IMG/VR virus record: IMGVR_UViG_3300031578_000055 | Location: 1 to 50,679 of that record | Length of the DNA stretch: 50,679 nucleotides | Origin: a virus | Taxonomy: Duplodnaviria > Caudoviricetes | Reading direction: 5' to 3' (one strand) | Part shown: positions 1-50,679 of the stretch, piece by piece | How positions within the stretch are numbered: the first letter of the stretch is position 1 | How the letters are laid out: the number at the start of each line of letters is the position of its first letter | Notes under the pieces: model-generated | What the model was told of the DNA's origin: nothing | Databases searched by the model: none | What the model saw: the letters and a program-made list of their open reading frames with translations, nothing else | Translations under genes and position numbers: made by a program

Positions 1-2
1 TT

Positions 3-443
3 TCTATCGCTACAGATACAACATCATATGGGGAGTGGATTGATACTCTTGGATATAGAAGTCTAACAATTCCGTTGGATTTTGACTGGACCACAGATGG
101 AAATATTGCATCAGTAGGATTTCAGGGATCAAATGTTGCCGGTTATGCCGATGCAGCCGATTTACCTGATGCTGAAAATCTTTATTATCCTGATGATTTC
201 CCAGTAACAGCTGATGCACTTATCCATGTTGGATGTGTTGCAAAAGTAAGATATGTAAGATTAAAAATCGTTTCAACTGAGCATACATCTGGAAGCATAG
301 CAATTCCAAAAACTGCAGGACTATTACAGGATAGTTTAGTTAAACCTGCTGTAAAAGAATCTTCTGTTATTGCCGATGTTGATGTTATATCTCCTGGTGT
401 AACTGGTGACGCTGTATCAACACCTCCAAAACGAACAGCGTAA
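3..443 (+). CDS. Capsid decoration/cement-like protein (5' truncated)
   Basis: Frame is open from base 3 (SIATDTTSYGEWIDTLGYRSL...KVRYVRLKIV); resembles small beta-proteins that follow capsid genes; lies before head-tail connector. Confidence 0.55.
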   Translation, partial: SIATDTTSYGEWIDTLGYRSLTIPLDFDWTTDGNIASVGFQGSNVAGYADAADLPDAENLYYPDDFPVTADALIHVGCVAKVRYVRLKIVSTEHTSGSIAIPKTAGLLQDSLVKPAVKESSVIADVDVISPGVTGDAVSTPPKRTA

Positions 444-453
444 GGAGTAATTT

Positions 454-714
454 ATGAAGTTGGTCTTTAATATAGCAGGGAAATTTAAATCTGATAGAGA
501 TGTTATTATCGTTTCTGAAGATGATGTTCTTGCTGGAAAGATATTTGAAGTTTTCGCTTCTAATGGTGTTCAGTTTGTGGATACTGGTTCGGCTAAACAA
601 CCAGATGCACCAAAACCAAAAAAAGCACCAAAACCAAAAAAAGCACCTGAAGTGAAACCCGAACCTGAACCTGAAGATTTTGAACCAAAGAAAAAGTCTT
701 CAACAAAAAAATAA
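454..714 (+). CDS. Small Pro/Lys-rich head-region protein
   Basis: AAGGAG RBS; low-complexity tail with APKPKK repeated. Confidence 0.75.
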   Translation: MKLVFNIAGKFKSDRDVIIVSEDDVLAGKIFEVFASNGVQFVDTGSAKQPDAPKPKKAPKPKKAPEVKPEPEPEDFEPKKKSSTKK

Positions 715-720
715 AACATT

Positions 721-740
721 AGCCCTTCGGGGCTTTTGTT
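721..740 (+). terminator. Intrinsic terminator
   Basis: AGCCC-TTCG-GGGCT followed by TTTGTT. Confidence 0.75.
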
Positions 741-756
741 ATTTAAAGAGGATAAA

Positions 757-1500
757 ATGTATAAAGTAAGTCCTAACATAACTAGAAAAATAGATATTGA
801 TGAAACTGCAATTATAACACCGGCTTTAGTTGGTCAACAGTTAAATCTTGCTTCTGGATTAGTAACTAAAAACACTGTTTTAATTCAGCAATATATTGAT
901 ACGGCTATTGAACAAGTTGAAAAATATTCTTGGTTATCTCTTAGACGTACAACTTATGTATCAGAATTCACTTTACCTTCTGATATGTTTTATTCTTTTA
1001 TCAATGGAGATCTTAAATTGAGTCTTGAAAGATCCCCTATTCTTGCTTTAGCAGATATAACAAAAATAGAATATCTAAATAGTTCCGGTGTATATGTTGA
1101 ATTTGACCGGGGAGCTTTAACTTCTGAAGGATTATATTTAAATGTTACAGAAAAAATTGAACAAAGAGATTGGGCTTCGATTTATTTTATTACTTCTGTT
1201 CCTTACGATACAAGAATCAATGCATATAAAATAAAAGTTACATTTGTAGCAGGGTTTACAATAAGTGATGATCCAGTAACAGATATTCCACATAGTTTAA
1301 AAACTGCATTACTTCAGATTGTTGCATATTATTATACTAATCGAGGGGACTGTTCTGAAGCTGGCTGTGATCTTGGAGGATACCCTGTACCATGTTCAGC
1401 AAAGGCAATGATTGATTTATATGCTATTAGCAGAACGGTTATAGGCGGAGAATATACTCCAGCCTCAGATTGTGGTTGTGGATTTGGGTTCGGGTGTTAG
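757..1500 (+). CDS. Head-tail connector (HK97 gp6-like)
   Basis: ATG 757 after GAGG; motifs YIDTAIEQVEKY and IPHSLKTALLQIVAYYYTNRGD; synteny. Confidence 0.85.
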   Translation: MYKVSPNITRKIDIDETAIITPALVGQQLNLASGLVTKNTVLIQQYIDTAIEQVEKYSWLSLRRTTYVSEFTLPSDMFYSFINGDLKLSLERSPILALADITKIEYLNSSGVYVEFDRGALTSEGLYLNVTEKIEQRDWASIYFITSVPYDTRINAYKIKVTFVAGFTISDDPVTDIPHSLKTALLQIVAYYYTNRGDCSEAGCDLGGYPVPCSAKAMIDLYAISRTVIGGEYTPASDCGCGFGFGC

Positions 1501-1512
1501 GCTAAAATTACA

Positions 1513-1535
1513 GACTGCATCGGAATGATGCAGTC
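1513..1535. terminator. Hairpin between convergent genes
   Basis: GACTGCATC-GGAAT-GATGCAGTC, 9-bp perfect stem; no strong U-tract. Confidence 0.5.
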
Positions 1536-1547
1536 GGATAAAATGGG

Positions 1548-2174
1548 TTACTCTGCTTCCCATGCCTTTGAAAATTCCTCATTACCAAAAGCTTCCGCAA
1601 GTCCTGTTATTTGTTTGAGTCTCAACACTTCATCAGCATCCATTCCCAACTCTTTTGATATCTTTTTATCATTCCAGTTTCTTCTTGATAGTTCAATAAC
1701 AATATCTGACATAGCATCAATTTTGTGTTTCCCTCTTGCCCGATTATGTCTAATTGTTGAAGCTATTCGGTCATTTCTTCCCTCTCTATTGTTCTTTATT
1801 TTTACTATTGGAAGATATCCATATATTCTTTTTTGTATTTCAGCGCATTCTTTCCCCACTCTATTCCTATGGAATCCGTCAACAACCTCTATTTTATTTT
1901 TTTGATTTTCAGATGTAACTATAGGCTGTGTAAATCCATCCTCTTCTATTGACAATCTTAAAAGTTCCATTTCTGGAGGTGCAACGGCATTAGGGTTGTA
2001 ATCATTTGCAGTAACTTCCTTGTTTTTGACCCATAGAACACAATCAACAGGTTCTCCTTTTAAAGGTGACCTTTCATGTAAATATATTTTTAACCAATTA
2101 ATAATTTCAATCTTTTCATCTATTGAAATATCTGTTTCTAGTTTTTCAATCATATCTTGCGCAATTTTTTTCAT
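1548..2174 (-). CDS. ibrB: ParB/Srx-like protein (IbrB/YbdM family)
   Basis: ANDYNPNAVAPPEMELL, VVDGFHR, RIASTIRHNRARGKH, C-terminal HTH; coupled to IbrA-like gene. Confidence 0.9.
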   Translation of the reverse strand: MKKIAQDMIEKLETDISIDEKIEIINWLKIYLHERSPLKGEPVDCVLWVKNKEVTANDYNPNAVAPPEMELLRLSIEEDGFTQPIVTSENQKNKIEVVDGFHRNRVGKECAEIQKRIYGYLPIVKIKNNREGRNDRIASTIRHNRARGKHKIDAMSDIVIELSRRNWNDKKISKELGMDADEVLRLKQITGLAEAFGNEEFSKAWEAE

Positions 2175-3388
2175 ATTTTATACCCTTCTTTTCTTCTTTT
2201 CTTTTTTATTCTAGTCATGTATTGCTCATAAAAGAAACCACTTTTTGTCTGTGTGAAATTAAGCCCTTTAGCCCAGTAGTCATTTCTTAATAACATCTTT
2301 GCTATTCTTCTCCATGATGGAGCTTTTCTTTCTGCTTCTTGTTTTTTGTCTACAGTGTCAGGAATACCATTTGAATATCCTCTTTTTTTATACCATTCAA
2401 TAAAAACATATATTTTATTTTTATAATGTTCCATCATTTTTTCTGGCATGCTCTCCATTAACATCATAGAAAAACTTTCCCATGTGTGTCCTTCGGGCAA
2501 AGTAACTTTTTGCTGTCCTGAAATATTGCCTGAATATTGTACAAAATCAGATCCTGAATTAGCGCCATTAACGCGGGCAACAATTTTCGCCCACGATTCA
2601 GGCTCGATTATGTGATATAACCACAAGCCTTTTCTTTGATCATACCCATAAGGCTGACAGATCCTTTGTTGATGAATGGTTAATCCTGCTTTGCTCATTA
2701 GATCATAAAGTCTGTTATATTTCTTCTGGAATTTCCCGTTATATCTCCAGATATCTTGAGTTTTCCAATCATATATCGGGTAGGCATTATATACTGGCAT
2801 ATCCCACAATTTAGTTGTCCATTTATAGTCTGAAAACGTCTTTTTCTTTTTGCTTGCAATTGTCCTGTATCTATTCAAAGATTCGTCAGTTCTAATCCCT
2901 ACAAAGCAAGCGGTTGGCAACCCTTCTGAATACCATTCCCCGAATAATGGAACAAACTCTTCAAATTCCATATCTCTTTTAAAAAATGGGAAGAAAGATT
3001 CGTCTGTTATAGCAAATTCAGGTGGCGTTCTAACCCATATTTCTTTTTTATCTGGATTCCAACATTGCCATTTAGGCTGATAAACAGAAACTGAATTACT
3101 AAGCGCTATTGGAAGAGAAACCCAGAATGGATCTATGAACTCTGAATATTCTTTATACATTTCTAATAAATGTTCTATTGTTATTTTATATTGGGCTTCC
3201 AGGTCAACGAATAAAACTCCTATTTTCTTTTTTCTTTTTATTGCTTCATCCATTACTAGATGAAGCATTACAGAAGAGTCTTTCCCCCCAGAAAATGATA
3301 AATATATTTTAGGGAAATATTCAAATATGATCTCTATTCTTTTTTTTGCTTCTGTATATACATCAGATTCCAAATATTTCTTACCCAC
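2171..3388 (-). CDS. ibrA: PAPS-reductase family protein with DUF3440 (IbrA/YbdN family)
   Basis: SFSGGKDS PP-loop, GIRTDESLNR, YPIYDW, QRICQPYG; likely GTG start at 3388 after GGGGG RBS (405 aa). Confidence 0.9.
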   Translation of the reverse strand: MGKKYLESDVYTEAKKRIEIIFEYFPKIYLSFSGGKDSSVMLHLVMDEAIKRKKKIGVLFVDLEAQYKITIEHLLEMYKEYSEFIDPFWVSLPIALSNSVSVYQPKWQCWNPDKKEIWVRTPPEFAITDESFFPFFKRDMEFEEFVPLFGEWYSEGLPTACFVGIRTDESLNRYRTIASKKKKTFSDYKWTTKLWDMPVYNAYPIYDWKTQDIWRYNGKFQKKYNRLYDLMSKAGLTIHQQRICQPYGYDQRKGLWLYHIIEPESWAKIVARVNGANSGSDFVQYSGNISGQQKVTLPEGHTWESFSMMLMESMPEKMMEHYKNKIYVFIEWYKKRGYSNGIPDTVDKKQEAERKAPSWRRIAKMLLRNDYWAKGLNFTQTKSGFFYEQYMTRIKKKRRKEGYKI

Positions 3389-3737
3389 AAATAGCCCCCA
3401 CAAACTCATAAAAAGCTTCTCTAGTTTTAGCCCCTGAGAAGTGGCTTTTTGATGTTCTAAAATCAGAATCAATAACAGACTCAAAAAAACATGTCTTGAA
3501 TACCCATTCGTTGTTTACAGCATCATAATATAATTTATCAAGAAACGAATGCGCTTCGTTATTATTTTGGCTCCACAATTCGCAATACAATCTTACGTGC
3601 CCAAAATTAGACCAAACCCAGGATTCTTGTATTGCTTTTAGATCCTTTATTATATCTTGCATATTTACTAAATTTTCAGCCACACAATACGGAATATCTA
3701 AATTTTTGGACGCAAATTTTATAACAGCGTTTTCCAT
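3381..3737 (-). CDS. Hypothetical protein
   Basis: Strong AAAGGAG RBS; overlaps ibrA start. Confidence 0.8.
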   Translation of the reverse strand: MENAVIKFASKNLDIPYCVAENLVNMQDIIKDLKAIQESWVWSNFGHVRLYCELWSQNNNEAHSFLDKLYYDAVNNEWVFKTCFFESVIDSDFRTSKSHFSGAKTREAFYEFVGAICG

Positions 3738-3750
3738 GATTCTCTCCTTT

Positions 3751-3766
3751 AGCCTCCGGAGAGGCT
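3751..3766 (-). promoter_or_regulatory. UNCG hairpin abutting RBS (copy 1 of 3)
   Basis: AGCCTC-TCCG-GAGGCT then AAAGGAG on minus strand. Confidence 0.7.
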
Positions 3767-3790
3767 GTTTGCATAATCTCTATCCATTGA

Positions 3791-3985
3791 TTATTCGTAA
3801 TGTTTATTTCCCGGATCTATTATATTTTTTTCTGCTTCTAATAGGTCTGTGTATGATGCATTAACAAATGTACCATTATATTCTTGGTTGTTTATCTCAA
3901 AATGTTTTCTAGCTGAAGATCTTCTGTATGCTCCAAATATTTCACCATTCATTTTAAAAACTTTTACTATCATTTTCTTTGTCAT
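3791..3985 (-). CDS. Hypothetical protein
   Basis: AAAGGAG RBS; first gene after promoter at 4010-4038. Confidence 0.8.
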   Translation of the reverse strand: MTKKMIVKVFKMNGEIFGAYRRSSARKHFEINNQEYNGTFVNASYTDLLEAEKNIIDPGNKHYE

Positions 3986-4009
3986 CTTTTATCTCCTTTA
4001 CCTATTTTA

Positions 4010-4038
4010 AATATAACGCTATAGCGTTAAGAAGTCAA
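4010..4038 (-). promoter_or_regulatory. Sigma70-type promoter with palindromic operator
   Basis: TTGACT-17-TATATT with TAACGCTATAGCGTTA palindrome (4014-4029); near copy at 46441. Confidence 0.8.
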
Positions 4039-4081
4039 GTATATAATTGAAAATAAATAAAAAAGATGATATTATTTTTAT

Positions 4082-4522
4082 ATGGCTAAAAATAGATGTG
4101 TAAGAACGCAATTTAATAAAGAAATTCTTTGTGCTGGAACAATGAATGATTATCTACTGATTTTATCCAGAGCAATAACAGGAACAGAACCAGGGCAATC
4201 AATACAGGCAAGTGAAACTTTCACTCAGATCGTTGATTATGCCGGATATCTGGAAGCATCAAAACCAACTCAGAGATGGAACGGCGTTTCAATGGAAGAC
4301 CAGAGTGCACCTAATTACACTCATGTTTGTTATATTCCGTTTGATCCAGTTACATATAAATTGGATGTTGGAAAATTGTTTGTTAAAAAACAGGGTGACA
4401 CCTCAGATCTGGATCGGTTATTTAAATTGAAAAGTATTAATAATTTTGGAGAACAGGATGAATACCTGCAATTACGATTAGCTGAAACTGGTTTTGCTGA
4501 ACTTGATGGATCTCATGGCTGA
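4082..4522 (+). CDS. Head closure/head-tail adaptor protein
   Basis: Size, synteny, C-terminal FKLKSINNFGEQDEYLQLRL; no RBS, promoter TTGAAA-17-TATTAT directly upstream. Confidence 0.65.
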   Translation: MAKNRCVRTQFNKEILCAGTMNDYLLILSRAITGTEPGQSIQASETFTQIVDYAGYLEASKPTQRWNGVSMEDQSAPNYTHVCYIPFDPVTYKLDVGKLFVKKQGDTSDLDRLFKLKSINNFGEQDEYLQLRLAETGFAELDGSHG

Positions 4523-4928
4523 TCCTAGAGGATATCATTACCACCGGGATATAATGGTCGGTAGAGAGCTATTAAAACATAAAGATAATATAAGAAATGC
4601 TCTTAGGATTCATGGAAAAGAAGTCAAAACAGAACTGGAAAAAGTTGTTTCGACCGGAACAAGAACAGGAAGAGTTTATACATATAGAGGCCGGAAATAT
4701 ACAGCATCAGCAGAAGGGGAACCACCAGCTTTAAGATCCGGGAGGCTTGCAAAAAGTTTTTCCTATAAATCAAGGGCTATGGAACTTGTAATCGGCAATA
4801 GTGCAAAATCAGATAAAGGATTTAATTATCCTGGGTTTTTAGAAAAAGAAATGAATAGACCATATTTTTTAGTTACAATCAATTCACTTCATTCAAGATT
4901 ACAAACAGATTTACAGAGTTTATATTAG
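4515..4928 (+). CDS. Neck/tail completion protein (HK97 gp10-like)
   Basis: RTGRVY...ASAEGEPPALRSGRLAKS...RPYF motifs; synteny. Confidence 0.75.
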   Translation: MADPRGYHYHRDIMVGRELLKHKDNIRNALRIHGKEVKTELEKVVSTGTRTGRVYTYRGRKYTASAEGEPPALRSGRLAKSFSYKSRAMELVIGNSAKSDKGFNYPGFLEKEMNRPYFLVTINSLHSRLQTDLQSLY

Positions 4929-4966
4929 AAAGTTGTATTTTTATTTATATTACTGTAAAATAACTT

Positions 4967-6070
4967 ATGAGTTTTTTTAGTCCATCAGCAATTTTAGATC
5001 ATTTAATGGAATATATTCCTAGATTATCAGACCGTTTTTCAAATAACGCTCTTGTTTCCGCTGCTATTATAGCCGGAACTCCGCAAACTTTAAGAGTTAC
5101 AGATAATTTACACGGACTATCTGCAGGTGGTGAAGTTGTTTTAATTGGTGGGAAAACAAATAATCCTATAACAGCGGTTTCTTTAATAGTGGATCCCATC
5201 GGTGGTGATGTATTACGGTTTACAACAAATAAAGATCATAACCTTACTCTTAATTATACATTAACAGTAGATCTTTCAGGATTTACTAATCCCATATTCA
5301 ACGGTACTTTTACAGTTATTTCGGTTCCTTCCAGAAATCTATTTGAAATTTCAGGATCAACTTTACCGGTATTAAATGGAAATGAAGTTCTTGTCGAAGA
5401 ATGGGAAGTAGGAATAAACGGATTGTTTTTTATTGATTCAATTGTTGATGTAAATACTTACGATATTTTATTAACCGGGAAACCAGAATTTGAACCACAA
5501 ACAGTTCCTATTTTAAAAAGATCTTCTATTTTTAAAATGAGTATTGCTATTGATGCCGAACGAGCCAGATCTTTATATACACCTCAACCAAATGACAAAT
5601 CTGTATTGTGGTTATTCGTAATAATGGGAGATGCATCAGCTTCTAAAGATAGAAAAGTTTTGTCTGATGCAAACCAAACAAATACAGCCGGTCAGGGTGA
5701 TAGAACATTAATGATAAATACATTTTCCGTATTAGTATTTTTTCCAACATCCACCGAAACAGCCGGGGCGTTGGCTTCAGATTTAGCATGGAATGAAATA
5801 TATAAAGTTCTACTTGCCGTAGGTGCTGGAATAAAATTTGATGATTTCGGGACTTCCCCTTATAGAACATCTTTAATAGATCACGGTACGGCTATTTATA
5901 CAAATGCTTTTTATGCTCATGCTTATACTTTTGAATATTGTTATCAAGTCACCCAGGAAGAACAATTCCTTACACAATTTATTGAGTCTGTACCGTTTCG
6001 AGATAATGCTATTTCAAGCAATGAAGAAGATGAAGGATCTAACATCGATCTTGATGAAGAGCCAACTTGA
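4967..6070 (+). CDS. Tail terminator/neck protein with inserted beta domains
   Basis: Position just before sheath; two internal H(G/N)L...(N)GTF-type repeats. Confidence 0.55.
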   Translation: MSFFSPSAILDHLMEYIPRLSDRFSNNALVSAAIIAGTPQTLRVTDNLHGLSAGGEVVLIGGKTNNPITAVSLIVDPIGGDVLRFTTNKDHNLTLNYTLTVDLSGFTNPIFNGTFTVISVPSRNLFEISGSTLPVLNGNEVLVEEWEVGINGLFFIDSIVDVNTYDILLTGKPEFEPQTVPILKRSSIFKMSIAIDAERARSLYTPQPNDKSVLWLFVIMGDASASKDRKVLSDANQTNTAGQGDRTLMINTFSVLVFFPTSTETAGALASDLAWNEIYKVLLAVGAGIKFDDFGTSPYRTSLIDHGTAIYTNAFYAHAYTFEYCYQVTQEEQFLTQFIESVPFRDNAISSNEEDEGSNIDLDEEPT

Positions 6071-6119
6071 TAATATGTGAGTGTAGGGTATATAATTACG
6101 GTAACTAATAGGAGTCATA

Positions 6120-6305
6120 ATGTCAGATAAAAAGGAATACAGGGTGACAAAACCTTGGGGTAAACACAAAGTAGGTGATCTGCTCCCTAATTCGAGGGAA
6201 ATTCGCCGGAAAATTCAAGAGGGTGGATGCGTTGAAAAAATGGCTCCTGAAACCTCGAAAAATAAAATGCAGAAAGACACTGCTAAAAATAAAGGAGATG
6301 AATAA
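6120..6305 (+). CDS. Small pre-sheath protein (Mu gp38-like position)
   Basis: AGGAG RBS; IRRKIQEGGCV motif; stop overlaps sheath start. Confidence 0.65.
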   Translation: MSDKKEYRVTKPWGKHKVGDLLPNSREIRRKIQEGGCVEKMAPETSKNKMQKDTAKNKGDE

Positions 6306-7876
6306 TGAGTTCAACATCCCTTCCTAGAATTAATGGTCAACTTTTGGCAGCCGTTGGAGCTGTTGGACCCGAACCATTTAGAATGTTGATTACAGGACAG
6401 ACCGGTACTGCTGGAACTGCTGTTTCTGGTGCTACTACAAAAGATGTAGAAAGCCTAACAAATCTTGAAGTTACAACTTTATTTGGTGTAAACTCAGATT
6501 TAACAAACAGAATATTTAAAGCCCGTGACAAATGCCAGGGAAGATATTCAATATGGGTAATTTCTTTAGCTGCTGGAGCAGGAACCGCTGCAAGTGCTGC
6601 TCTGGCTTATGCAGGAACTGCTACTGAAGCCCGAAACATGGTTGTAAGACCTATTTCACAGAAACAATTTTCTTTTACAATCCCGGTTGCGATTGGTGAT
6701 ACTGCAAATGATGTGGCTGTTGCCGTTAAAGCAAAAATTGATGCTCTTGCGGATAATTTTCCTGCTACAAATGCATTAGTAACTGACACTCTAACATTAA
6801 CATCTGTTGATCTTGGAACAATTGGAAATAAATATGTTGTTGAGCATATAAGCATTCCTGCTGGAATAACAGTTAATACAAGTGTTGGAACTGATAAAGT
6901 TCAATTTACATCTGGTGCAACTGATCCTTCGTTGGTCGGATTATTTGACAATGTTGCTGCAACAAGATTTCATACAATTTTATATCCCTGGGAATCTGAT
7001 TTTCAGGAAGTTGAAGATTTCTTAAATCCTAGAAATGTTATTAATAATACATTTCTACACGGCGTTGCAATGATCGGATTTGATGATACTGAAGCAAATA
7101 TCAAAGCAAAAGTGAATGGAACAACTCCTCTTAATTCTCAGAACTTATTTTTCATGGGAAATAGAGTTGCTTCCGGTGTTGCTGCGTTTGTTGAACCTTC
7201 TGATTGGAGAACTGTCGAATTTGCAGCAATTGAAGGATTACGATTAACGGATGATGTTCCTATCGGATCTTATATTACAACATCGGCTCCTCTTGATGCT
7301 ATCGGTGGTCCTGGAAGTGCTTCTCTTGCTTATTATAATACTCCATTAGCTCAAACATCGGCTGTAGATCCTGATCAGTTATTTGATGAAACAGAACAGG
7401 TAAATCTTGGTGATGATGGATACACAATAATTGGTGTTAATACATCTGTTACTAATGCGATTATGGCAGAGGTTATCAGTACATATAAATTTAATATTCT
7501 TGGAAATCCTGATGTAAGTTTTAAATATTTAAATTATATCAGAACTTCATATCTTGCTTTTGAAATATTTTTCAGAACTCTTAAAGCGGATTATTCACAG
7601 AGCAGATTAACCGATGGAGAGTTAGTACCTGGAAGAGCGATTGCGAACGTTGGGTCTATAAAAGCAAATTACTCAAAAATATATAAACTATTGTCTTCTC
7701 CTGAATATGCTCTCACGCAAGCAGGAGCAGCAGCAGAATCATATTTCTTTAAGAATCTTACTCTTTCAGTTGATGTTTCTACCGGAACTGTTACGTCTGC
7801 AAATCCGTTGGCAATAGTAACACAAATTAGAGAATTTATAGTAACAATGCAAATTGCATTTACAGTTGGAGGGTAA
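6305..7876 (+). CDS. Tail sheath protein (Mu gpL-like)
   Basis: 523 aa; LITGQ N-terminus, YLNYIRT...QSRLT C-terminal region; followed by tube. Confidence 0.9.
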   Translation: MSSTSLPRINGQLLAAVGAVGPEPFRMLITGQTGTAGTAVSGATTKDVESLTNLEVTTLFGVNSDLTNRIFKARDKCQGRYSIWVISLAAGAGTAASAALAYAGTATEARNMVVRPISQKQFSFTIPVAIGDTANDVAVAVKAKIDALADNFPATNALVTDTLTLTSVDLGTIGNKYVVEHISIPAGITVNTSVGTDKVQFTSGATDPSLVGLFDNVAATRFHTILYPWESDFQEVEDFLNPRNVINNTFLHGVAMIGFDDTEANIKAKVNGTTPLNSQNLFFMGNRVASGVAAFVEPSDWRTVEFAAIEGLRLTDDVPIGSYITTSAPLDAIGGPGSASLAYYNTPLAQTSAVDPDQLFDETEQVNLGDDGYTIIGVNTSVTNAIMAEVISTYKFNILGNPDVSFKYLNYIRTSYLAFEIFFRTLKADYSQSRLTDGELVPGRAIANVGSIKANYSKIYKLLSSPEYALTQAGAAAESYFFKNLTLSVDVSTGTVTSANPLAIVTQIREFIVTMQIAFTVGG

Positions 7877-7882
7877 TAAAAT

Positions 7883-8272
7883 ATGAATGCTTTATCAGTA
7901 CCAGGGGTAAGTGTAAACAATGTCCCTATATTTATAGTTCCAAACACTTTTTCTTTTAAGATGGGAAAAGGTGAAACAAAAGTACGATCTGCTTCGGCTG
8001 GTGGTGGTGCTGCTTCATCAGTACATACCGAAGATGCAGAAGGTAAAATCGGAGAAATGAAATTCGAAATGTATGTCACTGAAGAAACATTAGAACTATT
8101 CAGTGCATGGAAAAAGAATCTCGGAATCAATGCTGTAACGGCTGAACAACCGGCTTCAACTCCATTGTCTGGCAGCCATATGTCATGCACTACAGATTCA
8201 GAGTTTAAAGCTACGGCCGATGGAACTGTTGAAATGATTTTTCAAGGGGATCCATTATCTGATAACTTTTAA
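7883..8272 (+). CDS. Tail tube protein
   Basis: 129 aa directly after sheath; ends DGTVEMIFQG. Confidence 0.8.
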   Translation: MNALSVPGVSVNNVPIFIVPNTFSFKMGKGETKVRSASAGGGAASSVHTEDAEGKIGEMKFEMYVTEETLELFSAWKKNLGINAVTAEQPASTPLSGSHMSCTTDSEFKATADGTVEMIFQGDPLSDNF

Positions 8273-8275
8273 TAT

Positions 8276-8304
8276 TATCCGGGTATAATGCCCGGATATT
8301 TTTT
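8276..8304 (+). terminator. Intrinsic terminator
   Basis: TATCCGGG...CCCGGATA then T-run. Confidence 0.75.
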
Positions 8305-8337
8305 ACTCATGGATCGAACAAATTCGTGAGGTGAAAA

Positions 8338-8589
8338 ATGGCAACATCAACAATACAGATACCAAAAAATACATGGACTTTAATCTCAGAAGTTTCAGTG
8401 AGATTTCAAGTTCAAGGTCAAACCCCATTAATTATAATTGAATCTGTTGCACTTCCAACTGATCTTGATATTCGGAAAGTGGCTTTTGCAGGTGGAATGT
8501 ATACATTTATAAAAGTTGATGGTGATTTTTATGCTTATTCTAAAGATACAAATAATGAAATATCAATAGAACCAGTGGAGGCTACATAA
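8338..8589 (+). CDS. Small hypothetical (possibly structural) protein
   Basis: GAGGTG RBS; TAATG coupling to next gene. Confidence 0.75.
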   Translation: MATSTIQIPKNTWTLISEVSVRFQVQGQTPLIIIESVALPTDLDIRKVAFAGGMYTFIKVDGDFYAYSKDTNNEISIEPVEAT

Positions 8590-10028
8590 TGGGATTTTTT
8601 GAAGGGAATGAATCCTCTGGAATTGGAAGTGTACCTAAATCTGGAAATGTTGTTTATGTGAATGAAGAAAAAGATTTTGGAACTGTAACGGCTGGTGTAA
8701 AAATAGATACTATTCCAGATACGACTTTTGTTTTAAACTCTCCTGTAGTTCAGACCCTACCTTTTGTTGTACCAACAGGATCTTGTTTTCAACTGCTAAC
8801 AACAAATAGAGTATTAAATACATTGACATATACAAATGCTGTTGATGCTCAATTTCAAGGGATTAATAGCTGTGTTATTATATTTGATGTAGTTTTAAAT
8901 GGTAACACTACAGGAACGTTATTTGATTTAACAGGTGGATATATATCATTAAAATTCCCTGATTTTAATAGATATGATAATATAGGAACATTAGATTCCT
9001 TAGAATCTATTTATTGTCCCGGTGTTTTATTTGATGTTATTGCTGGAGGAGTTAATTTAATCGATTGCGTTTCTAGCACTTTCACTGGATGTTTTATAAT
9101 ATCTTTAGACGGCAATACGTTCTCTTTTTTTAATATTTCTGGTGCTTCATCAGGTGATATTCAGATTTCTACAGCAATTTGTGATAATGACGAGTTTTCA
9201 TCTTTTGTTTATGTTGATCCAGCAACATATCCGAATGATCACACTGTCAGTATAACCGCTTGTAATATTACAATAGCAGATAATTTCTTTGGTGCAGGAT
9301 CGATAATAGAAACTGATATAAGAATGATTTTAGCAGCAAATAAGGGCAATCAGGACAGTGTAGTTTCAGCAGGTGCTTTTTTAGTAAGCAATGCACTTGT
9401 AACAGACATTCCAGCAGTAAATTCTTTTGTAATCATAAATGGTACTACATGGACAGGTGATGCAGAGAGCAGAATTCTTGTTAATAGTGATGGAGTTTCG
9501 GATTATTTGGATCTAAGAAAAACATCTTTAACACTTGATGGTGATGCTTCAATGGAGCCGACATTGGCGACTAAGGATTTAACCACCAGATTTGCTCAAA
9601 TAGATCCTGAAAGATTTACAGTTACATTTACAAATGCAACTAATTTAATAAATGAGGCAGGGACTGCACTATCTAATAACGATACTATAATGTTTAAAGA
9701 TACCGTCGGAACTTTGCCCACTGGTTTACGTGCCGATGTTATGTATTTTGTTATTAATAAATTAACTAATTCTTTTCAAGTTTCTTATACATTAGGAGGT
9801 GCAGCGGTTGCATTTACAACAGATGGGACACCAGTTAATTCATATGGACTAACAAGTTTTCACGGAAGTTCTCCTCAGAATGTTATTGCTGCAAATGCAG
9901 CAAGAAGCCTGACCCCTCAAGCTTTAAAATGTGCATGTCCTGGAAGTAAAATATTTTTAATGGTATCAAACAAAACTGATGATGTTAATATTTTAGTCAA
10001 CGAAGCATATTATAGAATTTTAGGATAA
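8589..10028 (+). CDS. Putative virion structural/adhesion protein
   Basis: Thr/Asn/Gly-rich beta composition; GTLPTGL...YFVINKLTNSFQVS domain typical of virion appendages. Confidence 0.55.
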   Translation: MGFFEGNESSGIGSVPKSGNVVYVNEEKDFGTVTAGVKIDTIPDTTFVLNSPVVQTLPFVVPTGSCFQLLTTNRVLNTLTYTNAVDAQFQGINSCVIIFDVVLNGNTTGTLFDLTGGYISLKFPDFNRYDNIGTLDSLESIYCPGVLFDVIAGGVNLIDCVSSTFTGCFIISLDGNTFSFFNISGASSGDIQISTAICDNDEFSSFVYVDPATYPNDHTVSITACNITIADNFFGAGSIIETDIRMILAANKGNQDSVVSAGAFLVSNALVTDIPAVNSFVIINGTTWTGDAESRILVNSDGVSDYLDLRKTSLTLDGDASMEPTLATKDLTTRFAQIDPERFTVTFTNATNLINEAGTALSNNDTIMFKDTVGTLPTGLRADVMYFVINKLTNSFQVSYTLGGAAVAFTTDGTPVNSYGLTSFHGSSPQNVIAANAARSLTPQALKCACPGSKIFLMVSNKTDDVNILVNEAYYRILG

Positions 10029-10051
10029 TAAAAATAAAAATAGGAGCGAAT

Positions 10052-10378
10052 ATGAAAAAATTAATGAGTTATATATCAATATTGATATTATCTAAGAATC
10101 TTGCAAAAGCTTTTTACAAAGGTATTAAAAAAGTTTTATTACGAGAAAACAACGAGGCTGGTTATTTGTCTCAGGATCAGTTTGATTCTTGTCTATCAAG
10201 AGCAAAAGCAATTATTTTGGAGGCTATTTCTGGACCAATGCATATGCTTGCCCTTGCTATAGCTGTTCATAGAGAAAAGTTTCACAAAGAAAGCCATTTA
10301 AAAGAAAAGATCGAAATAAGTAGGCAAATGTCTAAAACTGATGTTAAAATAGCATCAAGGGGATGGTGGTACAGCTGA
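10052..10378 (+). CDS. Hypothetical protein
   Basis: AGGAG RBS, 108 aa. Confidence 0.7.
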   Translation: MKKLMSYISILILSKNLAKAFYKGIKKVLLRENNEAGYLSQDQFDSCLSRAKAIILEAISGPMHMLALAIAVHREKFHKESHLKEKIEISRQMSKTDVKIASRGWWYS

Positions 10379-10396
10379 TCTCTAAAGTGGGGGATA

Positions 10397-11104
10397 TTGA
10401 GGATCGAACAAAAACTAAGTATTCCTCTTATTATAATTTCTTTTGGGAATACAATAAATGGAGTTATAAATAAAGAATCATTATTTTATTATATTTTTTA
10501 TTCATTTATATTCGTAATTATTGCAATAATAATACAATTTATAAAATTAAAAAAATCTGAAAAAAGAGTTTCTATATTATTGCTAATAATTTCTTTAATT
10601 GCTTTATGGTTAGATGATATTAGATCTTTATTTGGATTAATGTTGTTAACATATGCTATAAGTTTATCAGGCAACGATAAAAAATATTATTTAACTTATT
10701 TAATCTTAGCTATTATAACAATTATATTAAGATTTACATTATACTCACATAGTGCTACTGGATTAATAATATATTTAGCAGGATCTACATTTATTATAAT
10801 TATTTATTATCATTATATTTTTCCGAAATTATCTAAAAAAATAAAAAATATTCCATACGATTCTATATTTTATGGAATAGATAAAGACACTATTGATATT
10901 TTAAATTTATCAGCACATGGTTATTCTCCTCCTGAAATAAACAAATTATTAAAACGTGGTGTTACTGATGACCGTATAAAAGCAATAATTCGAGAAACAA
11001 GAAATAAATATGGATTCAAATCCCAAGATTCTTTTATTGCAACTCTCACGAAATGTGGTGTAATTACGCTGAATATTGACAACATGCGGTTTAAGGGTAG
11101 ATAA
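10397..11104 (+). CDS. Multi-pass membrane protein with C-terminal LuxR-like HTH
   Basis: About 5 hydrophobic segments then ILNLSAHGYSPPEI...IKAIIRETRNKYG. Confidence 0.65.
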   Translation: MRIEQKLSIPLIIISFGNTINGVINKESLFYYIFYSFIFVIIAIIIQFIKLKKSEKRVSILLLIISLIALWLDDIRSLFGLMLLTYAISLSGNDKKYYLTYLILAIITIILRFTLYSHSATGLIIYLAGSTFIIIIYYHYIFPKLSKKIKNIPYDSIFYGIDKDTIDILNLSAHGYSPPEINKLLKRGVTDDRIKAIIRETRNKYGFKSQDSFIATLTKCGVITLNIDNMRFKGR

Positions 11105-11141
11105 TGTCTAAAAGTGCATTATACTAAAATCGTTCGATCCT

Positions 11142-11182
11142 TCCGAGCGGATTGTACATAGTGCGTTCGCTCGGATTTTTTA
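11142..11182 (+). terminator. Intrinsic terminator
   Basis: TCCGAGCGGA...TTCGCTCGGA then T6. Confidence 0.75.
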
Positions 11183-11229
11183 ATTTAGAATAAGGGGAAG
11201 AACATGAATGAAAAACCAAGAGGCTCTTC

Positions 11230-11781
11230 ATGGATTGGTTAGAGTACGTTTTAGAATTAGTCAAACTTGAAGGAGCTATGGGAGCCATTTCCGTGTTATT
11301 AGCATCGTCTATTTTAATAATGTTTTTAATGTTTTCAAAGAGAATGGAAGGACTGACAAAAGCAATCATAATTCTTACGGATAAAGTTAGCAGCCCATAT
11401 TTAAATTCGATTTTATCTGTAAGACTATTTCGGAATGTAATGTCAAACCATATTAGTAAAAAATTAAGTTATCTTGGTAATATTCTAGATATAAATAATA
11501 TCCTTGAAAGAGAAGAACAAATAAAAAAAAATATTGGAAGAGAATTCAAAAATATTACAACGGAAGAAGCTCACATATTATCTGAATATAAAAGTGTTTG
11601 TGGAGATATGGGAAAAATTCTTGAAGACAATATAGATTGGGAAAAATTCCTAACATCTGTATATTTGATATTTTTTTCTCAAGATAAGGATCGTCAAAAA
11701 ATGATTGATATAAAAACTTTAATGAATGAAAAAGTTAATGAAATTGCAAAAATAATTGAAGATAATGGTATTCATAATTAA
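11230..11781 (+). CDS. Single-TM protein, holin/antiholin-like
   Basis: N-terminal TM helix; directly upstream of endolysin. Confidence 0.5.
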   Translation: MDWLEYVLELVKLEGAMGAISVLLASSILIMFLMFSKRMEGLTKAIIILTDKVSSPYLNSILSVRLFRNVMSNHISKKLSYLGNILDINNILEREEQIKKNIGREFKNITTEEAHILSEYKSVCGDMGKILEDNIDWEKFLTSVYLIFFSQDKDRQKMIDIKTLMNEKVNEIAKIIEDNGIHN

Positions 11782-11846
11782 ATGTTTTTACCACATTTGG
11801 GATATAACATGATATAATTTTTTAATATAAAAGGATTGAACAACCT

Positions 11847-12443
11847 ATGATTATTGAAATGAAATTTTTCGAAAGAAAAGAAAACAGAGATCTTAGACAG
11901 AAGAAAGCAATCGTCATTCATTGGCCTGGTGCGAAAACAGTAACAGAAGGATATTCTATTTTAAAAATAGATCCATTGTGGAACTGGATGAATGAATCAT
12001 CACTTAATTCCTATCATTATTTAGTATCAAAAAAAAGAATTATCCAAACCAGAGATTTAAAACTCAGAGCCATACATGCTGGTCACAGGACTTATCGGAA
12101 GAAAGCTAAAGACTACTTCGGTTATGATGTATGCTGTGATACAAACTCTCCTAACAACTATACAATCGCAATTTGTGCTTTACATGATACACATCTTGGA
12201 GGGTATGAAACCGAAACAACAGATTCTCTTGTAGATTTAGTTTCAGATCTATGTATTGAATATAATTTAAATCCTGAGACTGATTTGTGGAGACACTCAG
12301 ACATAACAAATGAAAAGTCAATCCCTTGTCCCCGTGGATTTTTTGATGATGATGATGATCCAGATGATTTATGGAATGCTTTCAAATGTTGGGTTGGAAA
12401 TGCTATAACATTGAAATATGAGAAGATGAAAATAGGGGAATAA
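11847..12443 (+). CDS. Endolysin, N-acetylmuramoyl-L-alanine amidase (Amidase_2-like)
   Basis: IVIHW, SYHYLV, AIHAG, RHSDI...CP zinc-amidase motifs. Confidence 0.9.
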   Translation: MIIEMKFFERKENRDLRQKKAIVIHWPGAKTVTEGYSILKIDPLWNWMNESSLNSYHYLVSKKRIIQTRDLKLRAIHAGHRTYRKKAKDYFGYDVCCDTNSPNNYTIAICALHDTHLGGYETETTDSLVDLVSDLCIEYNLNPETDLWRHSDITNEKSIPCPRGFFDDDDDPDDLWNAFKCWVGNAITLKYEKMKIGE

Positions 12444-12452
12444 GGAGAAACT

Positions 12453-12671
12453 ATGGAATCTACAAATTCGGTGCCTTGGTATAAAAGTACTAAAAAAACT
12501 TTAGGAGTTATTTTCGCAGGAGCTGTTTTGCTTGGTGGGATATATGCTATTTATAAAGATTCTACTCAAACAAATGACGTTTTAGGGATTTGGGCTTTAT
12601 TCTCAGGGTCGTGTTTAGGAATAAAAGCAATCGGAGGAGCTATCCAGAGCCGAAACGGGACTAATCAATGA
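12453..12671 (+). CDS. Holin
   Basis: 72 aa, two TM segments, PWYKS N-terminus; follows endolysin. Confidence 0.7.
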   Translation: MESTNSVPWYKSTKKTLGVIFAGAVLLGGIYAIYKDSTQTNDVLGIWALFSGSCLGIKAIGGAIQSRNGTNQ

Positions 12672-12946
12672 GCCTAAAATTAATAATAACAATAATATCA
12701 ATTGTTTTTTGTAGTGGAATTGTTGCTTTTATTAAATATAAATATAATAAATATAATGCTGCTATGTCAGTTTTAAAGAAAGTCGACAAGCAAATGAAAG
12801 TCAAAAAAGAAATTAAAAAGGAGCATAATAATGTTGATAAAAAAACAGAAGAAATTAAAGAAAATATTAATACTGTTGATAATGATAAGCTTTCTTCTTC
12901 TTATGCTGACAAACTGCGAGACCGTCCCCGTAATAATAGAGGATGA
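12668..12946 (+). CDS. Inner-membrane spanin (Rz-like)
   Basis: N-terminal TM plus coiled coil; overlapped by a lipoprotein gene. Confidence 0.65.
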   Translation: MSLKLIITIISIVFCSGIVAFIKYKYNKYNAAMSVLKKVDKQMKVKKEIKKEHNNVDKKTEEIKENINTVDNDKLSSSYADKLRDRPRNNRG

Positions 12947-13172
12947 TTATATTTCTATAAGTATTACTCCAGAGTTCCCGGAATTTTCAAAAGACAATCC
13001 TGAATTATTAAAGATTCTTGATTTTGGCTTAGACATGTATTCTGTAAGATTAAAAGATTTAATATCTGCAGAAAAAACCGGATTATTTATTTCTTCTGAA
13101 ATAGAAAATGAAATAAAATTCTGCATGGAAAATATAGAATGGATTGGAGGAATAATTGAAATATCTCAGTGA
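12831..13172 (+). CDS. Outer-membrane spanin lipoprotein (Rz1-like)
   Basis: AAGGAG RBS inside previous gene; basic N-region, hydrophobic core, LMLTN-C lipobox-like site. Confidence 0.65.
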   Translation: MLIKKQKKLKKILILLIMISFLLLMLTNCETVPVIIEDDYISISITPEFPEFSKDNPELLKILDFGLDMYSVRLKDLISAEKTGLFISSEIENEIKFCMENIEWIGGIIEISQ

Positions 13173-13422
13173 AAAATTAAATTCTATAATTAAAGAATGT
13201 GAAATTAACGGATTCCGTGTTTTGATTGAAATAGAACCATCTTTAACAATATATTTTTGGTGTGATAAAGAAAATAAACGACATATAATAAGAATGGTTC
13301 GAAAAGTTGGATTAACTCAAAATCTAAATTGGAATCTTACAGATGAAAAAACAAAATATATAAAAGATTATGATTTAGTTTATTTAGAAAAAAATAAAGG
13401 TAAAATTATTACAAGATTTTAA
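13156..13422 (+). CDS. Hypothetical protein
   Basis: GGAGG RBS, TTG start. Confidence 0.65.
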   Translation: MKYLSEKLNSIIKECEINGFRVLIEIEPSLTIYFWCDKENKRHIIRMVRKVGLTQNLNWNLTDEKTKYIKDYDLVYLEKNKGKIITRF

Positions 13423-13436
13423 GGAGTGAGGATAAA

Positions 13437-14000
13437 ATGATAAGTAGAAGAGATGGAATATTAGATTTTGATACTAATAAACCATATAAAATAGCTATAG
13501 CTGGAGAACAACAGGAAAGGACTCAGATAATTTGCCATGACGTAACTAGTAAGACGGAGAATGCTGCACTTGATATGTTACAATTATTAACAACAGCAAT
13601 TCAAAATGTTCCACAACCAGAAACAACACCAACAAAAAAACAGTTGGATGCAGATGAACGAAAAGATAGTAAATTCTTTGATAATGAAAGTCCTTCTTTA
13701 AAAGAAATAGATGAACAAGCCCTTGCTTTACAAATGGCTGTTCAATCTAATACTGTTGTTAAAATGTCTGAAATAATGGATTTATTTTTTGACTTTGTTG
13801 ATAGTGGTGCTGTCAATTGTGCTGGAGATCTTAAGATCTATAAACCTATTTGGGAATCTATTCATAGAGATGATAAGATAAAAATAGTTTTCAGGTATTG
13901 TGCTTTTTTCGTCAATCCATTGATGCAGCTGGTAGCTATGGCCTCATCAATGGAGAACCAGGACTCAAAAAAAGCAACAAAAGAATTACAGACGCCGTAA
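13437..14000 (+). CDS. Tail assembly chaperone (G)
   Basis: Upstream of tape measure; slippery A AAA AAA at 13967-13973. Confidence 0.75.
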   Translation: MISRRDGILDFDTNKPYKIAIAGEQQERTQIICHDVTSKTENAALDMLQLLTTAIQNVPQPETTPTKKQLDADERKDSKFFDNESPSLKEIDEQALALQMAVQSNTVVKMSEIMDLFFDFVDSGAVNCAGDLKIYKPIWESIHRDDKIKIVFRYCAFFVNPLMQLVAMASSMENQDSKKATKELQTP

Positions 14001-14116
14001 GAATTACGATTAATACAAAAGGAGGAATCAGCTTTAATGAGGCTGAAGATATGCCTCTTTTTAAGAAACAAATCATTATTGAGGAACTTATTAAAATAAA
14101 TAAAGAAATGAAATAG
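13967..14116 (+). CDS. Tail assembly chaperone frameshift extension (GT, -1 frame)
   Basis: Open -1 frame reading SNKRITDAVRITINTKGGISFNEAEDMP...; no own RBS. Confidence 0.7.
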   Translation, partial: KKSNKRITDAVRITINTKGGISFNEAEDMPLFKKQIIIEELIKINKEMK

Positions 14117-14122
14117 TAAAAT

Positions 14123-14188
14123 GGGAGAGCTAGGCCACGGATAAATGACAAATAGTTATTTGTAAAGGTTCAATTCCTTTCTCTTCCA
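14123..14188 (+). ncRNA. tRNA-like element lacking a D-arm
   Basis: Acceptor GGGAGAG/CTCTTCC+A, T-arm AAAGG-TTCAATT-CCTTT, central 9-bp hairpin. Confidence 0.55.
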
Positions 14189-14190
14189 AT

Positions 14191-14219
14191 AAGATCCTTA
14201 AATATAAGGGTCTTTTTTT
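14191..14219 (+). terminator. Intrinsic terminator
   Basis: AAGATCCTTA-AATA-TAAGGGTCTT then T-run, between convergent genes. Confidence 0.75.
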
Positions 14220-14224
14220 ATGAC

Positions 14225-14542
14225 TTAAACAAGATCGTATAATTCAAAAAATTCCTTTGCTTTTTTATAGCTATGAAAATATAAATGGGTACCTCTAGTA
14301 ATTCCATAATAATTGTCTGTAAAATTTTTTACGTGTTTTCCCTCTTCTGTTATTGCGTTTTTAAAGATAAGATATTCATATAAAAGTCGAACTCTTTTTG
14401 TTGATTGGGAGGTAGGCCTACGCTCCCCATTTTCAAATCTTTTTAGTTTCATATATCCTTCTTTATTAATTTTTCCAAAAGCTTTCATAAAAGCTATTGT
14501 TTTGTCTTCTTCTTTTTTAAATAAATCATCTAAAGCACTCAT
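14225..14542 (-). CDS. Hypothetical protein (moron-like; possible HTH)
   Basis: ATG 14542 after GAGGAG; own promoter TTGACA-17-TAATAT at 14565-14593; LKRFENGERRP motif. Confidence 0.7.
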   Translation of the reverse strand: MSALDDLFKKEEDKTIAFMKAFGKINKEGYMKLKRFENGERRPTSQSTKRVRLLYEYLIFKNAITEEGKHVKNFTDNYYGITRGTHLYFHSYKKAKEFFELYDLV

Positions 14543-14674
14543 AGTAGATCTCCTCTCTATAATCATATTATACTATCATACAACACTTGTCAATAATTAT
14601 GATACATTTTCTCTGCTCTTTTTTTTATGGCTTAAACAATGTACAATTAGATATAACTTAACGAGGGTATTAAT

Positions 14675-16615
14675 ATGGGCTATTCAATAGATTATATTTA
14701 TAGAATTTCAGATCGCTTTTCTTCTGTAATGGAAAGAATGAGAACTTCAGCAACGAGATTTGATACTGGAGTAACCAGGATGCAAACAGGATTAAGGAAT
14801 TTACAAGGTAGATTCCAAGCAACTGGTGCAAAATTAGCAAATCTCCAGACCGGATTAGCTGCTCTTGGCGCAGGTGCATTTCTAAAAAGTGCTCTCGATG
14901 AAGCTATAAAATTTGGAGATGGGATTGCAAGAATAGGAACTTTAATCCCTGGACAAAAAGAAAGGCTTACTTCTTTAAAGATGACAATTTCGGATCTTGC
15001 AGTATCTATGGGTAAAGATGTTAATGATATAGCCGGAGGTGCTTTTGATGTAATTTCAGCATTCGGAGATATGGAAGGAGAGACAGAAAAAAGACTTAAG
15101 GCAGTAGCACAAGCTGCCGTCGCTGGAGGAGCGACCACATCTGAAGCTTTATCGTTATTATCTGCTGTAACTAAATCATATGGAGACACATCTGGAGAAG
15201 CCTTACAAAAGGCCTCCGACCTAGCATTTATGACAAATGTTTTAGGTCAAACTACCTTTCCTGAAATGGCTGCCGCTATGGGTAAAGTTCTCCCATTAAC
15301 CGCACAGTTAGGAGTAAGCCAGGAGGAAGTTTTTGCCTCTATGGCAACATTAACTGGAGTGACAGGGAATACGGCCGAAGTATCAACTCAATTATCAGCC
15401 GTTATGTCTGCACTAATAAAGCCAACAGCAATAATGGATGATACCCTAAAAAGACTTGGGTACTCTTCCGCCTCAGCAATGTTAAAAGAAAAGGGGTTAG
15501 CTGGTTCTCTGGGGATTTTAGCCAAGGTAACAAATGGCTCAGAAAAAGCAGTAGGGCAACTCTTTGGATCAAAAGAGGCCATGACTGCTTTTTTTGCATT
15601 AAGTGGAGCACAGGCAGACAAATTCAAAGAATCTCTAATAGCAATGTCTGATGCGGCAGCCTCAAAAGGGAAGGTTACCCAAGATGCTTTAAACGAAATG
15701 ATGGATGCTCCGGGATACAAATTAAGTATAATGACCTCAAAATTTCAAAAATTAAAAATTATGATGGGTGATATTATTGCGCAATCAATAACTCCTTTAA
15801 TAGAACGCTTTGGATCTTTTATGGGGAAACTTATTCAAACAAATCCAGAAATAATAAAAATGGCAACATACTTTTTGATGGGAATAACCGCTATAGGTGC
15901 AATTTTAATTCCTCTTGGTTTAATTATTTCAACGATAGGAACTTTAATAGGTGTTATTGCTCCGCTTCTTGGATTATTAAAATTATGGACATTAGGACAA
16001 TTAACTTTAAATGCTGTCATGAGTGCAAACCCTATTGGATTGGTTATTATCGGAATAGCTGCATTGATTGCCATAACAATAATTGTGATAAAATATTGGG
16101 ATCAAATAGTGGCTGCTTTAAAATCTGCTTGGAAATGGATGGTCGATGTTTATGATGCCGTGAAAGGTTTAGCTTTTATTTATGGTGGTCCTTTAGGAAT
16201 GGCATTGATATTTATAATAGAAACTATAAGATCTGTTATTAATAATTTTGCTGAAATAAAAGCAGCATTCACAGACCAGGGATTTTATGCCGGGATAACT
16301 TCATTATCAAAAGCTATTTTTATCGGATTGATAGAACCGTTTACTGCAGTATATGATTTGATTATGAATATTAAAGATAAAATTGTTGGTGTAGTTTCCG
16401 GAGTTAAAGATTTCTTTACCGGTGCTGGTAGTGAAGCATCAAGTCCATATGCATCAAGACAAACATCTGCTCCTGTTTCTGGAAGATCAAGAGGAATGGA
16501 GTCAACAGCTAATGCATCGGTCTCAGTCTATGCAGCAAAAGGTCTTGAAGTTAAACCGTTTGAAGCCAGTGGTGATTTAGGTTATAATATGACTGGAACA
16601 TCGAGGAGAAGATAA
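14675..16615 (+). CDS. Tail tape measure protein
   Basis: 646 aa Ala/Gly-rich; TP901-type core, ANPIGLVIIGIAALIA motif. Confidence 0.95.
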   Translation: MGYSIDYIYRISDRFSSVMERMRTSATRFDTGVTRMQTGLRNLQGRFQATGAKLANLQTGLAALGAGAFLKSALDEAIKFGDGIARIGTLIPGQKERLTSLKMTISDLAVSMGKDVNDIAGGAFDVISAFGDMEGETEKRLKAVAQAAVAGGATTSEALSLLSAVTKSYGDTSGEALQKASDLAFMTNVLGQTTFPEMAAAMGKVLPLTAQLGVSQEEVFASMATLTGVTGNTAEVSTQLSAVMSALIKPTAIMDDTLKRLGYSSASAMLKEKGLAGSLGILAKVTNGSEKAVGQLFGSKEAMTAFFALSGAQADKFKESLIAMSDAAASKGKVTQDALNEMMDAPGYKLSIMTSKFQKLKIMMGDIIAQSITPLIERFGSFMGKLIQTNPEIIKMATYFLMGITAIGAILIPLGLIISTIGTLIGVIAPLLGLLKLWTLGQLTLNAVMSANPIGLVIIGIAALIAITIIVIKYWDQIVAALKSAWKWMVDVYDAVKGLAFIYGGPLGMALIFIIETIRSVINNFAEIKAAFTDQGFYAGITSLSKAIFIGLIEPFTAVYDLIMNIKDKIVGVVSGVKDFFTGAGSEASSPYASRQTSAPVSGRSRGMESTANASVSVYAAKGLEVKPFEASGDLGYNMTGTSRRR

Positions 16616-17922
16616 TGTCATTTTTAGACGCTCAACTTGCAGGAAAATTTAAAGGTGTATCTTTTTTAGTTCGTAATGAAACCAGAAATGATGTAGGTCA
16701 AACAAGAATAAAACATAAATATCCTAAAACTGGTGTTCAATATATGGAACCTATGGGTCAAGAACCGTTTTCGGAAACAATAGAATTATTCTTTTCCGGG
16801 GAATCATATCTTGATGATTTTGATAGATTTGAAAAGGCTATTAAAGATCCTGCTCCGGGACGTTTATATTCTCCTACTTTTGGAATATTTAATTCTGTTG
16901 TTGCCGAACCTGCTTCTTTTAGATCTGATCAGAAATCTTTAGGGGAAATAACTGCAACTGTTAATTTTGCTGTTACGATTGATAGACCTGCTCCGACTGA
17001 ATCGGCAACTAGTCAACAGGATGTTTCTGAAAAAGCTCAAATTGCAAGAGAAAACTTACAGAATAAATTTACTGATGCTTATGTTATTCCTACTGAATTA
17101 AATAATATTGCTACGTTTGTTTCTGATGCAAAAGCACTGGCGAATAAAATAAAGAAGATAACAGGAAAATTAAAAGAAGTTAGAAGATTTTTAACAAAAA
17201 TAGACCAGGCTGTTAGAACAGTGCAGGGATATGGAGCGTTATTATTAAATCCAGGGCAACCTATTGGATTTCTGCAGTCAATTGCTCTTGAATTCACGGG
17301 AAATGCAGCTTTTACTTTATTTAAACAAATCGCAACTATTGGAAATGATTTGCCAAATGCAATGAATGATATAACATCCGGAATAAGTCCTATATTATCA
17401 TCTGTTGTTCCTGATATCCAGACAATAGGAATAGATAAAAATATAAATATTTGGAATGATGATACTGCAGAAAGAAGAGAACGAAATACAGGGAGACTTG
17501 CATCAACAAATACATTCAGATTAATAGGTTTAATTGGAATGTTTGAAAATGCTGCAAGTTCTTCTTATACGACTACTCAAGAAATTGATAATATTAGCTT
17601 AACATTAGAAAATTATTATGAAGAACTAATTGAAAATGATATTACTGATATCGTTGTTCCAGAGATGAAAGGTATTATTGATGAACTCCGAGGATTAACA
17701 GATAGAGTTCTAGCAGGAAAAAGACAACAGGCTTTTACTGTAACCACTATTGATGTATTAAGACCTACATCATCATTTTTATTAGCATATGAATTGTATG
17801 GTGAATATGTAAAAAATGAAGCACAACTCAGTTTTATGTCGGATTTAATAACCGGATTAAATAGGCAACAAGTAGCGAATAGATTACAGGGAACTGTAAC
17901 GGTGGTCGTACTTGGGCGTTGA
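16615..17922 (+). CDS. DNA circularization/tail protein (Mu gpN-like)
   Basis: FKGVSFLV...HKYP...EPMG...GRLYSPTFG N-terminal motif. Confidence 0.9.
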   Translation: MSFLDAQLAGKFKGVSFLVRNETRNDVGQTRIKHKYPKTGVQYMEPMGQEPFSETIELFFSGESYLDDFDRFEKAIKDPAPGRLYSPTFGIFNSVVAEPASFRSDQKSLGEITATVNFAVTIDRPAPTESATSQQDVSEKAQIARENLQNKFTDAYVIPTELNNIATFVSDAKALANKIKKITGKLKEVRRFLTKIDQAVRTVQGYGALLLNPGQPIGFLQSIALEFTGNAAFTLFKQIATIGNDLPNAMNDITSGISPILSSVVPDIQTIGIDKNINIWNDDTAERRERNTGRLASTNTFRLIGLIGMFENAASSSYTTTQEIDNISLTLENYYEELIENDITDIVVPEMKGIIDELRGLTDRVLAGKRQQAFTVTTIDVLRPTSSFLLAYELYGEYVKNEAQLSFMSDLITGLNRQQVANRLQGTVTVVVLGR

Positions 17923-19129
17923 AGTTAGAGTAAACGGAAAAACATATACATTATTTAAGCAGATTGATGGAGTAAGATCCGTTGATACATTTGCCTCTGA
18001 AGTAAGAATGGTATTATCTGAAGCACAAAGCAATAATTCTATTTTAAAAATAGATGATCTCATACAGGTCCTGCTTGATAATAAAATGGAATTTACTGGA
18101 TATATTGAAAAAATAAATGATTCTGAAAATAGAGAATCTCATACAATAGATTTTACAGCAAGATCTTTAGTTGCTGATTTAATTGATGGAACCGTACCAG
18201 ATAATGTTAAAACAAATGAAGGTGTTTCAAAATTCTCTGAATTAGTTCAATTGTGTATTGATGGATTAAATCTTACAGATACTATAAAAGTAATTGATAA
18301 TGTAGGTGCTACTTTTGGAGATTCACAGAAATTGAAATCTTCTGAAACAGGACAAAAAGTTGGAGATTTCCTGCAGAGTAATGCAAGAATAGTACAGGTA
18401 TTTTTGAATGATGATGGTGATGGAAATGTTGTAATAAATAGACCAACTGGTCGATTAAAAACAATCCTCCAGAATATCCCTGGAGCTACTAATAATAATA
18501 TAAAAGAATCCACTATAAACATTGATAATTCAGATAGGTATCATATTTACAGAGTATTTTCAAATTCTTCTCTTGCGTCTGAATCAGCAACTGTTAAAGA
18601 CATAAATAATTCTGGTGAAGCCATTGATGCAGAAGTAAGAATTACTAGAGTATTTGAAACGATTGCGGACAAACCTATGAGTTCTGATGAATGCAAAAAA
18701 TCTGCTGAAGAAATGGCAAATATTGCAAGGGCAAGAAGTTTTAAATATTCATGCGGTGGAATAGTTGGATTTACTGCAAATGAAGAAAAGTGGTATCCAG
18801 GATTTGAAGTTACGGTTAAAGATAAAATAAAAGGAATAGATGGAATATTCCAGATAAATACTGTTAACTGGAGTTCTTCAGGGCAGGGTGATATTGTGAA
18901 TCTCGACATAACTTTACCGGATAAATTAACAGTTGAATCTAATCCTACAGCAGTAACGGAAAGAATTTCTATTCCATCAAGTACTTATGGAGTTAAACAG
19001 GGCGACACTTTAAGCGAAATAGCAGAGAGTTTAAATATATCATTAGCTGATATTGTTCAAGCAAATCCACAAATATCTAATATAGATTTAATATATCCTG
19101 ATCAACAAATAAAAATACCGGAGAGATAA
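17912..19129 (+). CDS. Baseplate hub (Mu gp44-like) with C-terminal LysM
   Basis: FTGYIE, ARSLVADLID motifs; C-terminal YGVKQGDTLSEIA...NIDLIYPDQQIKIP. Confidence 0.9.
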   Translation: MGVEVRVNGKTYTLFKQIDGVRSVDTFASEVRMVLSEAQSNNSILKIDDLIQVLLDNKMEFTGYIEKINDSENRESHTIDFTARSLVADLIDGTVPDNVKTNEGVSKFSELVQLCIDGLNLTDTIKVIDNVGATFGDSQKLKSSETGQKVGDFLQSNARIVQVFLNDDGDGNVVINRPTGRLKTILQNIPGATNNNIKESTINIDNSDRYHIYRVFSNSSLASESATVKDINNSGEAIDAEVRITRVFETIADKPMSSDECKKSAEEMANIARARSFKYSCGGIVGFTANEEKWYPGFEVTVKDKIKGIDGIFQINTVNWSSSGQGDIVNLDITLPDKLTVESNPTAVTERISIPSSTYGVKQGDTLSEIAESLNISLADIVQANPQISNIDLIYPDQQIKIPER

Positions 19130-19581
19130 TGTTTAAAATAGGGATAAAAACAAAAAATATAACGAAGCATATTATTGAAACTTTATTTCAGGGTAAAAAA
19201 TCTCCTACTGTAATAGTAATCCCATATGGAATGTTTTCTAATCCAGTTGATAATTTGCCAGTTGGAATATTATCAGATCAAGGCCATGCAGAATCATTAT
19301 TTGGGTTTGTTATGGATCTTGAAAATCTTGAAACATTAGAAGATGGTGAAATAGCATTTGGAATTCCTAAAAAAACAGCACGGATCAAGTTCTTTGACAA
19401 CGACAAGATAGGAATATATAATAAATTAATCAGTATGCTTGAAATACTGGAAGGATTGATAGACGAAATCAAGACTATAACGACAACGGGATCAGCAGTA
19501 GCTCAAGCCGTATCGGTGGCATCTCAAGCATCACTTGAATTATATAAATTAGAAGTGGAGAAATTACTAAATGGCAGTTAG
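19129..19581 (+). CDS. Baseplate spike/assembly protein (Mu gp45-like)
   Basis: PYGMFSNP and LEDGEIA motifs; synteny. Confidence 0.75.
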   Translation: MFKIGIKTKNITKHIIETLFQGKKSPTVIVIPYGMFSNPVDNLPVGILSDQGHAESLFGFVMDLENLETLEDGEIAFGIPKKTARIKFFDNDKIGIYNKLISMLEILEGLIDEIKTITTTGSAVAQAVSVASQASLELYKLEVEKLLNGS

Positions 19582-19780
19582 TGTTCCGGTTATAAAAACA
19601 GAATTGTTATCTGCATTAAACGAGGCTTCGGCTTCAGAATTATCTAATGATGATTGGGCAGGATTGATGGCCGATATTATAGCTAATGCTATTTTATCAG
19701 CAACGGTAAACCCTGGCATATCATTAACAACTCCTGATACCATAAATGGAGCAACTACAGGAGCAGGAACTTTAAGTTGA
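19571..19780 (+). CDS. Small baseplate-region protein
   Basis: Overlapping coupling; ends TTGAGTLS. Confidence 0.65.
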   Translation: MAVSVPVIKTELLSALNEASASELSNDDWAGLMADIIANAILSATVNPGISLTTPDTINGATTGAGTLS

Positions 19781-19803
19781 AATATATTAAGGATTGAACA
19801 AAT

Positions 19804-20274
19804 ATGACAAGTACTGGAGTTCGCCAAACAGTGAACATACAAGATTTTTTTATGGAACAAGATAATTATGGTCTTTTTGATATGGTCGTTGATCCAGAAA
19901 CAGCAGATTTTAAATCTGTATCTGGATTCGAAACAGCTGTAAATTTCCAGCTTTTTTTAGATCAAAGAGTTGGAAGAGAAGAAAGGGCAAACACTCAGGA
20001 TCGAAGAGGATGGATTGGTGATATAATGTTTAGGGCTGATGGTTATCAAGTAGGATCATTACTACATTTACAAGAACAATCCAGAGATATCCAAGTTGAT
20101 AATAATGAAACCGCTGCATTTGCAAAAAACGCCCTTGAGTATTTGGTAATAATAGGAGCTAGTAAAAAAATTACGGCTGAAGTTGTTGGCAGCAATATTG
20201 AGGGAGTTATTACAAACTCTAATAATGATACAAGTAGATATTCTAAACTTTGGAGGGCAACGAATGCCTCTTAA
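19804..20274 (+). CDS. Baseplate wedge protein (Mu gp46-like)
   Basis: ETAV..LFLD.R, RRGWIGD, GSLL motifs. Confidence 0.9.
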   Translation: MTSTGVRQTVNIQDFFMEQDNYGLFDMVVDPETADFKSVSGFETAVNFQLFLDQRVGREERANTQDRRGWIGDIMFRADGYQVGSLLHLQEQSRDIQVDNNETAAFAKNALEYLVIIGASKKITAEVVGSNIEGVITNSNNDTSRYSKLWRATNAS

Positions 20275-21601
20275 TACGAAATCTTTTACTGATATAGTTA
20301 GATTGATACAAGGAAAATTCTTTAAAGTTTTACCTGGGATTGATCCAACAATAAAATCATCCCTTGCAGGAGCATCAACAATTTCGGCTGCAGCCGTTGC
20401 GGTTTCAAATCAGGAAGGTATAAAAGATGCGGTTCGTCAATCTTTCTGGCAAACTCAGGACGGTGATTTTCTTGCTTTAACCGGGGCTTTAAATGATACA
20501 AATAGATTTAATCCTCAACCATCTCAGGGTCAAGCTGCAGCAACCGGGATTCTAGGAACATCGATTTTATCTGATTATCCTATCACATTTAACGGGAATA
20601 CATATTTAACAACTCAGGATTCAGCCATTCAGGAATATTCCGGAGGAATAACATTATCGTTTTCTGCTGGAATTGTTACGGGGGTTACAAATATAGTTCA
20701 TACATTATCAACTGGATTATTTGTTGTTATCTCAGGAGCTACGCAAACAGATTATAATGGAACTTTTGAGATAGTTGTATTGAGTGATATGGAATTCACA
20801 TATGAGTTAGTTGCTGGAGCATTAACAACAGATGCCGGAATATATACAACTGAATATGCTTTATTAAATTTGGAATCTGTAGGAACAGGCTCTGTTCAAA
20901 ATGTGACCTCTGGTGGGATTTTAACTATAGATTTAACAGATGTCGATTCGGATGTTTTTGTCGGTACATTTGGATTAGATGGTGGAGCAGATGAAGAATC
21001 TGAAGAAGATTACAGAGAGCGTGTAGGAGAATCTTATAGTCTGACTCCTGGAATTGCAACACCTCCATCTTTAGTTGCAAGTGCAAAATCTATCGCTGGA
21101 AATACAAGGGTTTTTGTTGTTAGACCTGACGGAACAAGCGGTGGAACCGTAGGTCAGGCTGGATATAAACCGGAACTCGGAGAAACAGTAATGTATATAC
21201 TGAGAGATAATGACCAGAGTATTTTACCATCTTCACAGTTATTAACTACTACAAAAGATCAAATAATTGCAGATGGACTCTGGCCAACATTTACACTTGA
21301 TAGCCAGTTGTATGTTTTATCTCCAATTTTAAAAACTCAGAATTTTGTATTTACTTCTATATCTCCAAATACTGTTACAATGCAAAATGCAATTAGAAAT
21401 CAACTTGTCAGTTTTTTTGAAGATAATGCAGAAATTGAAGGAACTATTTCTTTAGTAAAAACGTTAAATCCTTTTCTACAGAAAATATCAGATCCATCAA
21501 CAGGAGCATTATTAACATCGTTCACATATACAACTCCATCATCTAATATTGTGGCTGCTAGTGGTGAAATATATACAGTAGGAGTAGTGAGTTTTACATG
21601 A
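20264..21601 (+). CDS. Baseplate J-like protein (Mu gp47-like)
   Basis: ATG 20264 after GGAGG; GGADEESEEDYRERV motif. Confidence 0.9.
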   Translation: MPLNTKSFTDIVRLIQGKFFKVLPGIDPTIKSSLAGASTISAAAVAVSNQEGIKDAVRQSFWQTQDGDFLALTGALNDTNRFNPQPSQGQAAATGILGTSILSDYPITFNGNTYLTTQDSAIQEYSGGITLSFSAGIVTGVTNIVHTLSTGLFVVISGATQTDYNGTFEIVVLSDMEFTYELVAGALTTDAGIYTTEYALLNLESVGTGSVQNVTSGGILTIDLTDVDSDVFVGTFGLDGGADEESEEDYRERVGESYSLTPGIATPPSLVASAKSIAGNTRVFVVRPDGTSGGTVGQAGYKPELGETVMYILRDNDQSILPSSQLLTTTKDQIIADGLWPTFTLDSQLYVLSPILKTQNFVFTSISPNTVTMQNAIRNQLVSFFEDNAEIEGTISLVKTLNPFLQKISDPSTGALLTSFTYTTPSSNIVAASGEIYTVGVVSFT

Positions 21602-22272
21602 AATCAATAATAGATTTTCAAACATTTACAAATGATCAATCAGCTCATTATTTAGCAGATCATTATCCAAAAGGGAAACTAACAGGGAAAAGGCATGATT
21701 CAAATTCTGTTATATATAAATTCATATTAAGTATTTCAACTTTTATTAAAATAATTATTGGTTATATTTATATTCTTGCTAAAAATAGAGATATAAATCA
21801 ATCTGAGGAATTATTAACAGAATGGGAAACATCAGTTAAAATTCCTGATGTTATTCCGAGAAGAGAAACTTTAGCTGGCCGGCGTTGTGCTGTTGAATGT
21901 CTGGTACGGAAAATTCCAGTATATAATATTGATGATGGAATTGTTAATATAAAAACAACATTTTCAGAATATATAAATTGCTTAACAGGTCTTGAGGTTG
22001 AAATTAGAACGGCTCAAGTTGATGGTACAGGTTCAATTTTTCCGATGGAATTCCCTGTTATATTTGGTTTTGGTGGAGGAGTTGGTGGATTTGTATTTAT
22101 CATAGGAGTCCCGGTATCTGGACAAGCTGCAAATAATGTTTTTCCATTAGAATTTGCAGTAAGTTTTTTTAATCCAAAAATCCCGGATGCAACTATGAAA
22201 TATTTAGATTTAATTTTAGATAGAGTTATTCCATCTTTTTGTAGATGGGAATATGAAGCGATAGTATCATAA
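21598..22272 (+). CDS. Baseplate wedge protein (Mu gp48/YmfQ-like)
   Basis: ELLTEWE...IPD...TLAGRR motif; follows J. Confidence 0.85.
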   Translation: MKSIIDFQTFTNDQSAHYLADHYPKGKLTGKRHDSNSVIYKFILSISTFIKIIIGYIYILAKNRDINQSEELLTEWETSVKIPDVIPRRETLAGRRCAVECLVRKIPVYNIDDGIVNIKTTFSEYINCLTGLEVEIRTAQVDGTGSIFPMEFPVIFGFGGGVGGFVFIIGVPVSGQAANNVFPLEFAVSFFNPKIPDATMKYLDLILDRVIPSFCRWEYEAIVS

Positions 22273-22282
22273 GGAGAATTTT

Positions 22283-23362
22283 ATGCAAGATATAGCAGAT
22301 AAGGCTGATTCTACTGCTGGTTCAACTGGACAACTTCCGGCTGCCGAATATAACGATCACAAAGAAGAATTACAGGGAGCAGTAGAAAGATCAGGACAAA
22401 CTTTAAGTGCTGCAATATTACTGCAGTTAGCAAAAGCATTATTTATAAATGGAACAGGAGCCGAAACTGTTATTGATTCAGGATCTATTAATTCTATATT
22501 ATTATCTCCATTAACCGGATCATCTGGAATGGTTGTTCCAAATAATTATGTTGAATTAAATGGATGTATCCTTAGTTTTAATAAAACAACAGGTAACACC
22601 TCAACTGCTGTAACTGTCAATTTCGGGCAAACTGGAACTGAATTAGGAGCTAAATCTTTAGTTAGATCTGATAGTTCTGTCCCTGCAATTGGAGATGTAA
22701 AAGGACGATGTTTAATTCAATGGAATAATTCCCTTGATAAATGGATATTGTTAAGAAATGAAACTGATACATATAAATATAATATAGCTGCTAGTGGTCC
22801 TGTAGCTCCTAAGTTTGCAAACAATGAAATCGAGGTAGATTTATCAGCAGGAAATATTTCAATTTCTCAAATGCCTGTTCCAGTATTTATAGGGCAAAGA
22901 GTACATATTTATGGCGTAGGAACAGGTCTAGGAGATATAGCCGGAGGTACTGGATTATATGTAAATGGAATAGTTTTTACAGAAACTACGGGTGGTGTTT
23001 TTCTTACTGCTATTTCATTGACGGAATGGAGAGCTAAAGATACAAAGACGGCGTTTTTTAATACACCAGGCTGGAGTATTTCCCAGTACCCAGACGGAGT
23101 ACTTGAAATGATATTCAGATCTGGAAGTTTTCAAACAGTAAACGCACTAGGGAATGTTTTTGTTTCAGGTGTTATAAATGCGCTTTTCCCGGTTGCTTTT
23201 ATAAACAACCCTAGGAAATTATCAGGTGTGCAATCAACTGGAGATGTAGCATGGGAAGGAGCAGCAGGTCAGCCGACTCTCCTTTCAGATACACTAAGAA
23301 TTTTGGGAGGTGGCACATCAGCGGTCGGAATTATAGACGTAAAATACGTCGGGAGTTTTTAA
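22283..23362 (+). CDS. Tail fibre protein
   Basis: EYNDHKEELQGAVERSGQTL...QLAKA N-terminus; C-terminal YPDG...FPVAF domain. Confidence 0.8.
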   Translation: MQDIADKADSTAGSTGQLPAAEYNDHKEELQGAVERSGQTLSAAILLQLAKALFINGTGAETVIDSGSINSILLSPLTGSSGMVVPNNYVELNGCILSFNKTTGNTSTAVTVNFGQTGTELGAKSLVRSDSSVPAIGDVKGRCLIQWNNSLDKWILLRNETDTYKYNIAASGPVAPKFANNEIEVDLSAGNISISQMPVPVFIGQRVHIYGVGTGLGDIAGGTGLYVNGIVFTETTGGVFLTAISLTEWRAKDTKTAFFNTPGWSISQYPDGVLEMIFRSGSFQTVNALGNVFVSGVINALFPVAFINNPRKLSGVQSTGDVAWEGAAGQPTLLSDTLRILGGGTSAVGIIDVKYVGSF

Positions 23363-23363
23363 A

Positions 23364-23822
23364 ATGAAAATACAAGCGGTAAAATCACAAAAAAATAAAT
23401 CTGATACATTGGAATTAAATGGAAATGAATTGACTATAAATAATACAATTTTTGATTTAACCAATTTACACCAATATCCAACAGAAAAAAATGCAGATAT
23501 TCAAACATTTATTGAAACGGAACGATGCTATAAAGATCAGAATGGAATAGATATTATACAACTTAAAGTTGATCAACAACATTTTTTTCTATTCGTTAAT
23601 AATAATTATCTTCTTTTTCATGACAAAGATTTAAATGGAGAACTAGATTTGTCTGAACTTTGTTGTTTTGTAGATTGTTACAATCTATCAGAAGAGGATA
23701 GATTAAAAAATCACAGAAAAACTATTGATAAATATGAGAAAAAATCAGGTAAGAAAATAGGTGATTGGAATATACTTGCAAGGACTGTAACGGCAGATAA
23801 AACTAAAATAAAAGATAAATAA
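23364..23822 (+). CDS. Putative tail fibre assembly protein
   Basis: Follows fibre; LELNGNELTINNTIFDL motif. Confidence 0.55.
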   Translation: MKIQAVKSQKNKSDTLELNGNELTINNTIFDLTNLHQYPTEKNADIQTFIETERCYKDQNGIDIIQLKVDQQHFFLFVNNNYLLFHDKDLNGELDLSELCCFVDCYNLSEEDRLKNHRKTIDKYEKKSGKKIGDWNILARTVTADKTKIKDK

Positions 23823-23827
23823 ATAAA

Positions 23828-23855
23828 GCTCCCTAAAATATGGGAGCCATTTTTT
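23828..23855. terminator. Terminator between convergent late and early operons
   Basis: GCTCCC...GGGAGC followed by T-run, A-rich upstream. Confidence 0.65.
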
Positions 23856-23944
23856 ATAATGGATAAATTAACATCAATTCTTGCAATGTTTCATTTTGGA
23901 ATCTATTCAAAATATATTTATTCCCTCTGGTGAGGGAATAAATA

Positions 23945-24358
23945 CTAAAAAGGGATATCATCTTCAAACGGTATCTGACTCCCTTCAAAACTGTTAGGAT
24001 CAGGTTTTTTATCTGCTGGTGTAAATCCTCCAAATCCTGATGTTGATTTTTTAGGGTCTGGAGTTCCTCCGAAAGAATTTGATTGATCTGATTCCATAAC
24101 ATCTATATGGAAAATCTTAATTTTGGTATACCATTTTTCGTTATATTTTTCCTGAAAGATTTGTCCAGATTTAACTTCTACTTTATCACCTTCTTTAATA
24201 TTTTTTTTTGCTGCATCTCCTAATAGAGTACACCCAAACCATGTGCAATTTTCATATTCACCATTTTTATCTTTTCTTGTATCACCAAGATCAAGGTGGA
24301 TATATCCATTTCTTTCTTCTACTTTCCAAACTTTTAAATATTTACCTGTTACGTTCAT
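23945..24358 (-). CDS. ssb: Single-stranded DNA-binding protein
   Basis: OB-fold-like N-terminus, flexible linker, C-terminal DDIPF. Confidence 0.9.
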   Translation of the reverse strand: MNVTGKYLKVWKVEERNGYIHLDLGDTRKDKNGEYENCTWFGCTLLGDAAKKNIKEGDKVEVKSGQIFQEKYNEKWYTKIKIFHIDVMESDQSNSFGGTPDPKKSTSGFGGFTPADKKPDPNSFEGSQIPFEDDIPF

Positions 24359-24363
24359 ACTAT

Positions 24364-27300
24364 TTATTCTCCTTTCACAAAAAAATCTGTTACTTCAATC
24401 ACATTTGCTATGGTTGATATTGCCTCTGTATTATGTGATACAGAAATCAATTTCTTTTTACCAGCCAAATGTGAATTAATCATGCTATAAAAATCTGCTA
24501 CAACATTATTATCTAATGCACCATCCTGTTCATCAATAATACCATACATATAATTTCTACCTGTTCTTTTTATTACTGATGTATTAATCGCTTCCCTCAA
24601 TGCCGATGTTGACCAGACAGCCTGACCTCCGCTTACAACGGAAATACTCTTTACATCGGAAGCCCGGTTATCATGTACTAGAATTTTAAACTTTTCTGCA
24701 AGATTATTTTTACTGTCAAAATCCTGAGTTATTATTTCCACACTATATCTTGGCTGATAAGTTGATAAGAAATCATTTGCTTCTTGATTTATTACCGGAG
24801 CCACCAAAGACAATTCAAGAGCTTCAATCCCTTTTGGTGAGAATGCTTTTTCGATAGACTCCCATTCAGAAATATTATTTCTTGATATGCTGGTCTTCTC
24901 AGTTAATGTTTTAATCTTCTCCTCTCGTTGCACGTTTTTATTAAGGCGATCCTTCAGAGCTTCAATTTCGGCGGTTAAACGACCAATTCCGGTTGATGTG
25001 CTTGATATTTCTGTTTCTATTTCATATATTCTGGATCTAAGGTTATTATATGCTGTTATATCTATATCCTTTTTTTTATTTCTAAGAATTTCTATTTGTT
25101 TAGAGATTTCAGAAAGCCTTGTTTTTTTCTGAGAAATAGAAGTTTCAAGATCAATTTTTTTTGTCTCAAGAGTTTTTAAACCATCAATAATCATTTGGAG
25201 TTCACTTAATTTATGTGTATCAACTTTTAAATTGTCCATTTCTGATTTTAAATCTATCAAAGATTGTGGTATTTCTGGTTTTTTAGAAATTGATTCCTGT
25301 AGTTTTTTATATTTTTCTCTTTGTTTATCCAGATTTAATTCACATTCTTCTATTCTTGATTTTTTACCTAAGATTATTTCTTTGCATACTTTAATCTCAG
25401 ATAACATTATATCAATCTTTTTTTGTGCAGATGTTGATATTTTTTTGCAAAATTCGCAGGGATCATTTGCTGAAGTTACAACACTTTCTTTTACATTAAT
25501 AAGACCTTCATTTTCAGAAAGCTTATGTTTAGATTCATCAATAAGCGTTTTTATTTCATTAGCTTCAACTTTTATTACTTCAAGATTTTCATCAATTACA
25601 GTTTTTTTATTCTGCCATTCTTCAACTTGGTTGTTGAATTCCCCTTGAGCTTTAAAATAAGCTCCTGATGCAATATTAAGTTTAGTCTGTTGATCTAGTA
25701 GCTTTTTTAATTCAGCTTTATTAGAATCGGCATTTTCAAGAGTTGAGTTTATTTTGGGAAGTTTATACTCAAGAACAGAAACATCGGCTGTAAGATTTGT
25801 TGATTCAGCTGTAATAAAATCAACTTGATCCTGGATAGATTTATTTCCGTTAATATCTTTTTCATAAATCGATAAATCAGATTTAAAATGCCGGAGTGTT
25901 TCATTGGATCTTTCAAGGCTCAGTTTGTTGTCAGATTTTAAAACATCTTTTTCTTCTATTAGAATTTCAATTTCTTTTTTGCTTTCTTCAATGGATTCAA
26001 GTGTTTCAATTTCCCTGGTATCAAGTTCTATTTCTTTTTTTAATACTCCGACTTTTTCATGTGCATAATTTTTTAATTCTGATCTGTCCATACCTGCAAA
26101 CTCTGTGAATATTTTCCGGAGGTCTGTTTCTTTTGCATTTTCAAGGGAAGGATAATTATTGTTTTCCTTTTGTCCTCTAAAAGCACAAGTCATAAACATT
26201 TTAATACTACCGAATATTTCATTTACTGCATCATCAAACGGCGCTTTAGTTCCGGTTACGGTATCAATGGCTTTTCCGTTTATATCCATGTAATATTTTG
26301 CGGTTGGTGCTGTAAGTGTCGGATCAATCAAAATCTTCTGAGTTATTATATCTTTTCCATCTCGAAATCTTCTTAAGATCTGAGAATCTTTTAATTCGAA
26401 TAAAGATTTTAAATCAATACCTGTTGGAAGATGTATTGAAAAAGGTGTACAGAATCCCATATTAAAAGATTTCCCTGTTCCATTTTCCCCGATAATTAAA
26501 TTAGCTCCAGTAACAAAATCATTGAAATCTATTTTTATTTCTTCAACACCATTTTCAAGACCGGCTTTGCTACCCTTTAAATATAGATCAAGAAATTCAA
26601 AATTATGAGGTGTTATATGCTCTGTTTCTCCTCCGGTTTCTCTCTCAGATTCAGCTACTTTTAATAATATAGATTCTGGTACTTCTGGATCATATATTTT
26701 ATATAGATCTTCTAAAGTTTTACAGGCTTCATATTCTTCTATATCAACTCTAATGTTTTCTGTATGCTGGATACTGCAGGTTATTTTTGATAGTGGACCG
26801 ATGTTTACAGCCTCTTTTAATTCAGATAAGGACTGGTCACAATCAAATCCATCAGAAAATTCTTTATTACAATGAATATCGATCCAGACATTTGTATCTG
26901 CCATTACCGATTGTTTCATGATCTCAATATCAGAAACATCTTTAATTATATATTTCTGTCTCTCAAGTTCTCCATAATCAAATCGTTTTGATTCTTTGGT
27001 TACGGTATCAATAATATTAAATCCGGGTTTAAATCCAATATCACCCCATGTCATATGAGCACTTCCACCGTAATATTTTTGTAATAAATGCAGATGCCCG
27101 AATTGAATATAATCAGCTCCTATTCGGTTTAACATCTCTTCAGAATACATAAAATCGGTTGATCTAGGTTTTTGATCATCTCTAAATTTCATTCCAGCAA
27201 TATGACCATGACCCATAAAATGAACAGTTCCAGAATGACTTTTTGCAAGAGGAGCATAATATTTATCTATTATTTCGTTTACAAGATCATACTGCTTTTC

Positions 27301-27708
27301 ATTTATTTCCTGTTTTGATAAATCAGGATATTGACTGATTAAAAATGCCGGGGTTATTTCTGGAATACCTATAATTAATAAATCCCCTATTACATGATGT
27401 TTTCCAATATTGATTTCTTTCCATCCAATATCTTTAAATGCTGCATATGATCCCGGTGCATCATGTCCCGGAGTTCCAGATATAAAAAATACTGGTGCTG
27501 ACTCCTGCAAATCTCGACCCATTTGCAATATATCATCATAACTATTTTTGTCAGTTGCCATTAAAGGGCGATCGAAAAAATCACCTGCAATTGTAATTGC
27601 ATCAACTTTCTCAGATTTAGCTACTTCACATATTCTTTTAATATGTCCTTTCGATTCTTCCAGCCACTTTGGGCTGATGTGTAGATCCTGTGCTTTTAAT
27701 ATTTTCAT
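24364..27708 (-). CDS. sbcD-sbcC: Fused SbcD nuclease-SbcC ATPase (Mre11-Rad50-like)
   Basis: DLH, AGDFFD, GHD, GHLH phosphoesterase motifs; GENGTGKS, CEFC hook, VSGGQ, IIDEQDGALD, SH in one ORF. Confidence 0.9.
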   Translation of the reverse strand: MKILKAQDLHISPKWLEESKGHIKRICEVAKSEKVDAITIAGDFFDRPLMATDKNSYDDILQMGRDLQESAPVFFISGTPGHDAPGSYAAFKDIGWKEINIGKHHVIGDLLIIGIPEITPAFLISQYPDLSKQEINEKQYDLVNEIIDKYYAPLAKSHSGTVHFMGHGHIAGMKFRDDQKPRSTDFMYSEEMLNRIGADYIQFGHLHLLQKYYGGSAHMTWGDIGFKPGFNIIDTVTKESKRFDYGELERQKYIIKDVSDIEIMKQSVMADTNVWIDIHCNKEFSDGFDCDQSLSELKEAVNIGPLSKITCSIQHTENIRVDIEEYEACKTLEDLYKIYDPEVPESILLKVAESERETGGETEHITPHNFEFLDLYLKGSKAGLENGVEEIKIDFNDFVTGANLIIGENGTGKSFNMGFCTPFSIHLPTGIDLKSLFELKDSQILRRFRDGKDIITQKILIDPTLTAPTAKYYMDINGKAIDTVTGTKAPFDDAVNEIFGSIKMFMTCAFRGQKENNNYPSLENAKETDLRKIFTEFAGMDRSELKNYAHEKVGVLKKEIELDTREIETLESIEESKKEIEILIEEKDVLKSDNKLSLERSNETLRHFKSDLSIYEKDINGNKSIQDQVDFITAESTNLTADVSVLEYKLPKINSTLENADSNKAELKKLLDQQTKLNIASGAYFKAQGEFNNQVEEWQNKKTVIDENLEVIKVEANEIKTLIDESKHKLSENEGLINVKESVVTSANDPCEFCKKISTSAQKKIDIMLSEIKVCKEIILGKKSRIEECELNLDKQREKYKKLQESISKKPEIPQSLIDLKSEMDNLKVDTHKLSELQMIIDGLKTLETKKIDLETSISQKKTRLSEISKQIEILRNKKKDIDITAYNNLRSRIYEIETEISSTSTGIGRLTAEIEALKDRLNKNVQREEKIKTLTEKTSISRNNISEWESIEKAFSPKGIEALELSLVAPVINQEANDFLSTYQPRYSVEIITQDFDSKNNLAEKFKILVHDNRASDVKSISVVSGGQAVWSTSALREAINTSVIKRTGRNYMYGIIDEQDGALDNNVVADFYSMINSHLAGKKKLISVSHNTEAISTIANVIEVTDFFVKGE

Positions 27709-27775
27709 TTGCATCCTCTTTAATAATATAATCCTATAATTATATTATATTATAGAATTATATATAAATCAATTA

Positions 27776-27958
27776 TTATTTATCCTTCCGAAGCTTTTCA
27801 GCAGTTAAATTGATAAGGTTTTCTTTATCTTTTGTTATAGGATTTAATCCCTGTTCCCATCTTGAAACGGCTCCTACTGTAACACCTAATTCTCTAGCAA
27901 GGTTATCCTGAGACAATCCAAGTTCTTCACGAATCTTTTTTAAATCTCCTGCAGTCAT
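27776..27958 (-). CDS. XRE-family HTH regulator
   Basis: LKKIREELGLSQDNLARELGVTVGAVSRWEQG. Confidence 0.9.
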   Translation of the reverse strand: MTAGDLKKIREELGLSQDNLARELGVTVGAVSRWEQGLNPITKDKENLINLTAEKLRKDK

Positions 27959-29022
27959 TATTTTAACCTCTCTTTTAATTCTCCAATAATATAGGATTTA
28001 ACTTCATCGGAACTACCATTATCTAATACGACTTTTTTTGCTTCATCAATCTGTGATAATTTGTTGACTTCATCTAATTCCATTATTTTATCGTATGCAT
28101 CGGAGACTTTAATTTTATGCGTTTCAAGATCTTTTATAATGCTGTGGAAGTTTTCTGTTACTGGCTCAACGGCTGGAAAGAAACCTTGTTTTTTCTGAAC
28201 TGGTGGAGTTCCTGGTTTTAATGCTATAGGTTCTGATTTTTTAATTTCTTCCTGAACATTTACATCGTTTCCGGTTAATAATTTTGCAGCATTGTTTATA
28301 TCATCAGCAGATTTTCCACCATGAATTATATTCTGAATATGTGCCTCTGATTCTCTTTTCTGTTTTTCTTCAGATTTGCATACCTGGGAAACAACAATCT
28401 TTCCACCTGTTAATTCGTTTGGTTTAAAACCTGTAGGCATTCCGGTTAATTCCCGGATAACTCCTAATTCTGCACCTGTACTTGCTCTTTGGGCTGCAAA
28501 CTTTTTAAGTGCTAAAACTCTTTTTCTTCTTGCAACTGCTTCTTTTGCTGGATCATCTGGGAAATTATATTTTGCTTTTGGATTTTTATCAGGCCAGAAT
28601 TGACCTACGTTATCCATATCAGAAAGAAAATCTTCCTCGGCTCTATCTTCCCAATTGAATTCATAAGTAAAAGGAGAAGAGAACATAAAATCACCATCAG
28701 GTTTTCTTTTCTTTCCGATTTTTGTGCATTGATATCCGGAAACTTTTCTGATCCTGGTTCCATCAGGAAGAATTTTTTCTTCTCCATAAACTTCTTTCAT
28801 AGAAACAGTTTTATCGAATTCTATTCCCATTCCACATCCGATAATATTGGTTAATTCTTTCTTCGGATAAAATACTGGTTTATTTGTTGTTCCCATGTTG
28901 TGGAACATATCCGGTTTAACTTCTATCACAGTAATTAGAGATTGCCATAATTCATTGCTTACCTGAAATTCCTCAGATGTACAAACAAGTGCTTGCCCTT
29001 TATATTTTTCTAATTCTTTCAT
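27958..29022 (-). CDS. Hypothetical, possible single-strand annealing recombinase
   Basis: RASTGAELGVIRELTG...FKPNEL motif; context with ssb, SbcDC and Gam-like gene. Confidence 0.45.
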   Translation of the reverse strand: MKELEKYKGQALVCTSEEFQVSNELWQSLITVIEVKPDMFHNMGTTNKPVFYPKKELTNIIGCGMGIEFDKTVSMKEVYGEEKILPDGTRIRKVSGYQCTKIGKKRKPDGDFMFSSPFTYEFNWEDRAEEDFLSDMDNVGQFWPDKNPKAKYNFPDDPAKEAVARRKRVLALKKFAAQRASTGAELGVIRELTGMPTGFKPNELTGGKIVVSQVCKSEEKQKRESEAHIQNIIHGGKSADDINNAAKLLTGNDVNVQEEIKKSEPIALKPGTPPVQKKQGFFPAVEPVTENFHSIIKDLETHKIKVSDAYDKIMELDEVNKLSQIDEAKKVVLDNGSSDEVKSYIIGELKERLK

Positions 29023-29454
29023 TTAATCCTCCAGCTTTATTTCTTTTGGAAAAGTCGCTTTATTTTCAGTCCCGGTTTTAATAGTTACGAAATCCAGGTT
29101 AAGAGAATCAACGGCTTTATCGAATGCTTTTTGATCGAGCAATAAAAACATATCTTTTTCTTTAGCCCATTTAAAAGCTAAATCTTTATCGTAGGTTATT
29201 GTTTTTGTTTTGGCTTCCTGAACACCAACACCGCCAAGTTGTTTTTTAACACCTGTTTTTTCAAATTCAGATATAGCAGCTTCCCCGATTGCAAGTTTAA
29301 GATCTGCTATTTCATCTTCAAGTTTTTCTTTGTCAATAAGATAAGGCTTTAATATCATAGCCATATCATCTTTTACTTTTTTAATTTTAGCCTGAAGAAC
29401 ATCAACCTTTTCAATTCTTTCTTTAAGCATTTTTAAATCTGTTATTTGTATCAT
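29023..29454 (-). CDS. Gam/Gp157-like coiled-coil protein
   Basis: Coiled coil then ITYDKDLAFKWA...LDQKAFDK pattern; recombination module. Confidence 0.5.
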   Translation of the reverse strand: MIQITDLKMLKERIEKVDVLQAKIKKVKDDMAMILKPYLIDKEKLEDEIADLKLAIGEAAISEFEKTGVKKQLGGVGVQEAKTKTITYDKDLAFKWAKEKDMFLLLDQKAFDKAVDSLNLDFVTIKTGTENKATFPKEIKLED

Positions 29455-29455
29455 T

Positions 29456-29959
29456 TTACACTTCTCCTATTTCAAAATCTTTTGAGAAGAGAGGGTTCTG
29501 TTCAACTCTTCTTACATATTCGTCACTGATGCCATTTAAAACCCATTGATATTGTTTTAATGCATCTCTCCACGCATGAGTAAAATCAAGATCCCGTCCT
29601 TTCTCTGCATAGAAAAATAACCAGTTCTTTTTTTCTTCCCGGTAATTGTTTAATGAATCAAGAACATCGTTCCATGCAATACTTTTTTCAAGTTGCAATC
29701 TCTGGGTTTCTAACTTAACAATTGTCTGATCATCAAAAGCTCTGAAATCAAAATCATCATGATCCGGTTCTTCCATATCAACAATATTTATCCTGGTTAA
29801 TCCGTGTTTTTTCTCAAGTACATAAATAAATAATTTTGATGCTGCAAGTTCGCCTTGAAGTTGTGCAAGTATTTTGCTGGATTCTTCAGTCTCTAAAGAT
29901 TTAGAACAACTTTTAATTGAATTTCTGTATTTCAATTCAACCAATTCCATTAATGCCAT
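29456..29959 (-). CDS. Hypothetical protein
   Basis: AAAGGAG RBS, 167 aa. Confidence 0.8.
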   Translation of the reverse strand: MALMELVELKYRNSIKSCSKSLETEESSKILAQLQGELAASKLFIYVLEKKHGLTRINIVDMEEPDHDDFDFRAFDDQTIVKLETQRLQLEKSIAWNDVLDSLNNYREEKKNWLFFYAEKGRDLDFTHAWRDALKQYQWVLNGISDEYVRRVEQNPLFSKDFEIGEV

Positions 29960-29984
29960 ATATTCTCCTTTCTTAATTTAGATA

Positions 29985-30099
29985 TGGGAAGAGCAGGACT
30001 CGAACCTGCAAATCAGCGTATTGTGATTTATTGCACGGTACAACCGTGACCGCCAAACACCCATTACAGATGCATGTCTACCAATTGCAGCACCTTCCC
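29985..30099 (-). tRNA. Atypical tRNA or pseudo-tRNA (Leu-TAA or Tyr-GTA) with enlarged variable arm
   Basis: Acceptor GGGAAGG/TCTTCCC+A, D-loop AATTGGTAGA, T-arm GCAGG-TTCGAGT-CCTGC; 115 nt; anticodon ambiguous; no encoded CCA. Confidence 0.6.
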
Positions 30100-30198
30100 A
30101 GATAATTAAAACAATTTAATAATAGCCCTTTTCACGTCTACCATTATCGCCGTGTCACGGGGCGCATAAAATACCTCCTAACAATTATCTATAACTTA

Positions 30199-30227
30199 AT
30201 AATATAATACTATGCTACAATAGTCAA
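30199..30227 (-). promoter_or_regulatory. Sigma70-type promoter for tRNA/recombination operon
   Basis: TTGACT-17-TATTAT. Confidence 0.65.
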
Positions 30228-30230
30228 TAA

Positions 30231-31790
30231 TTATTTATATGTTTGTGAGAATAAAGCGACTTTTTCTAATTCTGGTACTGTGAATTCATTTAAATGTTTG
30301 GTGATAGTTTTCCCGGTTTTATCTCTTCCGTTATTTACTAGATTTAATTTTATCTTTAACCAGAAAATTCTTTGTTTTGTTTTTTTATTTCCGGGAGATT
30401 CATTTGCAAATATTCTATTTATATTTGTATTGATTTCTTTTCTAAGTCTAGTTTCTTTTTCTGATTGAGATTCTTTAATTTCAGGTTGCTGATTAAAATC
30501 AGAGAATAGAGGGATACCATCAATATGAGCTTCAGAAGAAAGTGCTTCAATAGTTCTAGCCGGTCCGGTTGGTTCTAAAGGATCTGCAGGTGATTGTTTT
30601 TCTGGTGGTTCTCCGGTTGCTGATCTTATTATTCCACCATCAATACATTTAAGAGCTTTAAGCATTTTATCATCAGAAGGACAAAAAATATAACCTGTTG
30701 TTTTATCCTCAAAATTCCTTGCAGATCTTCCCGTACATTGCTCCAACCAGGGAACAGATCTTATTAAAGTCATAATTACCATATGTGTAATTTCAGGCAC
30801 GTTAAGCCCTTCATATGCTATGGCAACCGATACCAGACAATCAATTGCTCTAAAGTCTGTATATATTTTTTTAAATCTTTTTATATTTTCTCTGCAGTTT
30901 GAATTATCGTCACTGGTAGCTATTCCAACTCTAAAACCTTTCCCTGATAAATAAGATAAATAATCTTTTGCTGTTTTAATATCTGGAGCAACTACAATAA
31001 ATTTTGCATATTTATAAGTTTTCTTGTGCTTTAACCAATGACTTATAGATAAATCCAATAAGTGTTCTGCATATTCAGATTTAAAAGCACATCTTAAATT
31101 ATTTGAATCAGTTCCGAACCTGTCGAAAGTCCTGGTTATTCCATCAAGATCTATAAAAGAACCGGATCCATCAACTAAAATAGTTTCAAATGGTAAAATT
31201 GATTTATCAATAAGGGCTTGTTTTCTACTGTAGATTATCCATTTAGTCGATTCTGTATTAGTAAAATTAATATCATTTTCAATATATGGAGTTAAAGGAA
31301 GTTTTGTATCATCCCCTCTAGTAATTGTCCCGGTCATCATTACCCTAAGAAATGATAGATCAGCCATTCTTTGAATTATATTTATCCATTCACCGTGAGA
31401 ACTTAAATGATGATATTCATCTAAGATAAGCATGATATTATTCTCTTCACAGATCTGTATCCACTTTTCAGGATTAGCACCTATGGCCTGATATGTGGTT
31501 ACGCATGAATTACAACCCCGGAACGGTTCGCCGATATTGCTGGCAACTCTACAGGTTTTATCTGTTTCATAATATATTGATTGATAATCATCTTCCATCT
31601 GATATTTTAAACTATTCCGGGGAACCACAATAATCTGCTTTTTATTGCCTGTTAATAAATCAGATAGAATAGATGGAGCAAGAGATTTCCCTCCTCCGGG
31701 AACCCAGAAAAGAAATATATCTTTAATGGGTGATCCTGATTTAATGTTATCTACTAATATTTTTAATTGTTGCTGTTGAGGTCTAAGCAT
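30231..31790 (-). CDS. Superfamily 2 helicase (ResIII/DEAD-like)
   Basis: PGGGKS, LILDEYHH, MTGT, EGLNVP, QCTGRSAR motifs. Confidence 0.9.
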   Translation of the reverse strand: MLRPQQQQLKILVDNIKSGSPIKDIFLFWVPGGGKSLAPSILSDLLTGNKKQIIVVPRNSLKYQMEDDYQSIYYETDKTCRVASNIGEPFRGCNSCVTTYQAIGANPEKWIQICEENNIMLILDEYHHLSSHGEWINIIQRMADLSFLRVMMTGTITRGDDTKLPLTPYIENDINFTNTESTKWIIYSRKQALIDKSILPFETILVDGSGSFIDLDGITRTFDRFGTDSNNLRCAFKSEYAEHLLDLSISHWLKHKKTYKYAKFIVVAPDIKTAKDYLSYLSGKGFRVGIATSDDNSNCRENIKRFKKIYTDFRAIDCLVSVAIAYEGLNVPEITHMVIMTLIRSVPWLEQCTGRSARNFEDKTTGYIFCPSDDKMLKALKCIDGGIIRSATGEPPEKQSPADPLEPTGPARTIEALSSEAHIDGIPLFSDFNQQPEIKESQSEKETRLRKEINTNINRIFANESPGNKKTKQRIFWLKIKLNLVNNGRDKTGKTITKHLNEFTVPELEKVALFSQTYK

Positions 31791-31968
31791 TTCTAAACAT
31801 TCGCTTTAAAGAACCATCTTTTTGCTGAATAAATCCTCTTGCAGTTTTAAAGAAGATAATTTTCTTTCCACAATGAGGACATTTTGCACTTCGTCCTTCA
31901 GGGTGCCATTCTTTTACTAATGTTGATTCGTCAATTTTCTTTGAGCAGTTTTTATACGGGCATTTCAT
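31783..31968 (-). CDS. Zinc-ribbon protein
   Basis: CPYKNC...CPHC. Confidence 0.75.
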   Translation of the reverse strand: MKCPYKNCSKKIDESTLVKEWHPEGRSAKCPHCGKKIIFFKTARGFIQQKDGSLKRMFRNA

Positions 31969-32200
31969 CTGTTTTCTCCTTTATTTCTGTCAGTCCTATT
32001 GATGTTATATTTTTTGTACAAATAAACAAATGAGGGGATTTACCAGGCTTGCTTGAAAGTATTATTTTAATCTTTTTCTTGAATATTTTTTCAATGAATT
32101 TAATTACATCTCCATTGATGTATATATCAGAACTACACGATGAACCACCTCTTAATTGAAAATTAATATGGTAATATTTTTGACTAGTTTCTTTTTTCAT
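31952..32200 (-). CDS. Hypothetical protein
   Basis: Coupled overlap in operon. Confidence 0.7.
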   Translation of the reverse strand: MKKETSQKYYHINFQLRGGSSCSSDIYINGDVIKFIEKIFKKKIKIILSSKPGKSPHLFICTKNITSIGLTEIKEKTDEMPV

Positions 32201-32412
32201 TTATTTATTTCCTCTGAATCTTTATCAGTTTCAACAATTCTTTTTACTACATCTACTTTCATTTTTCCATGAAGCATTTTTAATAATTCTTGTTTTATGT
32301 CTTCAATAAATCCAATTAGCTCAAAAGCATTAAACCCTCTATTTTTTCTAGTCAAAGACATTTTGCCATTTTCATCTTCAATCAAAACAATACTGTAAAT
32401 TCTTCTTTTCAT
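32197..32412 (-). CDS. Hypothetical protein
   Basis: ATGA overlaps on both sides. Confidence 0.75.
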   Translation of the reverse strand: MKRRIYSIVLIEDENGKMSLTRKNRGFNAFELIGFIEDIKQELLKMLHGKMKVDVVKRIVETDKDSEEINK

Positions 32413-32600
32413 TTATTCTTCCCTCCAAACGGATTATGTTTTTTCATAATTGCCCTGCATACTTTCTGGCGTTTCCAATATGGTAGTTCGATTATTCCAT
32501 CAATGTATTGACGGATTGTTACTAAATGCTGATCAAGAGCGTATTTTTTAGCCGTTTCTTTTGCAATTTTTCTTACTTTTTTAATTCTACCTTGTCCCAT
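32409..32600 (-). CDS. Hypothetical basic protein
   Basis: AAGGAG RBS. Confidence 0.75.
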   Translation of the reverse strand: MGQGRIKKVRKIAKETAKKYALDQHLVTIRQYIDGIIELPYWKRQKVCRAIMKKHNPFGGKNK

Positions 32601-32838
32601 TAAAACTCCTTAATACTTCCAGTAATTAGTATTTTCTTTTTTTTGTGATCAAGAGTCATGTTCATCCCGTTTGTTTCTGGAATTGTTTCATGTATAAAAT
32701 CCCATAGTTTTTTTCTGAATTTTTATATCCTTCAGCTCCCATTTTTGCCATAACCATAAAAGAATCCATCTCGTTTTTGATAGATGTAACATGGTCAACA
32801 TTTTCATCTTTAATTTTAATAGTTTCTCCAATTTTCAT
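32600..32838 (-). pseudogene. Small gene split by a frameshift at an A7 run
   Basis: ATG 32838 after GAGG; adding one A at 32708-32714 gives 79 aa ending in TAATG overlap with next start. Confidence 0.5.
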
Positions 32839-33210
32839 TTAAAACCTCACTTTTAACATATTATATATTTCTAGGATCTCAACTACATCCTGAATTGATG
32901 TTGCTACAAAATACGGGATACTTCTTTCATCACACATTTTCTGGAAATCTTTCTGATCAGAAGATTGTTTTCCTCCTGGTTTTTTTACTTCCAGATAAAG
33001 AGTTTGACCACTTCCATTATCAAGAGGAAATTGCCGGTCTGACATTCCTTTAATTCCGGTCTTGATTATTCTCCAGATTTTACTCCCGAAGGCTTGAAAC
33101 TTCCCATGTAATACATGACATTTCCAATTAGGAATATGGTTTAGTGTTAGGAATTCTCCTATCTCTTTTGATATTTCGGTTTCTGATTGGTTGCCTTTTT
33201 TATCAGGCAT
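32839..33210 (-). CDS. VRR-NUC nuclease
   Basis: SETEI, GMSD, YLEVKKPGGKQSSDQKDFQ. Confidence 0.9.
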   Translation of the reverse strand: MPDKKGNQSETEISKEIGEFLTLNHIPNWKCHVLHGKFQAFGSKIWRIIKTGIKGMSDRQFPLDNGSGQTLYLEVKKPGGKQSSDQKDFQKMCDERSIPYFVATSIQDVVEILEIYNMLKVRF

Positions 33211-33514
33211 ATATTATTTCCAATCCACATATTTTTGCAGTCTTTAATTCAAAGCAAGCGCCTTTCGAGGTTTTCCAGTTTTTTAACATAAAGATATGCG
33301 TACACTCTAAGAGAGCTTTTAAATCTGCTCTCATATACTCTTTATATTTATCCTTTTCTGTATATGCTCCAGGAAATTTTAGATTATCTGCTATGGTTAC
33401 AGGGTTTACGATATTGTCAAATCCTATTGATAAAAATTCTTCTGCCATAAAGAATTCGTTTCTATAGTCTTTAGCATTAGAAATCCCACCAGATATATAA
33501 ATTCTTCTCACCAA
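33203..33514 (-). CDS. DUF4406 / nucleoside deoxyribosyltransferase-like protein
   Basis: IYISGGIS, VNP, MLKNWKTSKGACFE. Confidence 0.85.
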   Translation of the reverse strand: MVRRIYISGGISNAKDYRNEFFMAEEFLSIGFDNIVNPVTIADNLKFPGAYTEKDKYKEYMRADLKALLECTHIFMLKNWKTSKGACFELKTAKICGLEIIYA

Positions 33515-33602
33515 ATCCTCCTATCTTTCTTTTTAAACATTAATTTGATTCTATCGATTAAAGAATATCTTCTTATTTTATTTTTCTGCCATTTTGTGAG
33601 TT

Positions 33603-33785
33603 TCATTTTGACTCCGGTTTACCGTGTCGAGTGTTCCACGTTTCTTTTATTTTCTTTTTTGAATTGTCATACATCCTTAACCCACAATTAGTACATTCTA
33701 TAATCCATGTAGTTATTTTAAATTCTCCCTTCATTATTCCTACAATATCACCACAAAAAGGACATTCTTTTAATTCATCATTCAT
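33603..33785 (-). CDS. Lar-like restriction alleviation protein
   Basis: LKECPFCG...CTNC...WNTR. Confidence 0.8.
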   Translation of the reverse strand: MNDELKECPFCGDIVGIMKGEFKITTWIIECTNCGLRMYDNSKKKIKETWNTRHGKPESK

Positions 33786-34792
33786 CCCATAAGCTCCTTA
33801 ATAATTTTATCTTTATTTTTACCAGCAATAGTTTTTCCAGTAAGTTCTCCATAAACTAATTTACATTCTGGTAATGTGTATGCTCTTATTTCCGGACGGT
33901 CTTTATTTACACTAATGAATTTTTCAACTGCATCTTCGGGTTGCAAAATTAAACCTATTTCATCAAATCTGAATAAAAGCATTTTTAAGATGTTCTTTTT
34001 ATCCATAGAAGAGAGTAAAACCTCTGATTTTTGCTTTACTGGTGGGGCTGTGACTATCTTTTCTATTTTCTTGGGTAGTTTGACCTCTGACTTATTTGGT
34101 GCGATTGCAGCCGGTTTTCTAATTATCCCGTGATTCTTAATCATAGATAATGATATAGGACTCATTAATGCCAGAATAAAACTACTAAACAATTGAAACA
34201 AAACCCTGATAAGATTTTCATTAACTCCTGATTTCATTATTCTAGGAAGATCCTCGGCAAACCAGTTATATATTGATTTAGGTGAGTTTATTATTTTTAT
34301 ATCATCTTCTTTTTTGACCTGTGAATTATCCAGTTTTGATTCATATCTTGCCTTTTCTATTTTCGCTTGTTCGAGTGCGTCTTTGTTTCTTAAAACTCCG
34401 AAAACTAATTGTTGTGCAACATATTCATCTATCCTTTTATTTAAAATAGAAATCTGTTCCCGGTAATAATCTACATCTCCAGAAATATCTGTTTTCTCAA
34501 AAACTATTTCTGCAGTATATGATTCTTTTTCTGAAGTACTGGAAAACTGGCTGGATAAAGTTATTAATATTGAGAAAATCACCATTGAGAATTTCAATAC
34601 AATAATCCACCATTTTTTAGAAATATAAATCCAAAGTGCAGATTCAAAGAAGATAAAAAATATTGACATTGATAACGATAATCTATATCCGTAGTTTGCA
34701 TCTTGGAAATATCTGAGATAATAAACTGTATTTAAAATAATTCCTCCCAAAGACAATAAAGCAAGAGGGAAGATATAGAATGTTTTTTTCAT
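33782..34792 (-). CDS. Membrane protein with coiled coil
   Basis: Three N-terminal TMs, coiled coil, fourth TM, soluble C-terminus. Confidence 0.75.
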   Translation of the reverse strand: MKKTFYIFPLALLSLGGIILNTVYYLRYFQDANYGYRLSLSMSIFFIFFESALWIYISKKWWIIVLKFSMVIFSILITLSSQFSSTSEKESYTAEIVFEKTDISGDVDYYREQISILNKRIDEYVAQQLVFGVLRNKDALEQAKIEKARYESKLDNSQVKKEDDIKIINSPKSIYNWFAEDLPRIMKSGVNENLIRVLFQLFSSFILALMSPISLSMIKNHGIIRKPAAIAPNKSEVKLPKKIEKIVTAPPVKQKSEVLLSSMDKKNILKMLLFRFDEIGLILQPEDAVEKFISVNKDRPEIRAYTLPECKLVYGELTGKTIAGKNKDKIIKELMG

Positions 34793-34793
34793 T

Positions 34794-34973
34794 CTATATC
34801 TCTATGTTATTTTTTTTTCTTTCTAACTTTTCGGCCATGTCTCTTCTGGCTTTTTCTAGTATTGCCTGCTGTCCATAACTTGACAAAGATCTGTTATCTG
34901 CTTTTGCAGCTTTTTCAGCAGCATCTTTAAACTCTTGAGAACAAACTATCTGTATAATTTTATTTTCTTTCAT
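34794..34973 (-). CDS. Ribbon-helix-helix regulator (not in ORF track)
   Basis: MKENKIIQIVCSQEFKDAAEKAAKADNRSLSSY; AGGAG RBS; first gene of leftward operon. Confidence 0.75.
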   Translation of the reverse strand: MKENKIIQIVCSQEFKDAAEKAAKADNRSLSSYGQQAILEKARRDMAEKLERKKNNIEI

Positions 34974-34990
34974 AATTAACTCCTGATATT

Positions 34991-35064
34991 ATATTAACTC
35001 ATATATATAAACCTTGCAACTATTATATTATTATTATTGACAATTTATAGAATCAATATATAAT
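34991..35064. promoter_or_regulatory. Divergent early promoters
   Basis: Leftward TTGCAA-17-TAATAT (35019-34991); rightward TTGACA-16-TATAAT (35037-35064). Confidence 0.65.
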
Positions 35065-35084
35065 GTCTAATAAGAGAGGATAAC

Positions 35085-35255
35085 ATGAACTATGAAAATT
35101 TCCATAACATAAATCATTTAATACCTGCTGAATCAGGGACATATACCTGGAAGTCTAAACAAATGGGATATATCAAGGTAAAATATGATCATGGAGATTG
35201 GTTTTTAATAAACGGCGATAAATTACCGGATCGCGTGGTCCAGGAGTGGAGATGA
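35085..35255 (+). CDS. Small hypothetical protein (not in ORF track)
   Basis: GAGGA RBS, 56 aa MNYENFHNIN...QEWR. Confidence 0.65.
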   Translation: MNYENFHNINHLIPAESGTYTWKSKQMGYIKVKYDHGDWFLINGDKLPDRVVQEWR

Positions 35256-35337
35256 TATTTAAAATAAAAACAACAGATAATAAAATACATAAATATCATT
35301 CTATTATTTCTATGGAGTTAGAAAAAGGATTTATAAA

Positions 35338-36045
35338 ATGAAACTGAAAACAATGTTAAAGATTTTTATTAGTATTTTAATTATTGGAATTATTGTTTTT
35401 TTATATTTAAGTTCTTCTAAATATAAAAATATAGTAAATAAACAGCAAACCGTAATAACTCAACATGCTATAAAAATCAGAGATTATATGGTTATGGAAA
35501 ATAATTATGAAGAGTTGAATTTTAATTTTCAGCTTATAGCTTCTGTTAATCCTTTAATTAATTTAATGACACCTGATGAAATAGCGGAGCTATTAAAAGA
35601 AATACCTCATGGAAATCCTCACGAAACAAAATTTGAAATAACTGCTGGATTTGGAATTTCAATCGGGATGCATGGTAAATTAAGAGATGATCACCAGGGA
35701 ACTGATTCGATCCCTATAAACTCTGAAAAATTGGAATGGGGAATTACTGGATTTTCTGATGGAATAGTTGAGACATTTGGACACAATGATGTATTTGGAA
35801 AATTTATTATAGTGCGTCATTCTGAAAGAGTTAGGACTTTTTATGGCCATTTAGATAAAATATATTGGAGTGGAACAACTGGAAGAATCGTAACTTCTGA
35901 TACGGTTATAGGTGAAATGGGAAAAACAGGAATGGTTTATTCAAGATGGAAAAATGGTGGAGCACATTTGCATTTTGAAATACAGGTGTGGGATGGGTTT
36001 CATTGGGTTTCTGTCAATCCAGAACCGTTTTTAATAAATGAGTAA
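35338..36045 (+). CDS. M23 family peptidase with N-terminal TM
   Basis: HQGTD, YGHL, HLHFE motifs. Confidence 0.9.
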   Translation: MKLKTMLKIFISILIIGIIVFLYLSSSKYKNIVNKQQTVITQHAIKIRDYMVMENNYEELNFNFQLIASVNPLINLMTPDEIAELLKEIPHGNPHETKFEITAGFGISIGMHGKLRDDHQGTDSIPINSEKLEWGITGFSDGIVETFGHNDVFGKFIIVRHSERVRTFYGHLDKIYWSGTTGRIVTSDTVIGEMGKTGMVYSRWKNGGAHLHFEIQVWDGFHWVSVNPEPFLINE

Positions 36046-36056
36046 GGAGAAAAGAA

Positions 36057-36551
36057 ATGGATGTATGTAAATGGGAATATGGGAAATTTTACCCATGCAG
36101 CGGATTTGAGCCTGTAGTAGATAATTACAATGAGATAATAATTGATAAGCATAGACCTGTTTGTTGTATTTATTGTGATACTAATATTTCAAAACCGGAA
36201 CCAGAAGAACCAATAATAAAAAAGTCTGGAGAAACATGGGTTGCAAGATATGAGGGTGTTGATTATTTGTGGATCAATTTAAATCTATCTCCAGAAAAAA
36301 GAGAATGGACAGCACCAGAAATAAAAGAATCTTTAGGGTGGAAACCAATTTTAGGAATAGAAATAGCTGATAAAATTGTAAAACTTAACCCTGCAGTTAT
36401 TACAGATGCTTATGGACTCTCTCTTTTATTAGCCATGAGTAGAAATGAAATATTTATAGTTGATTGTATTGAAGATGGAGAATGGGGTTGCAGGACAACA
36501 GCTCCTATGCACTCATTAAAACGTCTAGCCACAATCGATGATCTTCCATGA
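36057..36551 (+). CDS. Hypothetical protein
   Basis: AAGGAG RBS; Cys-rich N-terminus. Confidence 0.8.
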   Translation: MDVCKWEYGKFYPCSGFEPVVDNYNEIIIDKHRPVCCIYCDTNISKPEPEEPIIKKSGETWVARYEGVDYLWINLNLSPEKREWTAPEIKESLGWKPILGIEIADKIVKLNPAVITDAYGLSLLLAMSRNEIFIVDCIEDGEWGCRTTAPMHSLKRLATIDDLP

Positions 36552-36757
36552 TACAACCAACATTTGTAATAAAATTTATAGATCAAGTCCGGTCTGAAAT
36601 GATTAAAAGAAATCTTGGTAATAATGATATTCCAGGTTTATCAAGACAATATGTTTCTTACCTTTTATCTGGAAAAGGAAATGTCGGAGTAACATCTATT
36701 ATTAAATTAGCAAATGCACTTGATATGGAAATAGTTTTGAAGTTGGAGGAGAAATGA
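36548..36757 (+). CDS. XRE-family HTH protein
   Basis: GLSRQYVSYLLSGKGN...IIKLANALD. Confidence 0.8.
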   Translation: MIQPTFVIKFIDQVRSEMIKRNLGNNDIPGLSRQYVSYLLSGKGNVGVTSIIKLANALDMEIVLKLEEK

Positions 36758-37407
36758 AAGAGATAGAACTTAAGTCAGGTAAAAAGATAGAATTAAATCA
36801 GGCTTTTAATTGTGATTGTTTGGAGTTTATGAAAGAACTTCCAGACAAATGTATTGATCTTGTTTTGACTGATCCTCCTTATGGGATAAAAAGATTTCAG
36901 AAAGGTTCTATAAGATTTGCAAAAGATGAAAAATATAAAGATGGTTTAAAGTGGGATGTTAAGCCTGAACAGGTTATATTCGATGAAATATTCAGGATAA
37001 GTAAAAATCAGATTATATGGGGGGCTAATAACTTTACTCTTCCACAGTCAGAATATTTTATTGTATGGGATAAAAAACAAACTGTTGATAATTTTGCATC
37101 TGCTGAACTTGCATATACAAACGTAAAAAAACCGGCTCAAATATACAGTTATGGAATACACAAGCATAACACAATTGAAAAGATCCATCCAACTCAAAAG
37201 CCTAAAGATTTATTTGTATGGTGTCTTAAAAATTACATGAAAGATGGGGATATTGTATTCGATCCTTTTCTTGGTAGTTTTACAACAGCAATAGCTTGCA
37301 ATGAAATGGATCTTAACTGGCTTGGCTGTGAAAAAGACCATGACTATTTCAAATCAGGCTACCACCGATACGAACAAGAAACCAAACAGATACTAATGGA
37401 GTTTTAA
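36754..37407 (+). CDS. N4C/N6A DNA methyltransferase (beta class)
   Basis: DPPY, HPTQKP, DPFLGS motifs. Confidence 0.92.
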   Translation: MKEIELKSGKKIELNQAFNCDCLEFMKELPDKCIDLVLTDPPYGIKRFQKGSIRFAKDEKYKDGLKWDVKPEQVIFDEIFRISKNQIIWGANNFTLPQSEYFIVWDKKQTVDNFASAELAYTNVKKPAQIYSYGIHKHNTIEKIHPTQKPKDLFVWCLKNYMKDGDIVFDPFLGSFTTAIACNEMDLNWLGCEKDHDYFKSGYHRYEQETKQILMEF

Positions 37408-37424
37408 CTATTTTATTAATAGAC

Positions 37425-37453
37425 TTGATTTATAATAAAACACAAACTATACT
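37425..37453 (+). promoter_or_regulatory. Promoter of replication operon
   Basis: TTGATT-17-TATACT. Confidence 0.6.
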
Positions 37454-37485
37454 AAACAATATAACATAATATAAGGAGAAAGCAA

Positions 37486-37656
37486 TTGGAAATAACAAAA
37501 TCTGAACTAGAAATTCTTTATTTAAGCAATAAAAATAAAGTTGTATGTGAAAAGCTCGGTATATCAGAAATGACCTTAATTAAACTGTTAAAAGAAAATG
37601 GAATCAAGAATAAAGGGAAGGGAAATTATCATAATAAAATTATGGTGGTTGGATAA
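37486..37656 (+). CDS. Small HTH-like protein (not in ORF track)
   Basis: AAGGAG RBS, TTG start; VCEKLGISEMTLIKLL. Confidence 0.65.
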   Translation: MEITKSELEILYLSNKNKVVCEKLGISEMTLIKLLKENGIKNKGKGNYHNKIMVVG

Positions 37657-37832
37657 TGATTGAAGAAAAAAAATACCTTGTAACATTTAGAAGATTCTTT
37701 TCTAGTGTGAAAATTGTGATAGATTTTAATCCTGAGTTGTTAGTTTCACTAAGTGATAATTTAAAAACTAATTTTGGAATTGATTGTCCTATTACATCTG
37801 TAGAAGAAATAACCATTAAAAGAAAGGATTAA
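37656..37832 (+). CDS. Small hypothetical protein (not in ORF track)
   Basis: TAATG coupling; 58 aa. Confidence 0.6.
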   Translation: MIEEKKYLVTFRRFFSSVKIVIDFNPELLVSLSDNLKTNFGIDCPITSVEEITIKRKD

Positions 37833-37834
37833 TT

Positions 37835-39070
37835 ATGGGAAAAGACAACAGGCGTTCTGTTGACACTAAATTCTGGACTGATCCAGAAGTTGAGCAACTG
37901 ACAAAGAATGCCACTTATTTATTTAATTCACTATTAACATTCCCTGAAAATAATATGGCTGGAACCTATGAAATATCAGAAGGGAAAATGTCTTATTATA
38001 CTAAGATGAATAAAAATGAAATAAATGAAGCTTTTAAAGAATTGGAATATAAAAATAAAGTGCTTAGATTTAAAACATGGGTATCAATTAAAAATCATAT
38101 AAAAAATCAAAAACTTAACGGAGGAATGGCTATTTCTGTAGTTAAAGATTTATGTGATTGTCCTAATCCTGTTAAATTATGGTTGTTTTATCAGGCAAAT
38201 TCAGAGACTTTAGAGCCTTGGTTCCCTAAGCTTTTATTTAATGTCAATGCATATTTAGGGGAACAGAAAAAAAGATATGCAAATAGGATAGTAAAAGATA
38301 ACCCTAAGATAACCGTTATCGAAGCATTATCTAACTATGAGTTTAACCCTATGACAGAAGACAAGCTTTTGCAGATAATGGTTCAAAACCTCCCTTTAGA
38401 CACAAAAGAGCTTTCAAATCTTAACAGTATGATAACCCTTATCGAATGGTTAGATAACCCTTCGATGAATATAAAGAATAAAAGGGAATTAGAAAAGGAA
38501 TTAGAAGATATAAAAGGAAAAGGGAATAGTAAATTGATTTCGGATAACGTTGTATCCGAAGAGACAAAAATTTCTCCCTCTCCCTTCTCCGGTTTTATTC
38601 CTGAATCTAAAAAACAAAATCCTGATGCTACGATGTTTGAATCTAAAGATATTCTTTCAGAACGGATTACAACAGCCATAGAACATTGGAACACTAAGCC
38701 TAATCTTCAGAAATATAAATATAATGTTTTTAATATGAGAAATGTTGCTGATGTAAAAACTCAGTTTGATGTTTTCTCATTAGATGAAATATTGGGAGCT
38801 ATAAATAATTTATCAAAATATATAGATCGTGATGAAATGGTTTCAAAACAATTTGATAGATTTATTAAAAGTTCTTTGGATAGATGGGTTGATGATGCTA
38901 TGCCTTGGAAGCGATATGAAACCGAAGCTGACAAATCACCAAATCAAATTCAATTAGAAAAGTATGAGGAATATATAAGAACCTGTACAAGTGATTTATC
39001 AGAAGAACAATTAGCTCCAACATATGAGAAAATCAGAAAGGTTAAGAAATTGATCGAGGAGGAAGGATGA
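37835..39070 (+). CDS. Phage replication initiator (replisome organizer-like)
   Basis: N-terminal DTKFWTDPEV...LLT...GTYEIS winged-helix pattern; charged linker; internal repeats. Confidence 0.75.
   Translation: MGKDNRRSVDTKFWTDPEVEQLTKNATYLFNSLLTFPENNMAGTYEISEGKMSYYTKMNKNEINEAFKELEYKNKVLRFKTWVSIKNHIKNQKLNGGMAISVVKDLCDCPNPVKLWLFYQANSETLEPWFPKLLFNVNAYLGEQKKRYANRIVKDNPKITVIEALSNYEFNPMTEDKLLQIMVQNLPLDTKELSNLNSMITLIEWLDNPSMNIKNKRELEKELEDIKGKGNSKLISDNVVSEETKISPSPFSGFIPESKKQNPDATMFESKDILSERITTAIEHWNTKPNLQKYKYNVFNMRNVADVKTQFDVFSLDEILGAINNLSKYIDRDEMVSKQFDRFIKSSLDRWVDDAMPWKRYETEADKSPNQIQLEKYEEYIRTCTSDLSEEQLAPTYEKIRKVKKLIEEEG
38297..38462 (+). repeat. Iteron-like repeats inside initiator gene
   Basis: GATAACC at 38297, 38308, 38431, 38453; GATAACC(G/C)TTATCGAA twice. 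Confidence 0.55.
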
Positions 39071-39345
39071 ATCCTGCATTAGAATTGGCGTTCGAAGCTG
39101 GAAAATGGGCTGGACAAGTAGAGCTTGAAGAGCATTTCGACAGGGAGCAATATTCACAGGTTGTCTTTGAATCTATATATTCGAAAAAAACATCAATGCC
39201 GGCTATTATGGAATCAACTGGTAAAACTGTAACTATAAATTTAAGATCGAATGCATGGCGAATTGGTGTTAAAAAATCATCCAAGGAATATCTTGAAAAA
39301 GCTGAGAAAATATTATCTTATCTCAAAGGGGAACTTCATGGATAA
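39067..39345 (+). CDS. Hypothetical protein
   Basis: ATGA overlap with initiator. Confidence 0.7.
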   Translation: MNPALELAFEAGKWAGQVELEEHFDREQYSQVVFESIYSKKTSMPAIMESTGKTVTINLRSNAWRIGVKKSSKEYLEKAEKILSYLKGELHG

Positions 39346-40084
39346 AGAATCTTTCCTATCCGACATGATAAACCGGTTTGGTTCTAAAAAAAATGAAACA
39401 AAGAAAAAAGAATATTTGGAAGAGCTCCACGTTTTTGCAAATATGTGTCCAGAACAAAACCTTCATGCTGTTTATAATTATGCTGTTTCTGCAGATGGAT
39501 ATCCTACATTAAAAAAACTATTTAGGTTTGCACGAGAACATAATTTTATCCCTGAAACAGATAAATACAGTGAAGATATAATTGTTTATTATAAATGCAA
39601 CGGGTTCTATAAATCAGTAGCAGATGGAGGAGGAAAATATAGTAAAAAGAAATTCGAATGTAATACAAGTTATTCTATAAATTCTGGTGGCTGTCCTAAT
39701 TGTGGATCCACTTCTGGAACTATTGTAAAATGTTTTAAAAGTATCCCGGAAGAAGTTATATTTCTTAAAAATGATTGTTTCAGATGTAAATTATATTTAC
39801 CTGAAAATGGGAGTAAAATTTTATATTTATACGGACCCGAATGTGGAGTGCATGGATCAAGGCATTCTCCTAAAACTGATCAGGTTTGTAAATCTTGCAG
39901 ATGTAAGCCCTGTTGTATTGATACCAGGGAATTTAAATATCAAACAAATCATTACATGGAAAAAGTAAGAGATCCCAAACACGAGATTATGCAGCCGTGG
40001 TTAAAAAATAGTCGTAAACCAGGAGATCATATTGCAATATTAGAAAAGCTTGAAATGTCAAAAAAATATAATAATGGCGGTTGA
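39338..40084 (+). CDS. Cys-rich hypothetical protein (possible replication accessory)
   Basis: ATG 39338 after AAGGGG; several CxxC motifs. Confidence 0.65.
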   Translation: MDKESFLSDMINRFGSKKNETKKKEYLEELHVFANMCPEQNLHAVYNYAVSADGYPTLKKLFRFAREHNFIPETDKYSEDIIVYYKCNGFYKSVADGGGKYSKKKFECNTSYSINSGGCPNCGSTSGTIVKCFKSIPEEVIFLKNDCFRCKLYLPENGSKILYLYGPECGVHGSRHSPKTDQVCKSCRCKPCCIDTREFKYQTNHYMEKVRDPKHEIMQPWLKNSRKPGDHIAILEKLEMSKKYNNGG

Positions 40085-40085
40085 T

Positions 40086-40268
40086 ATGACAAATGAAGAA
40101 TATTTAAGATCAGAATATAAAAGTATGTTAACAGAGGTAAAGAATTCTTTTCATTTGATTAAAATACAGAGAGAAGAAATTAAACGATTAAAATCAAGTA
40201 ATCGTTCTTATCTGGAAATAGTTGTAGAACTCGGTCAAGAATTAAGGGAGAAAGGAAAATACTTATGA
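40086..40268 (+). CDS. Small coiled-coil protein
   Basis: ORF in track; start uncertain. Confidence 0.55.
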   Translation: MTNEEYLRSEYKSMLTEVKNSFHLIKIQREEIKRLKSSNRSYLEIVVELGQELREKGKYL

Positions 40269-40308
40269 TGAAGGCAATAAGCTTTGTTTTAGTTCTAAAT
40301 AATTAAAC

Positions 40309-40324
40309 AGCCTCTTCGGAGGCT
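40309..40324 (+). promoter_or_regulatory. UUCG hairpin abutting RBS (copy 2 of 3)
   Basis: AGCCTC-TTCG-GAGGCT then AAAGGAGG. Confidence 0.7.
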
Positions 40325-40338
40325 AAAGGAGGTAAATA

Positions 40339-40512
40339 ATGAAATATGCAATTATTAGAGTCAATAAACATGAATCTGTAAATGTTGAGTTTGACATAAA
40401 AAATATTGCTGAAAAATTTTGTATTGTCTGCAACAAAGGATTAACTAAAAAAGATGACAATTATTTGATTGTAGAGAGGAGAAATCATGAAAGAGAAAAG
40501 AGAACAGTTTAA
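40339..40512 (+). CDS. Small hypothetical protein (not in ORF track)
   Basis: AAAGGAGG RBS; 57 aa. Confidence 0.7.
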   Translation: MKYAIIRVNKHESVNVEFDIKNIAEKFCIVCNKGLTKKDDNYLIVERRNHEREKRTV

Positions 40513-40645
40513 TTTAAGAATGCCCGAACCGCTTAAAGGCAGGGGGAAAAAAGAAGCTGCATTTTATGGGATAAATATGTCTCAATTTATTGTTCAGGCT
40601 ATAAATGAAAAACTTGAAAAAATAGATATGCGTATAACAGACTAA
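40487..40645 (+). CDS. Ribbon-helix-helix protein (not in ORF track)
   Basis: QFNLRMPEPLK...AAFYGINMSQFIVQAINEKL; GAGGAG RBS. Confidence 0.8.
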   Translation: MKEKREQFNLRMPEPLKGRGKKEAAFYGINMSQFIVQAINEKLEKIDMRITD

Positions 40646-40691
40646 GATGTGCAATGCGGATAATAGTAGTTATGTGGAAAAGGGGGCTAAG

Positions 40692-41042
40692 ATGGAATGG
40701 ATTAGTGTTGAAAAAGAACTTCCGATTGAAGAAGATTATTATTTAGTATCGAGTAATTATGGAATAGTTGTTCGTAGTTTTAATGTTTATCATAATTGCT
40801 GGGACGATGAACAGGCAGATGACTATTGGTGCGATGCAGTAGGTGGGAATGTTACACACTGGATGCCACTACCACCGCCCCCTTCATCACATAACAGCGA
40901 ATATAAGCAATGCGAGTTTTGCCACGATACAAGGTTGTTGTGTAGTGGTGCCGGAGAGTGTGACCATGATGGTAGAGACTGTAGCGAAAGTGATAATTGT
41001 GGTGAATATACACCGGCACTATGTAAGCATTGTACAAATTAG
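40692..41042 (+). CDS. DUF551-like protein with Cys-rich tail (cassette A)
   Basis: MEWISVEKELP...VTHWMPLP; reads through the att site. Confidence 0.85.
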   Translation: MEWISVEKELPIEEDYYLVSSNYGIVVRSFNVYHNCWDDEQADDYWCDAVGGNVTHWMPLPPPPSSHNSEYKQCEFCHDTRLLCSGAGECDHDGRDCSESDNCGEYTPALCKHCTN

Positions 41043-41098
41043 CGCACTGCATATATTCGCAGAACGTTATACACAATTTGTGTCTAAAGGAGAATATA

Positions 41099-41263
41099 AT
41101 GAAAGTTGATTTTAAACAGAAGGCTACATTGGTAATTACACCGGAAAATGAAATAGAAAGTTATGCACTTAGAAAATGGCATGAAGGCTATGTTTCAATA
41201 GAGCCTTCTGAAGAATGTTTATGTGTAGAGTCAATTACAATTGACGACACAAACAATGTATAA
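41099..41263 (+). CDS. Hypothetical protein (cassette B)
   Basis: AAAGGAG RBS; stop lies in GTATAAC. Confidence 0.75.
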   Translation: MKVDFKQKATLVITPENEIESYALRKWHEGYVSIEPSEECLCVESITIDDTNNV

Positions 41264-41331
41264 CAGGGTTTATATGTCATTGATTACAACATCATATAAG
41301 CCGGAAACGTTATAGGCAATTGGAGGGTTAA

Positions 41332-41538
41332 ATGAGAGGAAAAGGTTTACTCGAATGGGAATGGGTTGCACATATTGAATATTCTGATTATGCCGATTCT
41401 TTGTTACATTTTAGTAGTTTAGATGCTACTGATATATTATCTGCAATAGCACATGTTTATCGGCATTGTCGGGAAAGTGGAGTTTTTGAAGTTATTTCTT
41501 TAACGCAACTGCCTATAACAGCAGATACACGGAAATAA
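41332..41538 (+). CDS. Hypothetical protein (cassette C)
   Basis: GGAGG RBS just after GTTATAG. Confidence 0.75.
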   Translation: MRGKGLLEWEWVAHIEYSDYADSLLHFSSLDATDILSAIAHVYRHCRESGVFEVISLTQLPITADTRK

Positions 41539-41591
41539 CAAGTGACTGCATATAAACCCGAAACGTTATGTACAATATTTTGGAGGAGTAA

Positions 41592-41834
41592 ATGGACAAT
41601 AGGCATATGGATATTATATATGATGCATTGTGTAATGACGATGACCCTGTTTTTTCTAGCGAGACTGTTACAGAAATGTATAATTATATCAAAGAATTGG
41701 AAGCTAAAATAAACCTGCTCCAAAATATTATTCATAACAACAGTTTAACAAAATCATGCAGCGGTTGTTGGGGGGAGAATAAGATTTGTTATGGTTGTAT
41801 AGATTTTAGTGGTTACAAAAGCATGACTTCGTAA
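41592..41834 (+). CDS. Hypothetical protein with CxxC..CxxC tail (cassette D)
   Basis: GGAGG RBS; reads through att site. Confidence 0.75.
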   Translation: MDNRHMDIIYDALCNDDDPVFSSETVTEMYNYIKELEAKINLLQNIIHNNSLTKSCSGCWGENKICYGCIDFSGYKSMTS

Positions 41835-41872
41835 AACTGCGAAACGTTATGTACAATATTTTGGAGGATTAA

Positions 41873-42097
41873 ATGAGTAGAAAACCAATAGAATCTTTTC
41901 ATATTGCAGGGATAAAATATGCCTGTTGTCAAGAATCAGATGTTAGAGAGCTTGAAGCTGAACTTGACCAGCTCCAAAACACTATACATAACATCGATTA
42001 TTCGAAATGTCCAGATTGTGAAGGGTACGGGCAAAGCATAAAAGGCTGGACGATAATGCCCTGTAAAAAGTGTAAGGGTACGGGACAAATCGTATAA
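41873..42097 (+). CDS. Hypothetical protein with CxxCxGxG tail (cassette E)
   Basis: GGAGG RBS; CPDCEGYG...CKKCKGTG; shares ELEA...LQN.IHN with cassette D. Confidence 0.75.
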   Translation: MSRKPIESFHIAGIKYACCQESDVRELEAELDQLQNTIHNIDYSKCPDCEGYGQSIKGWTIMPCKKCKGTGQIV

Positions 42098-42235
42098 TCG
42101 CGAAACGTTAGGCGAAATTAGGAGTCAGACATTGTTTAGTAGCATGGACGGCTGGTAAAATCTATTGTAGTGGATGCTGTCAATATATCAAAACTTCGCA
42201 TAATCGCAGAACGTTATGAATAATAAGAGGATCAA

Positions 42236-42430
42236 ATGGTAGACAACGTTAAAGATATAATTAAAGCGTATTGTTCAGTGCATTATCCCGGAGCAGATGG
42301 ATTATGTAATGATGGTTGTGGATGTTCTTTTGACGATTTGCAACCGTGCAGTAGTTCATGTATGCATTGTGTTCCAGCAAAATGGAATGGAGAAGAAGAG
42401 ATTTTTATAGAAATAGACAAATATCAATAA
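42236..42430 (+). CDS. Cys-rich small protein (last cassette-like unit)
   Basis: GAGG RBS after GTTATGA; GADGLCNDGCGC..DDLQPC. Confidence 0.75.
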   Translation: MVDNVKDIIKAYCSVHYPGADGLCNDGCGCSFDDLQPCSSSCMHCVPAKWNGEEEIFIEIDKYQ

Positions 42431-42502
42431 ATGAGTATATTATTAACATAAGGATGAACAATGGATACCATAAACCCGATTAAAAACCCAATTTTGATAA
42501 AG

Positions 42503-42531
42503 TTGACAATTACCCGTACAAGGGGTAATAT
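42503..42531 (+). promoter_or_regulatory. Promoter with inverted repeat, likely leaderless transcript
   Basis: TTGACA-17-TAATAT; ATTACCC-N7-GGGTAAT; ATG 7 nt downstream. Confidence 0.7.
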
Positions 42532-42537
42532 CATTTT

Positions 42538-43065
42538 ATGAATAAAATATGGAAAGAAATTAGGGGATATGATGGGTTTTATAAGATTTCTAATTGTGGA
42601 GATGTATATAATTCGAAATGGGATCGTCCAGTAAAGCAACATATAAACAAATCAAACGGATATTATGAAGTCTGCTTATACAAGAAGCAAAAACGAAAAC
42701 ACCATACAATACATAGATTAGTTGCTCTTCATTTTGTTGGTATTTTATCTGGCCGTGAATTTGTAAATCATAAAGATTCTGATAAACATAACAATGATTC
42801 AACAAACCTTGAATGGGTTACTAAGTCTGAGAATGGTATTCACGCAGGAAAAGCAGGATTACTTTCTGTTAATCTAAGAAAAAATGTAAATCAATTAACC
42901 AAAGAAGGGAATTTTATCAAAACACATATTAGCCTTTCTTCTGCAGCTAGAGAATTAAACCTGCAAAAAACAAATATATCATCTTGTTGTTATGGTAAAT
43001 CAAAAACATGTGGAGGATTCTTATGGGAATTCACTCAAAAGGATATAAACCGTGATCAATATTAA
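42538..43065 (+). CDS. NUMOD4-HNH-NUMOD1 homing endonuclease
   Basis: WKEIRGYDGFYKISNCG, IHRLVA, VNHKD...NLEWVT..EN, C-terminal SLSSAAREL...GGFLW. Confidence 0.92.
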   Translation: MNKIWKEIRGYDGFYKISNCGDVYNSKWDRPVKQHINKSNGYYEVCLYKKQKRKHHTIHRLVALHFVGILSGREFVNHKDSDKHNNDSTNLEWVTKSENGIHAGKAGLLSVNLRKNVNQLTKEGNFIKTHISLSSAARELNLQKTNISSCCYGKSKTCGGFLWEFTQKDINRDQY

Positions 43066-44329
43066 GCAATTCGATCCAAAATCAAACCCGATAGTAGTTA
43101 AATGCACCGCAGCTGATCTATTACCCATAGATAAAATAGTAGGATTCCAGGGTAATTTAAAAAAACTCTCAACTGTAAATCAGAATAAATTAATTAGTAG
43201 TATTCTTATTCATGGCTTTATTGCTCCTTTTTTCTTATGGGATGATGGATTTGAGTTGAGAGTTCTAGATGGAACACAGCGATTAAAAACTATTCTCGCC
43301 CTTCAAAAACGAGGGTGGGATGTCCCGTTGCTTCCCGTTGTATACATTGAAGCAGATAACGAAAAGGATGCACGAGCGAAACTTCTTAAAATAACATCAG
43401 CTTATGGAGAATTCGATTTAGATGAACTCCAGTCATGGATTAACGATATGGATGATGATATAAGTGAATCTATTAGGTTGGTGGATCAGGAGATTGAACT
43501 TGCATTAACTCCGGAAGCTGCTGAAACAGTTGGTGATGAAGAAATTCCGGAAGAAATTATTCCTGTTACGAAATTAGGTGATTTATGGGAACTTGGAGAA
43601 CATAGGCTATTGTGTGGGAGTTCAACGGATATTAATTCTGTCAAGAAATTAATTAGAGAAAATAAAGTTGATTGTGTATTTTCCGATCCTCCATATGGAA
43701 TAGATGTTGTTAAGTCTTCTCAAGTTGGTGGTGGAGGAGAAACCAAGTTCGGTAAAGGTGGTGGTGGAAAAATTGTTGATTCAAATGAGTATAAAAAAAT
43801 AATTGGAGATGAAACAATAGATACTGCTAAAGAATTTTATGAATTATGTATTAGCATGGATTTTAAGAATATAGTATTATGGGGCGGTAATTATTACACG
43901 GCTTTTATTCCTCCTTCTCGATGTTGGATTATCTGGGATAAAGAAATGACAGGGAATTTTTCTGAAGCAGAAATGGCGTGGACTTCTTTTTCAAAAGGGG
44001 GAATTAAAGTTTTTAAATTCTTGTGGAATGGCCTTTCTCGTGAAGGAAATAGGATTGATGAATTAAAGTCAAGAATTCATCCTACCCAAAAACCAGTCGG
44101 GTTGTTTGCCAATATATTTGAAAGATTTGATGGCTTTAAATCCTATTTTGATGGGTTTTTAGGATCTGGAAGTACTTTAATAGCATGTGAAAAAACAAAT
44201 AATATATGTTATGGAACAGAATTAGAACCATCTTATTGTGACTTGATAGTAATCAGATACAAAACATGGTGTGAGAACAACGGAAAGACACCTATAGTAA
44301 AACTTAATGGTGAGGTCTGGAATGGCTAA
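43052..44329 (+). CDS. ParB-N domain fused to N4C/N6A DNA methyltransferase
   Basis: LDGTQR ParB-like N-terminus; GDLWELGEHRLLCG, DPPY, HPTQKP, FLGSGSTLIA. Confidence 0.9.
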   Translation: MINIKQFDPKSNPIVVKCTAADLLPIDKIVGFQGNLKKLSTVNQNKLISSILIHGFIAPFFLWDDGFELRVLDGTQRLKTILALQKRGWDVPLLPVVYIEADNEKDARAKLLKITSAYGEFDLDELQSWINDMDDDISESIRLVDQEIELALTPEAAETVGDEEIPEEIIPVTKLGDLWELGEHRLLCGSSTDINSVKKLIRENKVDCVFSDPPYGIDVVKSSQVGGGGETKFGKGGGGKIVDSNEYKKIIGDETIDTAKEFYELCISMDFKNIVLWGGNYYTAFIPPSRCWIIWDKEMTGNFSEAEMAWTSFSKGGIKVFKFLWNGLSREGNRIDELKSRIHPTQKPVGLFANIFERFDGFKSYFDGFLGSGSTLIACEKTNNICYGTELEPSYCDLIVIRYKTWCENNGKTPIVKLNGEVWNG

Positions 44330-44759
44330 AGTTAAAAACCCAGGAGGAACACCGGCAAATCTTATGCCGGCTTGGAGTGCTACAAATCAGCCTAAAAATA
44401 AAAACGGAAGAAAACCGTCCAGCATTAAAAAATATATCAAAGATAATAATCTCAATGCTACTGATATCTCTGTCCTTGCTAAATATATTCTTCCATTAAA
44501 CCAGGATCAATTAACTGCTTTAATTAGAGATGAAAAAATTCCTTTCGTTGTCAGGATATTTGTTAAATCAGTATTAGAAGATTTTAAACGTGGGAATCTT
44601 TCTAATATTATGACTTTGATTGACAGGGCTGTTGGTAAACCGAAAGAAACAGTTGATGTAAACGAGAATTCAAATAAAACTACTTTAAATGTTGATTATT
44701 CTGATATGTCTGAGGATGAAAAAAGAGAATTGTTTTTCCAGAAGATTAAGAGAGATTGA
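44322..44759 (+). CDS. terS: Terminase small subunit
   Basis: NQP...GRKP N-terminus, LIDRAVGKPKE; directly before terL. Confidence 0.75.
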   Translation: MAKVKNPGGTPANLMPAWSATNQPKNKNGRKPSSIKKYIKDNNLNATDISVLAKYILPLNQDQLTALIRDEKIPFVVRIFVKSVLEDFKRGNLSNIMTLIDRAVGKPKETVDVNENSNKTTLNVDYSDMSEDEKRELFFQKIKRD

Positions 44760-46300
44760 TTTTGAATTTTCCATGGGAAGAACGAATAGAAATAGTTGAT
44801 GATATAAAACTATTAAGAGTTTATTTTGATGCTTATAAAATAGGTGGATCAGAAGCAGTAATAGACTTTATTTCAAGATTTTGTTTGACATTTGACCCTA
44901 GAAAAGAAAAAAATAGAGTAATCCCTTTTGAGCTATTTAAAAAACAAGAAGAATACATTCGGTGGCTTTGGCTAAGATATGTCAACAGAGAGGATGGAGT
45001 AGTTGACAAGTGTAGAGGGATAGGAATGTCCTGGATGAATGCTGGATTTTCAGCTTTTTTAATTTTATTTCAACAAGCAGTAACTATATCAATGTATACG
45101 TATAAAGCAGAAGAATGTCATTCATTGGGGAATATTGATACTTTATTAGAAAAGGTAATATTTATTTGTGATAATTTGCCAGAGTCATTTGTGACCGGAA
45201 TAGAACATAAACTAATGCAGATCAAAAATCATAAAAATGGATCTATAATTGTAGGAAAATCTGGTGATTCTCCGGGGCGTGGTGGTAGATCATCAATATA
45301 TTTTTTAGATGAAGCAGCTTTTTATCCTCGTGCCGATTCAATAGAAGCAGCAGTTTCAAGAAATGCAGATTGCAAAATATGGGGATCAACTCACCATGGA
45401 ACAAATACACTTTTTTATAGAAAATGTACTTCTGGAATAAATCCTGTAATAACATTTGACTGGTGGGAACTCAAAGAAATGTACAACCAGGAATGGTACG
45501 ACCGGGAAAAAGAAAAAGCTGTTGCAGAAGGAACACTTCATATTTTTAAACAAGAAGTTGAGCGTGATGCATCTGCAAGTCTTGAAGCATGTGTTGTTCC
45601 GTCCGAATGGGTTAATGCTGCAAAACGATGTACTGCAAATCTTGACGGAAAGATAATTGCTTCCCTTGACCCAGCCAATGAAGGAGGCGATGTTCACGGT
45701 TTTGTTGTAATAAATGGTAACATGCCTATCTATGCAGAAGAGTCCGGTCTTGGTGATCCTGCAGATGCAACAGATATGTTTTTCTGGAAAGCGGTTGAGA
45801 TGGGAGCAGAGGAATTCAGGTATGACCCGATCGGTGTTGGTGTTGGTGTAGCAATTAGAATGAAACAGATAATTGAAGAGTTGAAAACTAATGATCCTGG
45901 GAATAAAGCTTTAAAAGTAAAAATAAAACCGTGGTCGGCTTCCGGTGCTGTATTACGTCCAGACCAAAGAGATTACGCCGAAAAAGCGAACGGTGATTTC
46001 TTCGAAAATGCAAAAGCTCAAGCATGGTGGAAAGTAAGATCAGAATTTTTGAATACTTACCGGTCTGTAAACAATAAAGATTGTGAAGAAGATCAATTAA
46101 TTTCTTTTCCTGGAAAAATAGATAGATCTTTAGAAAAAATGATAATGGAATTATCTCAACCTCAGTTTACTAATTCAAAACGGGGTAAAACTATGATCGA
46201 TAAAAAACCAAAAGGAAGCAAATCCCCGAACCTTGCCGATGCTTATGTTATGTGTAGAGCTGAAGTTGATGTTGAATGGATGGCATGGTCTACAGTTTGA
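44756..46300 (+). CDS. terL: Terminase large subunit
   Basis: KCRGIGMSW Walker A variant, FLDEAAF, LDPA nuclease Asp, SPNLADAY. Confidence 0.95.
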   Translation: MILNFPWEERIEIVDDIKLLRVYFDAYKIGGSEAVIDFISRFCLTFDPRKEKNRVIPFELFKKQEEYIRWLWLRYVNREDGVVDKCRGIGMSWMNAGFSAFLILFQQAVTISMYTYKAEECHSLGNIDTLLEKVIFICDNLPESFVTGIEHKLMQIKNHKNGSIIVGKSGDSPGRGGRSSIYFLDEAAFYPRADSIEAAVSRNADCKIWGSTHHGTNTLFYRKCTSGINPVITFDWWELKEMYNQEWYDREKEKAVAEGTLHIFKQEVERDASASLEACVVPSEWVNAAKRCTANLDGKIIASLDPANEGGDVHGFVVINGNMPIYAEESGLGDPADATDMFFWKAVEMGAEEFRYDPIGVGVGVAIRMKQIIEELKTNDPGNKALKVKIKPWSASGAVLRPDQRDYAEKANGDFFENAKAQAWWKVRSEFLNTYRSVNNKDCEEDQLISFPGKIDRSLEKMIMELSQPQFTNSKRGKTMIDKKPKGSKSPNLADAYVMCRAEVDVEWMAWSTV

Positions 46301-46325
46301 CAGTATTGTTGATATGAATTATATT
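46297..46325 (+). promoter_or_regulatory. Promoter overlapping terL stop
   Basis: TTGACA-17-TATATT. Confidence 0.75.
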
Positions 46326-46331
46326 TAATAT

Positions 46332-46420
46332 ATCCTTTCTTTTAATGGAGTGCGGCACTGCTGCAAACCCACTCCAAATATTGATTTTAGACCAGAGAAT
46401 GATCCCTCTGGTCTTTTTTT
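46332..46420 (+). ncRNA. Candidate trans-acting antisense sRNA
   Basis: Promoter to terminator with no convincing ORF; 5' 17 nt complementary to 37813-37829; hairpin 46346-46376. Confidence 0.6.
46389..46420 (+). terminator. Intrinsic terminator
   Basis: AGACCAGAG-N8-CTCTGGTCT then T-run. Confidence 0.85.
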
Positions 46421-46440
46421 ATTTATAATTAAAATAAGTG

Positions 46441-46469
46441 TTGACTCTTTACCGCTATAGCGTTATATT
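46441..46469 (+). promoter_or_regulatory. Sigma70-type promoter with palindromic operator
   Basis: TTGACT-17-TATATT with CGCTATAGCG; near copy of 4010-4038. Confidence 0.8.
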
Positions 46470-46498
46470 AAAGATAGATCAAAGGAAAGGAAGTAAAG

Positions 46499-46660
46499 AT
46501 GAACGATTTAAATAAAAACATAGAGGCCCTTACAGAAAAGCAAAGAAAAACAGTTAAGACATTAATTCAGCTTGGAGATAGTAAAGAGCTTGCATATAAA
46601 ACAGTTGTTAATACTAAAGAACATAATTCTGATATGTACGCTTTAGCTTATTATAGCTAA
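46499..46660 (+). CDS. Small hypothetical protein (not in ORF track)
   Basis: AAAGGA RBS; 53 aa MNDLNKNIEAL...AYYS. Confidence 0.7.
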   Translation: MNDLNKNIEALTEKQRKTVKTLIQLGDSKELAYKTVVNTKEHNSDMYALAYYS

Positions 46661-46667
46661 TTAAATA

Positions 46668-46681
46668 GCCTCTTCGGAGGC
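46668..46681 (+). promoter_or_regulatory. UUCG hairpin abutting RBS (copy 3 of 3)
   Basis: GCCTC-TTCG-GAGGC then AAAGGAAGG. Confidence 0.7.
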
Positions 46682-46695
46682 AAAGGAAGGATCAA

Positions 46696-47349
46696 ATGAA
46701 TAAATATAAAAAATATTGTCCAAACGTTTTTGTTATGGAATCGGAAGATGATTATGACCGTGGGGACATAGCAGAAATAGAAACACGGTATGGCAAAGTA
46801 AATGAAGCAATTATATTCAATAAATTATTTGAGCGTGATGGCTTAAAATACTATTCTCAAATAAGAGCCGATGGATTTAATATTCAGGAACGAGCAAAAT
46901 TGAAATCAGAAAAATATGATAACTGGTCGGAATCTGCTTCTAAAAAATCTGATCAGGCTTATCAGGCATCAAATAAACATTCTGAATTCTTGTCACTTGG
47001 AGAACCAATTAAAATAGGTCACCACTCAGAAAACAGACACCGGAAAATGATTTCAGATGCAAATAATAATATGAGAAAATTTGTAGAACTTTCCGACAAG
47101 GCATCGAGCCACGAAAGTAAAGCCGATTACTGGAAATCAAGAGAGAATGATATCAATCTCTCAATGCCTGAATCAATAGATTTTTATGCTCATAAATTAG
47201 AACAGGCAAAAGAGATCCATGTATTTTTAAAGAAAAACCCTGATAAAAGATCTCATAGTTATTCTTTAACTTATGCAAAAAAAGATGTAAATGTCGCTCA
47301 GAAAAATTATGATATCGCTGTAAAATTGTGGGGAGTTTATGAAAAATAG
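46696..47349 (+). CDS. DUF3560-like protein
   Basis: GEPIKIGHHSENRHR motif. Confidence 0.85.
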   Translation: MNKYKKYCPNVFVMESEDDYDRGDIAEIETRYGKVNEAIIFNKLFERDGLKYYSQIRADGFNIQERAKLKSEKYDNWSESASKKSDQAYQASNKHSEFLSLGEPIKIGHHSENRHRKMISDANNNMRKFVELSDKASSHESKADYWKSRENDINLSMPESIDFYAHKLEQAKEIHVFLKKNPDKRSHSYSLTYAKKDVNVAQKNYDIAVKLWGVYEK

Positions 47350-47530
47350 TTTTAATTGTAGATCCTGTGAAGGTTGCAAACATATTACTAATAATAATCT
47401 TGAATATTGCTATATGTTTCAAAGTGCACCTTCAATATTACCATGTGCACAACATGATAAATATGCAGAACAAAGAAAAATAAACGGAAGGAAGATATAC
47501 GCAAATTTCAAAAAAAGGAATAAATTATGA
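47339..47530 (+). CDS. Small Cys-rich protein
   Basis: GGGAG RBS; CRSCEGCKH...CYMF...C. Confidence 0.7.
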   Translation: MKNSFNCRSCEGCKHITNNNLEYCYMFQSAPSILPCAQHDKYAEQRKINGRKIYANFKKRNKL

Positions 47531-47630
47531 CAGAAAAAAATAGAATCTTCACTGAAAATGTTACTGGTATTTGTTTTATTGCATTTATAGCAATTGTATT
47601 TATTTCTATTATTGTGGAGGTGTTATTTTT

Positions 47631-47945
47631 ATGAAAAAATGTAACAAATGCGACTTAGAACATTCTGAAATAGTTATGGTTAAAAATACCTGCTACTTAT
47701 GCGTATTATCTCAATGCCCTTCTAAAACAAGAAGACAAATCAAAGAATATAAAAAAGCGGTATCAATTAGGCTGGCATTATCTACACCATTAACTACAAA
47801 TAATTCCGTTGCAATTGTTGAGCGTATCGGTTTAGAAAATCTCGGATTTATAGATCAGATAGTTAGAGGAATGATTATTGATCATCAACCAGGAGTAAGT
47901 TTTTGCAAAAGACTACATTATTATTTGGATAAGGAAGGATTGTAA
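47631..47945 (+). CDS. Hypothetical protein with N-terminal CxxC..CxxC
   Basis: ATG 47631 after GGAGGT. Confidence 0.7.
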   Translation: MKKCNKCDLEHSEIVMVKNTCYLCVLSQCPSKTRRQIKEYKKAVSIRLALSTPLTTNNSVAIVERIGLENLGFIDQIVRGMIIDHQPGVSFCKRLHYYLDKEGL

Positions 47946-48328
47946 TGAACATAGATTTTATTAAATGGATGTGTGAAAAGACAGAATGGATGTGTACTGC
48001 AGAACTTGATTGGTATGTAAGAACCCCAGATGAAGATTGTTGTTTTCAGATAACAAATCCATCAGATATGAAAGATACAGGATGGACAGACGTGTATTAC
48101 CCCCTTCTCCTCCAAAGAGCTATTGAGGAAATAAACCAGAGTGATGATACTTGTTATTTTATACAGATAAATCTCTATTCTGTTTGTATCACTAATGTGG
48201 ATACCGGAAAGGATATATTTATAGCAGACTATAATGGATCCGATGGGAACAAGCATGCTTCATCAAAAGAAGTCGATCAAGCAAAAGAAGCCGCACTTAA
48301 ATATATTTTAGAACAGGAAACCAAATGA
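47945..48328 (+). CDS. Hypothetical protein
   Basis: TAATG coupling. Confidence 0.75.
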   Translation: MNIDFIKWMCEKTEWMCTAELDWYVRTPDEDCCFQITNPSDMKDTGWTDVYYPLLLQRAIEEINQSDDTCYFIQINLYSVCITNVDTGKDIFIADYNGSDGNKHASSKEVDQAKEAALKYILEQETK

Positions 48329-48540
48329 AAGAATCAATAGGACTAAAAAAATTAAAACTATCAATGGAAACAATAGGGTATAAAAAGGTTTGTGAATTAA
48401 CCGGATTAAAACCAACTATTCTTTATGAATGGTTAAACTATAAAAAAGATCCAAAAAATATGAAGATGCTTAATGCCAGACAAATAAAGTTTCATTTACA
48501 TATCGATTATGAGGATTGGTTCAAATCTTCTGATTGTTGA
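48325..48540 (+). CDS. HTH protein (Cro/XRE-like)
   Basis: YKKVCELTGLKPTILYEWLN. Confidence 0.7.
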   Translation: MKESIGLKKLKLSMETIGYKKVCELTGLKPTILYEWLNYKKDPKNMKMLNARQIKFHLHIDYEDWFKSSDC

Positions 48541-48572
48541 TTTATACGAGCATAGAATGTAAACTATATTCT

Positions 48573-48761
48573 ATGAAAAGAAAATATATTGTATTTTATG
48601 CTCATACCAATGGTTTCGGCTCAACAGATATCGTGGTATCCAGAAAAGAAAGACCTAATAAAATAGAAAATATACATAAAATTGAAGATGTCCTTTCTGA
48701 ATCTCTTCGCTCTCAAATAGCAATAATAAATTTTAAATATGTAGGTATCTCATGGAAATAA
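48573..48761 (+). CDS. Hypothetical protein
   Basis: ATG 48573 just after TTGATT-17-TAAACT promoter; overlaps portal start. Confidence 0.6.
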   Translation: MKRKYIVFYAHTNGFGSTDIVVSRKERPNKIENIHKIEDVLSESLRSQIAIINFKYVGISWK

Positions 48762-50050
48762 ACACGTCCGGGGCCAGATCAATTAATACTAAATCGGCTG
48801 GATTTAGTCCGTATGTCCAACAGGCCTTGTCTGGTGGAATCGGGAATTCCTGGTTATCTCCTACTGCAGCAATGTTGTTATGGGAAACATCAGATACTAT
48901 TTTTAATTGTATCGATTTAATTTCAATGCCTTTTTCTCAAATGACATATTCTCTTAGAGATAAAAAAACCGGGGATTATTTAAGCAAATCAACTGATCAC
49001 CCATTTCTGGCATTATTAGAAAACCCAGGGTTTATGATGAGTTCGAATGAACTTATGTATTCGTTAATGACTTCTTTTTTAGTGAATTCTGTATGTTATC
49101 CGGTATTAGATGGAAATATAAATTATGAACCAGCCTCTATTCGTGCGGTCTATGCAAATAAAGCAAACCTTACACCCGATGGAAATAATCAACTTTTAAA
49201 TATAAGTTTTGCTGATGGAGAAAAAGAATATTTATACAAAAGACAATTGATTCCTAAAAGAAAAACAGTTGTTTATCAAACAGATATTCCTTTATCCGAA
49301 ACAATGCCTATAATAAAAATGAAACGTAGGCACGGGATAGAGGCATCAAGTCCTTTATCGAGAATAGTAAATCAGGCATATACAAAAATATACGGAAATG
49401 TACATAACTCAAGTTTGCTTAAAAATGGATCTCGTCCAGGTGGATTATGGTCTATCGATGGGAAAGCATTAAGTCAGGAACAATATGAATCTTTTAAAAA
49501 TGAAGTTCATAATAATTTTAGTGGTCCTGCTAATGCCGGAGTTAATGTTGTTTCTCCTGCTCCTGTTAAATACGAAAACTTTATATTAAACCCCAAAGAT
49601 ATGGATTTTGTAAAATTAATAGAAGCATCTGCAGAAGATATTTATAATTTATATCATGTTCCTCTTGCCCTAGTATCTACAAAGACAATGACTATGAGCA
49701 ATTTCCAAAATTCACAGACTGCATTATTTGACCTTGCTGTTTTACCTAACTCTTATATTGTTTTAAAAAGACTTGGAGAATTAGCTCTTCCAAGATATAA
49801 AGATGGTGATAGATATGAACTGACTTTTGATGAAAAAACTCTTCCTGCATTACGTGCAAGGATGCTTGAGACTGCCGAAACTATGCGTAAGGTCGGATCA
49901 TATACAGAAGATGAAATCAGAGCAACAACAGGATATGATAATCTAACAGAAGGTGGTGACGCTGTTTATAGACCGGCAATGTGGGTTTCTTCAGAAGCAG
50001 AAGAGGATGATTCTGATATCTCAGGATCTGATGATATACTAGAGGAATAA
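48752..50050 (+). CDS. Portal protein (HK97 family)
   Basis: HPFLALLENP, NGSRPGG, KDMDF...IYNLYHVP, TEDEIR..GY. Confidence 0.95.
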   Translation: MEINTSGARSINTKSAGFSPYVQQALSGGIGNSWLSPTAAMLLWETSDTIFNCIDLISMPFSQMTYSLRDKKTGDYLSKSTDHPFLALLENPGFMMSSNELMYSLMTSFLVNSVCYPVLDGNINYEPASIRAVYANKANLTPDGNNQLLNISFADGEKEYLYKRQLIPKRKTVVYQTDIPLSETMPIIKMKRRHGIEASSPLSRIVNQAYTKIYGNVHNSSLLKNGSRPGGLWSIDGKALSQEQYESFKNEVHNNFSGPANAGVNVVSPAPVKYENFILNPKDMDFVKLIEASAEDIYNLYHVPLALVSTKTMTMSNFQNSQTALFDLAVLPNSYIVLKRLGELALPRYKDGDRYELTFDEKTLPALRARMLETAETMRKVGSYTEDEIRATTGYDNLTEGGDAVYRPAMWVSSEAEEDDSDISGSDDILEE

Positions 50051-50180
50051 ACCCTCCGGGCTAAAAATAGTAGGAGGATATTATGATAATAATAATGACC
50101 CCAAGAAAGAAAAAAGGGATAGTTGTAATGATTGCAGGTGCAGTTACACTTATACTAGATGCAAAGGCGGAAATAAAATA

Positions 50181-50679
50181 ATGGCAACACCAATAGCTCG
50201 TTATAATGTAGTTCCAAATCAAAGAATCTCAGAAGTGTTTAATTTTGGTGTTGTTGCATTTTCTAAAGTTTCAATTGAGAATGTTTCAATTGCAATTGCA
50301 GGGCAAGGATATTTTGGAAGTACTCCATTAGTCTCATCTGAGATAGCATTAAATCCAAGGACTGATGTTTGGGAATATTTTATTGAAATTGATCCTACTG
50401 ATTTTTCGGGGAGTGGATTATTTACTGCCACTGCAACTATTACAGGAACAGATGCAGGGGCATTAGTGTTACCTGCAATTCCTTTAGTTGTAGATGGCGC
50501 TAGTACATTAGAGTCATTTATGGCGTGGGTGTCTACTACAGGAAATGATGGGACAGGAGAAGTTGGGAATGAATTGCTTCCATATTTAACAATTGATGGA
50601 GCAGTAACAGGAATACAGACATCTAGTATCACAAATGTTTCTGATGGTGCTACAATTTATATTAAAGAGGGTACTTTTG
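50181..50679 (+). CDS. Right-handed beta-helix / depolymerase-like protein (3' truncated, not in ORF track)
   Basis: Open from ATG 50181 to window end; WVSTTGNDGTG...PYLTIDGAV...GATIYIKEGTF. Confidence 0.65.
   Translation, partial: MATPIARYNVVPNQRISEVFNFGVVAFSKVSIENVSIAIAGQGYFGSTPLVSSEIALNPRTDVWEYFIEIDPTDFSGSGLFTATATITGTDAGALVLPAIPLVVDGASTLESFMAWVSTTGNDGTGEVGNELLPYLTIDGAVTGIQTSSITNVSDGATIYIKEGTF

Follow-up and report, generated by a model that had tools for sequence, protein, structure and literature searches.

Small phage genes arranged in a row, with integron-like sites at their ends

The DNA analysed here (the window) is the whole 50,679-nt stretch of IMG/VR virus record IMGVR_UViG_3300031578_000055, a virus of the Caudoviricetes (Duplodnaviria). 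We found that positions 40633-42447 of the window contain seven boundaries between the G and the TT of a GTT core (written G/TT), along with a 32-nt right-hand site that occurs six times and six left-hand cores of the form YATAAC-A. The preliminary description of this DNA had placed the seven GTT cores correctly, at 40669, 41066, 41309, 41565, 41846, 42107 and 42213; as it had reported, GAAAC or AGAAC precedes six of the seven, and six are followed, 23-33 nt on, by the Shine-Dalgarno sequence and ATG of one short plus-strand ORF. Every cassette begins with TTAT directly after the G and contains a single small gene with a Shine-Dalgarno sequence of its own. The region is probably an integron-type array of putative mobile gene cassettes (five complete, one remnant and one terminal), with these features:

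40633..40680, plus strand: left border; short hairpin TATAAC ... GTTATG (40633-40674) plus the first site
40653-40680, plus strand: first site, AATGCGGATAA-TAGTAG-TTATGTGGAAA, built 11-6-11; first G/TT boundary at 40669/40670
40670..41066, plus strand: cassette 0; ORF 40692-41042, DUF551 plus a Cys-rich tail
Cassette 0 closing site, left half, plus strand: R'' extension 40877-40895 (ends CATAAC), L'' 40897-40914
Cassette 0 closing site, right half, plus strand: 128-nt coding loop, L' 41043-41060, bulge AGAAC 41061-41065, G 41066
41067..41309, plus strand: cassette 1; ORF 41099-41263, 54 aa
Cassette 1 closing site, plus strand: R'' 41246-41264 (including the stop codon, TAA), L'' 41266-41276, L' 41290-41302, GAAAC, G 41309
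41310..41565, plus strand: cassette 2; ORF 41332-41538, 68 aa; R'' 41506-41519; right half-site 41545-41565
41566..41846, plus strand: cassette 3; ORF 41592-41834, tail CxxC...CxxC
Cassette 3 closing site, plus strand: R'' 41715-41738, inner arms about 41741-41759/41820-41838, bulge GAAAC, G 41846
41847..42107, plus strand: cassette 4; ORF 41873-42097, DnaJ-type tail CxxCxGxG
Cassette 4 closing site, plus strand: R'' 41972-41992, L'' 41995-42012, L' 42083-42100, bulge GAAAC, G 42107
42108..42213, plus strand: remnant unit; right half-site 42193-42213 alone, without a left core
42214..42447, plus strand: last cassette; ORF 42236-42430, 64 aa, Cys-rich

The left border is a candidate attI-like primary site: its motif, AATGCGKATAW followed by 5-7 nt and G/TTA, also opens the arrays of two other phages described below (G001 and G007). 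The DUF551 assignment of cassette 0, made earlier by eye, held (E = 3.3e-12). No family was found for the cassette 1 protein, and a search of 5.8 billion proteins with that of cassette 2 returned only the query. The best left-core match of the last cassette to its own start was 9/17, and no closing site was found for it. Terminator-like sites are lacking in the array interior; one lies just beyond the array end, at 42509-42529. An HNH endonuclease gene (42538-43065) also lies just past the end.

Cassettes 3 and 4 are partial paralogues (a 52-nt stretch at 87% identity). The remnant has no ORF (the longest frame after 42107 has 8 codons); pairing of its right arm with L'' of cassette 4 is also possible, and the unit probably arose by partial duplication of the site before it. 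Both features would be expected if one small gene with its upstream region had been duplicated in tandem and the hairpins were functionless leftovers, a reading weighed below against the comparison between genomes.

The six copies of the right-hand motif, a 32-nt direct repeat, are 66-78% identical to the reference copy. A profile trained on the sites of the window and a second phage recovered the six array sites at E ≤ 2e-6, window self-matches being expected by construction; across the 50.7-kb window the next-best match had E = 7.4, and no site was found elsewhere. AACGTTA occurs 10 times in the window, compared to 4.2 ± 2.5 in shuffled sequences, and seven of the 10 copies lie within 41063-42251. 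The left cores (40633, 40890, 41259, 41514, 41733 and 41987) are read in three frames, as CAT-AAC, ATA-ACA and GTA-TAA-C. Hence, the left-core signal is at the nucleotide level. The earlier claim that the first six GTT cores pair with an upstream TAAC stood in general and needed correction for the third unit, where the TAAC at 41536 had been chosen and the core that pairs with the cassette's own start is the one at 41516.

Site architecture resembles attC, with a different spacer

An attC site is an imperfect hairpin with an L box and a variable terminal structure, 57-141 bp long, with two or three extrahelical bases beside the L box. The sites here consist of an outer stem, xxxxYATAAC/GTTATxxxx, of 14-24 bp, a 1x5-nt spacer (A opposite RRAAC), an inner stem of 11-20 bp and a loop of 13-128 nt. 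Core-to-core lengths of the five closing sites are 182, 56, 57, 119 and 126 nt, one of them above the attC range. The four inner hairpins described before are present, with arms at 40897-40914/41043-41060 (16/18 paired), 41266-41276/41290-41302, about 41741-41759/41820-41838 (16/19) and 41995-42012/42083-42100 (15/18). Inner stems of 11-20 bp are thus found in 4/5 closing sites; the fifth, in the unit ending at 41565 (cassette 2), has no convincing inner hairpin. A one-base indel interrupts the inner stem of site 2 and of several sites in phage G006, while the others carry mismatches only.

The inverted outer cores, AAC ... GTT, are invariant in the window, in phages G001 and G006 and in the bacterial array. 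A full match to RYYYAAC / GTTRRRY was found at one of seven right boxes (GTTAGGC, 42107), the others reading GTTAT; GTTAGAT or GTTAGGC is read at 4/8 right-hand sites of G001, and the true attC sites beside intI in two of the carrier genomes likewise read GTTAT.

The bulge noted near GTT proved to be a constant of the whole site family, with 1 nt (A) facing 5 nt (RRAAC) in every complete site. In this the sites are unlike attC, whose canonical spacer has 5-6 nt on each arm according to Nivina 2016; an unpaired central spacer of that size per arm was not found in any complete family site. Also unlike attC, the outer stem is long (14-24 bp) and may take in the Shine-Dalgarno sequence of the cassette, 3/5 complete closing sites encode the C-terminus of their own cassette's protein, and the sequence of inner arm and bulge is conserved between carriers that are unrelated. 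Rfam, which is not known to include an attC family, gave 0 matches on the window.

Cassette ends are complementary to their own starts

We found that the 3' end of each of the five complete window cassettes is complementary to the 5' end of the same cassette and not to that of the next one, a hallmark of integron cassettes that can circularise. In the 16 nt beyond the core, matches to the own start number 11, 11, 8, 14 and 13, compared to 3-7 for other starts, apart from a single 9 and from cassettes 3 and 4, whose starts are identical. When the junction was rebuilt with the cassette's own start, it folded 8-11 kcal/mol better than the junction in the array at 4/5 sites (DNA parameters); at the fifth, the neighbouring sequence is the same as the own start. 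Own-end pairing was also found in 7/8 G001 cassettes and in 3/3 testable cassettes of a bacterial chromosome, and a true integron, used as the positive control, showed it over 8-10 nt.

The stems also differ between strands. It had been proposed that A:C mismatches on the top strand correspond to G:T pairs on the bottom strand, and the tally bore this out: outer-stem transitions, pooled over the window, G001 and the bacterial array, comprise 21 A:C and 3 G:T on the top strand. This 21:3 bias has p = 1.4e-4 against an expectation of 0.5 and only p = 0.042 against a null matched for local composition, in which A:C already makes up 70% of such mismatches. In folding, the bottom strand was better at sites 1, 4 and 5, with bottom/top z scores of -5.8/-0.4 (cassette 3 closing site), -3.2/-0.9 and -4.0/-2.9; the two short sites showed the reverse, the top strand folding better. 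The same bottom-strand asymmetry is described for attC sites (Nivina 2016).

The same sites occur in unrelated phages that lack a tyrosine recombinase

A first loose pattern scan gave at least 119 single matches, and re-screening these for extra copies led to the array of G001, an IMG/VR contig with eight copies of RAACGTTA on one strand and none on the other (reversed control, 5 and 5). In all, the site family was found in four other phage contigs (G001, G006, G007 and G008), with identity over up to 28 nt. Arrays of about six to nine sites with phage-type ORFans are present in the window and in two of these contigs; G007 (88 kb, complete) has two family sites. The window and G001 share no backbone, their single tblastx match being a methylase at 34%; at the DNA level the sites alone are common to both, over up to 28 nt at 100%.

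In G001, 7/13 TAAC motifs of the array have their best pairing partner in the start of the cassette to which they belong (c0-c6; 15-17/20 bases); the other six reach at most 14/20, to a cassette that is not their own. G001 has compensatory TTAG/CTAA pairs in place of TTAT/ATAA, and in G006 (47 kb, complete) the outer cores covary as ACAAC/GTTGT and CTAAC/GTTAG.

Cassette proteins compared across the arrays have in common only the short stretch encoded by the site, and no cassette gene with a family site at each side was shared by two arrays. An XRE-type HTH protein occurs in both G007 and G008 and is not flanked by family sites in both.

The absence of a tyrosine recombinase from the window, stated earlier, was confirmed in that PF00589 matched none of its six frames. 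Searched in the same way, 0/5 phage records (two of them complete genomes) had a match, compared to 14/14 control genomes. As candidates for a hidden recombinase, the 277-, 336- and 354-aa ORFs had no meaningful PDB sequence match, and comparison with the Atlas yielded nothing usable (all scores < 0.9; model pLDDT 0.51).

Relatives of the phage itself are few. Positions 40300-42800 had no blastn match in 50,697 phage records, and the 277-aa protein upstream of the array had no relatives in IMG/VR. The terminase has relatives on one 4.3-kb IMG/VR fragment and one 2.3-kb metagenome contig, neither of which extends to the array, and none among genome contigs. By tblastn it matched 721 phage records, the best 25 of the 721 at 31-35% identity and from many hosts. 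No host call follows from these matches. The DUF551 cassette protein has one relative (32% identity), and no tRNA genes were found. A search with the 17-mer GAAACGTTATGTACAAT gave five loci, all of them chance matches.

Defence cassettes and integron integrases in bacterial carriers

The site family is also present in several bacterial genomes, with Spirochaetia and Desulfobacterales among the carriers. In a Spirochaetia chromosome, five family sites on one strand bound cassettes of 0.6-3.9 kb, whose cargo is a Cap4 nuclease/MC4/AAA set, a kinase with TerB_N, an IS481 transposase and MazE-PIN. Here, the ends of the cassettes of 3883, 3313 and 565 nt match their own starts at 16, 14 and 15 of 17 positions, compared to 7-11 for other starts. 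The shared sites in unrelated phages and around bacterial defence genes suggest that phages and bacteria trade genes in the form of cassettes.

We found an integron integrase (IntI above the curated cut-off) in 5/6 genomes tested, namely the four with confirmed family sites and two with at least two 13-mer matches. Among Spirochaetia, IntI is encoded by 4/4 carriers tested, compared to 25/81 in that class. In the carriers that encode IntI, the family sites never adjoin intI. In G002, the one genome for which the gap was worked out, about 290 kb separates them; in three genomes the site profile found no match in the 19.5 kb upstream of intI. The 13-mer core was not enriched in 401 Spirochaetia genomes (24 matches, compared to about 23 for the reversed control).

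The attC sites that do lie beside intI, in the sedentary chromosomal integrons of Spirochaetia (L183 and L184), are like the phage family in their ATAAC-A and GTTAT cores and their own-end complementarity. They differ in having a 4x4 spacer (ATCC / GCTG), another inner arm and own-end pairing over about 8-10 nt, and the phage-family profile did not match them.

Tandem duplication and gene regulation are less likely readings

These data contradict the reading of the array as the relic of a tandem duplication, in that the sites recur, with unrelated cargo between them, in phages and bacteria that are not related. In addition, stem covariation follows the individual cassettes, and conservation of the left cores extends over three reading frames. 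Even with the paralogy of cassettes 3 and 4 and the duplicate-like remnant, we consider such a relic extremely unlikely.

The units could instead be regulatory, with a promoter or operator for each small gene and an intercistronic stem-loop, or could provide mRNA structure for translation coupling or RNase processing. The motif does keep a fixed distance to the Shine-Dalgarno sequence and ATG that follow it and has a -10-like xxCAAT, and a small DNA-binding gene, Arc-like (weak, below cut-off) or XRE-type, is directly upstream of the array both here and in G007. A precedent is the PeSL of T4-type phages, a promoter plus stem-loop unit that flanks ORFans and is proposed to recombine to mini-circles (PMC2839356). 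As described there, PeSLs resemble our sites in that a repeated motif between small ORFans of a variable region ends at a Shine-Dalgarno sequence and ATG, and mini-circles were proposed; they differ in having consensus sigma-70 promoters, G+C-rich terminator hairpins and recombination by homology. The array, unlike PeSLs, has no promoter consensus, its hairpins are long with coding loops, and its cassette ends covary. A sigma-70 scan flagged one of six right sites, at 9/12, and promoter-like sites in the region are not in excess (61 compared to 55 ± 8). Stems lack a T-run, their mismatches favour the non-coding strand, and the pairing of cassette 1 leaves the Shine-Dalgarno sequence uncovered. 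Furthermore, the motif is absent elsewhere in the phage, and own-end pairing in the bacterial chromosome spans multi-gene cassettes of 3.3-3.9 kb. A regulatory role is, on this evidence, very unlikely as the explanation of the sites.

Which host recombinase would act on the sites

The cassette logic could be as proposed here with the host XerCD dimer-resolution machinery as the enzyme and the sites dif-like. The element would then be an inverted pair of dif-like sites, with a central region of 6 nt on the left and 10 nt on the right, that either folds like attP(+) of CTXphi or acts as alternating C/D and D/C sites, as in the Acinetobacter dif modules. The inner arm (ACTTCGCATAA, AAATCGTATAA; on the other strand ATTTCGAATAA) agrees with the XerC arms of pdif and dif sites (ATTTCGTATAA, GATTCGCATAA and similar) at 9-10/11 positions, the left-hand sites have 6-nt spacers, and the first array site has the 11-6-11 build. 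In a scan of the whole window on both strands with two half-site consensuses and spacers of 4-12 nt, array sites were the two best matches (17/20) and 5/9 of those at ≥ 16/20. The resemblance is modest, since this AT-rich genome yields 324 matches at ≥ 14/20.

CTXphi provides a precedent in that its two inverted sites, with central regions of 12 bp and 5-7 bp, lie 90 bp apart and work only as a folded single strand, via one strand exchange (PMC4246890). By that account, the likeness extends to unequal central regions tens of bases apart, function only in the folded state, a host recombinase, exchange of one strand with resolution by replication, and an expected tandem build-up beside the intact site. 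CTXphi is described there as a single-stranded filamentous phage whose whole genome integrates at chromosomal dif, unlike the units here, which are single genes in double-stranded tailed phage genomes with an outer arm that is not XerD-like. The Acinetobacter dif modules (PMC13141974) are likewise small, with alternately oriented 11-N-11 sites, inner half-sites that travel along and a similar XerC-type arm. As presented in that source, pdif sites have 6-bp spacers throughout and belong to Rep_3 plasmids of one genus, with no hairpin or own-end extension reported.

Against XerCD, every right-hand site here has a 10-nt spacer and not the 6-bp central region of dif, and the outer arm is not a XerD arm. 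Its inner bases vary (TTAT, TTAG, TTGT) and covary with their partner, whereas TTATG is the best-conserved part of dif; what is invariant is AAC/GTT alone, as in attC. The carrier genomes are, in addition, enriched for IntI, although nearly all bacteria should have XerCD in any case. XerCD as the enzyme is hence unlikely in our judgement, if less so than a regulatory role. Plain dif sites had been taken up as an explanation and were downgraded, the outer arm being variable and covarying and the resemblance of the array sites modest.

We consider it likely that the locus is a cassette array with attC-like sites on which a host tyrosine recombinase acts. The preliminary description had read it by attC logic with atypical features, and own-end pairing, the bottom-strand G:T bias, integrase-less phages and IntI-encoding carriers all agree with that reading. 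Like integron cassettes, each unit has one gene, a single orientation, inverted AAC...GTT cores, an imperfect hairpin with a variable loop, a favoured bottom strand and first bases that complete its own site, and in the bacterial carriers the cargo consists of defence and toxin-antitoxin genes. Unlike in a complete integron, where intI and attI adjoin the array, no intI lies beside the sites in the phages or in the bacterial carriers. The phage without an integrase has its counterpart in the CALINs, attC clusters lacking an integrase, as which integron cassettes in phages are described by Qi et al. 2023 (PMC9892861).

A proposed route for cassette exchange

From the site anatomy we infer the recombination event, the enzyme and the exact cut as follows. 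[quoted passage not shown] Recombination between two directly oriented sites would release the cassette as a circle, in which its own first bases would complete the long outer stem. The circle would re-enter at the first site of the array (AATGCGKATAW-N5-7-G/TTA) via a single strand exchange, to be resolved by replication. Such a scheme would parallel both attI x attC recombination and that of CTXphi attP(+) with dif. It would yield the layout observed, in which the first site retains a short spacer and later sites join one hairpin to the start of the next cassette.

In the contigs of two DNA runs containing the region, no joint between two G/TT points was found. One of the two may be where this DNA comes from, the other carries the same phage in small pieces, and none of the runs listed as containing the region is an RNA run. 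Two contig joints, 40913>41044 and 40915>41037, leave out the loop of site 1; each is flanked by no more than 26-27 nt of 80% likeness, and the joints are unreliable. In one variant contig the match ends at 40668, one base from the first G/TT, to which we give little weight.

Implications

Beyond the array itself, we put forward more tentatively that the sites are a distinct class of folded recombination site, with a long outer stem reaching into the ribosome-binding region, a 1x5 spacer, a XerC-like inner arm and a primary site of their own without an adjacent integrase. By means of such sites, tailed phages lacking an integrase could take up, shuffle and pass on single-gene cassettes via a borrowed host tyrosine recombinase. 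The site family is shared with defence and toxin-antitoxin cassettes of bacteria. If the class is real, phages and their hosts would therefore have in common a single pool of cassettes that spans phyla, and might exchange genes for defence and counter-defence through it.

Integrons are seen as devices of bacteria. So far, attC clusters in phages have been the subject of one paper, which counts 17 clusters among 10,705 genomes and at least two predicted attC sites per cluster (PMC9892861). Here, a soil phage has small genes in a row that end in integron-like hairpin sites, and the same sites bound defence and toxin-antitoxin cassettes in bacteria. The atypical geometry and the XerC-like arm bear on the relationship between integron and Xer sites. 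If the sites are active, tailed phages would gain and reorder accessory genes in a site-specific manner, besides homologous and illegitimate recombination, and the integron cassette pool would reach into virulent phages.

Genome context of the array

The virus record, which the window covers whole (50,679 bp), is linear, has a G+C content of 33% and is rated 95% complete. It belongs to a tailed phage, with genes for a Mu-type baseplate, tape measure, portal and terminase (Pfam, PHROGs) and a replication and recombination block that encodes a DnaD-like organiser, a helicase, SSB, an SbcC-like nuclease and a VRR-NUC protein. The array lies on the + strand, with the replication genes on one side and a block of HNH endonuclease, methylase and terminase genes on the other. 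We found no integrase in the window by Pfam (58 ORFs), PHROGs (52 ORFs) or a six-frame PF00589 search, and the earlier statement that it holds no tyrosine recombinase is confirmed by all three. The features in and around the array are as follows.

35037-35064, + strand: perfect sigma-70 consensus (TTGACA-16-TATAAT), heading the block that runs into the array
40633-42447, + strand: the array, with complete cassettes 0-4 (closing sites 1-5), a remnant unit and a last cassette
42164-42191, - strand: promoter-like site (TTGATA-16-TACAAT, 10/12) within the ORF-less remnant unit, facing back over the array
42503-42531: promoter-like site of the HNH/NUMOD gene, with a hairpin at 42509-42529
42538-43065: free-standing HNH/NUMOD homing-type endonuclease gene, where the array stops without a closing site

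The sigma-70 consensus at 35037-35064 is a likely driver of the cassettes, which have no promoters of their own. The HNH/NUMOD gene may have taken the place of the array's last part. A transcript from 42164-42191 would contain the better-folding strand of the array hairpins. The cassette protein at 41332-41538 is catalogued in the protein collection on a contig of 57,446 nt, versus 50,679 nt for this record; another assembly may hold ~7 kb more of the phage.

Sites in the window

All seven GTT cores of the preliminary description (40669, 41066, 41309, 41565, 41846, 42107 and 42213) were present, six of them preceded by GAAAC or AGAAC, and six are followed, as described, by a ribosome-binding site (Shine-Dalgarno) and the start of one short ORF, at 23-33 nt. 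The right-hand motif is a direct repeat of 32 nt in six copies, and a site profile run against the whole window returned these six alone (next match E = 7.4). The six left cores, YATAAC-A, each close the preceding gene and are read in three different frames. Hence, they are conserved at the level of DNA rather than protein. The four hairpins described are confirmed, with clear inner stems in four sites and no clear inner stem at the site ending at 41565. The asymmetric bulge described as atypical recurs as a 1x5-nt spacer in every complete site of the family, in contrast to the 5-6 nt in each arm of canonical attC sites (Nivina et al. 2016).

Three window sites also encode a zinc-ribbon-like C-terminal tail of their own cassette protein, and their loops (40915-41042, 41760-41819 and 42013-42082) specify short CxxC...CxxC tails, one of them DnaJ-type by a weak Pfam match below the cut-off (E 2.4e-5). 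The left core read in frame, CAT-AAC-AGC-GAA-TAT, gives the peptide H-N-S-E-Y, both in the window (40890-40914, 41733-41759 and 41987-42012) and on the reverse strand of L138, the locus of phage contig G001. A (H/S/P/L)NS(D/E)Y motif just ahead of Cys-rich tails is common to otherwise unrelated cassette proteins of the two phages. The recombination-type site thus dictates a short peptide within the gene that carries it.

The left inner arm of site 2, GGGTTTATATG (41266-41276), complements the right inner arm of site 3, CATATAAACCC (41549-41559), without a mismatch. Its pairing with the right arm of site 2 itself, where there is a one-base indel, is poorer. Either site 2 contains an extrahelical base or this is the trace of an older arrangement.

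Each cassette end pairs with its own start

We found that the bases past each GTTAT are complementary to those ahead of an ATAAC late in the same gene. When all 3' ends in the window were compared with all 5' ends, own pairs gave 11, 11, 8, 14 and 13 of 16 matches and non-own pairs 3-7, except for a single 9 and for cassettes 3 and 4, which have identical starts. The three bases beside the core covary (GTG/CAC, ACA/TGT, AGG/CCT, GTA/TAC). Four of five sites rebuilt with their own start fold 8-11 kcal/mol better than with the actual neighbour (DNA parameters); at the fifth, the neighbour is identical to the own start. Such own-end pairing was the first definition of integron cassettes, the initial bases having once been part of the cassette's own site in the circular form.

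Stem mismatches in the window are mostly A:C on the coding strand, that is, G:T on the other, and at sites 1, 4 and 5 the fold of the bottom strand is markedly better (site 4, z -5.8 vs -0.4). The pooled bias, 21 A:C to 3 G:T, has p = 1.4e-4 against an even null but only p = 0.042 against the local background, in which 70% of such mismatches are A:C to begin with. The same asymmetry is reported for attC sites by Nivina et al. 2016 (1.24 G:T pairs on the bottom strand vs 0.39 on the top).

The same sites in other phages

Positions 40300-42800 of the window had no DNA match among 50,697 phage records; the phage's terminase relatives were two short fragments, with only ~33% identity elsewhere, and the one cassette protein searched against a large protein collection matched only itself. 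Re-screening at least 119 single matches of a loose pattern for extra copies gave a 617-nt locus with three sites in contig G001, and a tighter pattern placed the family in three further phage contigs (G006, G007, G008).

Phage contigs other than the window that carry the site family
G001: 35.5 kb, 56% complete; eight RAACGTTA within 2 kb, all on one strand
G006: 47 kb, terminal repeats, rated complete; about seven sites, outer cores including ACAAC/GTTGT and CTAAC/GTTAG
G007: 88 kb, rated complete
G008: 4.4-kb fragment

G001 shares with the window a single tblastx match, a methylase at 34%, and at the DNA level the sites alone (up to 28 nt at 100%). Its array follows a terminase-like gene, a different genomic place. 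Seven of its 13 TAAC pair best with their own cassette start (15-17 of 20), and the best score of the remaining six is 14; the ratio of A:C to G:T mismatches is 11 to 1, and TTAT/ATAA is replaced by compensatory TTAG/CTAA pairs. No cassette with sites on both sides occurs in two of the arrays compared.

The arrays of the window, G001 and G007 open with a shared border, AATGCGKATAW, then 5-7 nt, then G|TTA (the bar marks the top-strand cassette boundary). The hairpin CAGCCTCTTCGGAGGCT with a ribosome-binding site stands upstream of the arrays in the window (40306-40325) and in the unrelated phage G007 (~1277-1296 of its locus, L145). One or two small DNA-binding genes follow it (weakly Arc-like in the window, XRE-type HTH in G007), and together they may form a shared platform ahead of the first site.

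Bacterial carriers

A 17-mer occurred at 29 genome loci, four of which were genuine by flanking sequence, in MAGs titled Spirochaetia, Marispirochaeta, Desulfobacterales and Candidatus Tenebribacter. The Spirochaetia chromosome has five sites on one strand within 10 kb. Its cassettes hold a Cap4 nuclease with an ABC-3C middle component and an AAA protein; a DUF3010/kinase/TerB_N set; a MazE-PIN pair; and an IS481-type transposase alone (locus L186). Three of the five sites (L186, 3.106-3.126 Mb) have in common a 173-nt element in which the inner arm does not vary (AGAAATATATGA / TCATATATTTCT). The own-end rule held for all three testable cassettes (3883, 3313 and 565 nt), with 16, 14 and 15 of 17 matches vs 7-11 for other starts. 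Since this pairing spans 3-4 kb of several genes, neither translation coupling nor a local promoter can be its purpose.

Three of four carriers, vs 0/14 control genomes, encode an integron integrase that passes the curated cut-off, as do two more Spirochaetia genomes, each with at least two 13-mer matches. IntI is present in all four Spirochaetia carriers vs 25/81 genomes of the class. Two carriers have true cassette arrays upstream of intI. These attC sites have the same ATAAC-A and GTTAT cores and serve as a positive control for own-end pairing, but their 4x4 spacer and shorter pairing (~8-10 nt) mark them off from the phage family. The family itself, which was to be looked for beside a tyrosine recombinase in candidate hosts, does not adjoin intI (~290 kb off in the carrier genome G002), and in three genomes its profile had no match in the 19.5 kb upstream of intI. 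In 401 Spirochaetia genomes the 13-mer core was not commoner than its reversed control. Hence, the family is rare in Spirochaetia.

Candidate enzymes and a proposed scheme for integration

A six-frame search found a tyrosine recombinase in none of the five phage records vs 14/14 control genomes. The main rival for the enzyme is a host Xer, which would leave the cassette logic unchanged. The 32-nt site can be divided into 11+10+11 nt and, on the opposite strand, the left half of each hairpin into 11+6+11. At 9-10 of 11 positions the inner arm agrees with published XerC arms of pdif and dif sites. In a half-site consensus scan of the window, the two best matches, and five of nine at ≥16/20, are array sites, but the same scan gives 324 matches at ≥14/20 in this AT-rich genome. 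The layout recalls CTXphi, whose two inverted sites (12-bp and 5-7-bp central regions, 90 bp apart) are, according to PMC4246890, active only folded and undergo one strand exchange by the host enzyme. Against Xer, the outer arm does not resemble a XerD arm: its inner bases differ between sites and covary with those of the partner, whereas the corresponding part of dif is the most conserved. Hence, Xer is kept as a rival for the enzyme and not for the logic.

Under the cassette logic, the bottom strand would be cut between ATAA and C, equivalent to G|TT on top. A folded circular cassette and the first array site would undergo a single strand exchange, resolved by replication. The border would retain its short spacer and acquire the initial bases of the newest cassette, and each later site would join one cassette's hairpin and 5-nt bulge to the initial bases of the next, older cassette. 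This inferred scheme would give exactly the observed layout.

The only sequencing runs with the region are contig sets, and these show no joint between two G|TT points. Low-depth variant contigs in two runs seem to skip the first loop (40913>41044, 40915>41037), at joints rated unreliable. In both runs, contigs lead from 42652-like sequence, inside the HNH gene, back to 40436-like sequence across an identical stretch of 32 additional nt, which could reflect another phage whose genes are ordered differently, a duplication or a circle.

Relation to known systems

The nearest regulatory counterpart is the PeSL cassettes of T4-type phages (PMC2839356); the array sites fail that reading on promoter consensus and hairpin type. 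Among 10,705 phage genomes, Qi et al. 2023 (PMC9892861) report 17 attC clusters without integrase, all with two or more predicted sites, and recombination by IntI1 of five of six sites tested. Full-text searches for integron reports from phages or viromes yielded no further study, and the supplementary tables of that paper might list phages with similar sites.

The attC logic claimed for the array is upheld by the own-end rule in the window, G001 and the Spirochaetia chromosome, and by the bottom-strand fold bias at sites 1, 4 and 5. Counting against this reading, or limiting it, are the distance of the family from intI, the 1x5-nt spacer, the protein tails encoded by three sites, the lack of a cassette common to two arrays, the modest strand bias over the local background, the 13-mer count no higher than its control and the absence of joints between G|TT points. 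The array is of the attC-like kind known in phages, and what differs is its site geometry. The attC-like system is real and recurs in phages without an integrase, and we consider the cassette reading probable.

Follow-up and report, generated by a model that had tools for sequence, protein, structure and literature searches.

The tailed-phage record IMGVR_UViG_3300031578_000055 carries a row of small gene cassettes in which the first bases of each cassette are complementary to its own end. This raises the question what these self-pairing ends are and which kind of recombination system they belong to. We analyzed the whole stretch of 50,679 nt, in the following called the window. The genome is 95% complete, and TerL, portal and baseplate genes identify a phage of the tailed type. 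Our conclusion, from evidence that is computational throughout, is that the finding is real and that the phage carries an integron-like system of the Xer type without a recombinase.

Layout of the array and anatomy of its sites

The preliminary description had named five self-complementary cassette ends, A to E, and their positions and scores proved exact (A 16/19, B 16/19, C 13/14, D 19/21 and E 18/21). An independent repeat search of the window recovers all five inverted repeats (I1 for A, I15 for B, I24 for C, I2 for D and I10 for E). The features of the array are listed below, X being the start arm and X' the end arm of a cassette.

40653..40680, + strand: array head site, dif-like 11-6-11, AATGCGGATAA / TAGTAG / TTATGTGGAAA; G 40669 is the crossover-side base (G|TT), read from the sequence
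40669..41065, + strand: cassette A; X 40669-40687, X' 40877-40895, inverted half-site 40884-40911 (11-6-11); repeats I1 and I13
40692-41042, + strand: ORF of cassette A, DUF551 (E 3.3e-12), continuing across the site into a Cys-rich tail, whose coding sequence lies between the C arms 40897-40914 and 41043-41060
41046..41077, + strand: direct half-site 11-10-11 at the A/B junction, ACTGCATATAT / TCGCAGAACG / TTATACACAAT; family D1, six copies
41066..41308, + strand: cassette B; X 41066-41084, X' 41246-41264; inverted half-site 41253-41280, direct half-site 41289-41320
41099-41263, + strand: ORF of cassette B, its stop being the TAA within ...TATAAC
41309..41564, + strand: cassette C; X 41309-41322, X' 41506-41519 (the weakest pair); inverted half-site 41508-41535, direct half-site 41545-41576
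41332-41538, + strand: ORF of cassette C
41565..41845, + strand: cassette D; X 41565-41588, X' 41715-41738; inverted half-site 41727-41754, direct half-site 41826-41857
41592-41834, + strand: ORF of cassette D, running through the site (..HN..) into a Cys-rich tail
41846..42106, + strand: cassette E; X 41846-41866, X' 41972-41992; inverted half-site 41981-42008, direct half-site 42087-42118; repeats I10 and I17
41995-42012 and 42083-42100, + strand: C arms of cassette E
41873-42097, + strand: ORF of cassette E with a CXXCXGXG-like tail; PF00684 at E 2.4e-5, under the cut-off
42107..42212, + strand: unit F, without ORF and without inverted half-site; starts with GTTAGGCGAAAT and ends with the direct half-site 42193-42224
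42213..42460, + strand: last unit G; start arm at 42213, ORF 42236-42430, read from the sequence

The arm GTTAGGCGAAAT opening unit F is also the arm which closes the array at the related locus L035, and the direct half-site of unit F has the C arm ACTTCGCATAA, which equals a published pdif XerC arm. The end arm of unit G is a degenerate remnant only (around 42434-42457, read from the sequence and not scored) with no C module after it. X' of cassette D is also complementary to the start of unit G at 13 of 13 positions (repeat I20). Apart from a weak match of E around the site, the cassette proteins have no relatives at the other loci.

Every repeat begins precisely at the G of a conserved site, which is present in six forward and no reverse copies and nowhere else in the genome (control 0). 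The bare 9-mer GAACGTTAT with one mismatch is not enriched in the window (15 vs 11.3 expected). The inverted half-sites have the spacing 11-6-11 and the direct half-sites 11-10-11 with four extra bases RAAC, which are found at the 3' arm in 20/22 inter-cassette sites and form a 4-nt bulge adjoining the crossover point. Sites of this class have both stems, an invariant AAC and GTT, and junctions at G|TT. Some of the R' boxes fit GTTRRRY (GTTAGGC, GTTAGAT) and many read GTTATGT or GTTATAC. As C arms we find the very sequences of published pdif XerC arms, among them ACTTCGCATAA and ACTTCGTATAA, and the head sites of L062, L063 and L021 have the 11-6(7)-11 layout of the phage head site.

The mismatches had been noticed to cluster at positions 9-11 from the G, and this holds and extends to the related loci. 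Among 21 cassettes from the window and related loci, the input being pairs preselected at >=16/22, position 11 matches in 1/21, positions 9 and 10 in 13/21 each and positions 12-19 in 17-21/21; the pairing thus covers positions 1-8 and 12-19. The arm sequences are indeed unlike between A, B, C and D/E, with a start arm common to D and E (repeat family D2). The outer stretch had been taken for a second recombinase-binding arm, but it is the continuation of the same arm. This arm consists of a XerD-like half-site of 11 nt, which has a conserved wobble or mismatch close to the outer end, and of about 8 pairs beyond it.

It had also been held that canonical cassettes pair with their own ends only over the 7-bp R box. 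This is too low, as in five of the eight canonical cassettes examined, these five being distinct class 1 and class 3 cassettes, there are 12-13 contiguous complementary bases from the G. The view that these are cassette ends of an attC-like recombination system, with sites forming a class distinct from canonical attC, is supported. Circularized in silico as single strands, cassettes A to E fold into the proposed dumbbell, and the stem of start and end is part of the minimum-energy structure of both strands (10-20/20 positions); in the bottom-strand circle of cassette E all 20/20 stem positions are paired.

Covariation and strand bias

The repeat of A or B alone (16/22) is within chance for this genome of 33% G+C. 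Seven GTTA..TAAC pairs of >=16/22 were observed, five of them in the array, against a mean of 2.78 and a maximum of 10 in first-order Markov resamples of the window. The repeat set as a whole is far from chance, which is excluded for the set by permutation and blind-search statistics. At positions 13-22 the own-end pairing has a mean of 7.71/10 compared with 2.85 (sd 1.8) for non-own pairs, and when the end pairings were permuted the observed sum was attained in 0/10000 cases. In a blind search of the related arrays over a range of 3.5 kb, the best complement of the last 22 nt of a cassette was its own first G in 21/27 cases, at 16-21/22, with second-best matches of 11-18 (usually 12-15) and controls of 12-15. 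The pair of cassette C was missed by this search, its best match lying elsewhere at 15/22.

The claim that the outer-arm pairing covaries is borne out by the permutation and by compensatory changes between related arms, namely TTTTGGAG/CTCCAAAA versus TTTTGAG/CTCAAAA in unit 4 of L035, T5/A5 in L024 and the compensatory R boxes GTTAGATG/CATCTAAC. A motif-free scan for end pairing tiles the arrays L062, L063, L064 and L065 into 10, 9, 5 and 6 nearest-partner cassettes, respectively, and gave zero such cassettes in 68.5 kb around true intI genes. The self-pairing repeats are common to the related arrays and no peculiarity of this phage.

The non-Watson-Crick positions are biased towards one strand. 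At position 11 there is a nearly invariant A/G difference. The bottom strand has it as G·T and the top strand as A·C, and therefore the bottom strand folds better. The mismatches of 47 cassettes comprise 72 bottom-strand G·T, 7 top-strand G·T and 50 transversions. With regard to duplex stability the bottom strand was better in 63 and the top strand in 26 of 96 pairs, a set which includes chance pairs; the mean advantage is small (0.56 kcal/mol).

Traces of exchange are found in L035. In two stretches, one reaching to ...TAAC|A and the other setting in at AC|GTTATG, its units 1 and 3 have an identity of about 93%, and the C modules enclosed by these stretches are unrelated. The break-points lie at the D-arm borders, and the alignment indicates that the C module was exchanged as a unit. 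Contigs from sequencing runs share the direct half-site up to the GTTA at 41069 and continue with other cassette starts. Three contig joints skip the loop of the C module of A, their sides of 26-27 letters having 85% likeness; such matches often come from other organisms or repeats, and these joints may serve as a hint only.

Linked recombinases and alternative explanations

No PF00589 match to a tyrosine recombinase was found in the phage genome, and two further virus records with such sites likewise have no tyrosine recombinase. In spirochaete genomes (Spirochaetota) the same cassettes adjoin a Xer/XerA-like recombinase without the IntI-specific domain. Two arrays found by their sites have a divergent recombinase of 266 or 270 aa at the head. 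Starting from the recombinase (n=8 loci), a divergent array lies 360-570 nt away in four cases and 3.7 kb away in one, and one locus has an adjacent co-oriented cassette. The array-linked recombinases measure 265-413 aa, and no recombinase was seen adjoining the chromosomal arrays L064 and L065.

The hallmark of integron integrases is an additional IntI-specific domain around patch III (Messier and Roy 2001, as cited in PMC9668308). All nine recombinases tested, either array-linked or homologous, score 182-221 bits on TIGR02249 compared with the IntI cut-off of 265, and their matches omit approximately model positions 180-235. In a pairwise alignment of a short recombinase with a true IntI there is a gap of about 47 aa at the IntI-specific stretch.

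The search for the host of the phage gave none. With known phages TerL reaches an identity of about 34% at most, the portal was unmatched in four array-bearing genomes and the DNA of the window gave no match to the phage collection. The search for TerL relatives gave one uninformative 4-kb contig. The AACGTTA site is absent from six relatives found via the ParB-methylase, and an exact-motif scan of viral contigs gave 7 loci with only L010 being relevant.

The array could be an ordinary integron CALIN on a phage, with plain attC sites which are served in trans by a canonical host IntI and a long pairing representing the upper end of attC variation. Compared with the definition of a CALIN (>=2 attC, no integrase nearby) the phage array has six sites and no recombinase, and it would count as a CALIN if its sites fit the standard attC model. 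The array is one-directional and has AAC/GTT triplets, hairpin arms and junctions at G|TT, own-end pairing of 12-13 nt already exists in canonical cassettes, and phage CALINs have been published, with IntI1 recombining 5/6 phage attC sites tested according to that report (PMC9892861). In addition, there are three array-bearing genomes (G001, G002 and G004) with a gene for a true IntI, which could serve the arrays in trans. The flanks of the true intI in G001 and G002, 16-18 kb to each side, however, contain no cassettes of this class, and AACGTTA sites were not found beside true intI genes either. True IntI was absent at E<=1e-40 from 4/5 further array-bearing genomes, which may be incomplete, and the recombinases which the arrays do adjoin have no IntI-specific domain. 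The sequence-conserved dif-like arms and the spacers of 6 and 10 nt are also unlike canonical attC. We regard an ordinary CALIN as rather unlikely.

Alternatively, the array could consist of double-stranded dif modules as in Acinetobacter plasmids, where XerC/XerD would shuffle C and D modules at 28-bp sites without any folding and the repeats would simply be inverted XerD half-sites. The alternation of C and D modules bounded by inversely oriented sites, the C arms equal to published pdif arms and the C module swapped whole in L035 all agree with this. Yet the direct half-site has a spacer of 10 nt (20/22) versus 6 in published pdif/dif, the pairing continues about 8 nt past the 11-nt arm in cassette-specific sequence, a single dedicated recombinase gene stands at the array head, and protein binding to a duplex gives no reason for the bottom-strand G·T bias. 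We consider this explanation improbable.

The repeats might also act in the mRNA, where the 5' end of a cistron would pair downstream, hide the Shine-Dalgarno sequence and limit translation, the DNA repeats being a by-product. The preliminary description had the repeats usually covering the ribosome binding site. This applies to A, D and E and in part to C, whose repeat ends at 41322 within TTGGAGGG, but not to B, where it ends at 41084 and AAGGAG follows at 41087-41092. RNA folding does predict the suggested hiding, as the minimum-energy structures of A, B, D and E contain the stem (15-17/20) and the Shine-Dalgarno sequence is paired to its X' partner with P 0.76 in A, 0.89 in D and 0.85 in E (range 0.76-0.89). 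The Shine-Dalgarno sequence of B, however, is outside the repeat and that of C barely inside (P 0.00 and 0.19), the repeat start coincides exactly with the recombination junction in every cassette, and the wobbles favor the antisense, non-coding strand, 72 to 7. Since the same repeats also bound multi-gene chromosomal cassettes of 1.0-2.2 kb, the covering of the binding site looks incidental and, together with the strand preference of the wobbles, masking is unlikely to be a selected function; as an explanation of the repeats we deem it very improbable. MITE-like miniature transposons or chance repeats in AT-rich DNA, suggested by the terminal inverted repeats on each unit and by A and B alone being within chance for the composition, are hardly credible, because the outer repeat varies from unit to unit so that no single transposase end is shared, no target duplication is visible at the borders (RAAC upstream, AGCG-like bases downstream) and chance is excluded for the set by permutation and blind search.

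Some further readings were considered. The C arm was rejected as a -10 promoter box (27 sigma-70 sites vs 21.7 expected, none recurring at the repeats), and a CRISPR-repeat reading of the GAAAC end was ruled out on anatomy. The window has 3 terminators vs 2.1 expected; the search for known RNA families gave one sub-threshold Rfam match only, and no tRNA was found. PeSLs are mobile regulatory cassettes of the T4 type; this reading was set aside because the sites have the half-site anatomy of tyrosine recombinases.

Proposed mechanism and relation to known systems

We think it reasonably probable that the repeats are the two halves of the outer (R-box/XerD-like) arm of a folded attC-like site, and that they belong to an integron-like system with dif-like half-sites. 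A unit consists of the start arm X (G|TTAKRnnnAAT and about 8 nt), the body and the end arm X' (about 8 nt and AYWnnnYMTAA|C), followed by a 6-nt spacer with a C arm, a loop, and a second C arm with a 10-nt spacer ending RAAC-G. In the circular single-stranded cassette X and X' would zip up and, with the C-arm stem, rebuild one dif-like core composed of the C-arm duplex, a central region with the 4-nt bulge and a D-arm duplex which an 8-bp clamp closes. Cleavage next to the D arm, at G|TT on the top strand, would be the work of a tyrosine recombinase of the host that belongs to the Xer/IntI clade. One strand would then be exchanged with the head site (11-6-11) and the reaction completed by replication, by analogy with integrons and CTXphi. 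The phage has no recombinase; its array, presumably captured and co-transcribed, lies at a dif-like site downstream of its Arc-like gene. The sequences show the anatomy, the covariation, the strand bias, the break-points of exchange at the borders of the D arm and, in bacterial genomes, the linkage to a short recombinase. That cassettes fold as single strands in vivo, which enzyme acts on them, and whether and in which direction the phage array recombines is what we infer.

More tentatively, the system may represent a second, simpler integron in which a Xer/XerA-like recombinase without the IntI domain captures circular single-stranded cassettes via a dif-like double site, the self-pairing arm and the G·T wobble selecting the bottom strand. 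Tailed phages would ferry recombinase-less arrays from host to host. As the inverted half-site is readable in frame (..CAT AAC..), the C modules would act as exchangeable zinc-ribbon tails, and protein domains would be shuffled as well as genes. Such a system would be a living intermediate between the resolution of chromosomes by Xer/dif and integrons.

The array bears on the open question of the origin of integrons from Xer/dif, as its sites are still recognizable dif half-sites and the linked recombinase is without the domain thought essential for integron integrases. It also bears on what makes a folded attC recognizable, since the choice of strand may be encoded in a G·T wobble and a bulge of 4 nt. 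To the vehicles carrying such cassettes we can add tailed phages found in soil metagenomes, and small phage proteins may swap domains in frame by a site-specific route. In addition, cassettes can be delimited simply and without a model by their own-end pairing, which extends over about 12 nt in canonical cassettes and about 20 nt in this class.

Full-text searches of the literature brought up no account of cassette arrays of the Xer type having sites like these. With the Acinetobacter pdif modules (Hall group, PMC13141974, PMC10132070) the array shares alternating C/D modules, inversely oriented XerC/XerD-type sites, identical C arms and the exchange of units. The published pdif sites, in contrast, are all 11-6-11 duplex sites on Rep_3 plasmids and are served by XerCD, whereas here every second site is 11-10-11, the arms have covarying cassette-specific extensions and a dedicated recombinase gene heads the arrays.

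For CTXphi, PMC4246890 describes a forked hairpin attP(+) (IMEX; Val 2005, Das 2010) with unequal central regions of 12 and 5-7 bp. On this description, the two systems agree in having a pair of inversely oriented dif-like sites whose central regions differ in length (10 and 6 here) and which are both unsuited to recombination as a duplex, a fold of one strand into a Xer substrate (predicted here) and no phage-encoded integrase. According to the same text CTXphi is a single-stranded filamentous phage integrating whole at the host dif by XerC-side exchange; here the elements are cassettes, from less than a kilobase up to 2 kb long, which form arrays in chromosomes and within a tailed dsDNA phage and have their junctions on the XerD-like side.

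The likeness to integrons and to phage CALINs (Qi et al. 2023, PMC9892861) includes one-directional arrays of small promoterless cassettes and recombinase-less clusters on phages. With integrons the bacterial relatives of the phage array have in common a head site beside a divergent tyrosine recombinase, and the hairpin sites share the invariant AAC...GTT, the G|TT junction, the own-end pairing of the first bases and the preference for one strand. The differences are that the recombinases here are under the IntI cut-off and without the IntI-specific domain, and that in canonical attC extrahelical bases and an unpaired central spacer set the strand choice, whereas here the RAAC bulge and the asymmetry of G·T versus A·C in the outer arm are found instead. 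Finally, the own-end pairing extends over 19-20 nt with a fixed wobble, compared with a perfect pairing of 12-13 nt in the canonical cassettes checked.

Layout of the array in the phage genome

The phage record (50,679 nt, 33% G+C), which is the whole IMG/VR virus record with an estimated completeness of 95%, encodes the portal, large terminase, tape-measure and Mu-type baseplate proteins and an amidase of a tailed phage. In addition there are genes for two DNA methylases, a ParB-methylase, an HNH endonuclease, a DnaD-like replication protein and an Arc-like repressor. On the minus strand a PAPS-reductase/DUF3440 protein (2171-3484) adjoins a ParB-N-like protein (1548-2174), and these two together with the methylases and the ParB-methylase suggest a heavy investment of the phage in DNA modification. 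The cassette array is situated between the Arc-like and the HNH genes, where every gene is on the plus strand:

40487-40645, plus strand, Arc-like gene, upstream flank of the array
42538-43065, plus strand, HNH gene, downstream flank of the array

The preliminary description had reported five cassettes (A to E) whose start is complementary to their own end. We recovered these pairs at the claimed places with 16/19 matches in A, 16/19 in B, 13/14 in C, 19/21 in D and 18/21 in E, and a repeat finder agrees. A 32-nt direct repeat is present in six copies (at 41046, 41289, 41545, 41826, 42087 and 42193), and its G opens each start arm. The degenerate pattern of this repeat matched six times forward, not at all in reverse or as a backwards control, and nowhere in the genome outside the array. 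Immediately inside the first set of inverted repeats there is a second one (e.g., 40897-40914/41043-41060 and 41995-42012/42083-42100). From the direct repeat and the outer and inner inverted repeats we therefore derive the unit order: the start arm X is followed by the body, by the end arm X' with TAAC as its last bases, by a short stem-loop and RAAC (GAAC or AAAC), and then by the next G|TTA.

The TAAC end box provides a stop codon (TAA) in B (41259-41264) and in the first cassette of another locus, L062 (3547-3553), and is read as CAT AAC (His-Asn) in A (40889-40894), D (41733-41738) and E (41987-41992). The open reading frames of A, D and E run across the site, and the stem-loop module encodes their Cys-rich, zinc-ribbon-like tail; units 1-4 of the metagenome contig L035 and unit 1 of the contig L033 show the same read-through with different tails. 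Near the junction the end arm of D is complementary at 13/13 positions to the first bases of the last unit, G (41726-41738 vs 42213-42225), and further out it matches D's own start; it looks like a chimera from exchange within the arm. Contigs from two soil runs join 42652 (in the HNH gene) back to 40436 (in a 57-aa reading frame) with 32 other letters between, which may represent a relative with a different gene order or a repeat.

Self-pairing of the cassette ends

Markov resamples of this AT-rich genome contain on average 2.78 GTTA..TAAC pairs with 16/22 matches per window, and A and B alone are thus little proof. Judged by related loci, the complete set is beyond chance. A motif scan returned a single cassette of this construction in a further virus record (L021) and, on metagenome contigs, arrays at five of 15 loci (L022, L024, L025, L033 and L035); of the remaining ones L034 duplicates L021 and most others look like chance matches. 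The 13 hits in genome contigs include arrays from an ANME-1 archaeon (L039) and from the chromosomes of spirochaetes (L040, L044, L045, L048). With a stricter pattern three spirochaete genomes gave 11, 13 and 2 sites, the backwards control 0, 0 and 1. A motif-free scan (GTTA...TAAC, at least 17/22) tiled four spirochaete arrays into 10, 9, 5 and 6 nearest-partner cassettes and detected no cassette in 68.5 kb around true integron-integrase genes.

In a blind test the best complement of the last 22 nt of 27 end sites was sought across 3.5 kb upstream. In 21/27 cases this was the exact starting G of the same cassette, scoring 16-21/22, with second-best matches at 11-18 (usually 12-15) and reversed-query controls at 12-15. 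Long cassettes of 994, 1450, 1977 and 2222 nt are among them, and one long cassette encodes DnaJ/CbpA-like and HspR-like genes. The six sites failing were C of the window, L021 (correct place recovered, score lowered by a 1-nt indel), L025 at 2465 (correct place scoring 14/22), L022, L065 at 11828 and L039. In L039 (5272-7504; an ANME-1 archaeon MAG) there are three RAAC|GTTAT junction sites, and the one end site examined scored 13/22 and failed self-pairing. At positions 1-1020 of a virus record rated 100% complete (L010), two sites of the same family with G+C-rich stems flank a cassette with an opposite-strand reading frame; the start and end arms of this cassette pair if a 1-nt indel is allowed, and they show the same CAAT/CAGT signature.

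The pairing profile was determined from 21 distinct cassettes, all preselected at 16/22 or better so that the match rates are somewhat inflated. Counted from the G, positions 1-8 are paired in 18-21/21 cassettes and positions 12-19 in 17-21/21 despite sequence differences between the cassettes. The clustering of mismatches at positions 9-11 noticed beforehand was borne out, with 13/21 paired at each of positions 9 and 10 and 1/21 at position 11, where the start arm has A in all and the reverse complement of the end arm G in 19. Pairing falls off over positions 20-22 and is at background level from 23. Selection does not account for the sharp outer boundary of the pairing or for the constant exception at position 11. 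The suspected covariation was also found: over positions 13-22 own pairs match at 7.71/10 and non-own pairs at 2.85 (sd 1.8), the observed sum being reached in 0/10000 permutations. Related arms show two-sided changes, such as TTTTGGAG/CTCCAAAA (D and E of the window; L035 unit 2) vs TTTTGAG/CTCAAAA (L035 unit 4) and a five-T/five-A version in L024; in the R boxes they include GTTAGATG/CATCTAAC.

A start-arm A opposite an end-arm C is a mismatch in the top strand and a T·G wobble in the bottom strand. When positions 1-20 of 47 cassettes were compared, 129 did not match, and of these 72 were of the bottom-strand wobble type, 7 of the opposite type and 50 transversions; position 11 was of the bottom-strand type in 41/45, and without positions 9 and 11 the ratio was 22 vs 6. 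In 96 pairs, chance pairs included, DNA energy parameters gave a more stable duplex for the bottom strand in 63 and for the top strand in 26, with 7 equal (Wilcoxon P 1.6e-5), the mean advantage being only 0.56 kcal/mol. An excised single-strand circle had been proposed to fold as a dumbbell. For in-silico circles of A-E the X/X' stem is indeed predicted in the minimum-energy structure of both strands, with more stem positions (of 20) in the bottom than in the top strand for D (19 vs 17), E (20 vs 15) and A (17 vs 16), equal numbers for B, and the top favoured for C (12 vs 10).

Candidate recombinase and RNA-level reading

A six-frame search of the window for the tyrosine-recombinase domain PF00589 gave no match (controls matched in 14/14 genomes), and no tyrosine recombinase was found in two other virus records carrying such sites. 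Two spirochaete arrays start 100-600 nt from a divergent tyrosine recombinase gene of 266 or 270 aa; the encoded enzymes share 37% identity with each other and match best to the family NF040815 (XerA-like, "tyrosine recombinase/integron integrase") with 203 and 196 bits (cut-off 220). The integron-integrase model scores 183 and 182 bits (cut-off 265) in two stretches omitting the middle of the model. Aligned with a true IntI from this genome set (45% identical to IntI3), the enzymes lack ~47 residues, which make up the IntI-specific stretch. Of 301 sampled genomes of this phylum, 79 contain homologues at E<=1e-40.

We scanned eight recombinase loci, chosen irrespective of sites, for self-pairing cassettes. 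Four (L096, L098 with 9 cassettes, L100 and L101) have a divergent self-pairing array with the A/G signature 360-570 nt from the gene. L102 has such a cassette at 3.7 kb, L099 a co-oriented cassette at ~90 nt and L103 a non-adjacent one; in L097 the scan found none. All seven tested homologues are below the IntI cut-off and three above that of NF040815.

A true IntI could still act in trans on these sites, and true IntI genes are present in three array-bearing genomes (G001, G002 and G004). Within 16-18 kb either side of two of them, both in spirochaete genomes (G001, 3.134 Mb; G002, 0.352 Mb; L050, L051, L058-L061), there are neither self-pairing cassettes nor AACGTTA-type sites, and at E<=1e-40 only 1/5 further array-bearing genomes, whose completeness is not given, has a true IntI.

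Alternatively the pairing might reflect mRNA structure. For A, B, D and E the X/X' stem is predicted by folding of the mRNA, and the supposed hiding of the Shine-Dalgarno sequence is reproduced for A, D and E (paired to the partner with P 0.76, 0.89 and 0.85) and not for B (0.00) and C (0.19). Translation may thus be damped as a side effect in tiny phage cassettes with the ribosome-binding site at most 20 nt from the junction; neither the cassettes of kilobase length nor the preference of the wobbles for the antisense strand, however, can be explained by mRNA structure.

Comparison with Xer sites and integrons

The sites resemble dif sites. In reverse-strand reading an 11-6-11 core is seen in the end site (for E ATTTCGAATAA / TCGATG / TTATGTATAGT), and the direct site is 11-10-11 (at 42193-42224 ACTTCGCATAA / TCGCAGAACG / TTATGAATAAT). 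The four extra bases, GAAC or AAAC on the 3' arm directly 5' of G|TT, are present in 20/22 inter-cassette sites in which both C (XerC-like) arms are alignable. At the head of the array there is a plain 11-6-11 site in the window (40653-40680), in L063 and in L062 (AATTCGCATAA / GATACG / TTAGATGCAAC); in L021 its spacer has 7 nt. The pdif/dif sites of Tables 4 and 5 in PMC10132070 consist of XerC arm, 6 nt and XerD arm, including the XerC arms ACTTCGCATAA, ACTTCGTATAA and ATTTCGTATAA and the XerD arm TTATGTTAAAT; two C arms of our sites are identical to arms in these tables. The combination of a long-spacer site and a short-spacer site in inverse orientation is reminiscent of CTXphi, whose attP1 (centre 12 bp) and attP2 (centre 5-7 bp) are, according to PMC4246890, useless as duplexes and become a Xer substrate by single-strand folding. 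PMC13141974 describes dif modules as a system of Acinetobacter plasmids. In the full texts searched, we found no published array of cassettes that combines dif-like double sites with a neighbouring recombinase devoid of the IntI domain.

Phage attC clusters have been described (17 CALINs), and IntI1 recombined 5/6 tested phage attC sites (PMC9892861, section 3.4). Here, units 1 and 3 of L035 share ~93% identity between the upstream C arm and ...CATCTAAC|A, have unrelated stem-loop modules and become identical again from AC|GTTATG. The borders of the XerD-like arms thus delimit the exchanged unit, as G|TT does in integrons. Soil-metagenome contigs sharing the A/B direct site up to GTTA (41069) and then starting other cassettes are a hint only.

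We rate the system as integron-like in its probable function and layout with a site class of its own, the integron-integrase domain not having been found in the associated enzymes. All evidence being computational, activity of the cassettes in the phage is a prediction. As canonical control we used one class 3 and two class 1 plasmid arrays (L104, L105, L106) with 8 cassettes. In five distinct ones of the eight, start and own end are perfectly complementary over 12-13 nt from the G, corresponding to the G and the 11-nt arm, with background beyond; the canonical baseline of a 7-bp R box assumed previously was therefore too low. In contrast to this perfect pairing of 12-13 nt, the present cassettes pair over 19-20 nt; they have an additional clamp of 8 bp, and the 11-nt arm contains a constant wobble or mismatch near its outer end.

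Follow-up and report, generated by a model that had tools for sequence, protein, structure and literature searches.

Integron-type recombination sites are seen as punctuation between genes: non-coding DNA by which whole genes are moved. The phage locus described here raises the question of whether such a site can instead be read as coding sequence, with the module boundary placed inside a gene. The window, by which we mean the whole 50.7-kb stretch of DNA that was analysed, is a tailed-phage genome with a cassette array at 40.6–42.5 kb, in which 6–7 tiny co-oriented cassettes are bounded by attC-like hairpin sites. The grammar of these sites is YATAAC, 1–2 nt, stem, loop, stem, RRAAC and GTTA. 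By this grammar of our own, which is not the IntegronFinder attC covariance model, 5–7 sites lie within 1.9 kb, and an integrase is absent. All array ORFs and sites are on the plus strand, and the cassettes of the window are 106–395 bp long. The features of the array, with the boxes denoted R'' and R' and the stem arms L'' and L', are as follows.

40487–40645, Arc-like ORF, which reads through the GTATAAC box (40623–40629) out of phase, with its stop 5 codons further on
40651–40677, plus strand, array-start half-site: L'-like arm, AGTA and the first R' box, GTTATGT (40671–40677), with the GTATAAC box at 40623–40629
40692–41042, plus strand, ORF1: DUF551 front (to the Asn at 40893–40895) and a predicted 48-residue Cys8 tail from the S1 loop
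40889–41072, plus strand, site S1: R'' ACATAAC (40889–40895), A, L'' (40897–40914), 128-nt predicted coding loop, L' (41043–41060), AGAAC, R' GTTATAC (41066–41072)
41099–41263, plus strand, ORF2 of cassette 2, which stops at the TAA of R'' GTATAAC (41258–41264)
41258–41315, plus strand, site S2: GTATAAC, A, GGGTTTATATG ... CATATAAGCCGG, AAAC, GTTATAG, with a short non-coding loop
41332–41538, plus strand, ORF3 of cassette 3, which crosses R'' CTATAAC (41513–41519) out of phase and stops 5 codons on
41513–41571, plus strand, site S3: R'' CTATAAC, weak left arm, L' CATATAAACCC (41549–41559), GAAAC, R' GTTATGT
41592–41834, plus strand, ORF4: front to the Asn at 41736–41738, predicted tail NSLTKSCSGCWGENKICYGCIDFSGYKSMTS from the S4 loop
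41732–41852, plus strand, site S4: R'' TCATAAC, AA, L'' (41741–41759), predicted coding loop, L' (41821–41839, holding the stop TAA), CGAAAC, R' GTTATGT (41846–41852)
41873–42097, plus strand, ORF5: front to the Asn at 41990–41992, predicted tail IDYSKCPDCEGYGQSIKGWTIMPCKKCKGTGQIV with two CxxCxGxG motifs
41986–42113, plus strand, site S5: R'' ACATAAC, AT, L'' (41995–42012), predicted coding loop, L' (42083–42100, holding the stop TAA), CGAAAC, R' GTTAGGC (42107–42113)
42107–42219, plus strand, cassette 6 remnant without R'': last codons of a ...NFA*-type tail, L' arm, AGAAC, R' GTTATGA (42213–42219)
42236–42430, plus strand, ORF7 of the last cassette, encoding a 64-aa Cys-rich protein

As the first-pass annotation had described, ORF1, ORF4 and ORF5 have CAT AAC in frame as His-Asn and run on through the left arm; the loop contributes 4–8 Cys, and the stop codon lies at or inside the right arm. 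Its description of the short sites was equally accurate: ORF2 ends at the TAA of TAAC, and ORF3 and the Arc-like ORF end 5 codons past it. The His-Asn pair in itself is trivial, because the site consensus CATAAC gives it in one of three phases. In ORF1, for which a longer reading starts at 40647, CAT AAC occupies 40890–40895, the L'' arm is crossed, NSEYKQCEFCHDTRLLCSGAGECDHDGRDCSESDNCGEYTPALCKHCTN is then encoded, and the stop codon TAG (41040–41042) immediately precedes the L' arm. The front of ORF1 is a DUF551 domain (PF04448; 47.1 bits against a cut-off of 22, E 4.5e-12, residues 17–79 of the 131-aa reading), and the match, which covers profile positions 1–67 of 68, ends in ...HWMPLPP, just before SSHN. 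The AF2 pLDDT is about 93 in this front and 62–66 in the tail, and among viral contigs ORF1 has one weak relative only. In ORF4 (CATAAC at 41733–41738), the tail contains CSGC..CYGC and the stop TAA (41832–41834) lies inside the L' arm, as does that of ORF5 (41986 site; CATAAC at 41987–41992, TAA at 42095–42097), whose tail contains CPDCEGYG..CKKCKGTG. The ORF5 tail matches DnaJ_CXXCXGXG (PF00684) with 25 bits (E 2.4e-5), below the cut-off of 32.7; one search each with ORF4 and ORF5 returned self-matches and no homologues. Judged by their motifs and by this one sub-threshold Pfam match, the tails may bind metal, probably zinc.

The ends of the array are less regular. A core at its start, GCAATGCG.ATA..A...AGTTA, is kept in the window and in the related arrays L019 and L020, with unrelated flanks upstream; a search of viral contigs with the array-start pattern matched only the two arrays already known. 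Within the array, S3 is a degenerate or chimeric site with 5/11 arm pairs and without a stable fold, and its right arm (41549–41559) is perfectly complementary, over 11 nt, to the left arm of S2. No TAAC occurs within cassette 6; its 5' leader resembles that of other GTTAGGCGAAAT cassettes, and the 25–26 nt ACTTCGCATAATCGCAGAACGTTA are identical to two L019 sites. The site after ORF7 (about 42437–42480) appears degenerate by eye: TATTAAC ... CATAAACCCGA, and then no AACGTTA. The motif GAAACGTTA is absent from all 6 related loci found through the ParB-methylase, so the array is not conserved with the phage backbone. Megablast of positions 38000–46500 gave no match among GenBank phages, and blastn of site S1 against them gave one 28-nt match, which is at chance level.

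Coding constraint on a loop, which the first-pass annotation had proposed, was found when the S1 tail of the window was compared with a metagenome copy in L017. The two differ at 42 of 150 nt, distributed over the three codon positions as 9, 11 and 22, which corresponds to a pN of 0.185, a pS of 0.77 and a pN/pS of about 0.24, and all 8 of 8 Cys are kept. Identity is complete over the first 28 nt, at the L'/R' end and in the arms (100%), the loop interior has diverged, and the DNA upstream is unrelated (16/60 nt identical). When the interiors of the three window loops were shuffled, 790, 1916 and 3637 per 20000 trials stayed open in phase, which puts the joint chance of three open loops at about 7e-4; the observed Cys counts were reached in 3, 496 and 149 per 20000. 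In four close arrays, all 10 of the loops of at least 79 nt are crossed in the xxT|AAC phase, 9 of the 10 readings continue to the L' arm, and the same phase is used by 12 of the 14 ORFs that reach TAAC. In four more distant arrays with 14 sites, a loop open in phase and continuous with an upstream ORF of at least 30 codons was seen at 1–2 sites only. As the distant loops are mostly non-coding, loops that are coding appear to be a habit of one sub-family. The short-loop site B of L019 is read through as well, with a chance-like extension that shows no sign of function. Taken together, these comparisons suggest that the tails are translated protein ends.

Two outcomes had been counted in advance against the idea of exchangeable tails, loops free of constraint and tails that never change partners; both were tested, and neither occurred. 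The front of ORF1 was found with at least 5 other tails after the His-Asn. In an alignment of 17 sequences (A1), DUF551 fronts end in ...PPPPS[STL][HS]N, and those carrying other tails share 60–80% identity with the window protein across the aligned length. After this ending come the Cys8 tail in the window, a helical tail in P0002, two different CxxC/CxC tails in P0021 and P0024, a non-Cys tail in P0023, and short extensions in P0001 and P0004, which may be mere read-through. The 48-residue Cys8 tail, in turn, stands behind five unrelated fronts (in the window, P0003, P0005, P0028 and cassette 2 of L017), and the joint is always xxN|S[ED]Y. This module, with the pattern CxxC..CxGAGxCDxDG..C..NCGEY..CxxC, occurs in 16 proteins at E ≤0.001, at the C-end, at the N-end or in the middle of unrelated proteins. 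The helical tail family stands behind two unrelated fronts, the tail of L019 cassette D being 43% identical to that of P0002; Cys-richness is not universal among the tails of related arrays. One of the related-locus searches used a 3-sequence alignment (A3) as the query. Judged from these proteins, the DUF551 front and two tail families are modules that have been re-paired among related phages at the R'' boundary. The proposal of the first-pass annotation that C-terminal metal-binding domains are swapped through site chimerism is therefore supported, within limits: swapping holds for the first tail; as ORF4 and ORF5 have no homologues, exchange is seen for only one of the three window tails; the metal binding is predicted from motifs, and site chimerism would be the route.

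The sites share the design of attC sites in several respects. A gapless scan of both strands for TAAC...GTTA hairpins gave 10 matches in the window against 0–5 in 20 block shuffles, and recovered all three long sites with arms of 18–19 nt (S1, 18 nt, score 12; S4, 19 nt, score 10; S5, 18 nt, score 9). The L'' and L' arms of one site pair at 9.29 of 11 positions, compared with 6.56 for 420 non-own pairings, and at least 10 positions are paired in 14/21 own pairings against 44/420 non-own ones. The L arms co-vary: the stem sequence differs between sites and complementarity is kept, with S3 as the exception. When R' with the following 7 nt was compared with R'', the agreement (mean of 14) was 9.57 within the same cassette, 7.48 within the same hairpin and 7.70 with other cassettes. 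In the window, the R'' heptamers match their own 5' R' at 34/35 nt and the adjacent 3' R' at 26/35. Such a preference of R' for the R'' in the same cassette is a hallmark of integron cassettes, the signature of circular permutation. Between arrays, only pieces of sites are alike in DNA (24–33 nt, 100% identity), and the cargo is unrelated. In addition, each cassette has its own pair of complementary outer arms:

40671–40689 (R' and leader) with 40877–40895 (ending in R''), plus strand
41066–41084 with 41246–41264
41309–41322 with 41506–41519
41565–41588 with 41715–41738
41846–41866 with 41972–41992

These outer arms are 14–24 nt long and 84–93% complementary; the first pair (I1) is 73% complementary over 37 nt. 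Every site has AAC and GTT. Of the strict consensus forms, RYYYAAC is found in 0/5 R'' boxes of the window (ACATAAC, GTATAAC, CTATAAC, TCATAAC and ACATAAC), and GTTRRRY in 1/7 R' boxes (GTTAGGC). The spacer has 1–2 nt on the left and 5–6 nt on the right (AGAAC, GAAAC, CGAAAC) at all sites found, compared with about 5 nt on both strands of canonical attC. No extrahelical bases are needed, as the arms align without gaps and with mismatches only. Folded as single strands, the sites are weakly stable (z-scores -2.1 to +0.4); the stems of S1, S2 and S5 form, and S3 and S4 do not fold as drawn. A reading of the repeats as promoters was rejected (12 promoter-like sites against 11.9 expected), as was one as terminators (2 terminator-like hairpins, neither at the sites). 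No known RNA family matched in Rfam, which does not include an attC family, and a likeness of the right half-site to sigma-70 promoters or dif/Xer sites was dropped because of unsuitable spacing.

Constant N-terminal parts with alternative C-terminal parts are familiar from shufflons and invertible tail-fibre segments (R64 Rci/sfx, Mu Gin, P1 Cin), which have their sites within genes. There, the alternatives are oppositely oriented and change by inversion within one genome, with the cognate recombinase adjacent; in the window, in contrast, the modules are all co-oriented, no recombinase is present, the variation lies between genomes, and no switching was seen. Rickettsia palindromic elements are reportedly inserted in frame and translated within host proteins; they represent one repeat copied into many genes, whereas in the window the arms alone are shared and each loop would hold a different selected C-terminal module. 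Closest in layout are the phage CALINs, clusters of attC sites without an integron integrase (Qi et al. 2023, PMC9892861). The window resembles those described there in its co-oriented small cassettes, its ...AAC/GTT... hairpin sites, the integrase-free phage, and the match of R'' to its own 5' R'. It differs from them in a spacer bulge with 1–2 nt on one side facing 5–6 nt on the other, in the absence of extrahelical bases, in outer arms of 14–24 nt, in its cassettes of 106–395 bp, and in loops of 60–130 nt that, by their sequence, would be read as a C-terminal module of the upstream ORF. Section 3.4 of that paper makes no mention of coding loops or re-paired protein parts. [quoted passage not shown] 2020, PMC7439510). 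In that design, as apparently in the window, one DNA is both hairpin site and reading frame, and the site can serve as an interdomain peptide linker. The window differs in being natural, in a loop that would hold a whole mini-domain, and in comparative data that point to re-paired modules; natural coding loops are not described in the passages of Nivina et al. 2020 (PMC7439510) that concern these sites. Our literature search turned up clusters of attC in phages and coding attC sites made synthetically, and no natural case.

No tyrosine recombinase (PF00589) was found in the window at E up to 1, in the complete 87.8-kb phage that carries L020, or in the 56%-complete L019 record. Because the window has no recombinase, we infer the mechanism of exchange rather than observe it. 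The model that we propose starts from the anatomy of the sites, the constraint on one tail, the re-pairing of two tail families and one front family, and the uniformity of phase, as established above. The layout would be of the CALIN type, with two cargo positions per folded site: the body, running from an R' box (GTTA...) to the following R'' (...TAAC), and the loop that the L'' and L' arms enclose. At three window sites, both would be filled and fused. The body would supply the leader, the Shine–Dalgarno sequence, the start codon and the front of a small protein; translation would run in one fixed phase through R'' (AAC as Asn) and the L'' arm into the loop, and the loop would encode a Cys-rich mini-domain of 32–48 residues, probably zinc-binding, with the stop in or just before the L' arm. 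In the arms the DNA itself would stay constant, the loop interior would evolve at the protein level, and fronts and tails would be separate modules re-paired at R'' among related phages. As all tail-bearing sites use one codon phase, any front would join any tail in frame. On the whole, we find it probable, with some reserve, that this is a recombinase-less integron-like phage array with re-paired, phase-locked coding loops. The positions of the junctions leave it evenly balanced whether the exchange is site-specific strand exchange at R''; short-homology recombination in its place is a lesser, rather doubtful prospect. The enzyme would presumably be supplied in trans, by the host or a co-infecting element.

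Other explanations have to be weighed against this reading. It seems hardly credible that the loops do not code for protein and that AT-rich DNA produced the ORF extensions and the Cys pairs by accident. Such accidents would fit the read-through of the short-loop L019 site and the non-coding loops of 60–100 nt in distant arrays, but they sit badly with the low joint probability of three open loops, with a low pN/pS and all Cys kept, with a tail domain recurring in 16 proteins, with two CxxCxGxG motifs in ORF5, and with a single phase in every long loop of the close arrays. We also consider it unlikely that the array consists of conventional small phage genes ending in zinc ribbons, whose boundary or linker sequences are re-assorted by general recombination while the hairpin plays no role as a substrate. 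That recombination would be phage-encoded or a part of recombination-dependent replication, in the manner of T4 promoter–stem-loop cassettes or classic modular evolution. It would agree with the lack of a recombinase in the window and the complete relative, with the weak folds, and with a phage SbcC/SbcD-like nuclease, of a type used in recombination-dependent replication. Moreover, the site halves of 24–33 nt that are fully identical between arrays could act as short homology. However, the same ...HN DUF551 front meets differing first tail codons and L'' arms (SEY, SDY, AER, KKL), and because the L'' arms differ, the homology at those joints would be only the R'' box, about 7 nt. Nor does linker homology alone need L''/L' and R'/R'' arms that co-vary within modules, and the L011 array, built on the same site design, has an Xer-like tyrosine recombinase about 0.7 kb away in divergent orientation.

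The sites could also be true attC sites from bacterial integrons, recombined by host IntI during infection, with the coding loops as large variable terminal structures; we rate this as quite improbable. Sites of the same design with near-identical arms (..TAAC A GCGAATATG .. CATATTCGC AGAAC GTTA..) are present in three chromosomes, those of Marispirochaeta, a Spirochaetia MAG and a Desulfobacterales MAG, and all three encode IntI (381–400 bits against an NCBIfam cut-off of 265), compared with 0/14 control genomes. In support of that, IntI1 recombined 5/6 attC sites from virulent phages (Qi et al. 2023, PMC9892861). On the other hand, the genome-wide pattern scan gave 52 matches, a number not above the chance expectation by our own estimate, and only 3 of them are real sites. 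In the three chromosomes, the distance from the site to intI is 287 kb or more, and six 20-kb intI flanks of these genomes contain no site of this design in a gapless scan, which would miss canonical bulged attC. The central spacer, the extrahelical bases and the strict box consensus of attC are not matched either, and a crossover at R' alone cannot re-pair a front with a tail.

The preferred reading, an array of phase-locked coding loops, places the module boundary inside the gene, and the same machinery could therefore build proteins from parts, beyond reordering genes. If true, it would offer cheap diversification of small accessory proteins and a natural precedent for engineered domain shuffling with coding attC sites. 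With exchange points at TAA|C in one strand and at G|TTA in its complement, fronts and ends would become separate mobile modules in one phase. The locus could then be a natural DNA-level counterpart of exon shuffling, in which a trans-acting enzyme recombines mobile fronts and ends site-specifically into new small proteins, for example for host takeover or anti-defence; we offer this tentatively and think it possible, though on balance improbable. Gene callers and attC finders will mis-annotate such arrays, and the uncharacterised Cys8 mini-domain merits a family of its own.

Independent contigs gave a further view of the array. The leader pattern AACGTTATATTCAATTTT led to 8 new loci, none with consecutive AACGTTA boxes usable for a cassette table. 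We observed neither a recombination event nor a circle nor a variant junction. Among the contigs of X1–X3, those of X2 and X3 leave several parts of the stretch uncovered, which carries no weight. The contig joints 40913/41044 and 40915/41037 are probably short-loop sites of other arrays that share the arms. In favour of the preferred reading, a 492-nt X2 contig is about 86% like 40668–40900 and unlike the window beyond 40668, next to the R' box at 40671, and a 151-nt X2 contig over 41739–41849 diverges immediately after GTTA. X2 contigs also cover 41522–41758 without any difference and, in ORF4/S4, 41739–41849 with 5 differences, and a 153-nt X3 contig matches 41877–42029, within ORF5, with 1 difference.

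Three small genes on the + strand of the array run through the R'' box (..TAAC, the left outer box of an attC-like hairpin site) into the hairpin loop. The first-pass annotation had described these ORFs as reading CATAAC as His-Asn, crossing the left stem arm (L''), encoding CxxC...CxxC and stopping at or in the right arm (L'), and translation together with the ORF listing confirmed every one of these points. ORFs at short sites had been said to end at or soon after TAAC, and they do.

Small array genes and the sites into which they run (window coordinates)
40692-41042, + strand: ORF1; CAT AAC at 40890-40895, then NSEYKQCEFC...CKHCTN; TAG stop at 41040-41042, directly before the right arm at 41043-41060
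41592-41834, + strand: ORF4; CATAAC at 41733-41738, then ...CSGC...CYGC...; TAA stop within the right arm at 41821-41839
41873-42097, + strand: ORF5; CATAAC at 41987-41992, then CPDCEGYG...CKKCKGTG; TAA stop within the right arm at 42083-42100
ORF2: its stop is the TAA of its own GTATAAC
ORF3 and the Arc-like ORF: boxes crossed in another phase, stop at most five codons on

The His-Asn pair follows directly from the box consensus when this is translated in one phase. The non-trivial part of the observation is that the loops of sites S1, S4 and S5 (128, 62 and 70 nt) are open in frame and Cys-rich: after shuffling, loop interiors remained open in 790, 1916 and 3637 of 20,000 trials, and attained the observed Cys count in 3, 496 and 149, respectively. 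The tail lies in the loop, and its junction with the preceding part of the protein (the front) is the Asn codon of R''. The tail of ORF5 contains two CxxCxGxG motifs and matched the DnaJ zinc finger below threshold.

The array is a run of very small + strand genes in a whole IMG/VR virus record (50,679 bp, estimated completeness 95%), with replication genes on one side and genes for an HNH endonuclease, a ParB-methylase and terminase on the other. As the record encodes a large terminase, portal and tail sheath, along with a DnaD-like replisome organiser and an SbcC/SbcD-like nuclease, it represents a tailed phage. Judging from the location of their genes among early or accessory ones, the small proteins may serve in host takeover or anti-defence. 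Immediately upstream of the array (39251-40084), a 277-aa protein with many CxxC pairs and no Pfam family is encoded. The nuclease (24364-27714, - strand) is a 1116-aa fusion of an SbcD-like phosphoesterase with an SbcC-like protein and belongs to the PHROGs 'palindrome-specific endonuclease' family; the same phage holds many hairpin sites. The final array site (42437-42540) is broken, reading TATTAAC ... CATAAACCCGA without a subsequent AACGTTA, and since an HNH/NUMOD homing-type endonuclease gene (42538-43065) directly follows it, the array end may have been displaced by this gene.

A six-copy direct-repeat family (...CATATAA.CCC GAAAC GTTAT...) lies between the genes at a spacing of 243-281 bp, and each site is built from YATAAC, a spacer of 1-2 nt, a left arm, a loop, a right arm, RRAAC and GTTA, in this order. 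When both strands of the window were scanned for this pattern without gaps, 10 matches were obtained, versus 0-5 across 20 shuffles; they include the three long sites, whose arms measure 18-19 nt. In a second inverted-repeat layer, the R' box (GTTA.., the right outer box) and the leader behind it pair over 14-24 nt with the stretch that runs up to and includes the R'' box of their own cassette. Co-variation was assessed on 21 R'-anchored sites of four arrays, not picked by pairing, with one AACGTTA inside ORF7, another small array gene, excluded. L arms paired with their own partners at 9.29/11 positions, versus 6.56/11 across 420 pairings with arms not their own. R' plus 7 nt matched R'' of its own cassette at 9.57/14 positions, versus 7.48 within its own hairpin and 7.70 for other cassettes. 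Hence, both layers of arms co-vary, and the R'/R'' matching follows the circular-permutation rule of integron cassettes, except that the arms are longer.

At several sites, the stop codon is part of the right-arm consensus (CGYATAATCGC, CGTAAAAC). No promoters or terminators above chance were detected at the sites, and an Rfam search of them matched no family. Single-strand folds were modest: the drawn stem was formed by S1, S2 and S5, and not by S3 and S4. The left arm of S3 is almost missing, and that of S2 (41266-41276) is complementary at 11/11 positions to the right arm of S3 (41549-41559), skipping cassette 3; it looks as if this cassette had inserted within one former site, or as if the sites were chimeric. 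Within the coding region, the outer arm (codons LQN..HN) is the complement of leader sequence of the same gene, Shine-Dalgarno sequence included (41565-41588/41715-41738 and 41846-41866/41972-41992), and could mask the ribosome-binding site in mRNA. Three arrays whose upstream flanks are unrelated (window 40651-40677, L019 3881-3898 and L020 134-151) have a conserved half-site, GCAATGCG.ATA..A...AGTTA, ahead of their first cassette; it is a candidate attI-like entry site.

The S1 module is also present behind a different gene front in L017, a 1.5-kb metagenome contig. The two copies can be aligned from ACATAAC on, the 60 nt upstream being unrelated (16/60 identical). Identity is complete over the first 28 nt, which take in the R'' end and the L'' arm and go slightly beyond it, and over the L'/spacer/R' end; the interior has 42 differences, falling 9, 11 and 22 on the three codon positions. 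Identical arms around a synonymous-biased interior indicate that the arms are held as DNA and the interior as protein. A dN/dS-type comparison of loop codons, which the first-pass annotation had proposed, thus revealed translation-type constraint on this tail (pN 0.185 versus pS 0.77, with 8/8 Cys kept).

An exhaustive HMMER search with a 50-residue tail query found 16 proteins at E ≤0.001. The module of the 48-residue ORF1 tail (Cys8; CxxC..CxGAGxCDxDG..C..NCGEY..CxxC) occurs at the C-end, at the N-end or in the middle of otherwise unrelated proteins, which marks it as a genuine mini-domain rather than a side effect of the hairpin. Pfam has no family matching it, and it appears to be an unannotated domain family. 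In P0029, P0031, P0038, P0039 and P0042 (117-236 aa), it is N-terminal or central, without a hairpin-type junction. AF2 modelled the DUF551 front of ORF1 with pLDDT ~93 and the tail with 62-66, which is compatible with a metal-dependent mini-domain and proves nothing.

Alignment of 16 of the 25 ORF1 homologues revealed that DUF551 proteins mostly end directly after PLPxPP. Seven of them, including that of the window, extend through ...S[STL][HS]N into differing tails.

Tails joined to DUF551 fronts
Window ORF1: Cys8 tail
P0002: helical tail ending KHFS
P0021 and P0024: two different Cys tails
P0023: 37-residue tail without Cys
P0001 and P0004: short extensions

The Cys8 tail, in turn, follows five unrelated fronts (window DUF551, P0003, P0005, P0028 and L017 cassette 2), invariably with the junction xxN|[SN][ED]Y. 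A second tail family, SDYAK...KHF[AS], follows DUF551 in P0002 and an unrelated front in cassette D of L019 (43% identity over 37 residues). Thus, the same N-terminal domain does occur with different tails after [HS]N, and fronts and tails are re-paired at the R'' box. The view that loops serve as a second coding module with exchangeable tails stood, in both constraint and exchange, for one of the three window tails. The extension of P0001, AERCTKQTGGKK, equals the expected translation of spacer, R' box, leader and Shine-Dalgarno sequence, and this peptide suggests that the gene is followed by a site without arms or loop. The apparent likeness of several fronts just before the junction (LQNTSSN, LQNIIHN, LQNTIHN) was rejected as protein homology: it stems from the outer arm, which complements the leader and the Shine-Dalgarno sequence within it. 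Functional parallels are shufflons, invertible tail-fibre segments and Rickettsia palindromic elements.

Other arrays of the same design were found in viral contigs through exact site motifs. The close ones are L017, L019 (at least 8 cassettes, just upstream of structural genes) and L020 (in a complete 87.8-kb phage); they share with the window only site pieces of 24-33 nt at 100% identity, their cargo being unrelated. We tabulated 20 cassettes of the four close arrays, defining each ORF from the Shine-Dalgarno sequence after the R' box. At every loop of at least 79 nt (10/10), the upstream ORF reads across in the xxT|AAC phase, and at 9/10 it comes within 7 nt of the right arm or enters it. 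At loops of at most 37 nt (n = 9), the ORF stops before TAAC (5), at the R'' TAA (1), a few codons later (2) or past the whole site (1). The phase is shared: 12/14 ORFs reaching TAAC use xxT|AAC, though a second phase is likewise open to read-through. Among 14 sites of more distant arrays (L011, 6; L105, 3; L109, 3; L102, 2), only 1-2 have a loop that is free of stops in this phase and extends an upstream ORF of at least 30 codons, and the ORF ends mostly at the R'' TAA. Coding loops are therefore a habit of a sub-family, not of every site of this design. At position 205 of L105 (- strand), a 67-nt loop has no stop in the xxT|AAC phase, follows an open frame of 37 codons and would encode a hydrophobic tail, NIVYSTLLFVFQIIVFHIF..., which may be a membrane-anchor module. 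In the viral contig L012 (38-175), an opposite-strand gene begins in the site loop and exits via the left arm and R'' box, so loops can also hold gene starts in reverse orientation.

According to PMC9892861, attC clusters occur in phages, including virulent ones, and IntI1 recombined 5/6 attC sites tested. The coding attC sites of PMC7439510 are an engineered design with VTS of 3-21 nt serving as linkers, unlike the window loops of 62-128 nt, which encode tails. Among the papers listed by a literature search, none described natural loops encoding protein modules, or their re-pairing. We class the region as one that works in the manner of an integron cassette array and not as canonical attC, because the central spacer and extrahelical bases were looked for and not found and no integrase is present.

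The sites would be recombination substrates of the integron kind. Classical exchange at G|TTA would move whole cassettes and account for the R'/R'' rule, and an additional exchange at the mirror-image box, TAA|C, would split front from tail. Short-homology recombination would be an alternative route. One DUF551 front is joined to tails with differing first codons, so their left arms differ, and the shared junction sequence extends little beyond the 7-nt box. This favours a site-specific cut at the junction, to which we give roughly even chances, over short-homology recombination, which we regard as rather unlikely. The enzyme making such a cut would have to act in trans, as no tyrosine recombinase was found in the window, the phage of L020 or the record of L019. 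Candidates would be a Xer-like recombinase of the L011 type, host Xer or host IntI. About 0.7 kb from the start of the L011 array, a Xer-like recombinase of 285 aa is encoded in divergent orientation; it scores below the cut-offs for XerA (188.6 versus 220) and the integron integrase family (156 versus 265). Single copies of same-design sites with nearly the same arms are present in three bacterial chromosomes; all three genomes (3/3) encode a true integron integrase, the sites lying far from intI. None of six scanned 20-kb intI flanks (0/6) held a site of this design.

Contigs of two other metagenome runs (X2 and X3) cover single window modules. A 492-nt X2 contig is ~86% like 40668-40900 and loses its similarity beyond 40668, which lies three bases ahead of the R' box; another, of 151 nt, covers 41739-41849 and diverges directly after GTTA; and a third, of 237 nt, matches 41522-41758 at every position. 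From X3, a contig of 153 nt differs from the window at one position over 41877-42029. Apparent skips at 40913/41044 are best read as short-loop sites of other arrays sharing the arms, and the loose end before 41046 corresponds to the loop of the short L017 site. Contigs of run X1 and of X2 connect 42652 back to 40436 through 32 nt of other sequence (window 42632-42652 and 40386-40436), and additional contigs accumulate at 40386-40419; these samples seem to contain another genome in which an HNH-like start is linked to a relative of the ORF at 40339-40512.

Follow-up and report, generated by a model that had tools for sequence, protein, structure and literature searches.

The segment at 46332–46420 of the window (the whole 50,679-nt stretch of phage DNA analysed here) is probably a real, moron-like small RNA (sRNA) gene, lodged between the large terminase gene terL and a late-gene promoter, P2 (Table 1). 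The best single reading, which we hold tentatively and at somewhat less than an even chance, is that this RNA pairs with the Shine–Dalgarno (SD) sequence of a putative replication-initiator gene and represses the replication protein. This replication-brake reading is plausible but unproven, because we infer from sequence that the RNA is made, where it begins and ends, that it pairs in vivo, that it represses and what biological role it has. The original prediction had proposed a trans-acting sRNA aimed at the initiator's ribosome-binding site (RBS); its positions and sequences for promoter, RNA unit and 17-nt match are correct to the base, and the small non-coding unit, its conservation and the rank of this RBS as the best trans site all hold up, whereas conservation of the complementarity and a role in immunity found no support.

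Table 1. Features of the candidate RNA unit, its surroundings and its proposed target, in window coordinates.
Feature	Position	Strand	Basis or remark
Proposed target, SD region of gene 37835–39070	37813–37829	+	overlaps 3' end of ORF 37656–37832
Putative replisome organizer / DnaD-like replication protein, 411 aa	37835–39070	+	weak PHROG matches
terL, large terminase	44756–46300	+	phrog_2 terminase large subunit, E 7.7e-21
P1 promoter, TTGACA-17-TATATT	46297–46325	+	11/12 consensus
Candidate non-coding RNA, about 89 nt, ends predicted	46332–46420	+	promoter, fold, terminator
5' tail (seed), C/U-rich, 14 nt predicted unpaired	46332–46348	+	exact complement of target
Hairpin 1	46346–46376	+	fold; 5' half AGTGCGgCACTGcTgCAAAC is the best-conserved block, 17/20 against L004
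Intrinsic terminator	46389–46420	+	9-bp stem, 8-nt loop ending AUCC, T-run
P2 promoter, TTGACT-17-TATATT	46441–46469	+	palindrome CGCTATAGCG in spacer

The terL gene closes a long plus-strand array of early and middle genes (35085–46300); a tblastn search of the phage collection with TerL matched 721 records, with terminase annotations among the best matches listed and all below 60% identity. P1 straddles the end of this gene, as had been predicted: the TGA stop (46298–46300) lies inside the −35 hexamer (46297–46302), and the −10 hexamer (46320–46325) follows after a 17-nt spacer. It ranks first of 77 promoter-like sites in 36000–50679 and is one of five in the whole window that score at least 11/12; the phage early promoter at 35037 is a 12/12 site of the sigma-70 type. 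The predicted start, A46332, lies 7 nt past the −10 hexamer. Downstream, a stem-loop at 46389–46414 has nine pairs, five of them G–C, and is followed by a T-run; it is the top-scoring terminator. P1 and this terminator are the region's best of each kind, lie on the same strand 64 nt apart, and have no counterpart as a strong promoter–terminator mini-unit anywhere else in the genome.

The sequence between them (46332–46422) folds at −27.2 kcal/mol (z = −4.64; 0 of 200 shuffles as stable), with a predicted 5'-to-3' layout of a 14-nt free end, a hairpin, an A/U spacer and the terminator. The expected hairpin, strong terminator, length of about 89 nt and lack of a convincing open reading frame are all borne out by sequence and fold, and the arrangement of a promoter and a Rho-independent terminator around a short non-coding unit is predicted in a relative, L004, as well. 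Open frames do exist within the unit, so that a gene for a small protein (27 aa from ATG 46345, or 36 aa from GTG 46350) was considered, but its probability is close to negligible. Neither frame has an SD at a usable distance and neither is conserved in L004, which has no ATG at the equivalent place and whose GTG frame agrees in its first residues only, a 2-nt indel then shifting it. Rfam gave 0 matches in the whole window at the gathering threshold and 3 sub-threshold matches in a relaxed search (best 21.3 bits against a threshold of 37), and ARAGORN found no tRNA or tmRNA. A search for RNA runs containing the region found none; the 3 runs that do hold it are soil-metagenome DNA and were kept as contigs.

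The terminator would also end the terL operon transcript, and RNA and operon would then use one terminator in the manner of a 3'-UTR-type sRNA with its own promoter. MicL and DapZ are sRNAs derived from 3' UTRs in this way, with a promoter inside the upstream gene and a terminator common with the mRNA, and both are chromosomal, Hfq-dependent enterobacterial RNAs. The candidate resembles them in that its promoter runs into the 3' end of the preceding gene's coding region and it uses the mRNA's terminator.

The first 17 nt of the predicted RNA, ATCCTTTCTTTTAATGG, are the exact reverse complement of 37813–37829, 8.5 kb away on the same strand, which confirms the claimed antisense match to the SD region. 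The target site spans the SD AAAGGA, 6 nt ahead of ATG 37835, takes in the last codons of the 58-aa ORF 37656–37832, and lies in a region that is unpaired in the centroid fold. In a pairing scan of the 18-nt tail against the whole phage genome, which had been suggested as a check, the initiator RBS was by far the best trans site, at −23.2 kcal/mol with the next at −17.7 (genome-wide mean −5.3, sd 2.3 kcal/mol). The duplex is also present in the cofold minimum-free-energy structure, with a ddG of −15.3 against −4.3 ± 1.8 for shuffled tails (n = 100, minimum −10.8). In these models an accessible seed, with 14 nt predicted unpaired, would meet an unstructured translation initiation region in a 17-bp duplex. 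The tail is of low complexity and anti-SD-like, and pairs over 11 bp with the next gene's SD too (−13.0 kcal/mol). AGGA, GGAG or GAGG precedes 50 of the 82 crude ORFs, as expected of a host that uses SD sequences. The source is an uncultivated soil myophage whose host is probably one of the Bacillota.

Taken alone, the 17-nt match is not significant, since about two inverted 17-mer pairs are expected by chance: the window holds 2, against 1.7–2.2 expected from Markov shuffles, of which 65–80% hold at least one. A census of trans complements to the 82 crude start regions gave three further loci at 15 nt; at 17 nt this one stands alone, bar the duplicated upstream region 41559–41587/41840–41868. 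It is the placement that is unlikely to be accidental, the match beginning at the predicted +1 of the sole strong promoter–terminator mini-unit; a rough estimate puts the chance of this at 1e-4 to 1e-3, before allowing for freedom in choosing the story. The similarity also runs upstream of the predicted +1 to the edge of the −10 hexamer, reaching 21/23 over 46326–46348 against 37813–37835, an extension that a model based purely on RNA does not need. It would suit a feature of the DNA itself, with the inverted copies bound by a single DNA-binding protein or a recombinase, or marking a short inverted duplication. We regard such an origin as very improbable, as there are two copies only (a third site has 3 mismatches, with 0.61 such sites expected by chance), the site lacks palindromic symmetry, one copy falls within the end of an ORF and an SD, and the proteins scanned yielded no recombinase.

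Comparison with relatives separates the unit from its tail. In L004, whose TerL is 77% identical at the amino-acid level, the unit is present: both P1 hexamers are identical, the spacer agrees at 6 of 17 positions, and TATATTTAA is retained; third codon positions of terL are only 46.7% identical between the two. The L004 terminator differs from that of the window by two fully compensatory pairs and one G–U change, and in a variant from a soil run, X2, which shares at least 46325–46354 with the window (unitig overlap), 46395 G>T and 46408 C>A turn a G–C pair into U–A. In hairpin 1 of X2, 46375 C>T and 46376 A>G keep pairing as G–U and 46355 G>T breaks an inner pair; hairpin 1 of L004 is predicted to be weak. 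The terminator stem carries compensatory changes in both L004 and X2. The seed is not conserved in L004: the 5' tail is missing there and falls in an 11-nt alignment gap. The L004 contig (2.3 kb) is too short for the replication gene, and the target region is poorly covered in X2 and in a further variant, X3. A C/U stretch of L004 was rejected as a relocated seed, since 8.4% and 6.4% of random 91-nt windows score equally, and it has no outstanding partner on the 2.3-kb contig.

The unit is absent from the terL junction of three other relatives (L003, L091 and L092). It is likewise absent, by covariance search, from a complete relative, G002, whose initiator RBS is different and in whose genome no anti-RBS for its own initiator relative was found elsewhere. 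It is therefore dispensable in this phage group. In the three junctions without it, promoters directly after terL run into genes, with leaders resembling that of P2; because these promoters lead straight into genes, P1, RNA and terminator together look like an inserted independent module, with the short RNA as its apparent only product. As in morons, the unit has its own promoter and terminator and is present in some and absent from others of otherwise syntenic relatives.

Wider searches added no further example. Over 12 sources totalling 181,654 nt, a covariance model, R1, trained on two sequences (window and L004), recovered these two only, and G002 gave no match to it. Its match in another genome, G001 (24.5 bits), was discarded, as it covers the terminator only and lies opposite a 230-aa ORF that overlaps it on the minus strand. 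Blastn of 45800–47000 against the phage collection gave no match, and patterns for the seed with the start of the hairpin and for the conserved hairpin block each had 0 matches in viral contigs. The 26 matches of the hairpin-block pattern in genome contigs were confined to the 20–24-nt pattern and are attributed to chance, and none of the 59 viral loci with the P1 pattern has a TerL relative or any likeness beyond the promoter. A TerL search of genome contigs found no relative, and a portal search of viral contigs found none.

These comparisons bear on a reading in which the unit has no trans function at all. The terminator would end the plus-strand operon (35085–46300) before a regulated P2, P1 would yield a by-product or a read-through leader, and the match would be a coincidence of low-complexity, anti-SD-like sequence. 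We consider this unlikely, though by no means far-fetched, for this terminator is the earliest strong one on the plus strand after the operon and stands directly ahead of P2, a promoter drives downstream genes at the terL junction in every relative, chance alone would supply about two inverted 17-mers per window, and the tail is not conserved in L004. Lambda 6S RNA, made from PR', is a precedent for short terminated phage transcripts, and the PR'–6S RNA–tR' arrangement resembles the P1 unit in its strong promoter, short terminated transcript and late genes downstream; the preprint describes the role of 6S RNA in phage biology as not yet determined (bioRxiv 10.1101/2024.10.31.621285). A useless P1 should have decayed, however, and yet window and L004 both keep its hexamers unaltered across a divergence that has saturated third positions of terL. 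The fold, moreover, has no alternative antiterminator structure, and a match that starts at +1 is hard to ascribe to chance. Three families were tried in the window, Q-type, Antiterm and ArpU, and none was found; for a Q-like antiterminator two families were tried, PF06530 and PF03589, with no match at E <= 0.1. Unlike the lambda arrangement, the window thus lacks a Q or Antiterm match, the terminator is followed by P2, an independent promoter ahead of the first downstream gene, so that the terminated P1 is not the sole late promoter, and the unit is inserted relative to L003, L091 and L092. Were the by-product reading right, this would be an ordinary locus, an operon terminator beside tandem promoters.

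A different doubt concerns the target rather than the RNA. It is not the tail but AGTGCGnCACTGnTnCAAAC that agrees best between the RNAs of window and L004 (17/20), and (G/C)AUCC, which makes up the 3' half of the terminator loop, persists across three variants amid changes in the stems. Targets of the lambda sRNA LPR1/PreS are, in the RIL-seq data, mainly host-encoded (bioRxiv 10.1101/2024.10.31.621285). The RNA could then be a real sRNA that acts on a host mRNA, or on a phage mRNA through the hairpin block or the loop AUCC(C), its pairing with the initiator RBS being incidental or secondary. This seems improbable to us: the hairpin block has no outstanding complement in the window (the best sites pair imperfectly with this G/C-rich 22-mer, at −24 to −25 kcal/mol), and three sequences are a thin basis for calling the loop conserved.

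Under the preferred reading the target is the gene at 37835–39070, whose protein matches phrog_1701, a DnaD-like helicase loader (E 9.4e-9), and phrog_6251 (E 1.7e-6), in both cases over residues 7–100 only. Atlas leads point to phage replication and DnaD-domain clusters, and NCBIfam and PDB searches gave no match. Of the claim that the RNA is aimed at an initiator RBS, the SD overlap is exact, whereas the label "initiator" comes from weak N-terminal PHROG matches and Atlas leads; the protein whose SD the RNA would cover has no more than weak matches to DnaD-like proteins and replisome organizers. Searches of the phage collection returned 1 record for the initiator, 9 for DUF3560 and no close relatives, and in viral contigs the initiator search found only L031, at 51% identity, with a different RBS and no TerL relative.

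We envision that host sigma-A RNA polymerase would start at P1 near A46332 and stop near 46420, giving a non-coding RNA of about 89 nt. Its unpaired C/U-rich tail would form a 17-bp duplex with 37813–37829, covering the SD of the initiator gene and the end of the upstream coupled ORF; ribosome entry would be stopped and less replication protein made. P1 looks constitutive, and the dose of RNA would therefore rise with genome copy number. The outcome would be either a plasmid-style negative feedback or a shut-down of replication when packaging starts. The further suggestion of a role in immunity found no support, as neither integrase nor repressor was found among the proteins scanned, in a scan that was not exhaustive.

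A close functional likeness is to the streptococcal rolling-circle plasmid pMV158, whose host type is Gram-positive and SD-dependent, as that of the phage here probably is. Its RNAII, which controls copy number, uses a single-stranded 5' tail of 17 nt to inhibit translation of repB; as proposed here, the tail pairs with the translation start region of the replication initiator, and the RNA is likewise short, bears a hairpin and is U-rich at its 3' end (PMC4485353). RNAII is cis-encoded and fully complementary to its target, whereas the candidate lies 8.5 kb off on the same strand and matches over 17 nt (21/23); it also has an extra hairpin, belongs to a phage replicon rather than a plasmid, and shows no sequence similarity. 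The cis-encoding and full complementarity of plasmid-type copy control (CopA, RNAI, pMV158 RNAII) are thus not features of the candidate.

Among phage RNAs, c4 of P1/P7 is derived by processing from the same operon as its target. A review lists c4 as blocking an RBS in trans, and P1/P7 c4 and P22 sar, like the RNA proposed here, are phage antisense RNAs that pair around the RBS of a phage gene (PMC12197685). Their targets are antirepressor genes in temperate immunity circuits, whereas the candidate would target a replication gene, and lysogeny genes, unlike in those phages, were not found among the window proteins scanned. Lambda LPR1/PreS, about 88 nt long, takes its 3' end from an early-operon terminator, is expressed in the lytic cycle, is linked to replication and enhances translation of host dnaN (bioRxiv 10.1101/2024.10.31.621285); the candidate is proposed instead to repress the phage's own replication protein, and has no sequence or Rfam relation to it.

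A more speculative extension is one that we think doubtful. Promoter, hairpin and terminator would form a portable scaffold at the terL junction. The 5' tail would be lineage-specific, having arisen in this phage when the RBS of its resident replication module was copied, in inverted form, over a short stretch; plasmid-like negative feedback, dependent on gene dosage, on a lytic phage's own replication protein would then act as a replication-to-packaging timer, and the L004 RNA, with another unpaired C/U stretch, would serve another module. Few phage-encoded sRNAs are described, mostly from enterobacterial temperate phages, and antisense control of replication initiators is a classic of plasmids, where the RNA is encoded opposite its target. 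If the replication-brake reading is true, a trans-encoded RNA would extend copy-control logic to lytic phage development, and morons could be RNA genes with swappable seeds.

P2, which drives the downstream small genes and the portal gene, is context to these proposals and lies outside the RNA. A second exact copy of it is found on the minus strand at 4038–4010, and the palindrome in its spacer is retained in L004 as CCGCTATAGTGG.

The promoter, RNA, terminator and antisense match of the original prediction were all found where it had placed them. The promoter, P1, carries its -35 hexamer TTGACA at 46297-46302, with the terL stop codon inside it, and TATATT follows after a 17-nt spacer; it scores 11/12, which puts it at the top of 77 promoter-like sites in 36000-50679 and makes it one of five sites of at least 11/12 in the window. 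The terminator (46389-46414 plus a T-run) is the highest-ranking terminator match, and P1, RNA and terminator form the only strong promoter–terminator mini-unit in this genome. The predicted fold of 46332-46422 runs from a 14-nt free 5′ end through a hairpin and an A/U spacer into the terminator, with an energy of -27.2 kcal/mol (z = -4.64; 0/200 shuffles as stable). The candidate RNA matched no Rfam family, and the annotated phage collection contained no homolog of its locus; that the unit instead encodes a small peptide is scarcely credible.

The exact reverse complementarity between 46332-46348, the 5′ tail of the RNA, and 37813-37829 was confirmed to the base, and the similarity around it reaches 21/23. 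The target spans the Shine–Dalgarno (SD) sequence AAAGGA, 6 nt 5′ of the ATG at 37835 of the putative initiator gene, plus the final codons of an abutting 58-aa ORF, and is unpaired in the centroid fold. A pairing scan across the phage genome returned the initiator ribosome-binding site (RBS) as the top trans site for the tail (-23.2 kcal/mol; next site -17.7, mean -5.3, sd 2.3), and a duplex forms on cofolding with a ddG of -15.3 kcal/mol, compared with -4.3 +/- 1.8 (minimum -10.8) for 100 shuffled tails. Weaker pairing with other SDs, such as that of the next gene (-13.0 kcal/mol), would be explained by a likely resemblance of the tail to the anti-SD end of 16S rRNA.

The 17-nt match by itself is not beyond chance: the window holds 2 inverted 17-mer pairs versus 1.7-2.2 in composition-matched Markov sequences. 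The second pair is a duplicated promoter; a DNA-level repeat behind the match itself is very improbable. A census covering 82 start regions showed complements of 15 nt at three unrelated loci and, barring a duplicated upstream region, one of 17 nt only at the initiator RBS; extrapolation from this census gives ~0.3 expected 17-mer complements to start regions per genome. What is unlikely is the configuration and not the match, as the complement begins at the predicted +1 of the only such mini-unit, falls in the unpaired tail and pairs with what is genome-wide the best trans site for that tail. The joint chance of this configuration is roughly 1e-4 to 1e-3, an estimate that needs inflating for the freedom in choosing the story.

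Our favoured but tentative reading, possible though somewhat short of an even chance, is that transcription from P1 would yield an sRNA of ~89 nt, ending at the terminator shared with the terL operon, whose 5′ tail would occlude the SD on the mRNA for the putative replisome organizer. With a constitutive P1, RNA dose would track the number of genome copies, in the manner of plasmid copy control. This initiator-repression reading rests on prediction and on one relative, in which the unit is conserved and the seed is not. The nearest mechanistic precedent is pMV158 RNAII, in which a single-stranded 5′ tail of 17 nt base-pairs with the initiation region of repB (PMC4485353); RNAII is cis-encoded, whereas the candidate RNA is trans-encoded. 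The phage RNAs P1/P7 c4 and P22 sar block the RBSs of antirepressor genes (PMC12197685), unlike the replication gene proposed as target here, and the ~88-nt PreS RNA of lambda comes from an early-operon terminator and acts on host dnaN (bioRxiv 10.1101/2024.10.31.621285). A full-text keyword search of the literature returned no paper on a trans-encoded phage RNA aimed at its own replication-initiator RBS, which is not proof of absence. If true, the reading would put the known antisense control of initiators in a new form: trans-encoded, in a phage, and as an RNA moron.

The 50,679-bp virus record is rated 95% complete, and its genes mark it as a sheathed, tailed phage. Two divergent gene arrays have their origin near 35 kb, and the structural genes run on 3′ of terL, wrapping round to the record start. 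Since AGGA, GGAG or GAGG lies upstream in 50/82 crude ORFs and the plus array opens with a 12/12 site (TTGACA-16-TATAAT) at 35037, the host reads SD sequences and sigma-70-type promoters; we infer a host among the Bacillota. The terminator might merely close the plus array before a regulated P2, the promoter 3′ of it; the P1 transcript would then be a leaky leader or a by-product, and the pairing a coincidence of anti-SD-like sequence. That account, the main rival but in our view rather unlikely, has to accommodate a P1 kept in two diverged lineages, an RNA with no alternative fold, and a window in which no known antiterminator family was found (three families tried). A non-exhaustive scan of the window proteins found no integrase, repressor or antiterminator families.

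Close relatives of this phage are scarce, and further searches yielded none close; informative relatives by TerL were counted as five, of which four are detailed here. L004, a 2,342-nt metagenome contig (TerL 77% identical to the window), has the unit at the equivalent position, its best promoter (TTGACA-17-TATATT) and best terminator lying ~80 nt apart. The unit is absent from L003 (78.5%; contig of 4,277 nt), L091 (67%; contig of 4,475 nt) and L092 (67%; complete genome G002, 53.6 kb), where one promoter after the terL stop leads directly into a gene, and a covariance model trained on window and L004 found no match in G002. Window and L004 have both hexamers and the block TATATTTAA in common without a single difference, the spacer matches at only 6/17 positions, and the terminator stem differs at two pairs, each fully compensated, and by one G-U change. 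Background identity is low (46.7% at terL third codon positions, 55.7% in non-coding 46301-46498), and the promoter, block and terminator signals kept in L004 therefore look to be under selection. A third variant, on a short contig from the soil DNA run X2, has seven differences from the window in 46355-46408: 46395 G>T with 46408 C>A turns a terminator-stem G-C pair into U-A, the outer stem of hairpin 1 is maintained by G-U pairs despite 46375 C>T and 46376 A>G, and 46355 G>T disrupts one of its inner pairs. Unitig overlap shows 46325-46354 at least, hence the tail, to be common to this variant and the window, which may be a mere recombination boundary. A real RNA acting through the conserved hairpin block or a loop on other, perhaps host, targets is distinctly unlikely in our estimate.

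In TerL identity the closest pair is L003 and L004 (81%), the window comes next, and L091 and L092 lie outside; together with its distribution, this means that the unit either arose by a single gain, with a loss from L003 (where the terL 3′ end differs too), or moved horizontally. The single-promoter leaders of L003 and L092 are like that of P2 and unlike that of P1; thus P1, RNA and terminator look like an inserted, self-contained module, moron-shaped by sequence comparison. Such an inserted promoter-to-terminator module is the textbook form of a moron.

On the target, the relatives are informative only a little, and that little does not favor the initiator-repression reading. Compensatory changes are present in the terminator stem of L004 and X2. 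The tail is missing from L004 (an 11-nt gap in the alignment with the window). The L004 RNA has another unpaired stretch rich in C/U, which separates its hairpin from its terminator. The likeness of this stretch to the window tail is equalled in 6-8% of random windows, and it has no outstanding pairing partner on this short contig; the contig is without the replication module. The initiator relative in G002 is only 27% identical and has a different RBS, to which no complement was found elsewhere in that genome. Replication modules have evidently been swapped within this phage group. A real regulator would need its tail to be lineage-specific, yet a coincidence would look no different.

Features of the phage genome and of the candidate RNA unit
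Feature	Position	Strand	Content or best match
Minus-strand cassette	3985-1548	-	small ORF; PAPS-reductase-like (phrog_2302, E 1.9e-83); ParB-like (phrog_2159, E 2.5e-67)
Sheath gene	6305-7876		
Minus array	24364-34973	-	SbcC-like protein, helicase, resolvase-like protein
Plus array	35085-46300	+	methylases, DnaD-like replisome organizer, HNH endonuclease, candidate small terminase, terL
Second methylase	36754-37407		
Methyltransferase fusion	43052-44329	+	ParB-like / GmrSD_N-like N-terminal region fused to N6/N4 DNA methyltransferase (phrog_498, E 3e-58)
TerL gene	44756-46300	+	
P1	46297-46325	+	
Candidate RNA	46332-46420	+	
P2	46441-46469	+	
DUF3560 protein	46696-47349	+	PF12083, E 1.1e-38
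Portal gene	48752-50050	+	

Several further elements were observed. An 11-bp palindrome, AGTGCGGCACT (46349-46359, +), within the block of the RNA unit that is conserved best, reads AGTGCGTCACT in L004, and the X2 change 46355 G>T yields an identical centre; rather than being merely a stem, this palindrome may bind a protein at the DNA or RNA level. P2 and a minus-strand promoter at 4038-4010 share TTGACT, 6 nt, CGCTATAGCG and TTATATT with 0 mismatches (0 expected in shuffles), and L004, in its counterpart at 1898-1926, retains the palindrome as CCGCTATAGTGG, which suggests that CGCTATAGCG is a common operator of a putative regulator. The minus-strand promoter at 4038-4010 drives the minus-strand cassette, which is embedded amid plus-strand head and tail genes in the structural region and is probably a moron that serves DNA modification or anti-defence. 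P2 drives the genes 3′ of the RNA unit, where ~2.4 kb of small genes (46499-48761, +) lie between terL and portal, a set that varies among the window, L003, L004 and L092. The nearest phage-collection relatives of the DUF3560 protein (44-58% identity) come from an unannotated human-faecal phage record and from Porphyromonas and Pasteurella phages.

The methyltransferase fusion gene sits just 5′ of the candidate small terminase. Within the same array, a direct repeat of ~29 nt, cgaaacgttatgtacaatattttggagga (41559-41587 and 41840-41868, +), lies directly 5′ of the small ORFs 41592-41834 and 41873-42097 and looks like the duplication of a promoter/RBS cassette. A hairpin at 23827-23848 scores as a terminator on either strand; lying between the plus-strand tail genes, which end at 23822, and the convergent minus array, it is probably a bidirectional terminator. 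A perfect 12/12 site, TTGACA-17-TATAAT at 19394-19422 (+) within ORF 19129-19581, could be an internal promoter or could have arisen by chance.
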